From Podarcis liolepis (taxonomy: Eukaryota): a stretch of DNA of 64,000 bases. Shown here piece after piece: positions 1 to 64,000 of this stretch (within the stretch, counting starts at the first letter, position 1; every line of letters starts with the position of its first letter). The DNA lies in assembly GCA_965112155.1 (NCBI GenBank), contig OZ218103.1; one strand, given 5' to 3'. The translations under genes and the position numbers were made by a program. The notes under the pieces are model-generated. The model had not been told where the DNA came from and searched no databases. It worked only from the letters and a program-made list of their open reading frames with translations.

Positions 1-3000
1 CCCCCTGGTTCCCTGCCTCTGGAGAAAGAAAGGTGCTGGGGAAGAAGATTGATGGCCAGTGAGATCCTGCTTCCAAGGCTAACTGCTGAATCATAGAACT
101 GTAGACTTCGAAGGGACCCCCAAGGGTCATCTAGTCCAACCCCCTGCAATGCAGGAATCTTTTGCCCAATGTGGGGCTCAAACCCACAAACCTGAGATTA
201 AGAGCCTCATGCTCTACTCACTGAGCTGTTCTTGTTTATTAAGCTGAAGCTCTTAAGGATTCGAAGGGCTTTTTTTTATGTAGGCCAACAAAAATATGCT
301 CCAGCTTCCATTTTCAAGTTTCAATCCTTATTTGGCAAGGTTTTTTAACCACGGGTTTCATGCATTTGTAAAATCACAAACTGCTTTCCCTCCTTCCCCC
401 CCCCCTTTAGCTGGTTGCTTGAGGTGTTCCAGGGATGTCTTAACTCACAGGGAGCCAGATCCCCAAACCTTTCTTAGCTATTAGGGATCGGATCTGCTCT
501 GGGGCTGGACAGCTTATTTGCTAACTGGAATAATGATGAAAGATGCACTTAGAAGTAGCCTAGCTAGTACTCTCCCCTCCCTACTTAAGAAGTTGTTGGG
601 GAGCATACTAGGCACTTGCTAAACACTTTCCAAATTATTCTTCTTATTGAGAATAGATAAATGCTGGCGGTAGCATGATGTGAAAGGAAGCACATTGCTT
701 ATGTGAGATCCTTAGATTTTATATTCCCTATCACCTTCCCCTTTCCTAGACTAACAGCTGACTACACAATATAAGTCAACAAGACTCTGGACAGCTGGTC
801 AATGACTGCTTGCCAAACCTAGGCTCATATGTTGAAAATATTCCAAGTGAAATAAGGGGGAAATTTCCACTCTAAACAGACACACCACTGGGATCCTGCA
901 GTACACTTTTAAAAACCAAGGTGCTGTATAGTATAGTATTTCCTCCAAGTGGCTCTCTAACCCACCTTTGTTACTATCAGGCAAAATTGGGACAAGATTC
1001 AGGTCAGTTTGGTGACTGGAATGGAAGGATAAATTTATGTATGAGAGCAAAGAATGATTCATCATTTACCTTTAGGGCACCTTAAACACTTCATGGGGCT
1101 TAGGGTTGTGCTCAGTGATAGTCCTGTGCATAGTAGGCCCATTGAAATTAATGAACATGACAAACTTAGGTCCATTGACCTCAGTGGGTTTAGCCTGAGT
1201 AAAACTTAGCTGAATACAACCCCTACAAAGTTGTCGTCTTCTTCCTCACCACTTTAGCTATATTGGATTCTGTCTAAGTGGCCACTTATAGCTACTTTTG
1301 AGATGAAGTCTTGGTTGGTTGGCTGGCTTGGCTCGTAAACTGTTACAGAGCTAGTCAGCCAGCAAGTTTTCTAATACTCACCTGAGCTCAGTGGTGGATT
1401 TCTGTTGGTCTTTGAGGAACTTCAGCTTTGCCAGTTGATAGTAAGTGACACTTAGTCTCCCTCTCTGGGACAGATCCTGTGCTGATGCAGGGTCAGCATC
1501 ACCTATAACTCAACCAGAAATGATCAGTTTTGGGGATGGCGTTGCTGTATTAAATTACTTTTCCCACATGATGAATAGCACAGACTCAGGGCAATCCTGC
1601 ACGGGCGATGATCAATGGGAGCTTTGCCATTGCCTTTGCTTTGGGATGTGGATTATACTCTAAAACTGCAACCTTGAAGAGTGTATTATCTTCCAATTTC
1701 CAAAAGAAGTAAGCGAGTGAGAATACTGTTTCTCTGCCTCTTTTGTCTTAGCAGTATTAATACATTTACCCCAGAAGCGGAAGCCTCCCATACAGGAGAC
1801 AGTGGGAGGCACATCTAATATGCTGTCTAGTTCTGCAGGAGCAGAGGTACCACTGAGCAGTGTTTGCCTGTGCTAATTTGTACCCCATCTGTCTGTGCAT
1901 TGTCACATCATCCCAAGAGTGACTGGGGAAGTGCTACATAAGCTATGGCTTTGTATGCCACATCTCTGCCCACTCGTTGGGTGAAGCATGGCACTGAAAC
2001 TCCCCTGCTCCCAAGTTTATATGAGTGGATCAGCACGATGTACTGTATATACATCATGCAAATGTGTGCCTACAGATGGAAGGGGCTGGCGGACATCTTG
2101 GGCACAAACACATTTAAAGATCAGGTAGTGGGTTGGGCATACCTGTTGAATCCCAGGCCCATTGACTAGGTCTTAGGTGGTGGAAACAGCAGGAATTCTC
2201 CAGGTGACCTAGTTTGAAGCCTCAAAGGAAGCCTGTTGTATGTACAGTCTACTCCCAAATCCAAATTTTCTCTGGCTTCTGGAGTTTCTTACAGCCACCC
2301 AGCATGTTCCATTTCCCCTCCTCCCTTCACGACTGTTTTTATTTGCATGGCAATGGCCTTTCTCTCTTTTATGCTACCGTTTCCTGCGTTGAATGTCTGA
2401 TGTAATATAGTTCCTATTGGACTGCCTTAAACTGAAATAAATGATTCCTTTTATTAAAGCACTGTGTGAGCTTTTATCTCGCGGCACAAATGATTTATTC
2501 AGGCTATTATCTGATGTCCCTAAATTAGGAGGACAACCTAGAAGAAGAAAAAAGCACTCTCAGGACGGAGAAATGTAGACTGTAATGTTGTTACATATAT
2601 GCTGAAAAAGGAATAAAGTAATGGAAATTTTTAGAAACAAAATCTTTACCGATGAAAGATTGTATTCTCTTTCCCTATGTGAGTGACTGGGTTGTATAAT
2701 TTATATATATATACCCACACAACTTGTAACTTAGCAGTAATTGCTACAAAATACATGCACTCATTAAACGCACTAAGCTACATAAAGGTTACAAAAAGCA
2801 AGTACAGGCTACATCATTACAGAAGTGCATTCAAGCAGATCTTGAATCAAAATCCTAAAATCAAAAAACCCTTAGCAGCATTTTTACAAGAACGACAAGA
2901 AGAGGCAGGGACTACTGGCATGATTTAGACAGATGTAGCAGTCCCAGCTCCTTCCTACTCAGATTTCATTGAGTATGAAGGTCTACTCAGAAATAGATCC

Positions 3001-5637
3001 TACTGGGACTTAGGATAGTGTGCTTAGGATTGCAGCCTTGGTATCTAAATTTCAAATTCATTGAATTCCAAAGTAATTTCCTACAAGAACTTGCTTTTGG
3101 CAGAATTCTCAAGACTAAAGAAAATGTGGAGAAGATAGAACACACAAAAACGGGGGAGAAGCTTTGCTATAAAAATCTGATCATCACAAAAACTTCAGAT
3201 TCTGTTATTATTCACTACAGAAACAGCCTATGAAATTGTACACATGTCAGTCCAGGTGCGCAAAGTACAATAAAAACCCTTTCAAGGCCTCATCTCCTTT
3301 TAATTGCATAATACTGTTATGAGTTTGGGTAGGGGAGTATGTTGTATGCTGAGACTCTTCTACATTCTGGGTCCGGAAAGTGCCAAATTTTAAACAAGGA
3401 TTCAAATTCCTGGAATAGCTAGGCTTGCTTCCTAGTGAGGCGATAGCCTAGACCATTGAGGGAAGAAAGGAAGTGGCTCTGTGCCAGATACCAAATGGAC
3501 GGGGTCCCCTCCCTTGACTCACTGGTAGTTAGTTTAAAAAGAAAAAAAGCCAGAGTTGAGAGGGGAGAGTTGAGGTGGAAGCTAGACGCTAGAATCAGGA
3601 AGCTGGGAAAGCAGATGGAGAGAGCCATGCCTGATTTCTGCTGGAATCCAAAGCTGTGGCTATGGGGGAAGCAAGGCCTTAATGCTCCATCAGGTTGTAT
3701 GTGTAAATAAATCATATATCACAAAGATATCACCGCTCCCTTATTCCAGAGGAAACCTGAACTCTGGGTAGGTGCCTGGGGCACTTGGAAACTTGAACAG
3801 ATCAGAGATTGAGGTGGCGTCATGGGTGTAGCCAAGGGGGGGGCAGGAAGGGGCAGCTAACCCCCCAATCAATAAAAATCAATAAAAATACATAGCAAAC
3901 TGAGGTTCTGCCCCCCCCCCAAGAAAAATCCTGCCTACACCCATGGATGACATGCAACAATACCACGGCTCCTTAGTGTGCTAATTATCAAACTGAAAAC
4001 AGAAGTTGCCACATAAGCGCTCAAAATAATTTTTAAACTTGATTCCTTCATTCATCAGAAGACAATCCAAATGTCTGTTGTGAGGCTAGTCAGTTGTTCC
4101 AGCTCATATATGCTTATTCGTGATCAACATACTGATATTCAAAAATTGACCAATAGGTGAATTCTTTTTCATATGCAGACAAACAGTGGGAATATAACCT
4201 GCAAATATGTGGAGAGGAATCCTAGTATGGATATTTACAGTGGTTCATAAACTGAAAAGGGTGAGGCGATAGAAATGCTTTGGGCATCCACCCCCAAGCA
4301 AAGTTAACATGGTGGAACCATACAGCTTTAAAAATTGATGCACCAAATTTGTTTGTACACTATACCTAAGCATTTAAATGCTTTGGGGTCTTTCACTATG
4401 AAATTGAAAGCCATCGGTGGTTTTTGTGATTAGTGTGGCATGCCTAAGACAACTGACACTATATTGAATTCACACAGGCAAATGTGTAATTAACATTCAA
4501 AAGGCCTGTGGCTGCTGGCAAAGTGTTGTGTTCCAAATACTGTTCCTTGTCATGCATAAAAAGTCATCTATTTTTCTCTCTGTTCTTTCTTTGCAGAATG
4601 CTAATTCATACCATAAGAAGTGTACATACCATTATAGTACTGGGAGAGAAGATGCTGAGCTTCTGCAGCCCATGGGAGCATGGGAAGGATAGGAAACAAT
4701 CGATAAGGGCAATCATTGTCAGCTAATATCTGAAGCAAAGTCCTTTTCTTGGCATTCAAAATACCATCCACTGTTCTTCTCCCAGTAGAGAGCTGGGGAT
4801 TCCTAAACACATACTAATAGGGGCTTAATACTTCAGGTCTTGCATGATTTATTTAATGAGCATTCAGAAAGATCAAGGATTGCTTCCAACCACAGCATAA
4901 TGTCATTATGTGCCAGATCAAGTATGATCTGCAGGAAATATCATGACCCTTTAAGTGGTCCCAATCCACGGGGTTCCATGGGGCGCTTAGTGCATCTGTG
5001 CGTCACCAGAAAAGCAGTCCACTTCTCCAAAATTCAGGGAGTGCTGTGTAAGTAGCTCTTGCAGAAGAAAATTAAATCAGAGAGTTCAGTAGAGCCCAAC
5101 CTTTAACCAAGTGCCAGGAAAAGAGTTGCCCCTTAGTAGTGAAGGACCAATGAGAGTGGATTCACAGAATGAGGATTTCCTTGCCTTAAGCAACATGTTG
5201 CAGACATCTTCTTCCAGGTTTGGTTCCCACTGAAATTGTAGGCCAGCAGAAGGCTGGCAGAGCTGAAGCCTTTCACTATAAACAGAAACATTTAAAATCA
5301 AGGTGAAGTGGATATGTGGCTGAAAGCAGACCCCACTGACTTCAGTGAGGTTGGCTCCCAAGTAAAGTGCGTGTAGGTTTGCAGCCTTAATCTCACCAAC
5401 TGTGAATATATAAAGCTGGTTCCATCCTTCCATCCTAATGATGATGATTATCTTTTAAAAAGTCGATGTACGTGGTGGTCCTTAACAGAGGGGCCCACAA
5501 CCAAGAGAGCTGATTAGGAATTGTAGCTTGGTGAAACTCTTCTCTTCAACTGGATGTCCTCCAAGTCCCAGGAAACAGATATCTCTTCCCTGAGCATAGA
5601 AGACGCAACAGTGGTGCAGCAGGCTTTAGACAACTTT
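1..5637 (-). CDS. Unidentified multi-exon gene or pseudogene (phase-compatible exon chain) continuing past the left edge
   Basis: Candidate AG/GT-bounded exons, with start>end phase: 5472-5637 (1>2, in-frame TGA at 5546-5548), 5101-5275 (2>0), 4630-4729 (0>1), 4133-4198 (1>1), 2143-2208 (1>1), 1770-1814 (1>1, weaker), 1382-1502 (1>2), 819-871 (2>1), 449-504 (1>0), and 1-18 after a strong acceptor ctttctttctccag. The frame is open from 5275 to 1. Confidence 0.6.
88..227 (-). mobile_element. tRNA-Lys-derived SINE with CR1 3' tail
   Basis: Minus strand reads AGCTCAGTGAGTAGAGCATGAGGCTCTTAATCTCAGG...GAGCCCCACATTGGGC (tRNA-Lys CTT-like), fused to GATTCCTGCATTGCAGGGGGTTGGACTAGATGACC...TTCTATGATTC (CR1 end). 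Confidence 0.85.
3440..3820 (+). mobile_element. Degenerate LTR-like repeat
   Basis: TATA-like gtttaaaaa and tgtaaataaa poly(A) signal in an LTR-like layout; boundaries approximate. Confidence 0.4.
3821..3944. mobile_element. Short MITE
   Basis: Terminal inverted repeats catgggtgtag ... ctacacccatg; a related partial copy lies near 54384-54470. Confidence 0.7.
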
Positions 5638-5660
5638 CTAGAGATCATAATGTCATGGTG

Positions 5661-5726
5661 AAGAAGAAGAAGAAGAAGAAGAAGAAGAAGAAGAAGAAGA
5701 AGAAGAAGAAGAAGAAGAAGAAGAAG
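5661..5726 (+). repeat. (AAG)n microsatellite
   Basis: 22 perfect units. Confidence 0.98.
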
Positions 5727-5787
5727 CTATCCCTTCATCCTGAGGTCCCAAGGGAGGTCCCAACCATTATAAACAATGCTAAAAAAC

Positions 5788-5789
<2 letters not shown>

Positions 5790-5835
<46 letters not shown>
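5790..5835 (+). repeat. (TAT)n microsatellite
   Basis: Perfect trinucleotide run. Confidence 0.97.
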
Positions 5836-7539
5836 TACAATTCCAGAACAAGGTGGGTCCTTATTTCATAGAAATCTAATGTAAAGAGATTAAATCTCTG
5901 GACATGCTAGGATGGGTCACATTTTTCTGACCTCCGCCTCCGTCTGCCAGCTGAAGAGGGGGACATGCAGGCTGCCCAAGACACATCTGACGAACAGGCA
6001 GCAGTCTTGGCAGTCTGACAGTGGAAGGAGACGCCAAGCTAGACAAGGACCATGATGATGCCAGGCTCAGATGCAGAAGTGGTAACTGAACCACCTAATA
6101 AGTATCCAGGATGCTATCTACTGGAAAGCCCAAGGCAGGGGCACAGGTTTAGAGACACCTCTGACAGGGATGGGGAGATTACAGCCCATGGGTCAAATCT
6201 GTCCCATCCAATGTCTCAATCTCTGCCCCGCCCCTCACAACACTTTCCCCAGGCCACACCACCTCCCTCACCAATATGCTTATTTTTGAGACTGGCCACA
6301 CGCACTTCCAGAATGCAGGTTCCAATGGCTTTTCACCCAGTCCTTTTTTTTTTAATGCTTTGTGCATCCGCATCTAATCTTGACCCTTTCTATATGTATA
6401 AAAAATACTGATGTGTGCTTTTCATTTTATAAATCTGCCAAAGAATAAAATCAAATAAGGATTAAGGGGTTTTCTCAGGACAGTGGAGGGCATGTGTGCT
6501 GAGACCTATTGGTGGTGGCTCTCACCCTTCTTCTGATAGGAAATGCTCTGCAGGAGGGGAGGACCAAAAATTGGGGGTTGAGGTGGGTCAGTTGCAGGGC
6601 GTGAGAAACATCCCTATTTTCAACTGGGAAATGTTGGAGGTACAGCAATCCAACCACTGCCACCACCCACTCTGATCTTGCTAAACCTGGTAGTAAATGA
6701 TATCAGCAGAGTATTGTCACAGCTCTTTGGCTCTTATGTTCTGAATGGTGCAAGAAGCATCACTGTATGCGCAAATGTGCCTTTCCTTTCCTTCCGAAGC
6801 GAGATGGGAAATGATGAAAAGTCAATCAAAATCATGTTGGCGTGCCACTTGCTTACGTCAAGCAGATTCCTGCAGCGTCTCTTAAAAATGGCCCCTCTGC
6901 TGCTCTGCTTTGTGGCGTTCTGATTTATTATTTACGCCGAACAATGAGGATTGGATCAGAACAATTCAACTTGCCGGAGAAATTGCTTTGTAGTTATTGC
7001 TTCATTATTAGATTCTCTCGGTGATTAGGAGCATTGAGGCAGCTCCTGGGGCAGGTTGCAAGAAGCACTGCTTCGGAAAGGAAGGACAACATGGCTGGGG
7101 ATTTATATATTTAAACGCTAGCAGCCCTGTGCCCATTTAAAAGCAGGAAAAGATGAAAAGCTACTGGAAAGAGGTGCGATAGAATAAAATAAATCTACAG
7201 GGAAAGTGCTGCTTTGTGCTTGGACTTCCTCTGCATTTCCATAACTGTTTTCCATTTACAGCAATGAGCTCGCGAAGGAATTTTAAAAATGCAACAGCGA
7301 CATCTACTTGACAGAGACTGACTCAGCACCATGTTTTTCAGCCCCAGGGAGAACCCCTCATAGCACACAAAAGCCCTGTGGGTCTTTCAGTAGAGACTCA
7401 CAAACAGGTGACTCAATGAATTGCTGCCGATTCCTATTAAGGGACCAAACGGTATGGCTGTCCCATAATAATGAAACGTTATGCCATTTGTTTGTTATTG
7501 GTTGTTTTTACAGATCTATTATAATGGATGATAAAGCTA

Positions 7540-7757
7540 AGCAAGATTATACGGGAGATTCTGACTAAACATTAGGAAGCACTTTCTGATGGCAAGAGCT
7601 GTTCAGCAGTGGAAAAGACAAACTCTTCTTCCTTGGAGGTTTTTAAGCAGAGGTTGGATGGCCATCAGTCATGGATTCCGGAGCTGTGATTCCTGCATTG
7701 CAAGGGGTTGCGCTAGATAAGCCTTTGGGTCCCTTCCAACTCTGCAATTCTATGATT
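7540..7757 (+). mobile_element. CR1 LINE 3' fragment
   Basis: ctaaacattaggaag...gattcctgcattgcaaggggttg...cccttccaactctgcaattctatgatt. Confidence 0.85.
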
Positions 7758-7976
7758 TGCAATTAGCGTTCTTATACCTGTTCTACAGAGTAGCATATAA
7801 TGCATGTCATCAGTACTGTTCTTCAAAGCACAGTGAGTCCACATTGGTGTTTTGTTTTGTTTTTAAATGACAAGGTGCTTGGTCTGATTGAGTAGCCTAA
7901 TTTTGCCTCTAGCTCCCTCTTAGAGACTGTTGACATAGTTATTTGGGTCCAATCAACTCTGCCCTTGGTTCTGGGG

Positions 7977-8975
7977 TTACCTGGGACCTCGTCGGCAAAG
8001 CAACTTTTTCAGGCTAGCCTGAAACTGATCTGAAAGGGAAAAGCAAATGAGGGGGCTTACAGAGCAGTTCGAATAAGCCAGAATGCTAGATAAGCCAGAG
8101 GCTACAAATCCTGCAGGAGTTTGTGGGAGGCTGTGGGTGGCTGAGAGGTATATCACCACTGAGCATGGTATCCACATCAGAATGAAAACCGCCAATACGG
8201 TCAGGATCATGACAGTTGCTTTCCTGTTGAGCCGAATGCTTGAGGATGAGTGGACCACCACCATCTTCCTGAACCAGAGGGAATGGACGATTCTGGAATA
8301 GCACAGGACCAAGAGAAGCACAAAGGGGAAGAAGGCAACCCCACCAAAGAGAACAAAATACAGGTATGTTTGCCTCGGCGTCATCAAAAGCGTACAGTAT
8401 CGAGCATCTTCAAGCACGACGACTCCTTGGTGTATCCAGTTGGGGACAGACACAGTGAAGCCCATGAGCCACATGACCATGCAGAGAAGAAACCTCTGGA
8501 GTGAATTTGCTGGGAATGAGCAGGTGGGATGAACAACCGCCAGGTATCTCAGGATGGAGGTGACCACCATGCTGTAGAAGCTGCAGAACATGGTCCACAT
8601 GGAAAAGCTCTGGCTGCTGACACACACAGCCAAGCCCATCTCCCAGTCCTCATAGACAAATGTGAGCAGCAGCACAGTGACATTGTAGAGGAGGAAGATC
8701 AGGTCAGAGATGGTGATGTTGACCATGAGAGTGTTGGTCATGGCAGAGATGGAGTTGGTGCTCCTGCTGCTCCTGAAGCCCTCAATCAGGACCAAGAGCA
8801 TTAAGAGGTTGCCAGCAAAGCCAACCAACAAGATGAGGCCACAGAAAGAAGCAAAGATGTATCTCAGCTGTGTCACTGTCAGGCCACCAAAGCTGCCGTC
8901 TGTCCCATGAGAAGAGGCATTGAAAGTCTTGTTGGAAGCATGAAAGAAATCTTCGCTGGTTGTTGTGAGCTCCAT
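7977..8975 (-). CDS. Orphan galanin-receptor-like class A GPCR (copy B), 332 aa, single coding exon
   Basis: Seven hydrophobic segments. Motifs: TM1 GN, TM2 SDL, ECL1 DWEMG..C, TM3 SILRY, TM4 W, ECL2 YC, TM5 P..CYSRI, TM6 MWIP, TM7 YSNCSVSPLIC, helix 8 SDQFQASLKKLL; N-terminal sequons NKT/NAS. Start set at MELTTTSE (ATG 8973-8975) because the ORF-track start runs through a (TTG)n microsatellite upstream of a splice acceptor. Confidence 0.9.
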   Translation of the reverse strand: MELTTTSEDFFHASNKTFNASSHGTDGSFGGLTVTQLRYIFASFCGLILLVGFAGNLLMLLVLIEGFRSSRSTNSISAMTNTLMVNITISDLIFLLYNVTVLLLTFVYEDWEMGLAVCVSSQSFSMWTMFCSFYSMVVTSILRYLAVVHPTCSFPANSLQRFLLCMVMWLMGFTVSVPNWIHQGVVVLEDARYCTLLMTPRQTYLYFVLFGGVAFFPFVLLLVLCYSRIVHSLWFRKMVVVHSSSSIRLNRKATVMILTVLAVFILMWIPCSVVIYLSATHSLPQTPAGFVASGLSSILAYSNCSVSPLICFSLSDQFQASLKKLLCRRGPR

Positions 8976-8996
8976 TATTCCAGTGTGAGGATGAAA

Positions 8997-9416
8997 CTGA
9001 GAAAATATGAATCTACAACAACAACAACAACAACAACAACAACATATCATTGTCCTGGCCCCTGAGTAATGGGTATATGTATATTAAAAATTGCCATATT
9101 AATGCATTAAACACAAATCACAGCAATAATAACAAAAATGATAGGATTTCAGATGTATGTTTTAGATTCTGCACTGAGCAGGCAGTTGCATGAGATGAAG
9201 TGCCCTTACAAGTCTATGAGTCTCTGTTCAAGCACTGCTTTCCATTCATGCCCCTGAATGGGTCAGCATCCCCATACTCCGCTGAATCTGAGCATCTCAG
9301 AAGAAGCGTTGGGAGTGTGGACAAGGTAGAGACTTCCTTCCAAACATGAGCCAGCATAAGGGCACATCTCCTGCACTCCATTGTGATCATAAGGGTCACC
9401 ACATGTCTGCACTCAC
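8997..9416 (-). other. Probable 5'UTR intron of GPCR copy B
   Basis: Donor CTG|GTGAGT at 9416; acceptor attttctcag| at 8997, 21 nt upstream of the ATG. Confidence 0.5.
9015..9044 (+). repeat. (CAA)n microsatellite
   Basis: Gives the spurious poly-Cys start of ORF 7977-9050. Confidence 0.95.
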
Positions 9417-10809
9417 CAGCTTAACCCGTGGTTTGGACTGCAAAGGGACAGCAGAAGGTTAGCTTTGACACCAGTCACTGCCGAACCAAAAGATCAATCC
9501 CTCCCCACTACCACCACAAAGCAAAAGGAAACAGCTTTCCCCTTGAGTAAAATGTTCCTCCCAGTTCATTTAACAAGGCTCTAGGTACAGTATTCAGCAG
9601 CAATTGCTAAAGGGTGAAAGCTTACCAGGCCATTGTGTTTTATGAACAGACATCAGAGAGGGCACAATTCACTTGTAAATCATTGCAGCTGGGTTGAGAT
9701 AGAGATCAGTTCTGCAATTCCCATATCTGTTCCCAGCAGATGGTGACTTATATTACTTTGCCTGGCTTGTGGGGATAAGATGTGTTCTCTCTCCCCCTCC
9801 CTTGTAGTCATGGTGGAGAAGGAGGCGGGGCTTGCAGAATAGAGACACAATTTTCACATGTCGCAGCATGTGGATGATCTATGGGTAAAGAGGGAGGGAA
9901 ACAAAGAAGATATTTTAAGCTCTCCTGCAATACATAGAAATCTATCCCCCATGAAGATGCATGGCCGTTAGATATCTCACCAGTATGGTTTGCTAGGGAG
10001 GTGGCTAGTAAAGCTACACCCAAGACAAACCCACATTCAGGAGATAAGCATAGGTCTCCTGTACTTCTCTTTACCCACAGTATATGTTTGCATGTTCTGT
10101 GACTATCCCTGGTCTTCCTGGGTGGTGGAAATGGTGTAGGTAGACCCTGGTGTAGTCAATGTAGTGTTCGCCACAGGGTGTTGCACTACAACTTCCATCA
10201 GCTCCAGCCTATATGGCCAATGGTCAGGAATGATGGAAGTTGCAGTCCAATGACATCTAGAGGACACAAGGGTTACTAACATGTCACCTGTGGGCACTCT
10301 TGTTCCCTCAGGGTTTCTCCCCCCCCCCCCACCAAACCCTAAGAGTAGAGCACTTGAAAATAGGGCATCCCTAACGCCCAGAGACACAATTTTTACATTG
10401 TGAGTGAATCGTAGCAATTAACCTGAGTACTCTCTAAACAAGTTACCTAGGAACTGAACTTGCTTTAAGGAGATCTTGAATAATAATACAGTGCACAAGT
10501 AAAGGAATGTGGAAACCACATCCCAGGCATGTGGAAGAGTGCTTCCTGCTCTTGTACTTACACTGTGAAAGAGGCATACACATCTCTCAGCTTTGTCAAT
10601 GTTAGGTAAGCAAAGCCGGCCCTACCGTTAGGCAGAAGGAAGTAACAGACCGAACTGTGTGTACCATGCAGCTTGCTTTGTGTCCCCTAACCTAGCCTTC
10701 TGCCCTCAGATGCAATGGATGATGCTTTCCTGTTACTAGTTTTGAAGTAAAAAACACAAAAACCTGGTGATCTGGGTAGCTGTTGTACATGGGATTGGGA
10801 GAAGTGCCA

Positions 10810-10985
10810 GGTGTAGTGATTAGAGAGTTTCGGACTAGGAGCTGTAAAAACCAGGTTTCAAGTGCCCACTTAACCAGGAATATCACTTGGGTGACCTTGG
10901 GCAAGTCAGAATCTCTTACCCTAACCAGCTTTGCAGGGTTGTTGTGAAGCTAAAACAGGGAAGGTGAGATATAAAAATAAATAAA
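10810..10985 (+). mobile_element. MIR/CORE-type tRNA SINE
   Basis: gtgtagtgattagag...gggtgaccttgggcaagtca...cagggttgttgtga core. Confidence 0.7.
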
Positions 10986-12420
10986 TACTGTCCTGTGCTT
11001 CAGGCAGCAAAATGTCATGAGCTGGTCCTGGGTAGGAGGACTCAGAGACTGATTGGGAGACTACAGCAGTGACTATTTCACTTGTTGCAGTAACCACTAG
11101 CTAAATTTGCAAACCAAAAGAGTGTGGGAGTGAATCAACTGACAACATTAACTTATCCCTTCCTTTGATAGCAGCCTTTGATTTTCAAAGTCCTCATACT
11201 TCACATAAACTGTCGATTCCACTGAAGACTCTTCCAAAAAAGCATTTTTATTCAGTGTTGTGATATGTGAGCATGATACATCATTGGATAAATAATTGGA
11301 CAGAGCTAGGCAGATAATCAGATATAAATATCTTTAATGGGTTTGACAGCCCCTTGTACTATTCCTCTGTAGACACAATTTTTGGGTCAAGTGATGATCA
11401 GAGAGTTTTTGGTTGCAACACACACCATATATTAAAAGAACTCTTATACCATGTTAGCAGTCACGGCTTCTCCCAAAGAATCCTGGGAACTTAAGAAGTT
11501 AAGGGTGCTGGGAAATGTAGTCCTTTGAGGGGTTTCCTAACAACTCCCAGTACTCTTCTGAGATAAGTCCGGGAGGTCTCTTCTTCCACACACTTCAGCA
11601 TGAAATCTTACGAAGAGGGTTTGTTCCAGGGAAACTTGCTGAAAAGAAATAGCTATTCACTTGTTCCATGAACAGCAGTTTCAGTTGTGTTGAGTTTGGC
11701 TCCTGCCCACATCAGCTCTATGCTCCACGCTGAAGAACTTCTATGGAAGTCTTCTCAAAAGTAAGTCTCACTGAGTTCACTGAGGATTACTCCCTTGTTA
11801 AGCGTGTATAAGAATGCAATCTAAACATGTCTGCCTAAGAGACAGCAAGCAGAAATATGTTTTCTCTTTCCCCATTTTTTTGTGAGAAATATAGAATTGG
11901 TTAGCAGCCTTTATAGGACTTTTGTGTTAGTTCAGAGTCTGATTAGTTAGTTCTCATTGATGCATTTGTATGGAATTTTTAACAGAAGAATTGTAAAAAT
12001 AATTGTGTGGATTGTTGCTTTGTGAGGATGCTGATCATCTTCCTTAAGTGCCTGTTGTGCCCTTACAGAATCAAGGTTCCCAGAGTTCATAGCTAGAAGC
12101 AATGACAGGTTTGAAATGCAAAATCGTAGTGTACCCACGCACAAGCAGTTTCTTTCCAAGCTATGCCTGTACATGAAATCCATTACAGCCTTCCCCAAAC
12201 TGGTGTCCTCCAGATGTTGTTGAACTACAGCTCCACCCATCATGTCCAATGGTTAGAGATGATGGGAAAAGTAGTCCAACAAAATCTGGAGGGCACCAGG
12301 TTGAGGAAGGCTTGGATAGAAGGCATAACCATTTGATACTTTGTAGTGTATTGAATAGGGTACTGGCATTTTTAATTTCTCCATAATACCAAGAAGACAA
12401 TCATTGCTGAATTGTCATAG

Positions 12421-12781
12421 TAAAGGTAAAGGGATCCCTGACCATTAGGTCCCGTCGTGACTGGCTCTGGGGTTGCGGCGCTCATCTCACTTTATTGGCC
12501 GAGGGAGCCGGCATTTGTCTGCAGACAGCTTCCGGGTCATGTGGCCAGCATGACTAAGCCACTTCTGGTGAACCAGAGCAGCGCACGGAAAGGCCGTTTA
12601 CCTTCCCACCGGAGCGGTACCTATTTATCTACTTGCACTTTGACGTGCTTTCGAACTGCTAGGTTGGCAGGAGCCGGGACCCAGCAACGGGAGCTCACCC
12701 CATCATGGGGATTCGAACCGCTGACCTTCTGATCGGCAAGTCCTAGGCTCTGTGTTTTAACCCACAGCACCACCCGTGTCC
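12421..12781 (-). mobile_element. Sauria SINE, full length
   Basis: (ACCTTT)n tail and tRNA-like head; TSD ctgaattgtc(a/c)tag at 12407-12420 and 12782-12795. Confidence 0.92.
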
Positions 12782-12960
12782 CTGAATTGTCCTAGGATAT
12801 GCCATATTCTGGCATATAGTGTAGAAGAGAGACAATGTGGTATGGTGGTTGGTGTGTTGGACAAGGACCTGGGATACCAGGGTTCTTGGGCCAGTCACAG
12901 TCTCTGAGCCTAACCTACCTCACAGGGTTGTTGTAAGGATTCAATGAGGTTGGGGAGAAC

Positions 12961-13090
12961 CAGTGCTATTTTTCTAGAAAAAGAGGTGCCAGAACTCACC
13001 ATAAATGCCTCCTTTGTATAATGGCAATGGCACCCACCTGAGGGGTGTCGGAACTGAGTCCCAGTGAGTTTTGGCTGAAAAACAGCCCTG
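12961..13090. mobile_element. hAT MITE inserted in a MIR-like SINE (about 12838-13150)
   Basis: TIRs cagtgctatttttc / gaaaaacagccctg; 8-bp TSD gggagaac. A second copy in the opposite orientation lies at about 18288-18422. Confidence 0.85.
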
Positions 13091-13791
13091 GGGAGAACCA
13101 TGTATGCCACCTTGTTCTCTGCAAAGAAAAAGATGGGATATAAAGGCAATGGAAAAAAGAATAATGATAAGTTTTAAGAGAAGCTTGGTTTGGGAAGAAA
13201 AAGAGCTATATCTTCTTCACATTAGGGAGCTTCAGGTAATTATGCTGTATAGGATAATTTGGCTGTTAATGGTAGAGGAAAAATGAACCACACTCTTGTT
13301 TCTCACTGAGACCTCATTAGCCCATTCTACAAGTCAATAGATTTCTCAGCTTAAATATTAAAGGTTATTTCAGGGACTCTTAATTCCCAGCCCGGAAGCT
13401 TCAGCACAATTAATGTTCTCTCCAGTGACCCCTGTCTGTTGCTGCTACTGGAACCATTTCAGGTAAACGAACGTACCATATTCCTTGGGAATGAATCTGT
13501 GTCCAATTAATGGCACAAACAAGTCAGAAATCACCAATTCAAAGGTGTCGTTTGGTAGTCCAAACAAAAGGCAGCCCTTCTCTGCATGGATATGAGCTGA
13601 GTATCAAGTTATAGTTACAATGTTATTGGCAGAAAGCAACTGATCAATAATGTGAATCAAAAATGCAACGGAATGCTTCATAAGATATTTTAGGAAATGA
13701 AGCCCTTAGACAGGATTTAACATAAACTAAAGGTCTCCTGGAGTTACCATATTTTTTTTCTAGAAGTAGATTCAAATATTTTAAATGAGTA

Positions 13792-14017
13792 CAGTGGTAC
13801 CTCGGGTTAAGTACTTAATTCATTCCGGAGGTCCGTTCTTAACCTGAAACTGTTCTTAACCTAAAGCACCACTTTAGCTAATGGGGCCTCCCGCTGCCAC
13901 CACACCACCGGAGCACAATTTCTGTTCTCATCCTGAAGCAAAGTTCTTAACCTGAAGCACTATTTCTGGGTTAACGGAGTCTGTAACCTGAAGCGTATGT
14001 AACCCGAGGTACCACTG
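13792..14017. mobile_element. Tc1/mariner-type MITE
   Basis: TIR cagtggtacctcgggtta ... taacccgaggtaccactg; TA TSD. Confidence 0.92.
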
Positions 14018-14202
14018 TACAACTAAATAAGTCACCACGTATGATTTTCTCCTTATGGGCTCTGTGTATGTCACATAGGGCAGGGACAGAGAATCGGTGG
14101 CCCTCCAGCGCTGACGTAAGGGATCCCTCAGACAGGCTACAGGACAGGAAATAATAAATTCTTGTTCCACACAACTTTAGCAAAGCGTATTGTACACCTT
14201 AG

Positions 14203-15210
14203 TCACGTTCTACCTAACACTTCTATCTTACCCAAATGGATAGGACCTACTTGACGAATTCCCTTTCCTACCCGCCTAAAGAGGTTCCTCAGCCTGGCCT
14301 GGAACTGGAAAGAAAGGCAGAAGCAGATCATGGGGTTAATGCAGCGGTTGGCGAAGGCAAGGAGAGACGTCAGGTGATAAGCCAAGTACATAGGGGCTGT
14401 GGTTAGCAATTGGTCGTACTTGATAAAGAAAATCACCAGCCAATATGGGAGCCACATGACCACCAGGGTCACCGTGGTGACCAAAGCCATCACTGAAGCT
14501 CGCCAGTTCACTTGCAGGCTGGAGGCTGTGTGCATAGAGAGCCCCCTCCTAACCTTGAGGTTACAGATGATCCTCAAGTAGCAGAAAACCATCAGCAATG
14601 TGGGAGGCAGGAAGCCCACCCCTCCCAGGAGCCGCAGGTAAAGGTTAACTTCCTTCCATGCCATTTGGTTCACGCAATATGTCTGCCCCTCCACGTGAAT
14701 GATCTCATAATTAATCCAGAGAGGAGTGGAGAATATAAGGCAGGTCACCCAGATGAGCCCGCAAGCGATAGCTATCTGCTTTTGGGAGATGGGCATCACT
14801 CTCACTGGGTGGAGGATAGCCGTATAGCGAAGCAGCGCGATGGCCAGCATGCTATAGAAGGCAGCAAAGGAGACCCACATGGAGAAGCTGTGGTTGGTGA
14901 CGCACAGCAGGCGGCCCAGGCGCCAGTCCCTGAAAAGGATGTTGCCAAACATCACAGGGGCATTGTAGAGGAGGAAGAGGAGGTCCAGGATCACGATGTT
15001 GAGGAAGAGAGGCTCCGTCAGGCGTGAGATGTGGCTGCCGCTCTTTCTTTGGAGACCTCGGAAAAGGATCCAGAGCAGCAAGCCATTTCCGGGCATGCCC
15101 AGGAGGAAGAAGAGGACATAGAGGACAGCAAACACATTCCTGCTATAATGGAGGAAAAGGTCGCTCAAGCCAGAGCTGGTGCCATTCCCTGCACTGGAAT
15201 TGGAGTCCAT
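14203..15210 (-). CDS. Orphan galanin-receptor-like class A GPCR (copy A), 335 aa, single coding exon
   Basis: Strong Kozak GCTACCATGG; sequons NSS/NGT. Motifs: TM1 PGNG, TM2 LDLLFLLYNAP, DWRLGRLLC, TM3 ALLRY, TM5 FLPP..CYLRI, TM6 MWLPY, TM7 FANRCINPMIC, helix 8 FQARLRNLF. Colinear paralog of 7977-8975. Confidence 0.92.
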   Translation of the reverse strand: MDSNSSAGNGTSSGLSDLFLHYSRNVFAVLYVLFFLLGMPGNGLLLWILFRGLQRKSGSHISRLTEPLFLNIVILDLLFLLYNAPVMFGNILFRDWRLGRLLCVTNHSFSMWVSFAAFYSMLAIALLRYTAILHPVRVMPISQKQIAIACGLIWVTCLIFSTPLWINYEIIHVEGQTYCVNQMAWKEVNLYLRLLGGVGFLPPTLLMVFCYLRIICNLKVRRGLSMHTASSLQVNWRASVMALVTTVTLVVMWLPYWLVIFFIKYDQLLTTAPMYLAYHLTSLLAFANRCINPMICFCLSFQFQARLRNLFRRVGKGIRQVGPIHLGKIEVLGRT

Positions 15211-15281
15211 GGTAGCATCAGTTACTTATTTAGTCTGTGCCATAGAATTTCCTAGCAGCCTGCCAGTCTTTCTTCTGTTCC

Positions 15282-15430
15282 CTGGAAACAAAAATATGAC
15301 TTTCAATGCACTCTGAAATGCAGCATTTGGGATAATCATGGAAATGATAGTCTTGTTCAAAGCAATCTGCACTATTAAGATTGAGGAAGGGGCAAGGAAG
15401 GTGAGAGGAGACACCTGACTTTCTACTTAC
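15282..15430 (-). other. Probable 5'UTR intron of GPCR copy A
   Basis: Donor GCC|GTAAGT at 15430; acceptor tttttgtttccag| at 15282, 71 nt upstream of the ATG. Confidence 0.55.
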
Positions 15431-15600
15431 GGCTTGCACAGGAAGAAGGAAGAAAGTCTGCATGAATTATTCGAATGTCAGTGTGTGCCAACAGAGTCTT
15501 TCCATTTGTACTTCGTCTCTGCCCAGTGTTCCTTATTTAATGTGCTCAGCAGAGTTCAAATTTATGGTGGGAGTCTTGCTTGTCAACTGTACTTGACCAA

Positions 15601-15604
<4 letters not shown>

Positions 15605-15640
<36 letters not shown>
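15605..15640 (+). repeat. (AC)n microsatellite upstream of GPCR copy A
   Basis: Perfect dinucleotide run. Confidence 0.97.
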
Positions 15641-15645
<5 letters not shown>

Positions 15646-16689
15646 TTTCCAGTCGGTCTCCTCCAAAGTTATGTGTATTCTGAGTCTTTGACACATTGGG
15701 AGGCACTCACTGCAATATACAAGCCATGCGGCATGCACAGCTGACCACAGCACACACACCCCACAAGCAAATGGGCTTCTCCAGGGGTTTCTCTTTGTCA
15801 GAAGGGCATTTAAGTCTGCTTCCTTTGTGTCTGAACAAGGCACAGAGCATTTTTAATCTCAATACATTAACATTAGATGGGACAAAGAAACCAAAAAAGT
15901 ACCACTGTGACCAAAATAAATCAATAGATTGCATGGTGTTTATTTTTCCATAGGCTCTTTTATTTGTTTTCAAACAGAAAATTCTGTCTCGGCACATATG
16001 CCCACTTCAGTGGATCAGTTTTTGCTGGAAATGTTTTACTCCATCCTGTTTCATTGGCTAGGACAAAAAAAAAACCCCATGTAAAATTTAATTGGTTTTC
16101 TTGGGTTGTTGTTGTCTCAGGGTTGTTTTGTATTACTTTGTGTGTGTGCAGGAAGACGCTATTTCCATTGCACAAGTAAAACAGCGGCTTTAACTACAAC
16201 CCAGAATTTATGATTGTGCAAAGGACAGTGTCCTAGGAGGACTATGGTGCACATCTACTTCCATGCATAGCCTGCAGTGAAAAGTGCACTAGGATTCACA
16301 CCCCAAGGTCTGGCTTAGAGGCCGGAATAACAAACATGGATAAATGAGCTCATACTCAAGTCTCCTTTAGATCACCAGATACCTGCATTGCTAGCAGTGA
16401 CCCAGTGTAAGTGTTTTCCTCCATGGAAAAACACCCATGAAGAATTTACATGAAAAGTGAAATTAAGAATCATGTGGGTCTTGCAGGAAAGAATCATAAG
16501 AAGAAGTCTAGATACAGGTTCAACAAAACATACCAGGATTGTGTATTCTGGGGACAGAGGAGCTATTTGCTATGCCTGAAGCTTGTAAGGCTAGTTCTCA
16601 GAACAGACTTTAGTTTCACAACAGAGCCTCCATACAAACAGTCTTTACTTGAATTTTAATCCACATAGTAAGATACAGAACAGGTGGTT

Positions 16690-19600
16690 TCATTTAGATC
16701 TTTGTAATTTATTGTAAAGTGTGAAAAGAACTTTCATTACTGGATTCTATAGAAATGTAAAAAATAAATATATAAAATGCTCAGAAGATTATTACTGCCC
16801 TCCCCTTCAAAAACAGACTTCTGTGTAATCATACTTTGAAAGTGCAAGAACCTGGACCCAATCTCTGTCCAACAGATTTTCAAATTCAATAGATTTTTTA
16901 AAAATATCAGATTCATTTCTGTGTCACCAATAGCATGTTGAGATCATCTTCTTTCTTTCCCACAAAGAAATGCATCCTCTGTAGGACACATATGAAATGG
17001 CCTAGTGTGAACAACACATCTGAACAAGACTCTGTTCTAAGATCTCTACTGTTTAACATGTTTAGGATGGAGGGACAAGTTCAACAATCTGGAAGGGTAA
17101 CTTTAAAACTAAGGATTTAACAATGAGAGGAAGCAAAGCATCATACCTCACTGCTGATGTCTAAACCGGATACCACTTAGAGAGCAAAGCAAATGGATGT
17201 GTAAATTAAGCTGGAGTCAGGAGCATTTTCCTTTTGCCTTGTCTTCTGTCTCTTTTCAGAACCTCTGCAGACTGACTTAGGTACACAAACACACACAGCC
17301 CAAGTGGTTTGGATGCTCTCTTACTGATGCTGCCACTAAAGAAGACCTGCCTATCAGCACTCTTTCACCTGAGCACCAAAGGCAGCCAGCTCAGTCAGAG
17401 AGAATCATTTGCCTCATCATATTAGAGCAGAAATCAACCTAGGATGGAATGAGCCATTCTACCCCTCCATCTCTGCTGGCAAAACTTAACTTCTTGAAAG
17501 TGAACTATTACTATTAGAATTGGTTTAGGGACCATCCCTTTGGGAACAGATTGATAAAAGGGCGAGGGTTCAGGGGCTTCTGCTGAGCAGACATGCACCA
17601 TCACCAAGCATTTAAAGGCATCTAGGAATGGGGGAAGTAGCTGAAAAAAATATTAAATTCAGAGCAAAGTACCTTCAGGTATGTATATTTTTCCATACAT
17701 GTAGTTGATGGAATAACCACATGTAAGCTGCCATTAGTTCTTTGTACACAGGAACTTAGTACAGGATAGTACAGAAATGCAGTGATTACAGAGAACAACT
17801 CACAATACAAGCAAGTACTGGAAAAACAAGTGGCAATGTGGGTCTGGGGATTAGAGCCCCCCAAATAGTTTAGTCACACTTGATCCCATGTAGCCAATGA
17901 GCTCACCCTTATAGTTGAGATCTGGCATTTGTTAATTCAACAATGTCCACTTTTAAAGGGGTGTGTGTGCCAAAAAGAGGTGCTATACTTTGGGGTGTAC
18001 TTGTTTTTCTTTTTATGGAAAAGAAGGTCATTGGTAGGGCTGTGTGATGTAACTCATATCCATTGCAGTACACATGAGCAATTTCCCATTCATTCTTTTG
18101 GTGCCATATTCTGTCCTTTAGAATAAAAAGAACGTCTGAAAAGGGCATCCTTTTAAAACGGAAAACAACAGGCAGATTGCAGGAAGCAAACTTGCAGTGT
18201 TGCAATAGAAGAGTGAGTTAGGGGATGGAAGAGGCATTGCAAAAAGTCACTTGATCTTTTCCCCTCCCCTTAATATGGACCAGTTGCATAGCTTTTTTTC
18301 AGCCAGAACTTGCCAGAACTCAGTTCTATCACCTCTCAGGTGGACCCCATTGCCATTACAAGAGAACAAGGGAGGTGTTCACGGTGAGTTCCAGCACCTC
18401 TTTTTCTAGAAAAACAGCACTGGCCAGCTGTATTCTGTTTAAATGTTTGCCTATCAAACATTTACAGTGCATGTGCAGTCAAAGGATTATGAGAATGCTT
18501 GTGATGGGTACCCAAGTCTTGACCCCACATGGGCCACAAGATTTTAAAGGAGACGTTCTCAAATGACTCTTCCATTTTTCAAGTAGATCTATTTCTGTAT
18601 TATATTTCAAGTCACACAGTTTTTGACATTATTAGTCAAAAGATGTCTTGGAGGGCTGGCCGGTGGAAAGCAACTCGTGACATGACCCAGCCTGTTCCAA
18701 CCACTGGAGAGATGCTAATGAAGGTCTCGCTGCCTGTTTTTGTTTCAGAGTGGATGTCTTCAAGGCTCACACCTTTTGCTTTTCCCCTGTGCACATGGCA
18801 TGCTCTGAGCAAAGGTAAACTTGTTATGCTAACTTCACTCTCCTAGTGAAGTGTGTAAGTTTGTTTCAAACAAACTATCCAGGCTGGGGGGGGGGGCTAT
18901 ATAAAGTTTAGACAGATAATAGGCAGGCAGATACAAATATAAATAAAAATTAGGTCTAAGTTTTAGGCACACACAAAATATCTATTTTGTACATACAGCA
19001 CAAGATGAAGATACAGGGGGGGGTGGAAGAACACCACAGAGATAAGAAAAATCAGAGCCAAGAATAACACAAAAACAGCACATAAAAAGTGGTTGTGTGG
19101 CTTGATCCTCAGAATGGGATAAGACATTAAGCAGCAAATATGGGTCTGGAATCCTTGGGGAGGCCTAACTTGCAAAGACAAAGTAGGAGCTGCAGAAGGA
19201 ATTAAAAATCTTCCCCACGTACTGAAGTCCCCAACTTGATTTGTGGCATGCACACCTCTAGGAACCCTGACTGGGGGTGGTGGGGAGCTTAACAATATCC
19301 TCAAGATGTGTCACCCTTTCTCCACTGCTTCTCTTTGCATTGAAAAGCAGCAGCCCAGGTCCCCAGTTCCTCATCTGCCACTTTCTGATTCTTAATACTC
19401 TATATACCAGCAAATACATTCTTAGCACAGGACATACAAGCAACTGCAGAAATAGGTTAGGGTCTTGAAATGAAGGGCATGCCATGCCCTTAAGGTGCAT
19501 CTGATGCCAGGAGTTCACAGGTGCCTGTGCTGGGTGTCAGAAGTGTGTGTTGGGGGGGGGGGGGAGAGAGAAAGTACCAGTGTCTTTTCTTAGCCCTCCT

Positions 19601-22600
19601 ATCTGTGTAGGAAAACATGGAGCTAAGCTTTGAGCCAATGTTGCCAGCCCTTACTGTGGAACAGTCTACAGATTCCAAAGCTTTGCCACTGAAATGGTCA
19701 GCAGCAGCTTTTACTTTACGTCCAAGGAAATAATTTCACGGCACATCATCTTACTAAAACAGGTTGTAGAGTAAGGGAGAATGAAACTCTGCAAGGTTCA
19801 AAAGCACACCCTAGAGATATACCCTGGGCTGAATGGTCAAACACACACACCTTCCAACCTCTAGAACTATCTGGGAAATTGTAATGCAGACGAAACACTG
19901 CAGACTGTTCACATGGGAAAGAGAACTGCAGCACCTCCAACAAGGTAGCTGAGCGAGTGAAGGACAGCCAGGCATAAGGTGGCAAGACAGTCTTCTCATT
20001 GCCTCTTCTTTTCCCATCCATATCCAGGGCAGGAAAGGCAGTGCTAGAAACCATAGAGACAGACAGGGGTTGCCTATCCCATTTTATTGTCAGAGACAAA
20101 AAAGGGAAGGACCAACCTGCACACACAACCCCATTGCAGCCTTGCTTACTGGGGTTGCACAGTGACTTACATGTTCCGGCAAGATTTCACAGGGCTGTTT
20201 GTGAGATCTCACTGGAACCCCAAACCTGCCACTTCTCAATTCTGCAGTAGCAGCGGTGGGTAGGTGGGGTACCTGCAGTGCTCTTCCGAGATCTTGCCAG
20301 AACCCACTGCAGCCACTTCTTTGGGGGAAGGTAGGATGCCCACAGCAGTGCCGCTCCTTGGATTCTGCCACCCGAGGCAGCTACTTTAGTCTGCCACATG
20401 AACAGGCCAGTCCTAGAGGAAAAACTACACCTTTACTTCTTATGTTTATCTCAGGATAAGATTAACCTATGGAACTCACTCCCCACAGGAGGTAGTGAAA
20501 GTCTTTAAAAGAGTCAGAAAAACTCATGGAGGTTAAGGCTATCAGCGGCTACAAGTCATGATGGTTGTGCTCTGCCTGCAGTCAAAGGGAGAAATTCTTT
20601 TGAAAACTTTGCTGGAAACTATTCCGGTTCTGCTTGAGAGTTTCCCAGAGTCATCCTGTTGGCCACTTTGGATTTGATGAGCCATTGGCCTGATCCAGCA
20701 GGCTCTTAAGTTGCTCGGTGATGAGCAGCAGCCCTGAAAAAAATGGCTAAATGATGTATGTTGTTCCTTATGTGTTTCAGCAAGGTTTCACACTCACAAG
20801 AGTAAAGGCAGACCACATAAAAGCCCAATTTTTGTCTTTATTTCTAACCCAAATATTGCAAATATACAGAAAAATACCAGTACAAATTTATAATATAGCC
20901 AGGCTTATTTACAAACTCTATACATGGCTCCTTTATTTTTCTTCTGCACCTTGCCTCAGACTGTACATCTTAAGAAATTATGTGTAGAGGAGTGTATTAG
21001 CTATGGCTTTTTGTTATGTTATATTTTACAGCCATTATGCACATGGTCTGGTCTGGTCTGCCTTACAGACACATCAGGGAGACAATGATACTTCAAAGCT
21101 CATGCAATGGCAACATTTCCAGGACTGCTTTGTCACTTAGGCAGCACCCTTAGAGCAGTGACGAAGATGCAGTGTTACCTACATACTCAACACTATGGAG
21201 GACAAGGCTACTGTTGTGTAGGGCAGCAAGTGTGTGACAGTAACAAGGACCTGGTTAGTTTATTGAGGTTTCTAGTTCCTTGAATGCTCTCACTTTATAA
21301 GCCAATGTGCCACAATGTATAGTGTCTTATGAGAGGGGAACCAACAGAAATGGAGCAATGGAACAGGTCATGCCCAGTAATGAACCCCCTTGCCTAACCA
21401 CGCTTCCAGAGATGCTTTAATAAACATAGAAAATAGGACATATAATAGGAAGAGTAAGTAGTCAGATTATGTTCTCAGTGAAATGGAAAAGGTCACCACC
21501 AGCTACATTACAGGCTTTCCACCACAATCCCAGCCCAGCACTTAAAAGAGTTTCAGCCACATCACATGGATAGTAAAGCGATTTGAACCTGGCTCTGCAC
21601 AGAACAGATGTACACAAGAAGTTCAAATATGTTAAGAGCAGGGGTTTTGGAGCAGCTGTCAGACACAAGGTTATTGAGCCCCCTTCAGTTCCTGGTTGAG
21701 TTACTGTGAGTTTAACATTGACTGTAAACAGCACTTTTATTTACATGCAAGTGTGCTTCTGTACCAAATGGAGTGAGACAACAAGTGAAATAAGCTACAA
21801 GTGTCTTCCAGGGACAAACGTTCCTCCTTGCCATGTGTTCCTCGTTGGTACCTTCTGCAAGGGACAAAATAATTTTGTACCAAGGAAGACAATGACACCC
21901 TGAGATATAATCAAATGATGCAGTGATGTAAGGGAGGAAGTAAGGGCCCAATAAAAAAGCACAGTAACGCCAAAGTAACTGTGGGAAAAACAAATCCAGG
22001 ACAGACACTTTATTTCATGTTTCTGACTCTCATTATTGCCAAAAAGAGGGGTGGAAAGCTCTGTGACTTTAGCAACATGTCCTAACCACTAGGGCATAAT
22101 TGGTAGCCACTGAATATCTAACAAATCCTGCTTCTTTGAAGAAAGGCAAGCTAAACTGATTAATGGTGGAAATACCCAACAGTCAGTGCCTCCTGAAAAA
22201 TTGCGGAGCGTGGCATTCAGAGGGTAGATGCCACTATGGAGAAGGACCACTTCCAGACTGTCGCTGGATGACACTCGGCAGGTTGCAGCATTACCAGCAA
22301 GTTTTCCTCTGATAATCTTAGGGAAGTACTGGGGCTGGGTAAGGGGAAGGGTGGTCCTTAAACAGCACACACACCAGAGACCCTGGGGAAAATATGCTAT
22401 GTGTCCCAGGGCTCCTCGTGTCTGGATGAATGCCCTAGCACCACAAGGGAGCAAAGGCAGCCTCAGCCTGAAACCTCCAGTGAGACCTTCCTGGTAGTGC
22501 TGCCTCACCAGCAGGAACACTTGGGGAATAAAAGCAGAGTGGGGCAAGTTCCAGTATAGGCGTTCATAGCAAGATTAAGGGTACAGGTGGTATGTGGAAG

Positions 22601-24202
22601 GTATTCAGACCCTGCCACGCTCCCAACACAGGTGAGTGGGGAATCATATTTTGTCTAGGGGCTTATCCACATTTCCTCTTGTCCTGCTGCTTTCCTCCAG
22701 GGAAAACCACTCTTTAGCAACCCAACCCAAATTGCCATTTGCTCCGATCAAGCACAAAAGAGTGGTTTTCCCTGGGGAAATGCAGTGGGAAGTGTGGACA
22801 AATTGTGACTAATCACTCACCTATGCTGGAATAGAACAAAGTCCTAAGATAAGTGTAAAAAGTACCACTGGGGACCAAAATTCAAGAAAATACATTACTG
22901 AATGTTATGAAGGTCTTTCAAGTTCAAACATGTCTCTCCAAGCATCTCAGTCCCGTCAAAGCTGAATATTACCTATGCCACGCACTGGCTCAATACTTTG
23001 TGTTTCTATGGATCCCCTATAGTAAGAATCCCTTGGATCTTACTATAATAGCTACTGGAGTGGGATGTCTCCATCGCCAATTCACACCCCAACAGGCCAA
23101 CTTTTAGCTACTGAGTTCAAGAAACTTAATTTACTACCTTCTCAAGGTTCAAGTCACAATACCCTCTGTGAACCCAAAAAATATTGAGAAATAGTTATGA
23201 TTCCACATGGCACATAACAGTCAAACTGTGTTGTTGAACAGAAGTCGGAAAAACACAGTAGCAAAGCGGTGCATGTGTAGCAACCACTGATCTACGTATA
23301 ATCTAAAAATATAATGAAAATTAGAAACACTTAATAACATCATGGTGCTGCTGGTAGCGCAAAGAAACTTTCCTTCAAGAACCCGATTTAAAGCAAACAA
23401 TTTCTGTTCCTTCATAACATTCTAAACAAGTCATATTTCTGGAATATCTGTATACTTAGTCTTACAGTTGATAAATTTAACCCCCCCCCCATGCTTTTGC
23501 TTTTTAGATTTATGGCAACACACATGCCGATTTCACAGTTTAGTTCCTTGGAATCGGAGAGCCACAGAGTTGCTCCTAGCCTTGGAATAATCTCTGCTTT
23601 GCACGGCACACATCTGCCCAGTTGATTACATTTCAGTGAAAACAAAAAGCAACCCTGTTTTGGCACACAGCCCCGGGATGCTGGTTAGCTTTCTCAGTCC
23701 CTGCCATAGCATCTCATTGCCCTGCTTGCTAGGAGAAGTGCTGCTCACACTGCAACAGCTTCAAAGCAGTGTCATCACAGTGTTGGAGTGGAACATGTCC
23801 CCCACCCAGGGATTTGGAGCCTTCTCCTAGTAGCAAGGTATGTTGTACCTAGTAATGCTAATATTTAATGAAATGTTGCTTTCACATTCCTATTTAGTTT
23901 TCCTTTAAGAGTTGGAAAAAGAAATCTGATTAAAACAAAGTTACATTTTTTTTAAAAAAAAAGGTTTCCCTTCTTCCTTATCCAGAGCTGCAGTATCTCC
24001 CCCTTCTACACCCACCCACCCAAAGCAGTTCTTGCAGCCTTCTTGGTTTTAGACAGTTTGATGGAAGCAGTAGGAACACAGAATCCCTTGGATACAGAAA
24101 AGGCATTCAAATTAGAAGTAAAATGAACCGTCTGCATTCGTGCCCTTCTGTAGCAGCATCTAAATCCATGTGAATCCAATTCTAGTTAGATCTGCAATAT
24201 CA
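16690..24202 (-). other. SORT1: Probable long SORT1 3'UTR with alternative poly(A) signals
   Basis: Minus-strand AATAAA at 22009-22014 and 16708-16713, the latter followed by a GU-rich downstream element. U-rich UTR-like blocks near 18900-19080 and 20850-20960. The true end cannot be verified from sequence alone. Confidence 0.45.
20440..20710 (+). mobile_element. CR1-type LINE 3' fragment
   Basis: attaacctatggaactcactcccc...gccattggcctgatccagcaggctctt. Confidence 0.65.
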
Positions 24203-24217
24203 CTATTCCAGAAGGTC
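24203..24217 (-). CDS. SORT1: SORT1 exon 20, coding part (DLLE*)
   Basis: ...ttcttcccag|GAC CTT CTG GAA TAG; completes the GGA-binding acidic dileucine motif. Confidence 0.93.
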   Translation of the reverse strand, partial: DLLE

Positions 24218-27200
24218 CTGGGAAGAAAAGAGGGGAAGATAATACTTCTTGTTAACATTTGATGATCATGATTCTTTGCAGTTTTGCTGTGGCAAATACA
24301 ACCCACTTAGCCCCACAGAGATATACAGCTGTTTCTTTTTCAAAGTGACATAAGCCAAAATCACATGCTTGGGGTTCAAATTTATCTTTCTAACCCAACA
24401 TGTACTGCTCAGAAAGATGCATGGTGTGCACACATACACATCAGTTACAATCACTTGCCTCATCAGAATCATCATGGTAGCCCGTTTTATTGGCATCTGG
24501 TGTGTCAACGCCATCAAAGCCGTTCGCTTCCGCATGCTGCTGCAGGACAGAGTATCGGTGAACCAGAAACCTAGGGGCATGATAAACACACATGAAATGA
24601 ACTTGGCCCTATGGCGGTAGCATCAACATTCTTTGAACAGAAGTGAATATAACATCCAGAGACTTTTGGAAGAACTTTATATGGGTTGCTGCTGAGACAC
24701 CATTTCTCTGGCTGTTTTATCTGGTCTAAGCCAATAAACACTGGGTATCTTTAGAGCCTATATAGGATTTTTTAAAAAAACTGGTAGTGCAACGATGCTA
24801 CATGAATCCATCTGTCATTTTGGGCTAAAGTGTCATGGGTCTGCAGCTGGCATGTAGTTTTATCTCTCCTGGCGAAGTTGTGGAACAGGTATTGGGATGG
24901 ATGAGGGATGAAGGCAAGAATAGAAGAGCCTGCTGTATCAGGCCAATGGCCCATCTAGTTCAGTATCCTCTTCTCACAGCAGCCAACTAGATGTCTATGC
25001 GAAGCTCAAAATCGGGCAAGACAGAGGTACTGTGGGCAGGCAAGCCTGCTGATCTAGGAATGTGTGACCAGGGCTGCCATGATCACGTTTGCAGTTTAGG
25101 GCTTCTCCTGGACTCAGAGCAGTTTATAGAGGTACCCATGACATCTGTTGTCAGGCACTCCTGGTCAATTTGCCAGTGGGATTCCTTTGTGAAGAAAGTG
25201 GACCTGACTATGGTAATTCATGCCCTGGTTACATCAGATTGGGTTATAATGTGCTGTACGTGGGTCTGCTTTTAAAGACAATTTAGAAGTGCCAGCTGGT
25301 GCAGACTGCTTAGCCCCCATAAACAGCTGTAGTCTGATATAAAGCCTTATTTGTACTAACTACAGTGGTTGCCAATGTGTTTTCAGGTCCAATCTAAAGC
25401 ACTGGTTGTTAGTTTTAAAGTCCTAAACCATTTGGGATCTGGTAATTTGAACAATTGCTTACACTTCTGTTTGGGCTCTAAGACCAGCCACAAATACCCT
25501 CCTTACAGGCCCACCACTAAGATCTATCAGGCCGACAAACATGAGAGCACCTTTCAGTGTTGGCCCTGTCCCTGTGGAACTCCTTCCCACAGAAGCCTCT
25601 CTGGCTTGTTTTAAATGGGCCTTACTGACTTCACTATCCCAATCTGCCTTAAACTGAATAAGGTTGGTGATTTTATAGTTACAACCCCTGCTGTTTTATA
25701 TGTATGTGTTATGTTACATAGCTACTGTTTTTCTGTTTTGAATTGGTTTCATGCTCTTAATTCTGAGCTGTGGTGGCAGAGTCTCTGGCACTGAAAGGCA
25801 GCATAAAAATAACTGAATAATAGTTAAAAGTAAGAATGATCTTGCCAATCCCTTCCCAAGGCTCACCTTCCTCCACAAACGTATTTCTTAATGATGACTA
25901 CTCCAGCTACAGCAGTCATAAGCATCAAGCCTATTACAGCCAGGATGACTGGAGTGGAGTTGGAGGAAGTAGACTGTAGAAAGAAAAGAGAGAGATGCAT
26001 TAAGATTTTATGACAAATTATTAGATCACTTCGATTACTGAGTCATTTCCATAATGATTCTCCTAGCATATTCTCCCTACCTCAATAACTTACTCTCTTG
26101 TCCTGCATGGATCACAGGAGGATTATAAAGATTTGGGGAGAGAGAATGAAACAGCTGATTTTGGAAAGGGTGAAATTTGACTACTTAGTTCAGAATGCCA
26201 AACCGCAGCTTCAACAGCCAATTTGGAAAGCTCATTCATTTTACTGCTTGAACAGAGTCAAGGTTAATATTGGCAAATAATTTTAAGAAAAACTGCTTCT
26301 CAAATATTAACGACAAATGGGCTGTTTTTCAAGCACTCTTTTTACATTGGTTAGAACAGTGTTTCCCAACCGGTGTTCCGCGGCACACTAGTGTGCCGTG
26401 AGACACCGGCTGGTGTGCCGTGGGAGGGAGGCGGGCGAGTCGGGCGGCGAGAGGCGGCGGCGGCGGCGAGGATCCGCGTCGAGCCGGGGGCGGCTCCGCG
26501 GTGCTGGTGCCGAGCGGCGGGGCAGCGCGCGCAAAAGGGAGGCGCGCGAGACAGCGGAGGAGGAGGAGGCCGGCATGTCCGGGCAGCAGCAGCAGCAGCA
26601 GCAAATCGCCGCCACCACAACAGCCGCTGCCGCCGTCCCTCAATCCCTCGCTCTGCTGCCTCCTCCCACCCCGGCAAGGGGAAGGGAAAAAACTTTAACT
26701 TTTGTGCGTCCCTCCCGGCGTGACGCTGCGCGCTGACGTCACGGGGCGGGGCTTTAATGGTGGTGTGCCGCGAGATTTTTTCCCGGTAAACAGGTGTGCC
26801 GTTGCCCAAAAACGTTTGGGAAACACTGGGTTAGAATACTCTCTTTCTACCTCTCATATATATAGGCAGCCTGCAGCCTTTGAACTATATGCAGCCCCCA
26901 GCCCAATTTCAGTTGACCCCCTGAAAGCCATCAGTGCAGGCCTCTGACAAGAGTGATCTGCCACTCTAGCACACTGGGGAGGAAAAAGAGAAGGGGGTTC
27001 AGAGAGAAAAAAGGGATGATTCCACTCACCAGTGGATTTCCCCTGCCAGCATATGGCCTCAAACAGAATAACTCAAGGAAATATGGCCCTTGACAGGAAA
27101 AGAAAGGTTGCCCACCCTTCCTCTCTTTATCTCTTTGCTCCACTTTCTTTCTGCATTTTTTAAAGCTTACCAGCTGGCTTGAGTTCAAGTAGTTGCTAGT

Positions 27201-28444
27201 GCATTTTTTCTTCAGATCAGTCTCTTCACGGATGGGATTTTCCCCACCAACACATTTGTCTCCTGGGATCTTCCGATATCTGAAATTCAACAAGAGTCTC
27301 AATAATCTAGTATTACGAAGCTTCTTTTATTAGTGACAGCTTTCCAAGCCACCTAAAATTAGCTAACCCCTTCATGTGCAAGCATCAGTGGGAAGTCGAG
27401 GACATGGTTTCACCATTGCCAGGCTGGGTATCCTCAAATCACCTGTCTGATATTCCCCAAAGCCATGGTTCTTTCAGGGCTGGGCATGTCATGTCTATAG
27501 GGCTGCAGTGGCCTCCAAGAAAACATGGAAGTCACATGACATGAAAGTCAAGAATCCTCAAACAATAAATGCACATGTCATGCTAAATTATTTCAGCTGC
27601 TTCTGGTCCACAGAATTTATAAGCCAAGATAGTTCTATCTAGAGAACTATCTCCCCACCCAATACAGAATACATAATGAACCACCTTAAATGTATTATAG
27701 ATGGCTATACTACATCTTCTACTGGAAGATATAGTGCCATGGTCACAAGAGCAAGGGGCATATTTTGATTCTAAGGGAGATTCTTACTGTTCCAGAAACA
27801 CAGCGTGCTCAGAGAGAGGAAGAGAATAAATTTACAGCCTATATGCAGGGCACCAGAATATAGTCCTCTTCCCAGTAGACTACATATATCTGTTTTATAA
27901 AAACAAATACACACAGGACCAAGCCATCTCCTCCATCAATAATACTATTATAATCATAGAAAATTACCCGCTGGTCTTTAGCCGCTCTCGCTTCCCATAT
28001 AGACAAAATTCTAGGTCGTGCCCCTTCAGCTCTGGCTGCTCCACACACTTGGAATGGTTTTCTGGGCGGTAGTAGCCAAAATCACTGCATCACAAATCCC
28101 AGGAGTAGAAAGACAGACGTTAACAACCCACACACAGTATGAGTATTGACTCATGCATCACTTCATTACTGCTGCAACTAAAAGACCTAGTATGTGGTTG
28201 CTCAAACTAGAATTATACATTTTTAATAGTTATTCAGGAATTTGGTGATAATACTTCACATGCCTAGTTGTATCACTGGCCCATTATACTGACAGAACAT
28301 TCAGGAGGAGAAACTACCCTATGAAGGAGCATCCAGTTTCTTCAGGGGTGGCAAATACATTTCAGCCCAATGGATGCATTGAGGGTTAGCCATGCTGCCA
28401 AGAGCCACATGCCAGCAGTGAGTGTGGTTGCAGTGGGTATAGCC

Positions 28445-28488
<44 letters not shown>

Positions 28489-31400
28489 AAACAGACAAGA
28501 AGACAAATGCTGGCTAAGTTGGGGCTGCAGAGGGGAGAATTCCCTGTGTTTTTTCTTCCCATTGCTAGCTTGGGGGCTTTCCTTCTACCCTAGTGCTGTA
28601 ATAGCAAGGAAAAGAAAAATGTCTTCAAGGTCTTAACTCTGAATGACACTGCACCATAGGGATAAATAGTTCCCATGTTAGAAGAGATTAGAAGAAAGAG
28701 AAAAGGTTTTAGAAGACTTTTCTGTTTCCTTCCTGTAGGAGCTCCTAACAAAGGCACTGCACCAGAGGAAGATGTGGAGATTTTCAAAAAAAATAAAAAG
28801 AGGTGCCAGAAGAAAAAAAGAGGGTTGTGGGTCACCAAAAATGGCAGGCCACAGGTTCGCCAAACCTGAATTATTTCCTACCAAGCATTAGCAATCTAAT
28901 TTGCTAATATGCAGCACACGTATCCATGGCAATGAATGTGGCCCTGAATGGAAAGCAGATTCAGTGTCAACAATGAACCCATGCAAACTGAAAAATTAGA
29001 ACAGAAACCCATTTCAGTGCTGCTTGATAAACTGGCTGTGAATGAAAATGTTTTTTAAATATTCAAAAACCAACAGCAGGTGGGAGAAGATGATAGAAAT
29101 ATTGGGTACTGATTCCTTCTAGGGCCCTCTAAAACAACCCCACAACCAGACTGACATCAATGTTATTACTGGTTTTGTACAGCCTCAAAATCTATTGTGA
29201 GAAATCCAGATTGATCTCTCCATTTCCCCAGCACTCAAAAACCAGTGCTAGGCTAAAACTTGTCCTCCAATTTTGCAAGGTCATTTCCCCCTTTGCAAAC
29301 TGGGGAGCTGTTTTCTGCACCTTTCATCACTGCTACATTTGTAGAAATTTGTGTGTGTGCGCATTGCTTGTCTTATTCAACCATATGAGGTGGCTAAGGA
29401 ACCCTCTTTTTCCTCACTGAGCTCACTTGAAGTAGTTTAGAACTTACACTGGCTTCCATTTCAACAAAACATCCTGGAACACCCACATAATTATGTGATA
29501 TCAGCAGCCATATGGGTATACCAGGAAGTACTGCTGGGATGTAAGCCAGCATACAGAAAGCTTTCCATGGCTGCAAGTGTGCACAAAATTTCAGCTTTTA
29601 AAAACAGCTTCTTAAAGCTTGGGTGTTCCAGGAAGTCCTGCCAAGCTGGAAACCAAAATGAAGTCCATGTTGCTGTGAATGTGGTGCTTTTGTTTACACA
29701 ACATTTCAAGAGAAAAGCAAGGTGCTTTAGCCATCTCATAAGGTGGTGGTAGTGGAAATATCTGCTTATTCCCACCTTGCTCTTTTTGAAGGCATGCTCA
29801 GTTCACACATACACCGCCCCCTTGAGTGGTTTTAAAAAAGAAGCCATTCAGGTTTAAGTCCAGCACTGTTCACGACACACGTTTATTACAGTAATTTGTG
29901 TACTCTGGACTATGGCTCTGAAAGTTTAAGGGATGCAAAGGCCATGTTCAGTCTTGTTATTTTCAGGTATGAATTAATCATATACCAGCAAATTCAGTTT
30001 GTGCAGTTAAAGTGAATTTGGCATTCTTGCACAATAAACCTGCTTACAATCCCCCCCACCCTGCCAAAACACCCTGGGATTTTTCTGGCAACAAAAGGGA
30101 TGGGGAAATGCACTGGAAAGTGTGAGATGCTGATGTTGTGCAGCATTATATCTGTGCAAACAAATCAGGATGAATGCTCAGTTAAACAGGTCGTCAGAAT
30201 GAGCCAGTACATGCTAGAGTCCAGTAGAACAAGCTACCAGCAACACAGTTCTGCTCCCTAACGTCTGCACTATTTTCCACCTTCTTAAATTACACTCCAC
30301 CCTTTTCGTTGTTCATTTTTCCACAGCTGAATGCTCCCTACAGAAGTTATCATGAGGGCCTTTTAAAAGCAGCACACACAAGCAAAGCTGAACATCAGAC
30401 GTGACTACTGCAAAACCTAGCGGCTTAAATGAGAAGCCATTAAGATGCATCTTATTTTCATGATCAAGTTCCCAGCCTGAGACTACAAGGAAAAGAATGA
30501 ACAAGCAAGCAGCATCTGCTTAAGACCCTGAACCACAGGAAGTCTCAGTAGGAACTTCTCATGGTCTAAAGCTGTGTGCACACCATACATTTAAAGGACA
30601 TGACTTCCCCTAAAGAATCCTGGAAGTTGTAGTTTGTTATGGGTGCTGGAAACTGCAGCTCTGTGAAGGGTAAATCACAGTCACCAGGATTCTCAAGGGG
30701 AAGTCATGTGCTTTAAATGTATGGTGTGTACACAGCCCAAGTGTACACACCATACATTTATTGTTTATTGTCCCTAATGCTGCCCCTCTCCCAATACCCC
30801 AGTTCCTGCCTGAGAACTTCAGATCATGCCAAAGCCAGATTTTGGTTCTGAACAAACAATGAGTTTGTATGATTTCTTTTAGTGAAGAGGATTTCTGCCA
30901 CTTTTGTCTCAAATAAATGGCGTAGGTATGTGCAACTGCATGACATCTGTTTGTGAAAGATCTGCCTGCTTAAAATCTTGCATGCTCCTTCAGCCACAGA
31001 AAATAGACCATCATTAACCTGCACATCTTGTTATACTGAAAATGGAATCTGGGTTGCAAAATGCGGCATTTCTTCTGAGAACCCCCAAGTTGCACCATAT
31101 TAAATCAATGTTGACTGCCTCCTTGAAAAACCTCACATTTATAGAGTCATAAAACCACAATTCTACATATGTCAGGAATGGGGAAACTGTGGCCCTGCAG
31201 CTAGGCTGCAGACCCCATTAATCATGCTGATTGGGCTGATTAGAGCTGCAGTCCAACATGTGGAGGGCCACAGTTTCCCCATCTCACTATTTCAGAAAAC
31301 GAACTGCAGAGTCTGATTTAATATTTCAGTGAAGCTGAAAGGTGGCAGGGTGGGAGTATGGTCACTCCCCAGGCCATTTCAGAACAGAAAAAAACACAGC

Positions 31401-34400
31401 CATGGAAATAGATTATGGGAGGAACTCTCCAAACATACCAGAGGAAGTCACCTAATGTGCAAGTGCAGACAGATGGTTGCTTGGTCACAACATAGTCTCG
31501 GCCATTCTGACAGAAAGATGACTTGCGAAGGCGCAGATATTCCTCCTTGTAGCCCAATATGCAGCCATCTGCAGGGTCATTGGGATTGCTGGAGTGAGCC
31601 AACCACTTTGTGTAGTCCTTCTCCATACCTAAGGAGGGAATAATGACCAGATGCCTGAGATAGTCAAAAACTACTAAAATTCTGTGAGCTTTTCTGTAGA
31701 ATTCTGTGGTGCAATCAGCCACAGAACTGGGGCAGGTACTCTCTGGAATTAAGGGGAGCTGCCCTGTAGCTTTCTCAAGTGCGGCAGCCTTTGTGGGGGA
31801 CAGGACATATCACATGGTTCCCCATGCCCCACCACCCTGTTACCCACTGCAGCAGAACAAAAAGAGGGGGAGGGAGGAAACCTCTCTCCTTCCTCTGCTG
31901 CCAATTAAAGGTAAGGAAAAGGAAGAGAGAGGAGTGTGGCCTGGCATAAATGGCTTTTTTCAGAGAGGGAGAAGGAACAGAAGATGGGTGTGCAATATTT
32001 CTGAGCCCTTACATTAGCTGGGGGGGGGATATTCCAAATTATCTTGGAGAAAAGTTTTAAAGTTTTGCTCCCCCCGCCCACAAAGAACTTGAGTAATTTC
32101 CAAATTAATCTGAGGCAAACTTCCTCATGTCTGGAGGAACTAACTTTTTTGTGGGGATTACACATGAAGAGGCAGCTAAAAGACCTGACCTGTGCATTCT
32201 CAAACACAGTATTACACCAGTAGCCTATTGAAGATGCTCTAATTCATGGGTAGGCAAACCAAGGCCCAGGGGCCGGATCCAGCCCAATTGCCTTCTAAAT
32301 CCAGCTTGCAGACATCAGGGAATCAGCACGTTTTTACTTGAGTAGAATGTGTGCTTTTATTTAAAATGCATCTCTGGGTTATTTGTGGGGCATAGGAATT
32401 CAATCATTCCCTCCCAATATAGTCTGCCCCCCCCCCACAAGGTCTGAGGGACAGTGGACCGGCCCCTGCTGAAAAAGTTTGCTGACCCCTGCTCTAGTTG
32501 CATCACATTTTTTAAATTCACAGATATAGGCAAGACAATTTGAAGACAAGCAGCTGGCTAGCATTCTTATTTGTTATAAAGGAAGAGATTACTCACACTC
32601 CCTGTTGAGAAGATCATTAAAATCAATAGTATACGAGATCCACTGACGAGACAGGAAGCTCTCTGTAAATCCCCAGATGCTAACATTCATCGATTTTGCT
32701 CCTGGCTCTGATGCCAGGCCAGTAAACATCATAGGATCCTTACTGAAAACATAGTTGTGCCAGCACTGCCCTTCATCTGTGGAGAACCTGAAACAGATAA
32801 GATTAGGAATGGAGGTTTGGCATTATCACTGTGGTTAATTTAGACTGACAGAAATCCTAACAAAGCTTAAGGCAGCCACTCTCAAATACTGGGGATGCAA
32901 GACAGGTGACAGGAATATTAGACTAAACTACATGCTTACAGTGGTACCTCGGGTTACATATGCTTCAGGTTACATACGCTTCAGGTTACAGACTCCGCTA
33001 ACCCAGAAATAGTGCTTCAGGTTAAGAACTTTGCTTCAGGATGAGAACAGAAATCGTGCTCCGGCGGCGCAGCAGCAGCAGCAGGAGGCCCCATTAGGTA
33101 AAGTGGTGCTTCAGGTTAAGAACAGCTTCAGGTTAAGTACGGACCTCCGGAACGAATTAAGTGCTTAACCTGAGGTACCACTGTACTTGCCACTTTGGGT
33201 TCCGCTGTACTGTGTCCGTTTCTGGGCACCACAATTTAAGAAGGATGGAATGTGTTCAGAGGAGGGAGACCAAGATGATCAAGGGGCTGGATACCAAGCC
33301 TTATGAGGAATGGTTTAGGGAGTTGGGTGTGTTTAACTTGGAAAAGAGGAGACTGAGAGGGTGGCATGATAGCCATGTTTGAATATCTGAAGGGCTGTCA
33401 CATGGAAGAGGGAACAAGCTCTTTTTCTCCTGCTTCAGAGGGCCTTAAGACCTGAACCAATGGATTCAAATTACAAGAAAGGAGTTTCTGACTAAACTTT
33501 AGGAAGAAATGCTTGCTGTTAAGAGCTATAATTCCCTTGGAAAATGGTGCACACTCCTTCATTGGAGGTTTCAAAACAGAGGCCGGAGAGTCATCTGTCA
33601 CAGATGCTTTAACTGTGATTCCTGCATTGTATGGGGTTGGACTAGATGACCTTTGGTGTGCCTTCCAAGTCTACAATTATACGACCCTGACTTCGTTACA
33701 AATGAGTGCCAGGAAAAAGTGATTTGCAATGGAGAAGTGGACAGGGGCAAGGAGTACATAATCCCTCTTCTTTTATCCTAGCTGGAATTCCAAACATATT
33801 TATGTCTGCCTGTTCTGGATGAGAGCTTGTTTTAAAAATGTAAATAGGGATAGAAATTAGTGGTTCTTCTGAAATCACTCCTCTCAAGCAACAGCTTCAT
33901 GGTTAGGATAGCCTCATTCCTTTCAAACATTCTAAATTGAGAACAATCCAGTTTCTTCCTTTACATCATTCTACAGCAGTGTTTCATAGAATTGGGTCCC
34001 CAGCTGTTGTTGGACTACAACTCCTAGCATCCCTGGCCACTGGTCCTACTAGCTGGGGATGATGGGAGTTGTAGTCCAACAAACAGCTGGGCCCCCAAGT
34101 TTGAGTAACACTGTTCTATCGGGATAGTTCCAGGTGATGTAACAGTGAGGAAGTGGGCACTGAACTTCTCATGTCCTCCCACCATAGAAGTATTAACAAA
34201 ATTAAGTTCCTGCATACTTAATCACATTGATAGGATGATCCGTTTGCTCAACAGCCACAATGATGCCCCCAGAATCCAGGATGGCATAGTGATGGGGTCC
34301 TTCAAGCATCCGTGCCCAGGTGTAGCCGCCATCATCCGAAATGTAAACATCTGGGTTTATTATTGAAATGGCATCCCCAACACTTCCTGCAACACAAGGC

Positions 34401-37400
34401 CATTGCCAATACAATGGATATAAGTACACTACAGTTCTCTCATGAAGGTCCACCACTTGTATTCATTCCTAAATTCACCCACCCTTACTGGCAGAAGAAG
34501 GAAAAAAACAGATCTGTAAAATACAGAAACCAGTAGACAATCCCAAGTAAAGCCTCATCCTTTGCCAATTATCTTACATCGTATTATATGTGCATAAGGA
34601 TAATTCATTACCGTGAGCAATGACAATTCCAACAGCATTGGGCTCAGACAGAGGAGCCATTGGTACATTCAGCTTCTGGGAGATGCTGTAAGATGCATGG
34701 ATGTGAAGGCTGCACTGTAAATGTAAGACAACCCCAATAAGAAAAGGAGGCAAAATGGTGAAGCATTAACATATTTGGTCTTATTAAAAGCAAAACAACC
34801 AAAAGTGCTTGAATTTCAACAGAATTGCCACAAAAGAGAACCTTTACTGGTGCAAATCCAAGGCAAACTGAACCCAAGCTTCCAAGCTTTATTAGCTGAC
34901 AAACTGTGTTTTGAATAACACATGGCCCAAGGCAGCTTCTTCCACACGTAAGCCTGTTCCCTTCTGTTGTTGTTGTTGTTTTAAATCAGGCTGAATTACA
35001 AACTGTTTTCTGTTGCATAGTTTGGGCCCAGCTCACTGCACAAAGTTTGTTGAGCATTCCACTCCTCTTGCAAAACATCCCTAAAGATATGCTTTACTTT
35101 TCATTTTATTGCAAGTTAGATGCACTAACCACGCAACATGAGATAATACAACTATTGGTAAGCCAATTTCCTAATGAATATTTACAAAGGCTACAGCAAC
35201 TTTAATACGTTTAATGCTATTTCAAGACCTATAAATTTGGTCTCTAACTATGATTTTGCACACCCTGTACCACCACACCCTAATCTTGCACTTGAGTCAT
35301 ACACTCAATTTACTAGGAAGCATAGTTTTCAGTAGAACCAACTTCCAAACAAGTAACTTAGAACTATAACTTGGCCTGACAATATCATCCTACATCCAAT
35401 ATATAAACATACAAACCTTTTCCTTATTTTTGGCGGTTGAGTCACATTTGGCATTTTCAGGTTTCCTCAAGTGCACCCACTCTCCTCCTTGATCAAAGGT
35501 AATCACTGATTGGATGGAATTATCTGATTGAGAGGAGAAAATGTAAGTATTTGTGCAATAAATTCTATACAACATACTTACTCTCTGAGTAAAACCCAAT
35601 GCAGTGCTAAGTCTCGCATTCCATCAGTGAAGGATTTTATTGTGAAATGGAACATTATCTCCCTCTCCTCCTCCTATATGCCCCCTAAATCTGTTTGGGG
35701 AGATTATATTTGGGGAGGGTGTGGAGTAAGTGCTGAAGGTGGAGGGCGGGGAGAGCCCTGTGGCACAAGTGGAAATGTTTTCATTAATGGGATGCAAAGG
35801 TTGAATGCCACCTGCTATAATTAAAAAGTGGATGCTTTAATTCCCATGTCATGTAGCAACAATTCCAAGCATTCAAAAAGACAAGACATCTTGCAAAAGA
35901 GGACCAAACACTTTGAAAATAGAGTAAGACTGCAAACCACACTGCGCTGTTGAGACTCATTGGGTTGGCTCCTGCAGCACACCGGCTGAGTTCAATGTCA
36001 GGTCATCAGCCATTATTTCAGGGACAACCTTTCCAGTATTCACAGTTTGATATTAAAGCTCCAGCCCCTGTGCAGATGTGTCATCTTTCTGCTTCAAATA
36101 AGACACTCCCGATTCCCATCTATAGGAACTGTCAGCCTTACAACACAGTTTAACATATGAGTTTGGCTTCCTTACTTCACTCAGACTGGAACTTCACTCA
36201 GCACAGGAACAGATCAATGTTGATTATTCCTATTAACTTCGTAAAAGCAGAATTGTGACCAGTACTGCAAGACAAGTGAACTTGTCCTCGACAAACTAAG
36301 ACAGTAACATGATTGTTTCCTTTAGTTAAAACACCTATGAGAAAACCTAGCTTCAAAACAAGCTATTTCAAACAAATTAGCAAACATAAGCATTATGGAT
36401 CTCCCAAATGGATCTCCCAGAAATGCTTCAATTCCATTTCACTGAAAAGTTTCAGCTACTTTCCTAACAGATTCCTCAATCTTCAATTACAGCCAATCTA
36501 GAATCCATCAGTCCCGATGACACCATGCAGAAAGTGAGTACTTACCCTCAGAGAGCACACTAGTGATGTAGATGCCTCGCAAGGAGGTCACATTGGTGAA
36601 GTCCGTCTCTCCCCCTGTGGTGGTATAGAGATGCCTTTCTAGGGACTTCGAATATATGATGCCTTGGTCATCAGAGGTGTAAATTGTCCCATACCCAGTA
36701 TCTGCAAGAAAAACAACAGTTGCAGGGAGGGGGTCCTTCCAAAGAGTCCCTAAGGAACGGGGCTCTCATCTCAGTATTATCAACATTACCATTAATTTGA
36801 GATTACCAGGTCTAGAAAGCTGGTAGACCTATGTTTATGTCAATTTCGAAGCTGCCTAAAACTATTACAATAAACTGGATTGGGAAATAAATGAGGACTA
36901 TATGAAACAAATGAACAGGGCCATAGGGTTCTTGACAGAACAAGGGTGAGAACAGCGGGGAGACACCAGGATCTCAAGTACGTGGATGCAACTACAACTG
37001 TCCTTCCCTAAGGGATGATCCGGTAGTCTTTTCACCAAGTGTATGATTCAAATGCTTTACCATTATGAGCGCATATATGTTATTTCAAGGATTAACCTTA
37101 GGCGCCTATATGCTATACTGTTCATCTTCACATTTTAAGAGCTGGTTCTCTTCATGAACCATACAAAGTTTTGCTACCCACATCAAATGCATGTTGAAAT
37201 TCAGATCTTTTTAAGATTTTTAAGAACACACTACACCAAACTCCCTTCTCTCACCTCCAGGCTCATCTACATGCATGAACACCATGTCATCATTAGCTGC
37301 CAAGATAGAGTAAAACTGCTCTTGTCCAACTGAAGGAAGTTGTGCCATGTTCCAGGTTTCTCCATGATCCAGTGACACATGGATTCGTCTTGTAGTGCCC

Positions 37401-40400
37401 TAGTGAAGGCAATGATAGTGTTGTTGAATTACTACCACATCCTAGATACTATTGGTGTTTATATAGGAGGTTATTCCATGATGGATACCAGAAATTCACA
37501 CTACATAGTCTTGATAGTATACTAAATAAGTAATCCCCTGCGATAACTCCCTTATTTATCGACCTGATACTATATATTGGGATGGGAGCTATAGGGGCAC
37601 TTCCTCAGTGAATAGTGAACTGTTATCTTTATTAAGGAGTGAAATCACTGAGTGGAATTTAACATCAAGCTCTTCCAGTTGTTCCATCTGTACAGGCATT
37701 CCATGTTGCCATTTCTGCACTGTTTGAGGGTTTATCCTAACATCCCACCAAGCAAATTTTGGGGGGCACAGGAGTGGAGGGAGGGAAGCTCCGTTGCACA
37801 AGTATAAATTCTTGCACAGGGTTTCTGCTGACAGGGCTGATTACCTTGGCCAATTTTTTTAACTGAAAAATCAGTGGTGCTAAACCTTGGCCTGGATGCC
37901 TGATCAGTCAGCCACTTCTGGCCACTTCTACAGCTGGAGGGTTGGCCAAGGATGAAAATGGCCCTCAGACTAGAAAAAGCCACTTGCATTAAAAATGAAC
38001 TCATATACATCAACATTCTTCAAACACTGGTTCCTTTGCTTTCTATCATAGAGGGGTGGGACCCACTGCAAACTAAACTCTTGGGGCCTATGGAAATAGA
38101 AAAAGAGAACAGTGAATTTCCTACCTTTTCTGTCATCACAGATGCAAAGAGGAAGCGTCCTCCAAGACCAAAGGAGTAGATTTTGCTTCCTATAGTCTTG
38201 AATGTCTTCCCAAAGTCTTTGGTCCTTTTCAGCTCAAGTAACCCAAGATCAGCTTCTTGTGAAAGAGGAAGTATATGAACATTGTCCCGATTAGAGAGAT
38301 AGAGAAGCCCTCTTCAGCAAGGAGACTTCATCCATTGAAGGGGTTGCAAGGCCACACCACTGCCCCATGAGCCTGTAGTTTCCCATCCCTAACCCCCCCC
38401 CCCAATGTCCCTGAAATGTCAATGAGCCTGGAAATCTGCAAAAGAAAAGTCTAATTGCATAGGCTACTCTTTTGCAGGCACCCGTGGTCAAACATGCAGG
38501 GGGTAGGCCTTAGGGGCTGGACTCTGCAACTGCTTCAACATGTAGTGCCCCTTTCATATGAGTAATGTGTGAAAGGTGCTATAGAGCAAATGGGAGGGGG
38601 GGACAGCTTCAAAGTCCTCATTCTTTAAAGCAGGGCCATGCTAGGTCCATTTGAGGTGCTGGCTAGCCTGCACAGTGCTGATCATTTTTAACATATAGGT
38701 ATGCTGCTCTTCGGTTTAGCAGAACTCCAAGGATGGCTCATAATAATAATAAAGCACAGTATCAAAATACAAAATAAAACTCAACATAACCCAACATAAC
38801 CCAAAATTTGAGCAGTACCATCAGAAGAATCAGTAAAAATAACTGATTAAAGCCATCCAGCTTACATTAGGGCCTCTGGTGAAGATTGTGTTATTTAAGC
38901 ATGCTCAGTGAGAGAAGTGGTGTCCGTTACACACTGTGTTCCCAAGCTGTTTAAAAAGGGTGAGAACCAGCACTTGAAGCCATCTTCAGAAATGGACTGT
39001 CCGCAAGTGAGTTGTTAAACAACTAATATGTATCATTATTACTTGTACTTGGGAATACTTACTACAAGAGCCATTCAGGAATGTGGTGAAGAAAATGGTC
39101 ATGCCAGAGCCCCTGGAAAAAGTCAAGGGGAAGGACACTGAGAGCAAAGTCTTGAGAGCAAAGAAGCTAGCTAATTCAACAACTGGCAACAGAGAGCCAC
39201 TTAATTGGAAAAGTCAGGGATGAAATCTGGGACCCTCTATACAGAAGGCAGGTGCTCTACTGCCAAGCTATTGGATCTACTCTCCAAATAGCCCTAGTAC
39301 CCTTAAGGTGAAAATGATCCAAAGCTGGAAAATTTAACACACAGCTACCAAGTTGCCCCTTTATATAGAGCTCTTCCTGCATATGCAAAGTGTTCAAGTA
39401 GTGCAAACATCAGTGTATGCAGAAGGCATTACAGCAACGTTTCCAAAAAAGCACACAATACAAACATGACCACAAGAAGGGCTATTAGGGACCAAGAGAA
39501 TTTCATCCCAAAGAGAGTTATCTTTCTGTTTTTGCAAGCAGCCAGCTCTAGTGTAATCAAGAGAACATTAAACTACTAACTCTCCCTGGGGAACATGTTT
39601 GTTTTTCAGCTGCTCACCATTTGGCCAGGCAAACATCTTTGTGTATTTCTTTCCATTTCTCACCAAAGGTCTTAGATACCCACAGGCTGCCCTGAAAACA
39701 TTAAGAAAGGATTATTCATCATCTGCTTAGCATTTTCAAGTCTGAGCTAAAAATATTCATTAAAAAAATATTTTAGCCCAGATTTCCATTGAAAATGCTC
39801 AAGGTGGTTTACAATCCAACCAACATATTAAAAAATAAAATGTAAAATAATCAGTAAGGCAGAGAAAACATATCTAACATATCACAGAGAATAAGATTAG
39901 CAATTTGGTAGACCAATTTTTTGCCGGAAGATACATCTTTGCACAGCAGTGGAACACCATCAGAGAAGGGTCAAGATGTGACTCCCCTTTAGAGAGTAAC
40001 TGAAGTGTTGGTGAGCCCACAGAGAAGGCTCAATTGTGTACAGCCAAGCACAACTCAGATGTTGGTGAGACATGGAAGAGAACCTCCATAAAAGATTTTA
40101 AGGGCAGGAAAGCTCATATGGGAGAGGACAATCTTTTAAACATCCTAGTGTCAAATCATTTAGGACTTTAAAGTTCATTATCAACACTTTGAATTGGGGC
40201 CAGAAACACAACAGAAGGCAGTAACAGTCTGGACACAGTTTCTTGACCAGCTGAGGCTTCCGTACTTCAGTTCTACCACTGTATCTCTTAAAGCAGCTTG
40301 AGTCACCTATATACAGAATCTCATAGTCCTGTTAGAAAAGAACTTCAGGCAACCAATGCAATGAGTTTCATTTAAAATATACCACACACTTTCATTATGT

Positions 40401-43400
40401 AATACAGCACTTAGGGCAAAGCAGCAACTATGACCATACAACTGCTGTATTGATGAGACAGGAACTATGACGCTGCCAATTATTACCACAAGGGGTCACA
40501 CAAGAGTCAAGCCCTCCTGCCCACCCACCCAAACATACATTAAGAGTCTCTCCAGACTGCAGCTTTTTAGTGGGTGAATTCTGCAACATGTCACTGATGC
40601 AATAATTGTGGTGGATTGATACTGGACCATCCATCATTCCACTTTATTAGTTGTTCTGCAATACTTCCCCAGTATTACGCCATTATTGATGTTTGGAGCA
40701 GTACTCTTGCACTACAGTACCATAAAAGCAGGACAAAAACTAAAGCAAAACATTTGTGGTATAAAAGGTTACAAGGATTTCAACAGGACATTATGGGATA
40801 GGCTGAAAATGAAGCAGTGTACCCACTCTAGAACTTTTTCAGGTTTAAACAGTATTGAAAGTGGGATCAGGAATAACAGCCCCAATACCATTGTAAGTCC
40901 AAATCATCATGAATGAATAATAAAAAGGATGTCTGGAGGAGCCCTAAATGGCTTCTTGGAGCCTAGATTCAGTGCCTAAATTATACCAGTGAATAAGTGA
41001 GCCAACAGCTCTATTCTTCCCAAATCCTTACCTCAATACTGAGGGCCAACAACAGATCAGAATTCTGAGGGTGATAAATTATTTGAGTTGAAGGATGGAA
41101 AGGAATATCTGTCAACTGGAAGTTCTTAGCAAAATCAGATGATCGAAATATTCTTCCTGTATGGTATGGTCTAGGTCTGTCCCCCGTCAGTATCACCTGG
41201 TCAGAAAAATAAAGATCAGTGTCCCTTCTCAACATATCTGTGCTTCTAGTTTATCACAAATAAAGAAGTCATCTGAAGCTATTTGAAACATTGCCAGTTT
41301 TGAAGTTGGCAGAAACCAGAATAAAAATCCCAACTGTGTGGGAGAACAGAAATCCTCACTAACCCTTAGTGTTTTTTGTGCTTATGCTGCTTGTGCAAAT
41401 TTGCTGTGCAAATTAGTGCAAAGGGACTGCTTCACTAGGATATGAGTGCTTAGCTGAACTCCATTAATTTTTTTAATACAATCTAAAAGGATGTAACATT
41501 ATTTCTCACAGCCATCTGGAAGTCATGTGGGAATAAACCAAACCCATAAAGACCAAAGGAAACAGTGATGACCTGAATAAAACCAATAATGTTGGTGTAA
41601 ACATTATTTCTGTTTCGGCAGCAAACTAATGAGTCCAGAAAAAGTAGTAGAAACCCTATAAACCACCACCAACCATTTGACTATTAGAAATATGTCTTAT
41701 GCAACCTGCTTTAGGATCAAACTTTGTAAAGTGCACTACAGAATGTTCTGCCAAGGAAACTGAGCTGCTCTGAGGACGAGACTTTGTGAAAATCACACAG
41801 CCATGCCTAGAACACTGTGTGATTGCGTAGGTACTGTAACGGTTTGATTTAATCTACAATCAGGTAAACTGGAAAAAGCAGGTAATGGCTCCAACATGCA
41901 ACCAGGAAGCATCAAGCAGGATGCTATTTCTCAAGTTCATATAGCAAGTCAGTGGAGAGTAGGGTGGATAGGTAGATAGGTAGGTAGAGATTTTGTGGCA
42001 GAAATCTGTATTCCATAGATATGATATGGACAACTAGGCTATATTGTGCAACACTGTAAACTTGTTAAGCAGCTGGAGAAATAGGAACAAAGCCCACTTC
42101 CTACCTTCCCCGAATTTTCTGGTCCAATGGCCATTCCAAATTCTGTCCGGATGAAAGTGTTGTTAATGAGATCCGTAATGTCTACGAAAGTTTTCCCATA
42201 GTCTTCACTACAGTGCCAAAAAAAAAAAAAACATTGTAAGTGTAAAAGCTCCTCAGTACAGGATAGTTTTGCAGATGCAGCCATTTGTGTCTGGAGGCCT
42301 CTTAAAACAATAGAACACACCCAAAAAATGATAGAAGGAACCAAACCATTTTATGGTCACCCTGTGGAGGTCACTTAACAGCCCTCGTAACCTTTGTTTC
42401 AATAATGTGGTGAGCCTATGTTTGTAGTAAAGTTTCTGACACTCGCAAAGTTGTTGAGATTTTTAAAGAATTTTTCACCCAAACACTAGGACCATAGTAC
42501 CATACTGTGGGCTTGCCATATTTCATAAAGTAAAAATCTAGGCACAAAAATTGTTGAGCTTCGGGAAAATCGCAAAAACAACAGTGCTGATATGGGTTGC
42601 CATACCCCGGATTTTCTGCCTGGACCCTGCTTCCGCCTGCAGTGTTCCAGGTATGTCTGGGATATTCCAGATGTATGGCAACCCTACCATAGTAGCAACA
42701 TCTGAACATGTAAAAACTAATACAGGATACCTGTGAAACAGGCAGGACAGCTTCTTCAGATGATCACAGTGATCTGGCTGGTGCACAAGGCAGTTCTTAA
42801 AGTAACCTGGTACTAGGCCATTTAAGGCTATGTACACTAAAAAATAGTATCTTGTACCTAGCTGGAAAATGTACTGGTGGCCAGTACAGGGCTTTCAGCA
42901 CTGTTGTAATACACTAGTGCAGAGCTGTTCTGCCCAAAAGCTGGGCTGCACTAGCTGTAATTTCCAAACCAACCTCTGGGGTATGCCCACATGCAGTGCA
43001 CTGCAATAGTGCAGTCCAGAGGTTACCAAATCATGCACCACTGTGGCCAAGCTATCCCTGTCCCAGAACAGCCATACCTTGCGTACTAGCTGAAGCTGAA
43101 AAAAGGTACTTGGTCTTTAATTAGCTAGAACATTGCTGCTTATGCTCTGTTTTTTAAAGTAACCTATTACTTTCCCTACTCACTTTATATTGAATGTTTT
43201 AATACAACTCCTCAAAATGGACACCTGCACTTCCTCCTTGAACTTTGGTTTGTAAACCATCTCCCCAGGGCCAGCTGCCCATGTTTACAGCTCTCTGGCA
43301 ACTTGTAAGAGAGTTAAACAGGAACGCGTCTGAGGTAGTGATGTAAAGCACTTCCAGCTTCAAAGCCAGGGAATCAATGGAGGTGCAAGGGTGATCATTT

Positions 43401-46400
43401 ATTAAAGGGAAGCCCCTCAGCAGAGAAAGTTGCTTGTTTATCGACAGCCAGTTACTAAAAATCCACAAAACAGCATTCAGTCTAAAAGGAGGAGACACTA
43501 GTGAAAGTAATCATGTGCTAGGGAACACCCAAGAGGGCAGGATGGACTTCGCCTGGCATCCACAAGAAAACAAAGGCAGGGCCAGGTAAATATTCCAAGG
43601 GTGGGACTTGTTCAGTGTGAAGCTCCTTGCTCTATATAGTAGCCGTAATGTACAAACTAACCCTACAAGTTCCACATGTAACCAGCCAAGACTCCCATAA
43701 GAAGTCTTGGCCTCTTGCAAGACTAACTCTACCCAGCCATGCTATCCCTACACTTTCAGAAGCCTCGAGTTAGAGACCTGCACATGGCAAAGAGTGCCTA
43801 ATTTTTTTCTAAACTAATAACAAAGGCTAGAGTTTTTCCCAGTTCTCTTTCTCAGGATACCTGGAATTTTAAATTTGTCACACTTTGCATATGTGAGCCA
43901 TTTTTTAAGCAGGGTCACTTGTAAGCCTATTCCAGCTGTCGAAATGGGCAGCAAAATTTGGTGAGTGCCTGAACTTCTCAGCTGCCCTTTACCTTTCCCA
44001 ATGCGCCTGGGAAAAGGGTGCCACCACTGCACACCACTCTTAGCAGATGCTACTCCTAGCCAAAGGGAATTGCTCTTAAGACTTGCTGTCTGTGGTGCAA
44101 CTGATTTTCTCCAGCTGCTAAAAAAGAGAAGCTCAGCCACACCAAAGAAACAAGGAAGGAAAGATCTGTCTGGCTTCTGTCTGGCAAGGAACCACACCTA
44201 AAGAAAGTGCAGTTTGGACTGTGGTTCACACAAGCTCTATCCCAACAGGAAGCATGGGGAAAGATAAGAGAGGTGAGCTTTTCAAACCCTCTCAAGCTTC
44301 TTGACACCAGTAGCAGCAGTCAGTAAGGAGCTTACTCCTGTAGGATTTCCAACAGGCCGGCAGAAGGGGGGTGGCTTACTTACAGTCCCTTAAGGCAAGC
44401 TAGATAATAAAGTACCATATCCATTGTTGAAAAGGCAGAGATAACTACCTCTGACAAAGAATACACCACTTAGTATATGACTTATTATTAAACCAGCAAA
44501 TCCCTCCATGATTGCTCCTGGGCTTTTGGTCACCTTGTGCCTCTTTACATGTCAGAAAGTTAGACTCTCCCCAAGACAGGATAGACCTCAGGATGCAACA
44601 CTGACCACTTATTCAACCTGCTGTCCATCACTGGCTTTGTAAAGAGGGTGACCTATCACTAGTTTAGAAGCTCTGTCCCTAACCACTGTACATAGGCAAT
44701 GTGAGGCTGCTCACAAATCCTCATATATAAGAATCAACAGCAAGCTCTTGGGCTTCATTACAATGTGCATTTCAGTTCATAGACATTCACAACACAATGC
44801 TCTCACCTTCTGTAGAGCTTAGACTGCCCGAAACTCATGATTACCAGAGGTATCTGAAATGTGGTCAACACAAGAATAACCTGGAAAGAGAGAAACCTGT
44901 TAGGAACAATAGTCTGAGAACAACAGCCAGCACGCACACTGTCTAAAAGCCAGGTAACCATCACATCCCAATAAGGACAAATTCACATATTTGGGGGTAC
45001 ATCGCTGAGCTAACACAAGTTTATGATTTTAATTGGGCTTATTTTGGCATGTTGGGTTGCTGTCATGCATATTTCATCACACATTTTTAAAAAACACGTT
45101 TTTAAAAAATGTTTCAGAAACATTATAAACTTGTGGGGAAGGATTTATAAAGGTCAGCTGAATACACCAACATTCACTAGAATTCATTTTGCTTTTCTTT
45201 TTAATGCTATGTCTTATCTTTGCAACTTCTTTTATTCTGTTTGATGACATTTTAGAAAAGCTACTTCTTAACAAAGTCACCCGTGCTTTGACATCCTAGC
45301 TTGAAGTGTCAAGGTGTTTTTTCCCTAAGAGAGAAAAACTTGCTTAATCCCTGGTATACATAATTGGCCTGACACAGGTTTCTTAGTTAATAGCTAATCT
45401 CTCAGAACAATATAAAATAGCTAATCTCTACAGAACAATATAAAATAAAAGATGTTACTTTAGCCCAAAATTGCACCATAATCCCTTTGTATATCAGCAG
45501 CCTGGTAAACCTGGTAAGTTAGGGCACATCATATTGCATTTTGGAATTATCACACATTGTCATAAAATTGGATTCTGAATCCAATTTTATCTTGCTCTTA
45601 TCGTGTTTCTCTAAGACTGCCATCCTAACCCCATTTACCTGGAATTAAGCCCCAATGAATTCAATAGGAAATACTTCTGAGTAGCCATGACTGGCATTGC
45701 ACTGTTAACCATTAGGCAAGAAGCAGAAACAGCTAAACTCTAGCCAGAAGAGGAAGTTTGCTGATAAATAGTTTATTTAAAAAAAAATGGAGGCAGGGGT
45801 GAGTCTTAAGAGATGGACAGCTGGACCACTCCAGCAGTTCAGCTGAGATATTAGTTCTATTAGGCTTCCTTCTCCCTCAACTGACACCTGGTATCAGCCA
45901 TGCAACAGGATGCAGCAGAGGGAGAAATGGGAAGCAGAAACCAACCATATCTATATAGTGCAATTCTTCAGTGTGCCTGGAACATTGGTTGCTTACACTT
46001 TCAAAGAGAGATGCATTTCTCTGTGCCGGATGTGAAGAAAGAGGCGGTGAGTACTTCCTCCTCCTCGTCAAGACTTCAGTATTGAAGCAATTCTCACCTC
46101 AAGTCTGGATGGGCAGTTAGACACTTCTTACCAAATCCAGAGTGAGTCACCCAATATACACAACACCTACACTGTGTCCCTTCTTCCTTGGCCATGAGTA
46201 GGAAGGTAATAGCTAAAAGAAGAACCCAAATGGCTTGCAACACCTACATCTGAAGAGGATCATTATTCATGACCCATCAAACAGGAACAACCCTACTTTT
46301 CCATGTGGGAAGATTAAAGTAAAACTATCCATTATTGGGAGTACTGAGTCATGCACTTGGAGGAATTATTATTTCACGTGTTGTGTTTTTGTTCCTTTCG

Positions 46401-46504
46401 AAATAAATATTTAAAAATCCGTTCAACCTATCTGTATTACTTACCCCAGTGCTGTCACCAATCCAGGATAGAGTCACTGAGCCACTGAGATCATTGAAGA
46501 CACG
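24203..46504 (-). CDS. SORT1: Sortilin (VPS10P-domain receptor / neurotensin receptor 3), exons 2-20; exon 1 outside the window
   Basis: 19 exons with AG acceptors and GT donors (one GC) splice in frame. The product runs from [20 protein letters not shown] through the 10CC domain and TM helix to the tail FLVHRYSVL...HDDSDEDLLE*. Exon sizes match the mammalian SORT1 structure as recalled, except exon 19. Confidence 0.98.
24459..24570 (-). CDS. SORT1: SORT1 exon 19 (112 nt, GC donor)
   Basis: [37 protein letters not shown], then GAG|GCAAGT. Confidence 0.92.
25010..25810 (+). mobile_element. L2 LINE 3' fragment (SORT1 intron 18)
   Basis: Degenerate [10 protein letters not shown].(C)N.LYVGL.LKT..K.QLVQ motif typical of the L2 ORF2 C-terminus. 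Confidence 0.75.
25867..25973 (-). CDS. SORT1: SORT1 exon 18 (107 nt, transmembrane helix)
   Basis: [35 protein letters not shown]. Confidence 0.95.
26357..26828. mobile_element. Non-autonomous hAT element carrying a GC-rich internal fragment (SORT1 intron 17)
   Basis: TIRs cagtgtttcccaa / ttgggaaacactg; perfect 8-bp TSD ggttagaa (26349-26356, 26829-26836); subterminal gtgtgccg repeats. Confidence 0.92.
27171..27279 (-). CDS. SORT1: SORT1 exon 17 (109 nt)
   Basis: [36 protein letters not shown]. Confidence 0.95.
27968..28084 (-). CDS. SORT1: SORT1 exon 16 (117 nt)
   Basis: [38 protein letters not shown]. Confidence 0.95.
28446..28487 (+). repeat. (AC)n microsatellite, read as (UG)n in SORT1 intron 15
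   Basis: Perfect dinucleotide run. Confidence 0.97.
31439..31628 (-). CDS. SORT1: SORT1 exon 15 (190 nt)
   Basis: [12 protein letters not shown]...[42 protein letters not shown]. Confidence 0.95.
32245..32491. mobile_element. hAT MITE
   Basis: catgggtaggcaaac ... gtttgctgacccctg; 8-bp TSD ctcta(a/g)tt. Confidence 0.85.
32597..32787 (-). CDS. SORT1: SORT1 exon 14 (191 nt)
   Basis: [40 protein letters not shown]...DLLNRE. Confidence 0.95.
32939..33183. mobile_element. Tc1/mariner-type MITE (same family as 13792-14017, opposite orientation)
   Basis: cagtggtacctc TIRs; TA TSD. Confidence 0.92.
33205..33685 (+). mobile_element. CR1 LINE 3' fragment
   Basis: Encodes [34 protein letters not shown] (CR1 ORF2 C-terminus), followed by the CR1 3' end. 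Confidence 0.9.
33978..34113. mobile_element. Palindromic hAT-derived MITE
   Basis: Hairpin ggactacaactcc...gggagttgtagtcc. Related copies at about 10150-10280, 12180-12310, 31175-31285, 52470-52600 and 59095-59218. Confidence 0.75.
34218..34386 (-). CDS. SORT1: SORT1 exon 13 (169 nt)
   Basis: [56 protein letters not shown]. Confidence 0.95.
34612..34714 (-). CDS. SORT1: SORT1 exon 12 (103 nt)
   Basis: [34 protein letters not shown]. Confidence 0.95.
35417..35523 (-). CDS. SORT1: SORT1 exon 11 (107 nt)
   Basis: [35 protein letters not shown]. Confidence 0.95.
36546..36701 (-). CDS. SORT1: SORT1 exon 10 (156 nt)
   Basis: [51 protein letters not shown]. Confidence 0.95.
37255..37399 (-). 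CDS. SORT1: SORT1 exon 9 (145 nt)
   Basis: [48 protein letters not shown]. Confidence 0.95.
38125..38255 (-). CDS. SORT1: SORT1 exon 8 (131 nt)
   Basis: [43 protein letters not shown]. Confidence 0.95.
39063..39112 (-). CDS. SORT1: SORT1 exon 7 (50 nt)
   Basis: [16 protein letters not shown]. Confidence 0.93.
39618..39691 (-). CDS. SORT1: SORT1 exon 6 (74 nt)
   Basis: [25 protein letters not shown]. Confidence 0.95.
41032..41196 (-). CDS. SORT1: SORT1 exon 5 (165 nt)
   Basis: [26 protein letters not shown]...LLALSIE. Confidence 0.95.
42105..42207 (-). CDS. SORT1: SORT1 exon 4 (103 nt)
   Basis: [35 protein letters not shown]. Confidence 0.95.
42720..43110 (-). mobile_element. L2 LINE fragment
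   Basis: Reverse complement gives a degenerate LATVVH.LVTS.L.YC.AL..G.P..L..KLQLVQ motif. Confidence 0.7.
44807..44880 (-). CDS. SORT1: SORT1 exon 3 (74 nt)
   Basis: [24 protein letters not shown]. Confidence 0.95.
46445..46504 (-). CDS. SORT1: SORT1 exon 2 (60 nt)
   Basis: [20 protein letters not shown]; AG acceptor, GTAAGT donor. Confidence 0.95.
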
Positions 46505-47206
46505 CTGTAAAGGCAATTAGAAATATAATTCAGTCCTCTAGTCTTCCATCCAGTGCCAGAAAGGAAACAGTCTCTCCCAATTTCCCCTTCGCTCTAATCA
46601 TGGTAACAAGCAGTTCCTGGACACAAATTCGGGATCTTTATAATCACATTGCCTCATATGTGCCCTATTTGAAAAATAATAGCTTACTGAGCTTCGGGGA
46701 ACACATCATACAACCCAGAAGCTGATCCAACAGCATCTCTGTACTACTATGGTTCAGATTTAATTTCCTATGCAAGGGTTTGAGTGGATGAAATTCTCAC
46801 AAGGAAATGACCCAAAATAACCTCTCCTAGATGTGTCTTGCTGACATTTAATATATTGCCATATGGATCTTCAGTCCTTTTACTCAGGATATCACTGGAT
46901 TTTTGCTGACTCCATAGAATTGGGGAAGAGAGTGCATGCAGGGACTCCTCCCACAATCCTGTTCATAATAAAATCCCTCAAGCTGACATGTCAAGCAATA
47001 AGGAAGAGGTGCAGAATATAGTACTGTATATAATTTTGGTCTCTGTAACCAATGAAGGTGTAGCTATCAGTGTAAGAGAGAAACTGGAAGCAGCACTAGC
47101 CTCATGGTTTTGTAGAGACTTCCTCAAACCATTCCATGCAATTATTGGAAATCCCTGAGTATGTTACCACCAGGAGCTTTTGATCACTTTGGTTACTCTT
47201 CTATTA

Positions 47207-47448
47207 CAGTGATACCTCGGGTTAAGTACTTGATTCATTCCGGAGGTCCATTCTTAACCTGAAACAGTTCTTAACTTGAAACACCACTTTAGCTAATGGG
47301 GCCTTCAGCTGCCGCCATGCCGCCGGAGCACGATTTCTGTTCTCATCCTGAAGCAAAGTTCTTAACCCGAGGTACTATTTCTGGATTAGCGGAGTCTGTA
47401 ACCTGAAGCGTCTGTAACCTGAAGCGTATGTAACCCAAGGTACCACTG
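47207..47448. mobile_element. Tc1/mariner-type MITE (same family)
   Basis: cagtgatacctcgggtta ... taacccaaggtaccactg; TA TSD. Confidence 0.9.
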
Positions 47449-49979
47449 TATTATTATTATTATTTTATTTTTATTTATTTTTATTTTTTATTTATTAAAT
47501 TTCTGTACTGCCCTTCATCCAAAGATCACATGGTGGTTTACATATATAAAACACATAATGGCTCAAAACAAGCTGCACACCTGTTACTTCCAACATATCT
47601 GTTACAAGAAGCTCACTGTCCTTTCAGTGTACTCAAGGTGCCTAGCATGATTATTTATTCTATGCTATCTGTATGCCATTGCTAAACCAGAAGCCTGAGT
47701 TCAGAGTCACACCACACCAAAGAGTCTTGACAGCTCCTGGACAAGACCCTGGGGCCATTTAAAAGCTTGAACACCCTTCTTCCATCTCATAGTTCTGTTG
47801 GACACCTAGAGCCTCCAGCAAATCATAAATATCCATGCAGTGGAAGGGCATTAATTAGGCATAAGTTACCCTAAAATAGAATGTCATTTCTTTTCACACA
47901 TGTATTATTTTTTGACTTTGCAAAATTTTGATTTTGCTTAAATGTAGGTGAATGACACATTTAAATTAAGGCTTCCTTCACAGCATGTAAAAAAATTCTC
48001 AAGTTTAAAATAACAACAATGGAGAATAGATGAAAGATTCAACAAAACTTACTAATGAAGCACCTTTGACACATGTACAAAAGCAAACAGCATTATTCTG
48101 TCATGATGTAGCCAAGGCTCAAGCAACATGGTATGCCAAGTACAGATTCTTTCCTCATGGTTTGTTTGCTTTTAAAACTAAAGGAGCCTGCCAGTCTGAG
48201 CACATGAAAGGTGTGCTGCTTAACACTCCCCACTCTTGTCCTTTTTTAGTTTGAAATCACCTCTCCCGAACTACTTTTTTCAGGCAGAGGACAAAAAGGG
48301 GAATAGTCCCCATAGTTTCCCTTCCCCACTCCTCTGGGGGGGAAAGCAGCTTGGAGTGGGCAATTTTGCACTGAACAGTAGTTAGGTATCTCACTTTTCT
48401 ACTCAGATGCAGCCTTATATATGTATATATAAAACACCACTAGACACAGATGAAAGAAATCACAGAACTGTGTTTACATTTTTAAAACTGTTTTTTAATT
48501 GTGCTTTTTAATTTAAAAACAAACTATTTTTATGTGTTGGGGGTTATTTGGCTGTTTCTGTTTATATTTTGATTGCGTATTTTGTGTTTTTATATTATAA
48601 TTTTATTTTGTGAACCACCCTGAGACCTGCAGGTATACAGCAGTATAAACATTTAAATAATAATAATAATAATGTAACATGTACTTCAAGCCCAAGTTCC
48701 TATACAATTGACATCCATTGAAACCTGTGCCAACACCTGCTTAATAGGGTCTCAATCACAATTAATCTTGCACTGTAAGGTTATTACAATAGCACAGAAG
48801 ACACTATTATGGTTGCAAAGAGATACACCAACCACAATGTGTGTCAAATGTTAACACAGAAAGCAATACAGTGCAAAATACCGTAGATCTTCATAGAGGG
48901 CCTCACCTTAGAAATTTAAAGGCCACCTCAAATTAAGCTCAAAGTTTCCTGCAGTACTGTGAATGCCACAGTGCTTTGTTCACTGCTCAGCAAGCACCTG
49001 GGACCCAAAATGTTCAGGGTCATTCCATTTCCAGTGATCCAACTTTTTTACTTCATGTCATCTAATTTTCTTAATATTTTGTACACTTGTTGAATGATCA
49101 AAACTACCGTAAGTTTAAATCTAAATTTATTTATTTTTTATCTCATCCCGTTTTTTTATTTACTAGGGTTTGAAATTTCAAAAATATGACAGTTTTGGCC
49201 TTGCTGGACTACACAAAAACCTTAACAGCTCAGCCCACGACTGAGAGGCGTTAAAACTAAAAAGACCTATTTCTTCAGAACTTCATGAACTTTAATATGT
49301 CACATGATGGACGTACTCTAAATTTTAATTTTAAGTTACAAAATTTAATTTTTTTCAAGGGATAAAAAATTTATATGATTACAATTTTTCAATAATTTGT
49401 ATTGATTATTTAATATTTCTAAGAGCTACCTGCACAATTTCATCTTGGGATATCAATGGGATCACATTAAAAAATATTTTGTACATACATGTATGCCTTA
49501 TTGGGTTCTATTTAAGCTAAATGGGTCTTCTTGGAGTAAAATATAACAGAATATCACTATAGTATCAGCTGCTTTAGGCATTTCTTTAGAAAGTTATTCA
49601 GTTAAAAGATGTCTGAAAAGCTAGCCAGGGTGTAGACACTGCTGTAAACTAGAAAACAGAAGGCTGGCCAACCAAGCCCTGCCTTACCAACTGCATCACT
49701 AGGAGTATATACTAAAGCTAACCTTAAGAATCTTCCAATATCAGTGCAGATCTGTGAAAGCAGCCAAAAGCGTATCATGAAAAAATATGTGTGCTAGAAA
49801 TGCTGCTTTTCCAGGTCACAATGATTAGAAAGCAAACAAGATGAGCTATCGTGCTCAAGAATCCAGTTGCAATTGTTGGTTCCCAGGGGAAAAGAGAAAG
49901 GGCAATAACTACTGCAGACCACAGTGTGTTTTCAAAAATGCTTTCCCTAGGGTCACATGCTCAAGTTTTACACAAATAA

Positions 49980-50300
49980 AACTGGGAGTCAAGTAATAGC
50001 TTGCCTTGCAACCTGTTAAATATTGAGATATCTGAAATATTCTGAACTTCAGGAACTGCATTAGTTTTGAATTTAATAGCAGCTGCTAAGTTATCCATCA
50101 CTATGAACTGGAAAGATCCTAATCCTTCAATATTGAGAGAATTCTGTTTAAAGACTTGGAACAGTGGCAATGGATAAACTGGTGGAATATATTGGCTGTG
50201 TGATGGCAAGCAACACTGAGACTTTTCAAAAAAACCTGCACCATTACTTTCACAAGCAATTATTTTAATATACGAATTGACATCTACAAGGCTTGTGCTG
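49980..50300 (+). mobile_element. L1/Tx1 LINE ORF2 C-terminal remnant
   Basis: Plus frame LNLIAAAKLSITMNWKDPNPSI matches the AAK..I...WK...P motif of vertebrate L1/Tx1 elements. Confidence 0.6.
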
Positions 50301-53300
50301 TTTATTCTTTTTTGTACCAAATCAAATGTCAGTGGGAAGATACTAGAATATTTTCTAAATGGTATTTTACAACTTAGATATTAATATGCATGTTGGAGAA
50401 GTACAACGTAATGCAGTACCGCAGCTCATAGAGTTGTTGCGGTGTTTTATTTCAAAGAGAAGTGACAACTGGGTATGAGGTTTAACCATACACTTTCCCT
50501 TTATGACAAGGACAAAGGAACAACTTCACTTGGATGCATGTCCCTGGAGATCCAATATTAACCCCCATTTTTCTGCAGACAAACTGGGATGCTGGAGAGA
50601 TAATGATCATTTTCAACCATAATGGAACGCCATAGAATAAACAAACAAGCCTTGAATTTCTCTTGTGGTTTGTGTGGAAACAAACTAACTGTCCTGATTC
50701 ACATGTAGCACTAAGCCGATCACATGATCCACATGCAACACAGTTTCTTTCTTTCTGGGTTGGTAAAGAAAGGAGGAGCGACGAGGGTGTGTGACTTAAG
50801 CAACGTGTACCAGCACGTTCCTCATTCATAGTAAGTCCTAGTTTGTTTCAGACTATGACTTACCGCAATATGCAAGTATCAGTATACTAATTTAACAAAG
50901 CATATGTTTTCTACTTTGGTCACACAGTAGCAATGTTATTTGCTATCTTTGAATTTTGGGTCCAAAAAATATTATATTTATTTGCGGTGGAAACCAACTA
51001 TGTCAAATTCAGAATAGACCCATTAAAATCAAGGGACCTAAGTTAGCCGTTTGTAATGATTTCAATGGATCTGCTATGAGCATGACTTAAGTTGGGTTCA
51101 ACCCTTAATTTCTTTCCTACCCTTTCTCTCAAAGGAGATTTGCAGCTTATTCTCTCTCTGAAGGAAAGAAACCTTTGGAAACAACCCGTAATTCCAAACC
51201 ACTTATTTCCAAATTATTTCAACCAGCATCTCTTTCAGAATGTTGTTTTCTACATTAGTCCTATTTCTGGCCCGTTGGTGGAGGAGCAGAGAAAACCATT
51301 CCTCCCTTGTTTTCCACCAAGTCTTCATATCTCCAGGTTGGACAGCAATTCAGCCATCACTTTCTCCACACAGTGAGGTAGAAGAGGCACAAACAAGTTT
51401 CAGCAAGGCTGGAAACTTCCCAAAACAAAGCATGTGAATCAGAGTCAGCTTGTATGGCCAGGGCCAGATATGTGCCAGACTTCCTTGCAGATTACTGAAA
51501 TTATTTTACTTTCAAGGTACAGAGCAAGGTTACCAAAAACTGCATTCTGTAATATGCTACGCACAAAGAGCAATAAAAGAAAGAGGTATGCAAAGAAACT
51601 GTATCAACTATGAAAGCAGAACTGAGTGAGAAACTGATCATTAGATGCTAGGGGGTTAAATTACCCTTCTTAGCTATGGAAACATGGCTGTAATTAGTAA
51701 CTAGTCTGAAGAAGGGAGAGGCTGCTAAGAACTATTTGTGTACAAACTGCTCCTTCAATAAAGACACAGAAGGGGCAATGTCAATGCACTTCCATGATTC
51801 GAAACCATATCTGGTTCAGAGATATGTTTAGCGATGCTGAGAAGTGTCAAACTACTGACCGAGTTAAAATTAAGAATCAGCAGCACAGGCAAACCAAGAA
51901 AGAGCTTTCGGTGAAAGAAATGGAGCAAGAAAGAAGAATAAAGATAAAATGGGTGTTTATTAATTGCACAATAAATTAGACACATTCATAAGCAGCATTA
52001 GCAGTGTGCGTCTCCTGTGATGTCAGGAACAATACGCATGTTACTCAACAATATTTTCACACTCAATGTCCATCACCACTTTACAGTCCAAATAATCTGG
52101 GATCTTAGCCTTTGCTATAATGGCTAGTTGCCTTCAGACAAACTGAGAATTGCTTGTCTATCAAAACATTCAAGTTAAACACTTGGAATGTAATACTTCA
52201 ATTTAAAAGGGCTGTTTCTTTTCTTCCCATATTTTTACTAATCTACCCTTCATAAATTCAAATATTAAATATGTCAGTACAAGAAAACTGAGTTCTTGTA
52301 TCATTTACTCAAAATATTTCTGCACTACGCTTCAATCAAAAATTTCCAATAATAAATTAGGATGCTAATCTATTACTTATAGGTAACAATGGTCATTTCC
52401 ATATGACCTGTTTATTGAAAATTTATCCTGATTTGTTTGCACAAAACTTGCACAGAGAGGTTATATAGCTGGCATAGGCAAACTACGGCCCTCCAGATGT
52501 TTAGGACTACAATTCTCATCATCCCTGACCACTGGTCCTGTTAGCTAGGGATGATGGGAATTGTAGTCCCAAACATCTGGAGGGCCGGAGTTTGCATATA
52601 CCTGTTATATAGTATCTGCACCTTATTGGATATTCATTCTGATTTGTTTGCGTGGAGGCTATATGGAATTCAGTATATGATGAGACTTCACCCTGATTTG
52701 TTTGTGCGGTGGTAATATGACTTCTCATTAATTGATCATTATCCTTTTTCTGTCACTCTCCTTATCACAAAAAGTTCAGTTTTCTTTAAAGTGGGTTTGT
52801 TGTGCTAGTGCACTTTAGTCTACTTTAACTGAGCAAATCTGGTATGTGACAGAATCTCCCACAAAATACAGTCTGGAGGCGACCAGTGCCAAATTATCCC
52901 CACAAATCTGGAAAAACAAGCTCCTGCCAGACGTAATTACAGAGGGGCAACAGTGGATCAATCACATCTCAGAGCACTCACTGACTTTCCTAACAGATAT
53001 TATCTGACCCTACAGGTATGTTATCAGGAGTGTTGTGCCATGAACAATTTCATGTTGTGAGCCACCCTGAGATCTAAAGATATAGGGCGGTATACAAATT
53101 TAATTAATTAATTAAATGGAAGGCAGATGGTTCTGTCAGTCCTGTTGGCAACATTCGAAAACAAATTAGGGAAGCTTCTGACCTAAGTTTGATACGCAAG
53201 AAATCAACTGGGCAGTTAAGGACATGTGAGGTCTCCCCAATTATATTTTCAAGAGCTGTCAAATCCATATGTTCCCAAACAAGATGGGTGTCAGCTGAGA

Positions 53301-54712
53301 GCACAGCACCTTTATTTATTTTTTACAATTTGTATCCCAAAGAGCTTTCAGTTTAGTGGTATTGGCAATTCCAGATACTTAAGTGATCCAGGAGTCTCCA
53401 GTTCTAGTAACCGATTCAGCAGGCTTCTGACCATGTCTTTCTGAAAGCCAACAAGTTAGATGGATGGAAAAATACATTAAGCACAATTCACACCTCACTG
53501 TCGGCCTCAAAGGCTATTTTCAATCAAGACTTGGAGAATACCCACGGTATAGATTGTGCTGTTGCCTCACCACACTCATGAAAACACTCCACATAGAGGC
53601 AAAGTCATGTAAAGCACTTGGGGACCTAGTAAGATGGGTCTGTTAATGAAACTTGGGAAACAATTAAGCATAATAAAATTAACTTTAAGCACTGAAGCTA
53701 GTGAAAGGTTTACAGATGTTATACTGCTGGAACTTGGTAACCATCTTAAAGAAAGAATTAGAAATCTCACAGAAGGGAATAGGTTGCATTTATTCATGAT
53801 ATAGGAAAGTAGTTATTCTATTTATAATCAAGCCCACATATTTTTTATTATTTAACATATTTAATTTGGATTAGAAGATGTCTTTAACTAACCCCTATAA
53901 AGCATATATATAATAGAATATATTGGTAATAATTGATTATTAATCATACTGAATTTTATTTTTAACTATTTGTTTTTCAGTTACTGACAAATAACAATGT
54001 GGAGTATGTTGATGTGCAAATATGCACCTTAAATTTTATTAAAAGGTTAAAAGGCATTCCACACAGGAACTAATTTTCCCTCAAAGATGATTCCCAACAG
54101 TACTGGAAGTTTTAATACTTTGTCCAGTCCACCACCAACTAACTTCCAACATATTACTTTGCTGTCAGGGTAAATAATCACTACCACTTTGAGAGTAATC
54201 AGCTCTCCATCACACAACCAAGAGACAGGCAAGGAGAGACTATGGAAATATGCATTTATGTGGGTGTACAATAAGAAGAAAGGAAATAGCAAACATCCCA
54301 ATATTCAAATACTGAAAACAATCTCTATAATAAAGTGTCTTCCATTGTATGTATCCTATTATTGTAATTAAATGATGTGTGATGATGGACGTAGCCAAGG
54401 GGGGCAAAAATTATAGAAAAGTGTTGAAAGTACTCAATAAACTGAGGTTCCATCGCCCTCCAAACCAAAGGCTGGCCCTAAAACTTTAACAAAAGCTCAG
54501 CAATGTTGGCTGCTCCACTGAAGAAGCCAAGAAGCACAAACAAACAGTGAGGGCACAAACAAACAGAACAAATAGAACTACACTATCTGGTTTTCCAATG
54601 AAGTTCTATCAACATATTTTCTTGGAGGAATATAAACAAAAGAGTAATTAGATCAGGGGAACTATGCTGGATGCCATCACTTGAAAATGAGGTACTGAAA
54701 CAACCCCATGTT

Positions 54713-55400
54713 ATCTATCGGGAAGGTTTCTGGTTGGTCCTCGTCTGGGGGCAATCGCAGCTCAGCGCTCAGAGTGACCAGCTTCCCAATGTGCATCTTC
54801 TGATTGAGTTCAAACTACATTTGTGTAGTTTCTGATCATGCTTGCTCCTCCTCCATAACTGTGGGCAAAGTCTGTTCTATGGATAGAGGTGTAGATGGAT
54901 TATCTATAGTATCATACATATTGATTCGGCATATAGTTGGATCCAGTCCCTTGGTCTGCAAACACCTTTCTTGGTTGGGTGAGTCTCTTACCGGGGATTC
55001 CTCCTGTAGAAAGGCCAGTATCTCCTCTTTCCCAGACCTATCATTGTTCGTATTCCTGTTGCCCACGTTAGCAGGCTCATGGGGGTTTGCCCTAGGCTTG
55101 TTCAGGTCACGCATCAAATCTTGAATACTGTTTGTTATTTCTTCAATTTCCTCTACTATGGAGTTAATTGGGGTTGTGTTTATCGTTGCTCTTTGCTCAA
55201 CATTCCTAAGGACCGGAGATGTCTTTAAAGTAGGGCAGGTAGTGCTGTACTGTATTATTTATGCAAATTGATTTTCTCGGGAGTTAAAGATTGACCGGGA
55301 CAAACCTTGTTATGCTGAGCTCGTATTTTGCACAATTTGTATACGGTGTCTGTTTGATAATGTGTGGTTAGCTATGCCTAATAAAGGATAACTATTTATT
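54713..55400 (-). mobile_element. 688-bp insertion with 14-bp TSD carrying a decayed ORF
   Basis: aacaaccccatgtt at 54699-54712 and 55401-55414; minus-strand reading frame with stops and a frameshift. Confidence 0.7.
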
Positions 55401-58093
55401 AACAACCCCATGTTTGCACCTAATAGTCACATATCCAGGATCTGAATCTTTATCAGCAATGGAGCATGCTAAACCTCTGCATCTAGTAGGAGAGTTTCCT
55501 CACAGGTATCTGGTTGGCCATGATCTTGTCTAATCCTTATCTAAAAGCTATTAATGACTTGCTCAGTGCTAATTTGCCCAGGTTGTGGACGTGTGGGGGA
55601 AATGGTCTTATTACGAAGTTTAACATTTTTAAGTTTAAAAAAAGACAGAACTAGAACATCTCAAATTAAATTGAATTTAAGTAAAACTTTGCTTTGTTGC
55701 TCTTATGCTAATTCTGCCTGCTACTTCTCAATAATAAACCACCCTGAGACCTCCAGGTATCGGGCAGTATATAAACTCAATAAATAACAACAGCAACTAC
55801 GAATACAGTGGGGAAATTGTTTTAATTCCATTGCATAAAGCCAATACTCTCATCTGGTTTTATAATATCATTGCCCCTCCTTAGCAACACTAATTTATGA
55901 GGTTATATACTCTGGGAATTAAGCTGTATTTTAATCACATCACCCACTGTGGTACTTACAAGAACAGATAGTGTGCTGAACAGTCGAGTGACAGCAGTAA
56001 TGCTACTGTGCTCCATAATTATGAAAGATTCATTTCTCTCCCACTGTAGGCAGGACTAATGTCTCAGTTCCTCACATTTCCACATGAAGATCAATGATCA
56101 AGTGGTAATTCACAAGCAAAAACAACGGAACCAAAAATTAGAACAGAAGTCTTGCATTATTAACAAGTTCGAATACTAATTCAAATCAGATACTGCACTA
56201 AAAGGTACATTATAGGTGCTGAGAGACATAAATACTGCATCCAGATCACTGCAACCACAGTGAAGGATTACCTATACAAGAGAGCCCAGCAAGTTTATAT
56301 GTAAACCATTTTGAGGTTTACATTCAAACAGTATATAAATGTTGTGAAATATGTCCAAAATAAAATAGTAATATCTTTAGAAAAGTAGCTACAGAATGAA
56401 AGATCTACAACAAAACAAACATTTAAAGAATATTGTTGTCTTGGATTCTTTACACATACTGCTGATAACTCAGTTAACATTCAGTGAGAAAGGAAAATCA
56501 CAACTTAGCACTTTATTTTGCCAATCACCACAACATTCACAAAGCAGGGCCATTAGCAGCTTAGCTTCGCAATGTTTCAGGGACACTAGAGCATATTGTA
56601 AAATCATGGAGCCTGTTTTAGACCCAGCAAAGATAATACTCGTCTAGCAAGGACTAGTGGAGGAATTCCTCTTCAGCTCTACTGAAACAAAGTACCCTAT
56701 ACTGCTTGCATGCAGCAGGGAGAGATTAGGGTTGCTGGAGTTGCGGTAAAGATGCTAATGCAAAGTGATGGAGTAAATGGTGCCTATAACATCACTACAA
56801 ACCAGCTTCTAATATATTTATCTACTCAGAACATTTTTATTATCCGGTCAGTTATTTAAACTGTTTTACTTTTATTCCTTTTTCCTTCTTTAGATGTGTC
56901 CACATTCCCCAGTGCTCATACCCAGAACTCCTACAATTAAATTTTCAGCCCTGCAACCTCCCAACAGTTAGTCCCACTCCCATCCATAACATGGAGGAAG
57001 GCAAGAACATTGTTTGGTAATACAGATAGCACTAGTAAAGTGCTAAAAGCACTAGTAAAGTTCCTATTCCTATAGGAAAGAACCTTCATCTAAAAGGCCA
57101 ATAGTGTTAGACTAGATCAGCAAGATATCCTTGACCAGATTCTTTCGCCCAAACCCTTCATATCAAATGTTCGCCAGCATCACTCCCAATGCCTCAAATG
57201 AGGTGAGAGTAACTTTGAAGGTCATGTGATCAATGTGGAAAGTAGTCCCCAGTTAAAAGTGGACACGTAATGGCATAGTTCATAATCCATAGTATACACC
57301 ATTGCTCCAAAATTTTTCTATGGTACTGAAGGACAACAGAGATCACAGTACGAATAATGAGAATGTTTCCTGACAATAGGATCCCAGAGACCACCAGGGG
57401 TCAAAGTGGCAGCAATGTGTACTAGAAGCAAGACCAGGAAGCATGTGAGGACTTCCTTATTCGGGGGGGAGGACAAAAACCCTGTGGGAACAGCTATGCT
57501 GCAGAGAGTAGTAATCACAGAACCAGGAATGATGGTGGAACTGTCAAAGTGAGTGAATCCTCCATTCAGGAAGGGTTTGATCCTGAACTTCACCCTCAGT
57601 GGAGACATGTACTGGAGCTTCTTTAAGATCTGAGATAGTAATAGCCTGAACACAGCAGAAGACTGAGTAGAAACCATCTCTAGAGATGCTGGTTCTGAGA
57701 TAATCCCCTACTTCCCTTGCCCTTCTTCTTCTTTTATTTTTCACTCATGCTTTCAGTGACAAATATGACAACTTAACATTGGCCATTCATTCCAATGTAC
57801 TTGTGTCAATGTACTTGTCCAGCAATGGGGAAAGTTCCTCCAAGGTGAATTCCTAGGCCAATATCTTTACCAAGGTATGCACCTGATGAGTCAAGTCAAA
57901 GCATCGGAGCAACTGTCTCCACAAAAAGGTTTGGGAGAAATGTTGATACCAAACCAGTCAGCACTAAGTAAGACCAGAGGCACACTTGTTGTAGAGGGTA
58001 TGCCAACTGCCACACTAGACAGTGTCTTAATTTCACTAGAGGAAACCACCACAGCACTTGCAACAGTCCACCAAGGCAGATTCAGCTGTCAGT

Positions 58094-58416
58094 AAAGGTA
58101 AAGGTACCCCCTGACCATTAGGTCCAGACGCAGACAACTCTGGGGTTGTGGCGCTCATCTCGCTTTATTGGCCAAGGGAGCCAGCATACAGCTTCCGGGT
58201 CATGTGGCCAGCATGACTAAACCACTTCTGGTGAACCAGAGCAGCGCACGGAAACGCCGTTTACCTTCCCGCTTTGATGTGCTTTCGAACTGCTAGGTTG
58301 GCAGGAGAAGGAACCGAGCAACGGGAGCTCACCCCGTCATGGGGATTCGAACCGCCAACCTTCCGATCGGGAAGCCCTAGGCTCTGGGGTTTAGACCACA
58401 GCACCACCCGCGTCCC
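58094..58416 (-). mobile_element. Sauria SINE
   Basis: Same family as 12421-12781, with an internal deletion. Confidence 0.92.
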
Positions 58417-60469
58417 TTATCAACATTTACAACTGCCTATTATTCCATACTCTATATTTTATGTCAATCCAAATTATCCATGGGCTCTATGGTTTAACCC
58501 ACAGCACCTAGGCTCTATGGTTTAACCCACAGCACCACCCGCTGTCAGTGGCAAGAGTGAAAGGATTGAGATGCAGCAGAGTTATGTCACAGTGGAGCCC
58601 TGATAACTTGAGCCTCAGAATTCATCACAAGAATCGGCTACCAGAAGGTCATAGAAAGCCAAGACGGACCTGTCTGTGTGTCTGCCTTGTGAACTTTTGA
58701 CAAAGAGGGAAGGTGTCACAATGTGCCACTCATTAATGCAAAGGTGGCAGCAGTAGTGTCCAAATGAAGGAACTACTGCTACAAATAGAGCATTCTATCA
58801 ATAAAATATTCATTGAGAGAGAGATCACTGTATCATAAGACTCCTGTCAACACTAACGGAAACACAAACAAGCACAGGGAATCACCAAAAGAAACAAAAT
58901 GAAACTCATTGTAGACTGGACAAGAGAAAAGAGAAAGGAATCTAGATTTTAACTTTCCTCCTGGGGGGAAAAAAGAAAGTTTAATCTGCTGCAGCCAAGG
59001 AGGAATTGAATGGGAATGCAAGGGTCATGGTCCTCCTGAGAATATGCCCAGAGTGCAGGCCTCCCACCAAAAATATTAATCATCTAGCCCTAGAGCAAGG
59101 ATGAGGAACCTGTAGCCCTCCAGATGATGTTAGACTCCAACTCCCATTAGCCCCAGCCAACGGTCAGGAACGAGTTGCAGTCCAACAACATCTGAACAGC
59201 CACAAGTTCCCAGCCCTGCTCTAGAAAGTCCTAGACTTTGGCTGGGTATAAGCACAGAACCTATACATGGAACTCCACAGAGACCACAAAGAACAATCTT
59301 CTCTCCTTCTACTGCAAATATTTAGTGACCAAGATATGTTCAGCTATAGTTTCTTCCCCAGACCAGCAGAAGAAAATGAAATTATTTTAGACAAAACTAG
59401 TCTATCTTTTCATTTAGTCAACTGTGAGCATAACTACACCTTGAGAGGCAATAATGGAATCCCCAACCCTGCATTTGCCTTGTAATGTTAACATGGAAAC
59501 AAGGAAAATACTTAAACCTTCCCCACCCAATGCTTCTTCTTGGTTTCTGTGCTACAGCCAAGTCCAGGGCCAGAAGTAAGTTCAGCATGGTGGCTGAGGT
59601 GGGGGTGGAGTGGGGAGAGAAAAAGAACCCCCCAATATTACCATAATGATCTTGGCAAATATGTGTTTCTCCAAGTGTTTGGTAACATACACTGCTGCCC
59701 TGTTTCTTCTACAGCACATTGGATAGCTATTTAATTGCAAGGAAGTTCAGCACTCCCAGAAACTTGTTCAAACCCTGAAAAACCGGTCTGTCCAACAAAC
59801 TGAGCCAGAATCCATGGACACTGCCCATCTTATTAAAAGGTGAAGCCATCATGGCTTACAATTGTTTTGAAACTAAGGTTAGATTGGATATGATTGCAAA
59901 ACGATTTCTAGGAAAACCAAGGTTGCTTTACATATTTAAGCACACAGCATTCCCAAGTATCTCTCTCTTAGATATACCGGTATGTCGCATTGCCATATGG
60001 ACTACTTCTCATTTTCTTGTGTTTTCCATGTATTGTTTTGCTTTTCAAATATGGGACAAGGATGTTGCTCTAATCATTAGAATCTAATGCAGTAATGCAC
60101 AGAATGGCATGAACTACATGATTTCCTTATTCTCTTCTATGAACAAGAGTAATGTCCATAGTATGATGGGTGCAATTCCATTTTACAGGAAAAAATGAAA
60201 GCCCCTGCATATATATATGCAACCCGCTGGATAGGAGGGGAAATGTTATTTCCTTTTAGATACTCTTACATAATGCAGTTTTAAAACCAAACACTTTTGC
60301 CAGCAGCATCAACACAAATGTTATGTGAGCTGACAGTATAAACGTCCCATGCTGTTAAGTATGGGGGTCAAAATGCACCTGGGAAGGCTGTTTTAATCCG
60401 ACTTTCAAGGCATGTGCACATGTGTGACTGACAGAGTGCATGTCTTGCACTGAGTACATTATGGATGCA

Positions 60470-60732
60470 CAGTCATACCTTGGGTTACAGGCGCTTCGGG
60501 TTATGCGATTTCAGGTTGCGTACCATGCCGAACCCAGAAGTACCGGAATGGGTTACTTCTGGGTTACGGCGCTTGCGCATGTGCAGAAGCACTAAATCAC
60601 ACTTTGCGCATGCGCAGAAGTGCCGAATCACGACCCGTGCATGCGCATAAATGACGCTGCGGGTTGCGAACGCTGCGGGGGTTGCAAACGTGCTTCCCGC
60701 ATGGATCACGTTCGCAACCCAAGCGTCCACTG
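60470..60732. mobile_element. Tc1/mariner-type MITE (second family)
   Basis: cagtcataccttgggtt ... aacccaagcgtccactg; internal gcgcatgcgc repeats. Confidence 0.85.
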
Positions 60733-63596
60733 TATTGCTTTCACACTGGTTACATTTGCTGCTTGAAATACTGGCACTTTTCACAGGAGTCATGGCACAT
60801 AGCACTGTCCTAAGCAGCTTTTGTATCAGTGACCATAAACAGTAGTTCTTACAAGGTTCTAAAACATTTTCTATACTGAAGTAGGTATTTCCCAAAACTG
60901 GAAGCTTCAACGCTAGGACTCAATTCTTATTAGTTGTCTCTGCACCAGATGTTCACTATACTATGATACAGCAAGTGTTGCTAGTTGCATTTGTGAAATG
61001 TCATTTGCCACTGGCGAAGCAGGGAATATTTCAGAACAGGTCTACACAAATCACCAACAGCTTTGCATCTCACTTCATTTTTTAAAAAAGCAAGTGGAGT
61101 ACCTCTCTCTACAGAATCTGGTGAAGATATACTAGGCAAATAGAAAAAATCAAGCAGTATTTTGTTGAGACTGTGTGCAAAAGCAGGTTGATCAACTACT
61201 GCTCCTTTGTTATGGGCTGCTTCATGTGAAACAGTAAGCAAAGAACAAACCTTGGTGAGAGTTCATGGTTACCTAGAGAGTTCTAGCAACATGCCAAGAC
61301 TAAACAAAACAAAACCCTAGCGTTATGTACTGAGTTTTAGCTAAGTGCAGAGCTGCAGTAAAAAGGAGCAGGGAGAATCAAATCAGCTGTGAGCTCCTCT
61401 CCAGGAGTCCATGTAATTTCAAGAAGCCACAGTACAACTTACTGTGACATGCCAACCCTGTCTATAATAGATGGGCTCTCAGAGGTTAAAAGGGATGTCA
61501 ACTGGCTTTTGTCAATATCTTTTTCCATTCCACTCCATTGGAAGAGCCATTAGTTATGCATTACAATCCCAATTTTGCTTTTGATCTTTTCACGTTTACA
61601 ACAATATGTGGCAGTGGAACAAAACTCATACCTTCCCCACAAAAAGAATACTCTTTTTTAACACAAAAAGCCACAGAAAATTATGTGGAGAACATGCTGA
61701 CCAGATACCACCATCTTTCTGGATTATGAAAAAAACAAAAGCACAGGTAATATAGAGAAAGTCAAGATGGGGCACAACAGCAACCCAACATGACTGAAAA
61801 TGGCAACTAAAGTGGCAACATGAGGTTAGTTCACTGTGAAGTCACACAAATAGGAAACATTAATGCACAACTTTTGGTATAACTTACACCAGAAGCTATA
61901 CTCTACTTTCCCGTTCAGTTATTAAACCAACTTCAGCTTCATAGTATGGTATGACTAATCAGGGATCTAAAAATACAGGTAAGTTGTTCAAGTTTGACTA
62001 TGGCTTTTATTAAAAATAGCTTTAGGGTCACATACTATGTAACAAAATGGTGTATTTCTATAGAACCGCCCTATTATGTCTACATCCCAATCCAGCAAAG
62101 AATGAGCATGAAAAATTGATTCCTTCTCCACTATTGTCAACAAGACTTAACAATAGTTTAGTACATGCACTTGAAGGATCCTTCACATCATTCAGAAAAA
62201 CACTTATGTAAAAAAGGAAATTGTAGTCGGTTTTACTAACACACAGCAAAATAGCCAATGGAAACATTTTATATTGAAGGAATTGGCTCCCTACCACAGA
62301 TCAAAGCTGATTCTTTTGTATGTCCCCATACAATACACTGGGTGACAGCCAGCTTATCCTCACTTACTTTCCCTCTGCTCTTTCCAGGCACAGTCCACAA
62401 TTTAAAGCTCTGTGTCCAAGCACCCTTTTTTGCTCTAGAGCTTTCCCCATGAAAACTCACTCTTTAAAGATCAACTGGAGCAAATGTTAATCCATGGAAA
62501 ACCTGAATTGATTCTTGCACCGATTGAGCTTTAAAGAGCTGGTTTTTGCATGGAAAGCTCGCCAGCGGGTGGGGATGCTTAGACATAAGAGCATTTAAGC
62601 ACAGACCTCTTCCTGGAAAGAACAGGGCAAAAGGTAAGTGTGGATAAGCCCCAACTCTTGATTTTAATGGGGCTCCTCTGAGTACATCTTAGTTGGATAT
62701 CACCCACTGTCAGCATTTGAGGTTATAAGCAATCTTCACATATAGCATTCACAACAAAGTGAAATTATTATTAGGAGTAGAGACTTGTAATCATATTTGA
62801 ATAATCACGCCACATTGCAAAATAAAATGAGCTGCTTGCAACAAGGGAATTAACAGGGATTCTCCTGATAAGCATACCAGAAGGTTCATTCTAGATTATA
62901 TCAGTGAGAATTAGACTTAAGTTATTGCGCCAAACATGTGCTCTAAACATCACAGGACCTTCTATACTGTATATGTGATAAGCAACTTTTCTCAAGTTAA
63001 CTTTCAGAAAGCAGAACATTGTAAGAGCTATTGTATAAGACCAGCCATCAAAGGTTTGCAGGATTAGGTATTAGAGTGGCCTAACCTTTAGTTGGACTTT
63101 TTTTTTTTTTACTGTGCATGTATACATGTTGCAATGGGGCGGGGGAGGTCAGTACCTAGGAAGTTTTATTGAGAAAGAGGCATGTGTTTGTACCCAAGTA
63201 GAAATACAGGATTTAAGAATAATCACAATATTGACCTGGGAAAGGATATCTTTGAAGGAACAGCAGCATTTGGCACACTCAACACTCTTCTTGGACAGAC
63301 ACTACGCTATATAAAGTCCTCTGCTTCATATGAGTGATGCAGGGTACAAAATTTTCCACTGCTACATTTTTTCAATATTTTTTATTTAAAAATGCAATTG
63401 CTTCATAAAATAATTAATACAATACCAGTCAAACTAGATAGATTTTTACAGATGTAATTAGATCATTTAGACCAAGGAAATAAATATAATAGCACGTTCA
63501 ATGAAAGCAGTCAAAACTGTTATGAAAAACAAAATTTAAACAAGGTAAAAGTATGTTATTGAATTGCTTTGTCTTATCTTACAAGTATTTCAAATA

Positions 63597-63842
63597 CAGT
63601 CATACCTCGGGTTGCAAACGTGATCTGTGCAGGAGGCACATTCACAACCTGCAGTGCTACATCTGCACACACGCGTGATGCGATTTGGCACTTCTGCGCA
63701 TGCGTGTGACATCATTTTGTGCTTCTGCGCATGCATGAGCATTGAAACCCAGAAGTAACCTCGGCCAATAAAGCGAGATGAGTGCCACAACCCCAGAGTC
63801 GGTCACGACTGGATCTAATGGTCAGGGGTCCCTTTACCTTTA
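63597..63842 (+). mobile_element. Truncated mariner-type MITE joined to a Sauria SINE 3' fragment
   Basis: 63597-63760 resembles 60470-60732 in the opposite orientation; 63761-63842 is the Sauria SINE 3' end (gtcaggggtccctttaccttta). Confidence 0.8.
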
Positions 63843-64000
63843 ACATTTAAGCCACATTAAGTGCACTTTTTTGCATGTTTCCCCTAGTCAAATATTTCCG
63901 TCCAAATATATTTGGCTACTGGAAAAGCCATTTATCCAGTTCATAAGATTGTTTTTGAATTTTGGTGAATGAATGTAAGTGACGTAAAACATTAAATCGG

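Follow-up and report, generated by a model that had tools for sequence, protein, structure and literature searches.

Two orphan class-A receptor genes downstream of SORT1 in the lizard Podarcis liolepis belong to a poorly described vertebrate receptor family

The window, a stretch of 64,000 nucleotides from Podarcis liolepis, contains two intact single-exon class-A G protein-coupled receptor (GPCR) genes on the minus strand, downstream of SORT1, and the pair are new members of a known, poorly described receptor family, here called GPR166-type. Sequence comparisons now give the lizard pair a place: gene A appears to be the orthologue of the mammalian GPR166 clade, and gene B is an ancient paralogue from a second clade and not GPR166 in the strict sense. 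Regarding their function, it is probable that they are two working receptors of one ancient vertebrate orphan family, with gene A as the GPR166 orthologue and gene B as the older paralogue, and that their ligand is of the peptide type and other than galanin.

Gene structure and locus

The original prediction of two full-length receptor reading frames on the same strand held at the exact positions, and both frames match Pfam 7tm_1 (PF00001), gene A with E 4.9e-31 (108.6 bits) and gene B with E 1.1e-33 (117.2 bits). The features of the locus are as follows.

7977..8975, minus strand: gene A, intronless coding sequence of 332 aa plus stop; putative lizard orthologue in clade A, the GPR166 clade
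8976..9050, minus strand: in-frame upstream ORF extension of gene A; a (TGT)n microsatellite in the leader, encoding poly-Cys if read
14203..15210, minus strand: gene B, intronless coding sequence of 335 aa plus stop; clade B member
24203..46516, minus strand: SORT1 (sortilin) exons, recognized from exon contexts, Pfam, a PDB match and the terminal DLLE*

As for gene A, the full frame in the ORF list covers 7977..9050 on the minus strand (357 aa), and its true start is almost certainly M26 (MELTTT, 8975), judging from the alignments, where this start is common to all the orthologues aligned. The upstream extension is probably untranslated: protein comparisons with the orthologues found its poly-Cys stretch in none of them, and positions 9003-9053 of the leader were flagged as a repeat during RNA read mapping. 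The GC3 values are 0.65 for gene A and 0.71 for gene B, above the GC of the window (about 0.42-0.48), which fits real coding sequence. The two proteins share 37% identity across 312 residues (E 2e-71); the pair had been described as diverged tandem paralogues, and the paralogy stands, but the trees make them ancient paralogues and not a recent tandem pair.

SORT1 runs on the minus strand from above 46.5 kb to a stop codon at about 24.2 kb. The Pfam matches to Sortilin-Vps10 and Sortilin_C are collinear on this strand between 41 kb and 32.6 kb, one exon has sortilin as its best PDB match (3e-26, versus 4e-9 for SorCS2), and a clean splice acceptor precedes the terminal DLLE* (24203-24217), which includes the stop codon; the identity given to this neighbor was thereby confirmed. 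The receptor pair follows SORT1 on the same strand, ~9 kb beyond its stop codon, and the practical result for the genome is the annotation of two real orphan GPCR genes at this position.

Extent and clades of the family

A profile search over 1.84 billion proteins returned family members with E between 1e-129 and 5e-56 and generic class-A receptors from ~1e-48, a gap that sets the family cleanly apart from other GPCRs. Members were named from lamprey, paddlefish, gar, coelacanth, newt, skink and cats; the GPR166-type family spans the vertebrates, lamprey and mammals included, and has three clades in tetrapods, A, B and C. In the main tree (IQ-TREE, LG+C20, with bootstrap), from which tetrapod GALR1-3 sequences are absent, support was 100/99 for the family, 100/99 for clade A, 100/100 for sauropsid clade B and 100/99 for clade C; clade B with the newt Lissotriton and gar added to the sauropsids had 92/98, and gene B orthologues were matched in squamates, a crocodilian and turtles. 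Wherever two of the A, B and C members were found, they lay on the same scaffold or chromosome (Zootoca, Rhineura, Tiliqua with all three, Elgaria, Paroedura, Emydura, Rhinatrema, Ambystoma), and the likeliest reading of gene B is an older paralogue that arose by a local duplication predating tetrapods.

The family had been thought lost in mammals, and this proved wrong. With the cat protein as query, intact orthologues were found in carnivores, perissodactyls, artiodactyls, elephant, tenrec, xenarthrans, lemurs, marmoset, squirrel, rat and marsupials, the models of Pongo and Sapajus being fragmentary or of low quality. In the tree, the amniote part of clade A contains the mammals as neighbors of the sauropsid genes (99/97); the stem leading to the mammals is very long, at 1.15 substitutions per site. 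Clade B, that of gene B, was the only one for which the protein and profile searches and the trees yielded no mammalian member; the same searches and trees gave no family member in birds and teleosts. The cat protein has 46% identity to gene A versus 32% to gene B and, with the tree position, this points to gene A as the lizard orthologue of the mammalian clade.

This mammalian clade fits the published orphan GPR166/GPR166P, on the basis of its presence/absence pattern and of a reading by eye. GPR166P is a pseudogene in human and mouse and is present in dog and rat (PMC2651185, Table 2), a pattern matched by the taxa of the clade, and the human pseudogene sequence published in that paper's supplement has the clade's motifs in its opening part. 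GPR166 has been described as an isolated Rhodopsin-family orphan (PMC2117022) and is without published function or ligand. The mammalian members have L3.49-R, MWxPC and SPxxC like gene A; unlike it, they mostly have LRH for LRY, no Ser-rich ICL1, and a tail of 25-50 residues. Though conserved from lamprey to most mammals, the family has received almost no study; the probable reason is that human and mouse, the two species that dominate receptor research, carry it as a pseudogene.

Core motifs and proposed signaling

The motifs that distinguish the pair were located as follows.

8544..8552, minus strand: gene A L142-R143-Y144 (3.49-3.51), Leu for Asp in DRY (GALR1 D132-R133-Y134); coordinates derived by hand
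8166..8177, minus strand: gene A M267-W268-I269-P270 (6.47-6.50), MWxP instead of CWxP, from the alignment
8043..8057, minus strand: gene A S307-P308-L-I-C311 (7.49-7.53), NPxxY changed to SPxxC (GALR1 N299-P300-I-I-Y303)
8745..8774, minus strand: gene A Ser-rich ICL1 insert RSSRSTNSIS, opposite a five-residue gap in GALR1
14824..14832, minus strand: gene B L127-R128-Y129 (3.49-3.51), from the multi-family alignment
14323..14337, minus strand: gene B N292-P293-M-I-C296 (7.49-7.53), from the multi-family alignment

In both genes the core class-A positions D/E3.49, C6.47 and Y7.53 are replaced, in the contexts SILRY, MWIP and SPLIC in gene A and ALLRY, MWLP and NPMIC in gene B. The alignment to human GALR1 and the multi-family alignment bore out the predicted L3.49, M6.47 and C7.53, together with the retention in both genes of D2.50, R3.50, Y5.58 and the ECL2 disulfide cysteines. 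Genes A and B both have N1.50, D2.50, R3.50, W6.48, P6.50, P7.50 and the TM3/ECL2 cysteines, which hardly vary across the family (the Rhineura gene A orthologue has Q at 3.50), and both genes retain N7.45 and the Tyr aligned with GALR1 Y5.58. The TM5 Pro of the family is one position before P5.50, so the core is not fully canonical. A long, Ser-rich ICL1 had been claimed for both genes: the loop is 5 residues longer than that of GALR1, and the Ser run of gene A is conserved in non-mammalian clade A, but the ICL1 of gene B has 3 Ser only. At the C-terminus, gene A has 14 residues past F8.50, with 1 Ser/Thr, and gene B a tail of 32 residues, also with 1 Ser/Thr. The AF2 model of gene A (pLDDT 78) has seven transmembrane helices, helix 8 and an ECL2 hairpin; its best Foldseek matches were all class-A receptors, and its neighbors were peptide receptors.

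Regarding the history of these motifs, all family members, lamprey included, have L, V or F at position 3.49 and none has an acidic residue there, and all but lamprey have M at 6.47. At 7.53, lamprey, coelacanth, gar, newt and amphibian clade C have Y, whereas clade A and the sauropsid members of clade B have C, a distribution on the tree which implies that the Y to C change occurred twice.

An acidic residue at 3.49 normally restrains R3.50, and Tyr 7.53 normally stabilizes the active state. Each gene would encode a cell-surface receptor for a peptide-type ligand, as suggested by the glycosylated N-terminus, the ECL2 β-hairpin and the TM3-ECL2 disulfide, and the core needed for G-protein coupling (D2.50, R3.50, Y5.58, W6.48, P6.50, N7.45, P7.50) appears to be kept. 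From general knowledge of GPCRs, R3.50 with no acidic partner at 3.49 should leave the inactive state less locked and basal activity higher, and the later Y7.53C change, which removes the Tyr that stabilizes the active state, would probably have retuned the signaling output. Because the C-tail has almost no phosphorylatable residues, desensitization, if any, would be left to the Ser clusters of ICL1 and ICL3. The natural L3.49 and C7.53 variants are ready test cases for how a receptor dispenses with the DRY and NPxxY switches.

GPR151 offers a comparison, and the family is possibly next to it in the trees. A frog GPR151-like protein, the only such sequence included, was sister to the family in three of four trees (FastTree 99; SH-aLRT 92 and 93), the position being a polytomy in the bootstrap IQ-TREE tree, with both branches long. 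Like the family, the frog protein has a non-acidic 3.49 (A), M6.47 and a non-Tyr 7.53 (F). Human GPR151 has a V-C-F motif and no ionic lock, and its structure resists activation; a polar lock on W6.48 is formed by R2.61, D/E3.29 and E6.51, with K3.39 in the sodium site (PMC13167728). The GPR166-type family has L/M2.61, Q/H3.29, C/Y6.51 and S3.39 instead (gene A S132, read off the alignment), so this lock is absent, and it keeps R3.50, which human GPR151 has lost. The HMMER similarity to the solved GPR151 is 7e-17, weaker than that to GALR1.

Atypical chemokine receptors (ACKRs) typically have altered DRY motifs, and the pair shares with them a naturally altered DRY in an otherwise intact seven-helix core; unlike them, the family is outside the chemokine/chemerin group of the tree, retains R3.50 and has no Ser/Thr-rich C-tail. 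This likeness, the absence of D3.49 family-wide and of Y7.53 in clades A and B, and the activation resistance of the possible sister GPR151 (PMC13167728) are what speaks for atypical receptors that do not act through G proteins, whether decoys or scavengers, arrestin-biased receptors, or partners modulating another receptor. Such a role is unlikely: the coupling core listed above has been kept for >400 My, which is hard to account for without G-protein coupling, and the GPR151 locking network is missing. The scavenger idea in particular, raised in the original prediction, was weakened, since gene A stops 14 residues past F8.50 and the gene B tail has a single Ser/Thr, so that neither has the phospho-tail on which arrestin-driven scavenging usually depends.

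Relation to galanin receptors, ligand and conservation

The closest relatives with solved structures are GALR1 and GALR2 (GALR1 E 1.9e-25, identity ~26%), and the orthologues are mostly auto-named "galanin receptor-like" at NCBI. In two IQ-TREE analyses, however, the family fell outside the GALR group (support 96-97), represented by GALR1b, amphioxus GALR2b-like and urchin GALR1-like sequences (97/87; SH-aLRT 96), and also outside the KISS1R-like groups; family and GALRs are joined in one broad peptide-receptor group (96/90). The resemblance to the galanin-receptor branch noted earlier holds for the nearest solved relatives and the broad group, not for the GALR clade. GALR1-3 genes have coding introns, and the view that the pair are not GALR1-3 was upheld by the trees, the intronless genes and the lack of DRY and NPxxY.

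The binding pocket gave the same answer. The galanin-contact or support residues of GALR1 are Q2.61, H3.29, F3.32, H6.51, H6.52, H6.55, E271, V274, L277, S7.31 and F7.32 (PMC9173784), and gene A has L, Q, S, C, S, I, A, S, Q, G and F at these sites, keeping one of the 11, F7.32, which in GALR1 contacts W2 of galanin (PMC9173784); at these sites gene B keeps H3.29 and has Y7.32. The ECL2 hairpin, F7.32 and the TM7/ECL3 stretches LAYSNxSVxP and TPAxF are GALR1-like, and these local likenesses, with the best solved matches and the automatic names, would favor extra galanin, spexin or kisspeptin receptor subtypes (GALR or KISSR ohnologues) retained in non-mammals. This origin is very unlikely given the position in both IQ-TREE analyses, the ten differing pocket residues (Q2.61, H6.51, H6.52 and H6.55 among them), the intronless genes and the low identity to GALR1; the GALRs further differ in having DRY, NPxxY and an ICL1 shorter by 5 residues. 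Within the galanin/kisspeptin/allatostatin-A/GPR151 peptide-receptor group, the family forms a lineage of its own and not a galanin-receptor subtype; its pocket is non-galanin, and galanin is an unlikely ligand.

A broader proposal, rather unlikely and put forward tentatively, is that the GPR166 family (A, B and C) may be an overlooked fourth arm of the galanin/kisspeptin/allatostatin-A receptor group, sister to GPR151, which has had no acidic 3.49 since before the lamprey split and has changed Y7.53 to Cys twice, independently. If so, it would have a distinct, naturally "unlocked" signaling mode and a matching undiscovered peptide ligand, which should follow the losses of the family and be absent from human, mouse and, apparently, birds and teleosts. 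The patchy loss pattern is a handle for a ligand search by phylogenetic profiling, and rat, dog, reptile and amphibian models exist.

Finally, the claim of an old, uncharacterized subfamily agrees with conservation over hundreds of millions of years: gene A has 85% identity to Rhineura, 70% to turtles and 65% to a caecilian, and gene B has 80% to Rhineura and 59-63% to turtles. Path lengths in the IQ-TREE tree indicate that gene B evolved ~1.8 times faster than gene A, and gene A with its flanks had 0 reads in four same-species RNA runs, of which 6-12% each was read, with unspecified tissue and no positive control. These two results and the proneness of the family to loss (the human and mouse pseudogene, the poor Pongo and Sapajus models, no bird or teleost member found) might suggest that one or both frames are decaying or silent, open by chance or after a recent loss of function, but this is highly improbable, because both are full length with all structural residues and elevated GC3, and their one-to-one orthologues are intact in squamates, turtles, crocodilians and amphibians at 59-97% identity, a time over which a 1-kb frame is not kept open neutrally.

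Gene models and the SORT1 neighbourhood

The minus strand carries two long open frames, 7977..9050 (357 aa) and 14203..15210 (335 aa). Both match 7tm_1, the rhodopsin-family profile (E 4.9e-31 for gene A and 1.1e-33 for gene B), with 37% identity between their products over 312 residues. Neither frame is interrupted, indicating that both coding regions are intronless; together with the profile matches, this confirms the original prediction of two intact, full-length seven-transmembrane frames on the same strand. Codons 1-25 of the 357-aa frame are a (TGT)n microsatellite that reads as poly-Cys, and gene A was taken as the shorter model because the start Met of every orthologue corresponds to M26 (MELTTT...). 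GC3 is 0.65 in gene A and 0.71 in gene B, for a window GC of ~0.42-0.48. The genes and repeats are as follows:

7977-8975, minus strand: gene A, receptor of 332 aa
14203-15210, minus strand: gene B, receptor of 335 aa
24203-24217, minus strand: end of the last SORT1 coding exon
5517-5876: simple repeat of A/T homopolymer type, long, giving poly-Lys or poly-Leu when read in frame
9003-9053: simple repeat in the gene A leader, (TGT)n, giving poly-Cys when read in frame
12400-12799 and ~58235-58525: repeat, probably SINE-like, with near-identical frames (...RELTPSWGFEP...)

By tblastn with six family members as queries, the window contains neither a third copy nor a pseudogene remnant. The stop codon of gene A (7977-7985) falls within CCCAG/GTAACC, which resembles a splice donor; no RNA reads crossed this site in four same-species runs (partial reads), and clade-A orthologues from caecilians to lizards end there too, so that a spliced C-terminal extension is so far without support.

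As for the neighbourhood, six-frame contexts and Pfam placed a Vps10-domain gene on the minus strand near genes A and B: matches to Sortilin-Vps10 profile positions 32-87, 280-330, 364-423 and 421-446, then to Sortilin_C 2-40, are collinear from 41 kb to 32.6 kb; one exon matches sortilin at 3e-26 versus SorCS2 at 4e-9; and the last coding exon, with a clean acceptor ahead, finishes in DLLE-stop. On this evidence, SORT1 spans from beyond 46.5 kb down to 24.2 kb, and the pair had been rightly placed beside it. Gene B starts ~9 kb downstream of the SORT1 stop and gene A lies ~5 kb further, all three on the same strand. Below that stop, minus-strand poly(A) signals occur at 23869, 22014, 21741, 21421, 21264, 20937, 20842 and 20088, and the SORT1 3′ UTR probably extends several kb beyond 24203 (20088-24202). 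Pfam gave nothing significant for the ten longest open frames on both strands of 1-8008, leaving a multi-exon gene downstream of gene A unconfirmed.

The probable GPR166 family and its clades

Orthologues of gene A were found in squamates (Zootoca 96%, Rhineura 85%), turtles (70%), caecilians (65-69%) and salamanders (63-67%), with a second amphibian group at 47-55% identity to it, and those of gene B in squamates (Podarcis raffonei 97%, Rhineura 80%), an alligator and turtles (59-63%). Their automatic NCBI names (GALR1/2/3-like, C3a-receptor-like, CCR8-like, urotensin-receptor-like, allatostatin-A-receptor-like) are jumbled, the mark of an unnamed family. A family profile built from 21 members was scanned against 1.84 billion representatives and gave a clean break between the family (1e-129 to 5e-56) and generic class-A receptors (from ~1e-48); the named family representatives came from a skink, a newt, the coelacanth, a paddlefish, a gar, lampreys and, unexpectedly, cats. 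Homology searches, profile scan and tree found no bird or teleost member; a teleost candidate, protein P0058 (E 5e-48), grouped with chemerin-like receptors outside the family.

The phylogeny was based on a FastTree of 155 proteins, quick and careful IQ-TREE runs of 58 rows (LG+C20 PMSF; paired support values are from the careful run), and an additional quick tree of 83 rows with denser outgroups, the outgroup names being taken from their clusters. The P0057 cluster, made of many short Logan/ENA/JGI contigs that may be primate or human pseudogene pieces, was excluded from alignments and trees. The family was monophyletic in FastTree and both 58-row runs, with 100/99 support and a long stem (0.98) in the careful tree, and was recovered in the 83-row tree (SH-aLRT 99). 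Within it, lampreys branch first and paddlefish next, followed by three clades: clade A (100/99), with amphibians, turtles, squamates including gene A, and mammals; clade B, with sauropsid genes including gene B (100/100), which newt and gar join at 92/98; and clade C (100/99), with amphibians and a skink. Mammals are sister to the sauropsid clade-A genes (99/97) on a stem of 1.15. By tree position, gene A is orthologous to the genes of the mammalian clade, probably GPR166, and gene B is a paralogue whose split predates tetrapods. In every species with two found, members of different clades share a chromosome or scaffold, all three clades' members being together in Tiliqua and both on one 11-Mb scaffold in Emydura, which fits an old local gene cluster.

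The cat-protein search recovered intact relatives in carnivores, rhinoceros, equids, alpaca, hippo, bovids, pig, mole, hedgehog and shrews; in elephant, tenrec, golden mole, sengi, anteater, sloth, lemurs, galago and marmoset; and in squirrel, mole-rat, rat and many marsupials. The same search gave low-quality or fragmentary models only in Pongo and Sapajus, and no mouse protein. Judging by the lengths of the records hit, the mammalian gene may lie on a chromosome other than that of SORT1. The presumed loss in mammals is thus wrong for the gene A clade, and fits the gene B clade only.

The name of the mammalian clade comes from the literature on GPR166P, which is listed among the Rhodopsin orphans as isolated, grouping with others only at 27% identity (Gloriam et al., PMC2117022), and which is a pseudogene in human and mouse and present in dog and rat (Haitina et al., PMC2651185 Table 2). 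This published pattern is the taxon pattern of the cat-protein search, and a by-eye translation of the start of human GPR166P in the PMC2117022 supplement contains the mammalian-clade motifs ...ANGLMLLVV... and ...FYSMVATALLRH...; on the presence pattern and this motif reading, the clade is probably GPR166. Gpr165 was rejected as a name, as the literature groups it with TACR/PROKR/GPR83 (PMC6504862), and the 2019 GPCR "cartography" paper holds no unnamed clade that can be matched to the family without Ensembl identifiers. The literature mentioning GPR166 gives no function for it; the lizard pair adds a further member and an unnamed paralogue clade to a known, nearly undescribed orphan family.

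Along the stem of the mammalian clade (proteins P0211 and P0238-P0279), ~10x longer than the sauropsid branches, LRY changed to LRH, the Ser-rich ICL1 was lost and a tail of 25-50 residues was gained; pseudogenisation later occurred repeatedly in this clade, as in human and mouse, and the Pongo and Sapajus models are fragmentary or of low quality. Taken together, these traits suggest functional change or relaxed constraint in mammals.

Receptor motifs and relation to galanin receptors

Residues of gene A were numbered by HMMER alignment to human GALR1, which sets N56 as 1.50, D91 as 2.50, C118 as 3.25, L142-R143-Y144 as 3.49-3.51, M267-W268-I-P270 as 6.47-6.50, S307-P308-L-I-C311 as 7.49-7.53 and F318 as 8.50, and aligns Y226 with Y5.58; gene B shows the corresponding motifs LRY, MWLP and NPMIC. 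The altered motifs noticed at the outset (LRY, MWxP and C7.53) are therefore real in both genes, in this and in a multi-family alignment, and the residues described as kept (D2.50, R3.50, Y5.58 and the ECL2 disulfide cysteines) are likewise present. ICL1 of gene A is 5 residues longer than in GALR1; its Ser-rich character, ascribed to both genes, holds for gene A as a trait of non-mammalian clade A (5-9 Ser), and not for gene B (3 Ser). Gene A ends 14 residues past F8.50, a length constant from caecilians to lizards, and so possesses helix 8 plus a Cys, without a tail; the gene B tail has 32 residues, with one Ser/Thr.

Across the family, position 3.49 is never acidic, being L in tetrapods, V in coelacanth and lamprey, and L or F in paddlefish and gar; most mammalian members have LRH, and opossums keep LRY. 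M6.47 is present in all members but lamprey. Tyr occupies position 7.53 in lamprey, coelacanth, gar, newt and amphibian clade C; paddlefish and squamate clade C have Phe there, and Cys is found throughout clade A, mammals among them, as well as in sauropsid clade B. Mapped on the tree, such a distribution requires two separate Tyr-to-Cys changes, each one TAY-to-TGY transition. With Y5.58 aligned, the TM5 proline (P217 in gene A) precedes P5.50 of all outgroups by one position in every member, corresponding either to a TM5 bulge displaced by one residue or to an indel within the helix. In the Rhineura floridana clade-A orthologue (P0025, 85% identical to gene A), Q replaces R at 3.50 (SILQY); this could be a true arginine loss in one lineage or an assembly error.

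In the careful tree, the family grouped (96/90) with galanin-receptor-like, GPR54/kisspeptin-receptor-like, allatostatin-A-receptor-like and GPR151-like proteins, separate from the somatostatin and MCH receptors. In the careful and 83-row trees, neither the GALR group (97/87 and 96) nor the kisspeptin-receptor-like group includes it. The view of an old, uncharacterised family distinct from GALR1-3 is borne out. A frog GPR151-like protein was the family's sister in three analyses (99, 92, 93), a placement that the bootstrap tree leaves open, both branches being long. Like the family, it has a non-acidic A3.49, M6.47 and a non-Tyr F7.53; human GPR151 has V-C-F at 3.49-3.51 (PMC13167728). By contrast, the GPR151 polar lock (R2.61, D/E3.29, E6.51, K3.39) is absent from the family.

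As for the ligand pocket, GALR1 contacts or supports galanin through Q2.61, H3.29, F3.32, H6.51, H6.52, H6.55, E271, V274, L277, S7.31 and F7.32 (PMC9173784), and in the same order gene A has L, Q, S, C, S, I, A, S, Q, G and F; gene B keeps H3.29 and has Y7.32. Since the galanin-type pocket is not conserved, galanin and spexin are unlikely ligands. For gene A, AlphaFold2 gave a model (pLDDT 78, pTM 0.78) with seven helices, helix 8 and an ECL2 beta-hairpin, in which the ends of TM1 and TM2 are long around the ICL1 insert. Foldseek matched it to opioid, somatostatin, orexin and galanin receptors, with GALR1 highest in identity (26%), and only generic class-A neighbours emerged from Foldseek and a protein atlas search; the predicted structure supports a peptide-receptor fold, and nothing more specific.

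Constraint, predicted signalling and RNA reads

At the level of sequence, genes A and B both belong to an old receptor family and are intact and under constraint; the lizard-to-turtle path is ~0.48 substitutions per site for gene A and ~0.85 for gene B, both far below saturation. Both keep R3.50, Y5.58, D2.50, W6.48, P6.50, N7.45 and P7.50, and from general GPCR knowledge G-protein coupling probably remains. By the same knowledge, with no acidic residue at 3.49, R3.50 would be less restrained and basal activity may be raised. In GPCR active states, Tyr 7.53 bridges to Y5.58; Cys at 7.53 would remove this Tyr, and the output is probably retuned. Arrestin-driven scavenging looks unlikely for receptors with no phosphorylatable tail. 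Finally, both genes have N-glycosylation sites and the TM3-ECL2 disulfide cysteines, features that with the ECL2 hairpin would indicate a peptide or protein ligand.

Regarding expression, the four same-species RNA runs were mapped to 6800-12799, a stretch that includes gene A in full and, of gene B, the presumed 3′ end; small "RNA?" runs (X1-X14) were unused, their 5-11% of words being about the level of low-coverage DNA. No reads fell on gene A in the four runs (6-12% of each read, tissue unspecified, no control gene), from which neither expression nor silence follows, and none gave depth at 6800-7599. Depth occurred only at repeat pieces, 7600-7700 and 12400-12799, where ~90% of reads, on both strands, continue into unlike sequence. 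At 12400-12799, the both-strand reads show many variants and loose ends, pointing to transcripts from many genomic copies. The 30-base piece at 7622-7653 is covered by hundreds of RNA reads with flanks unlike the window, their loose ends falling at 7622 and 7653 (agreement 0.96-0.98), and is part of a sequence that is encoded elsewhere and abundantly expressed.
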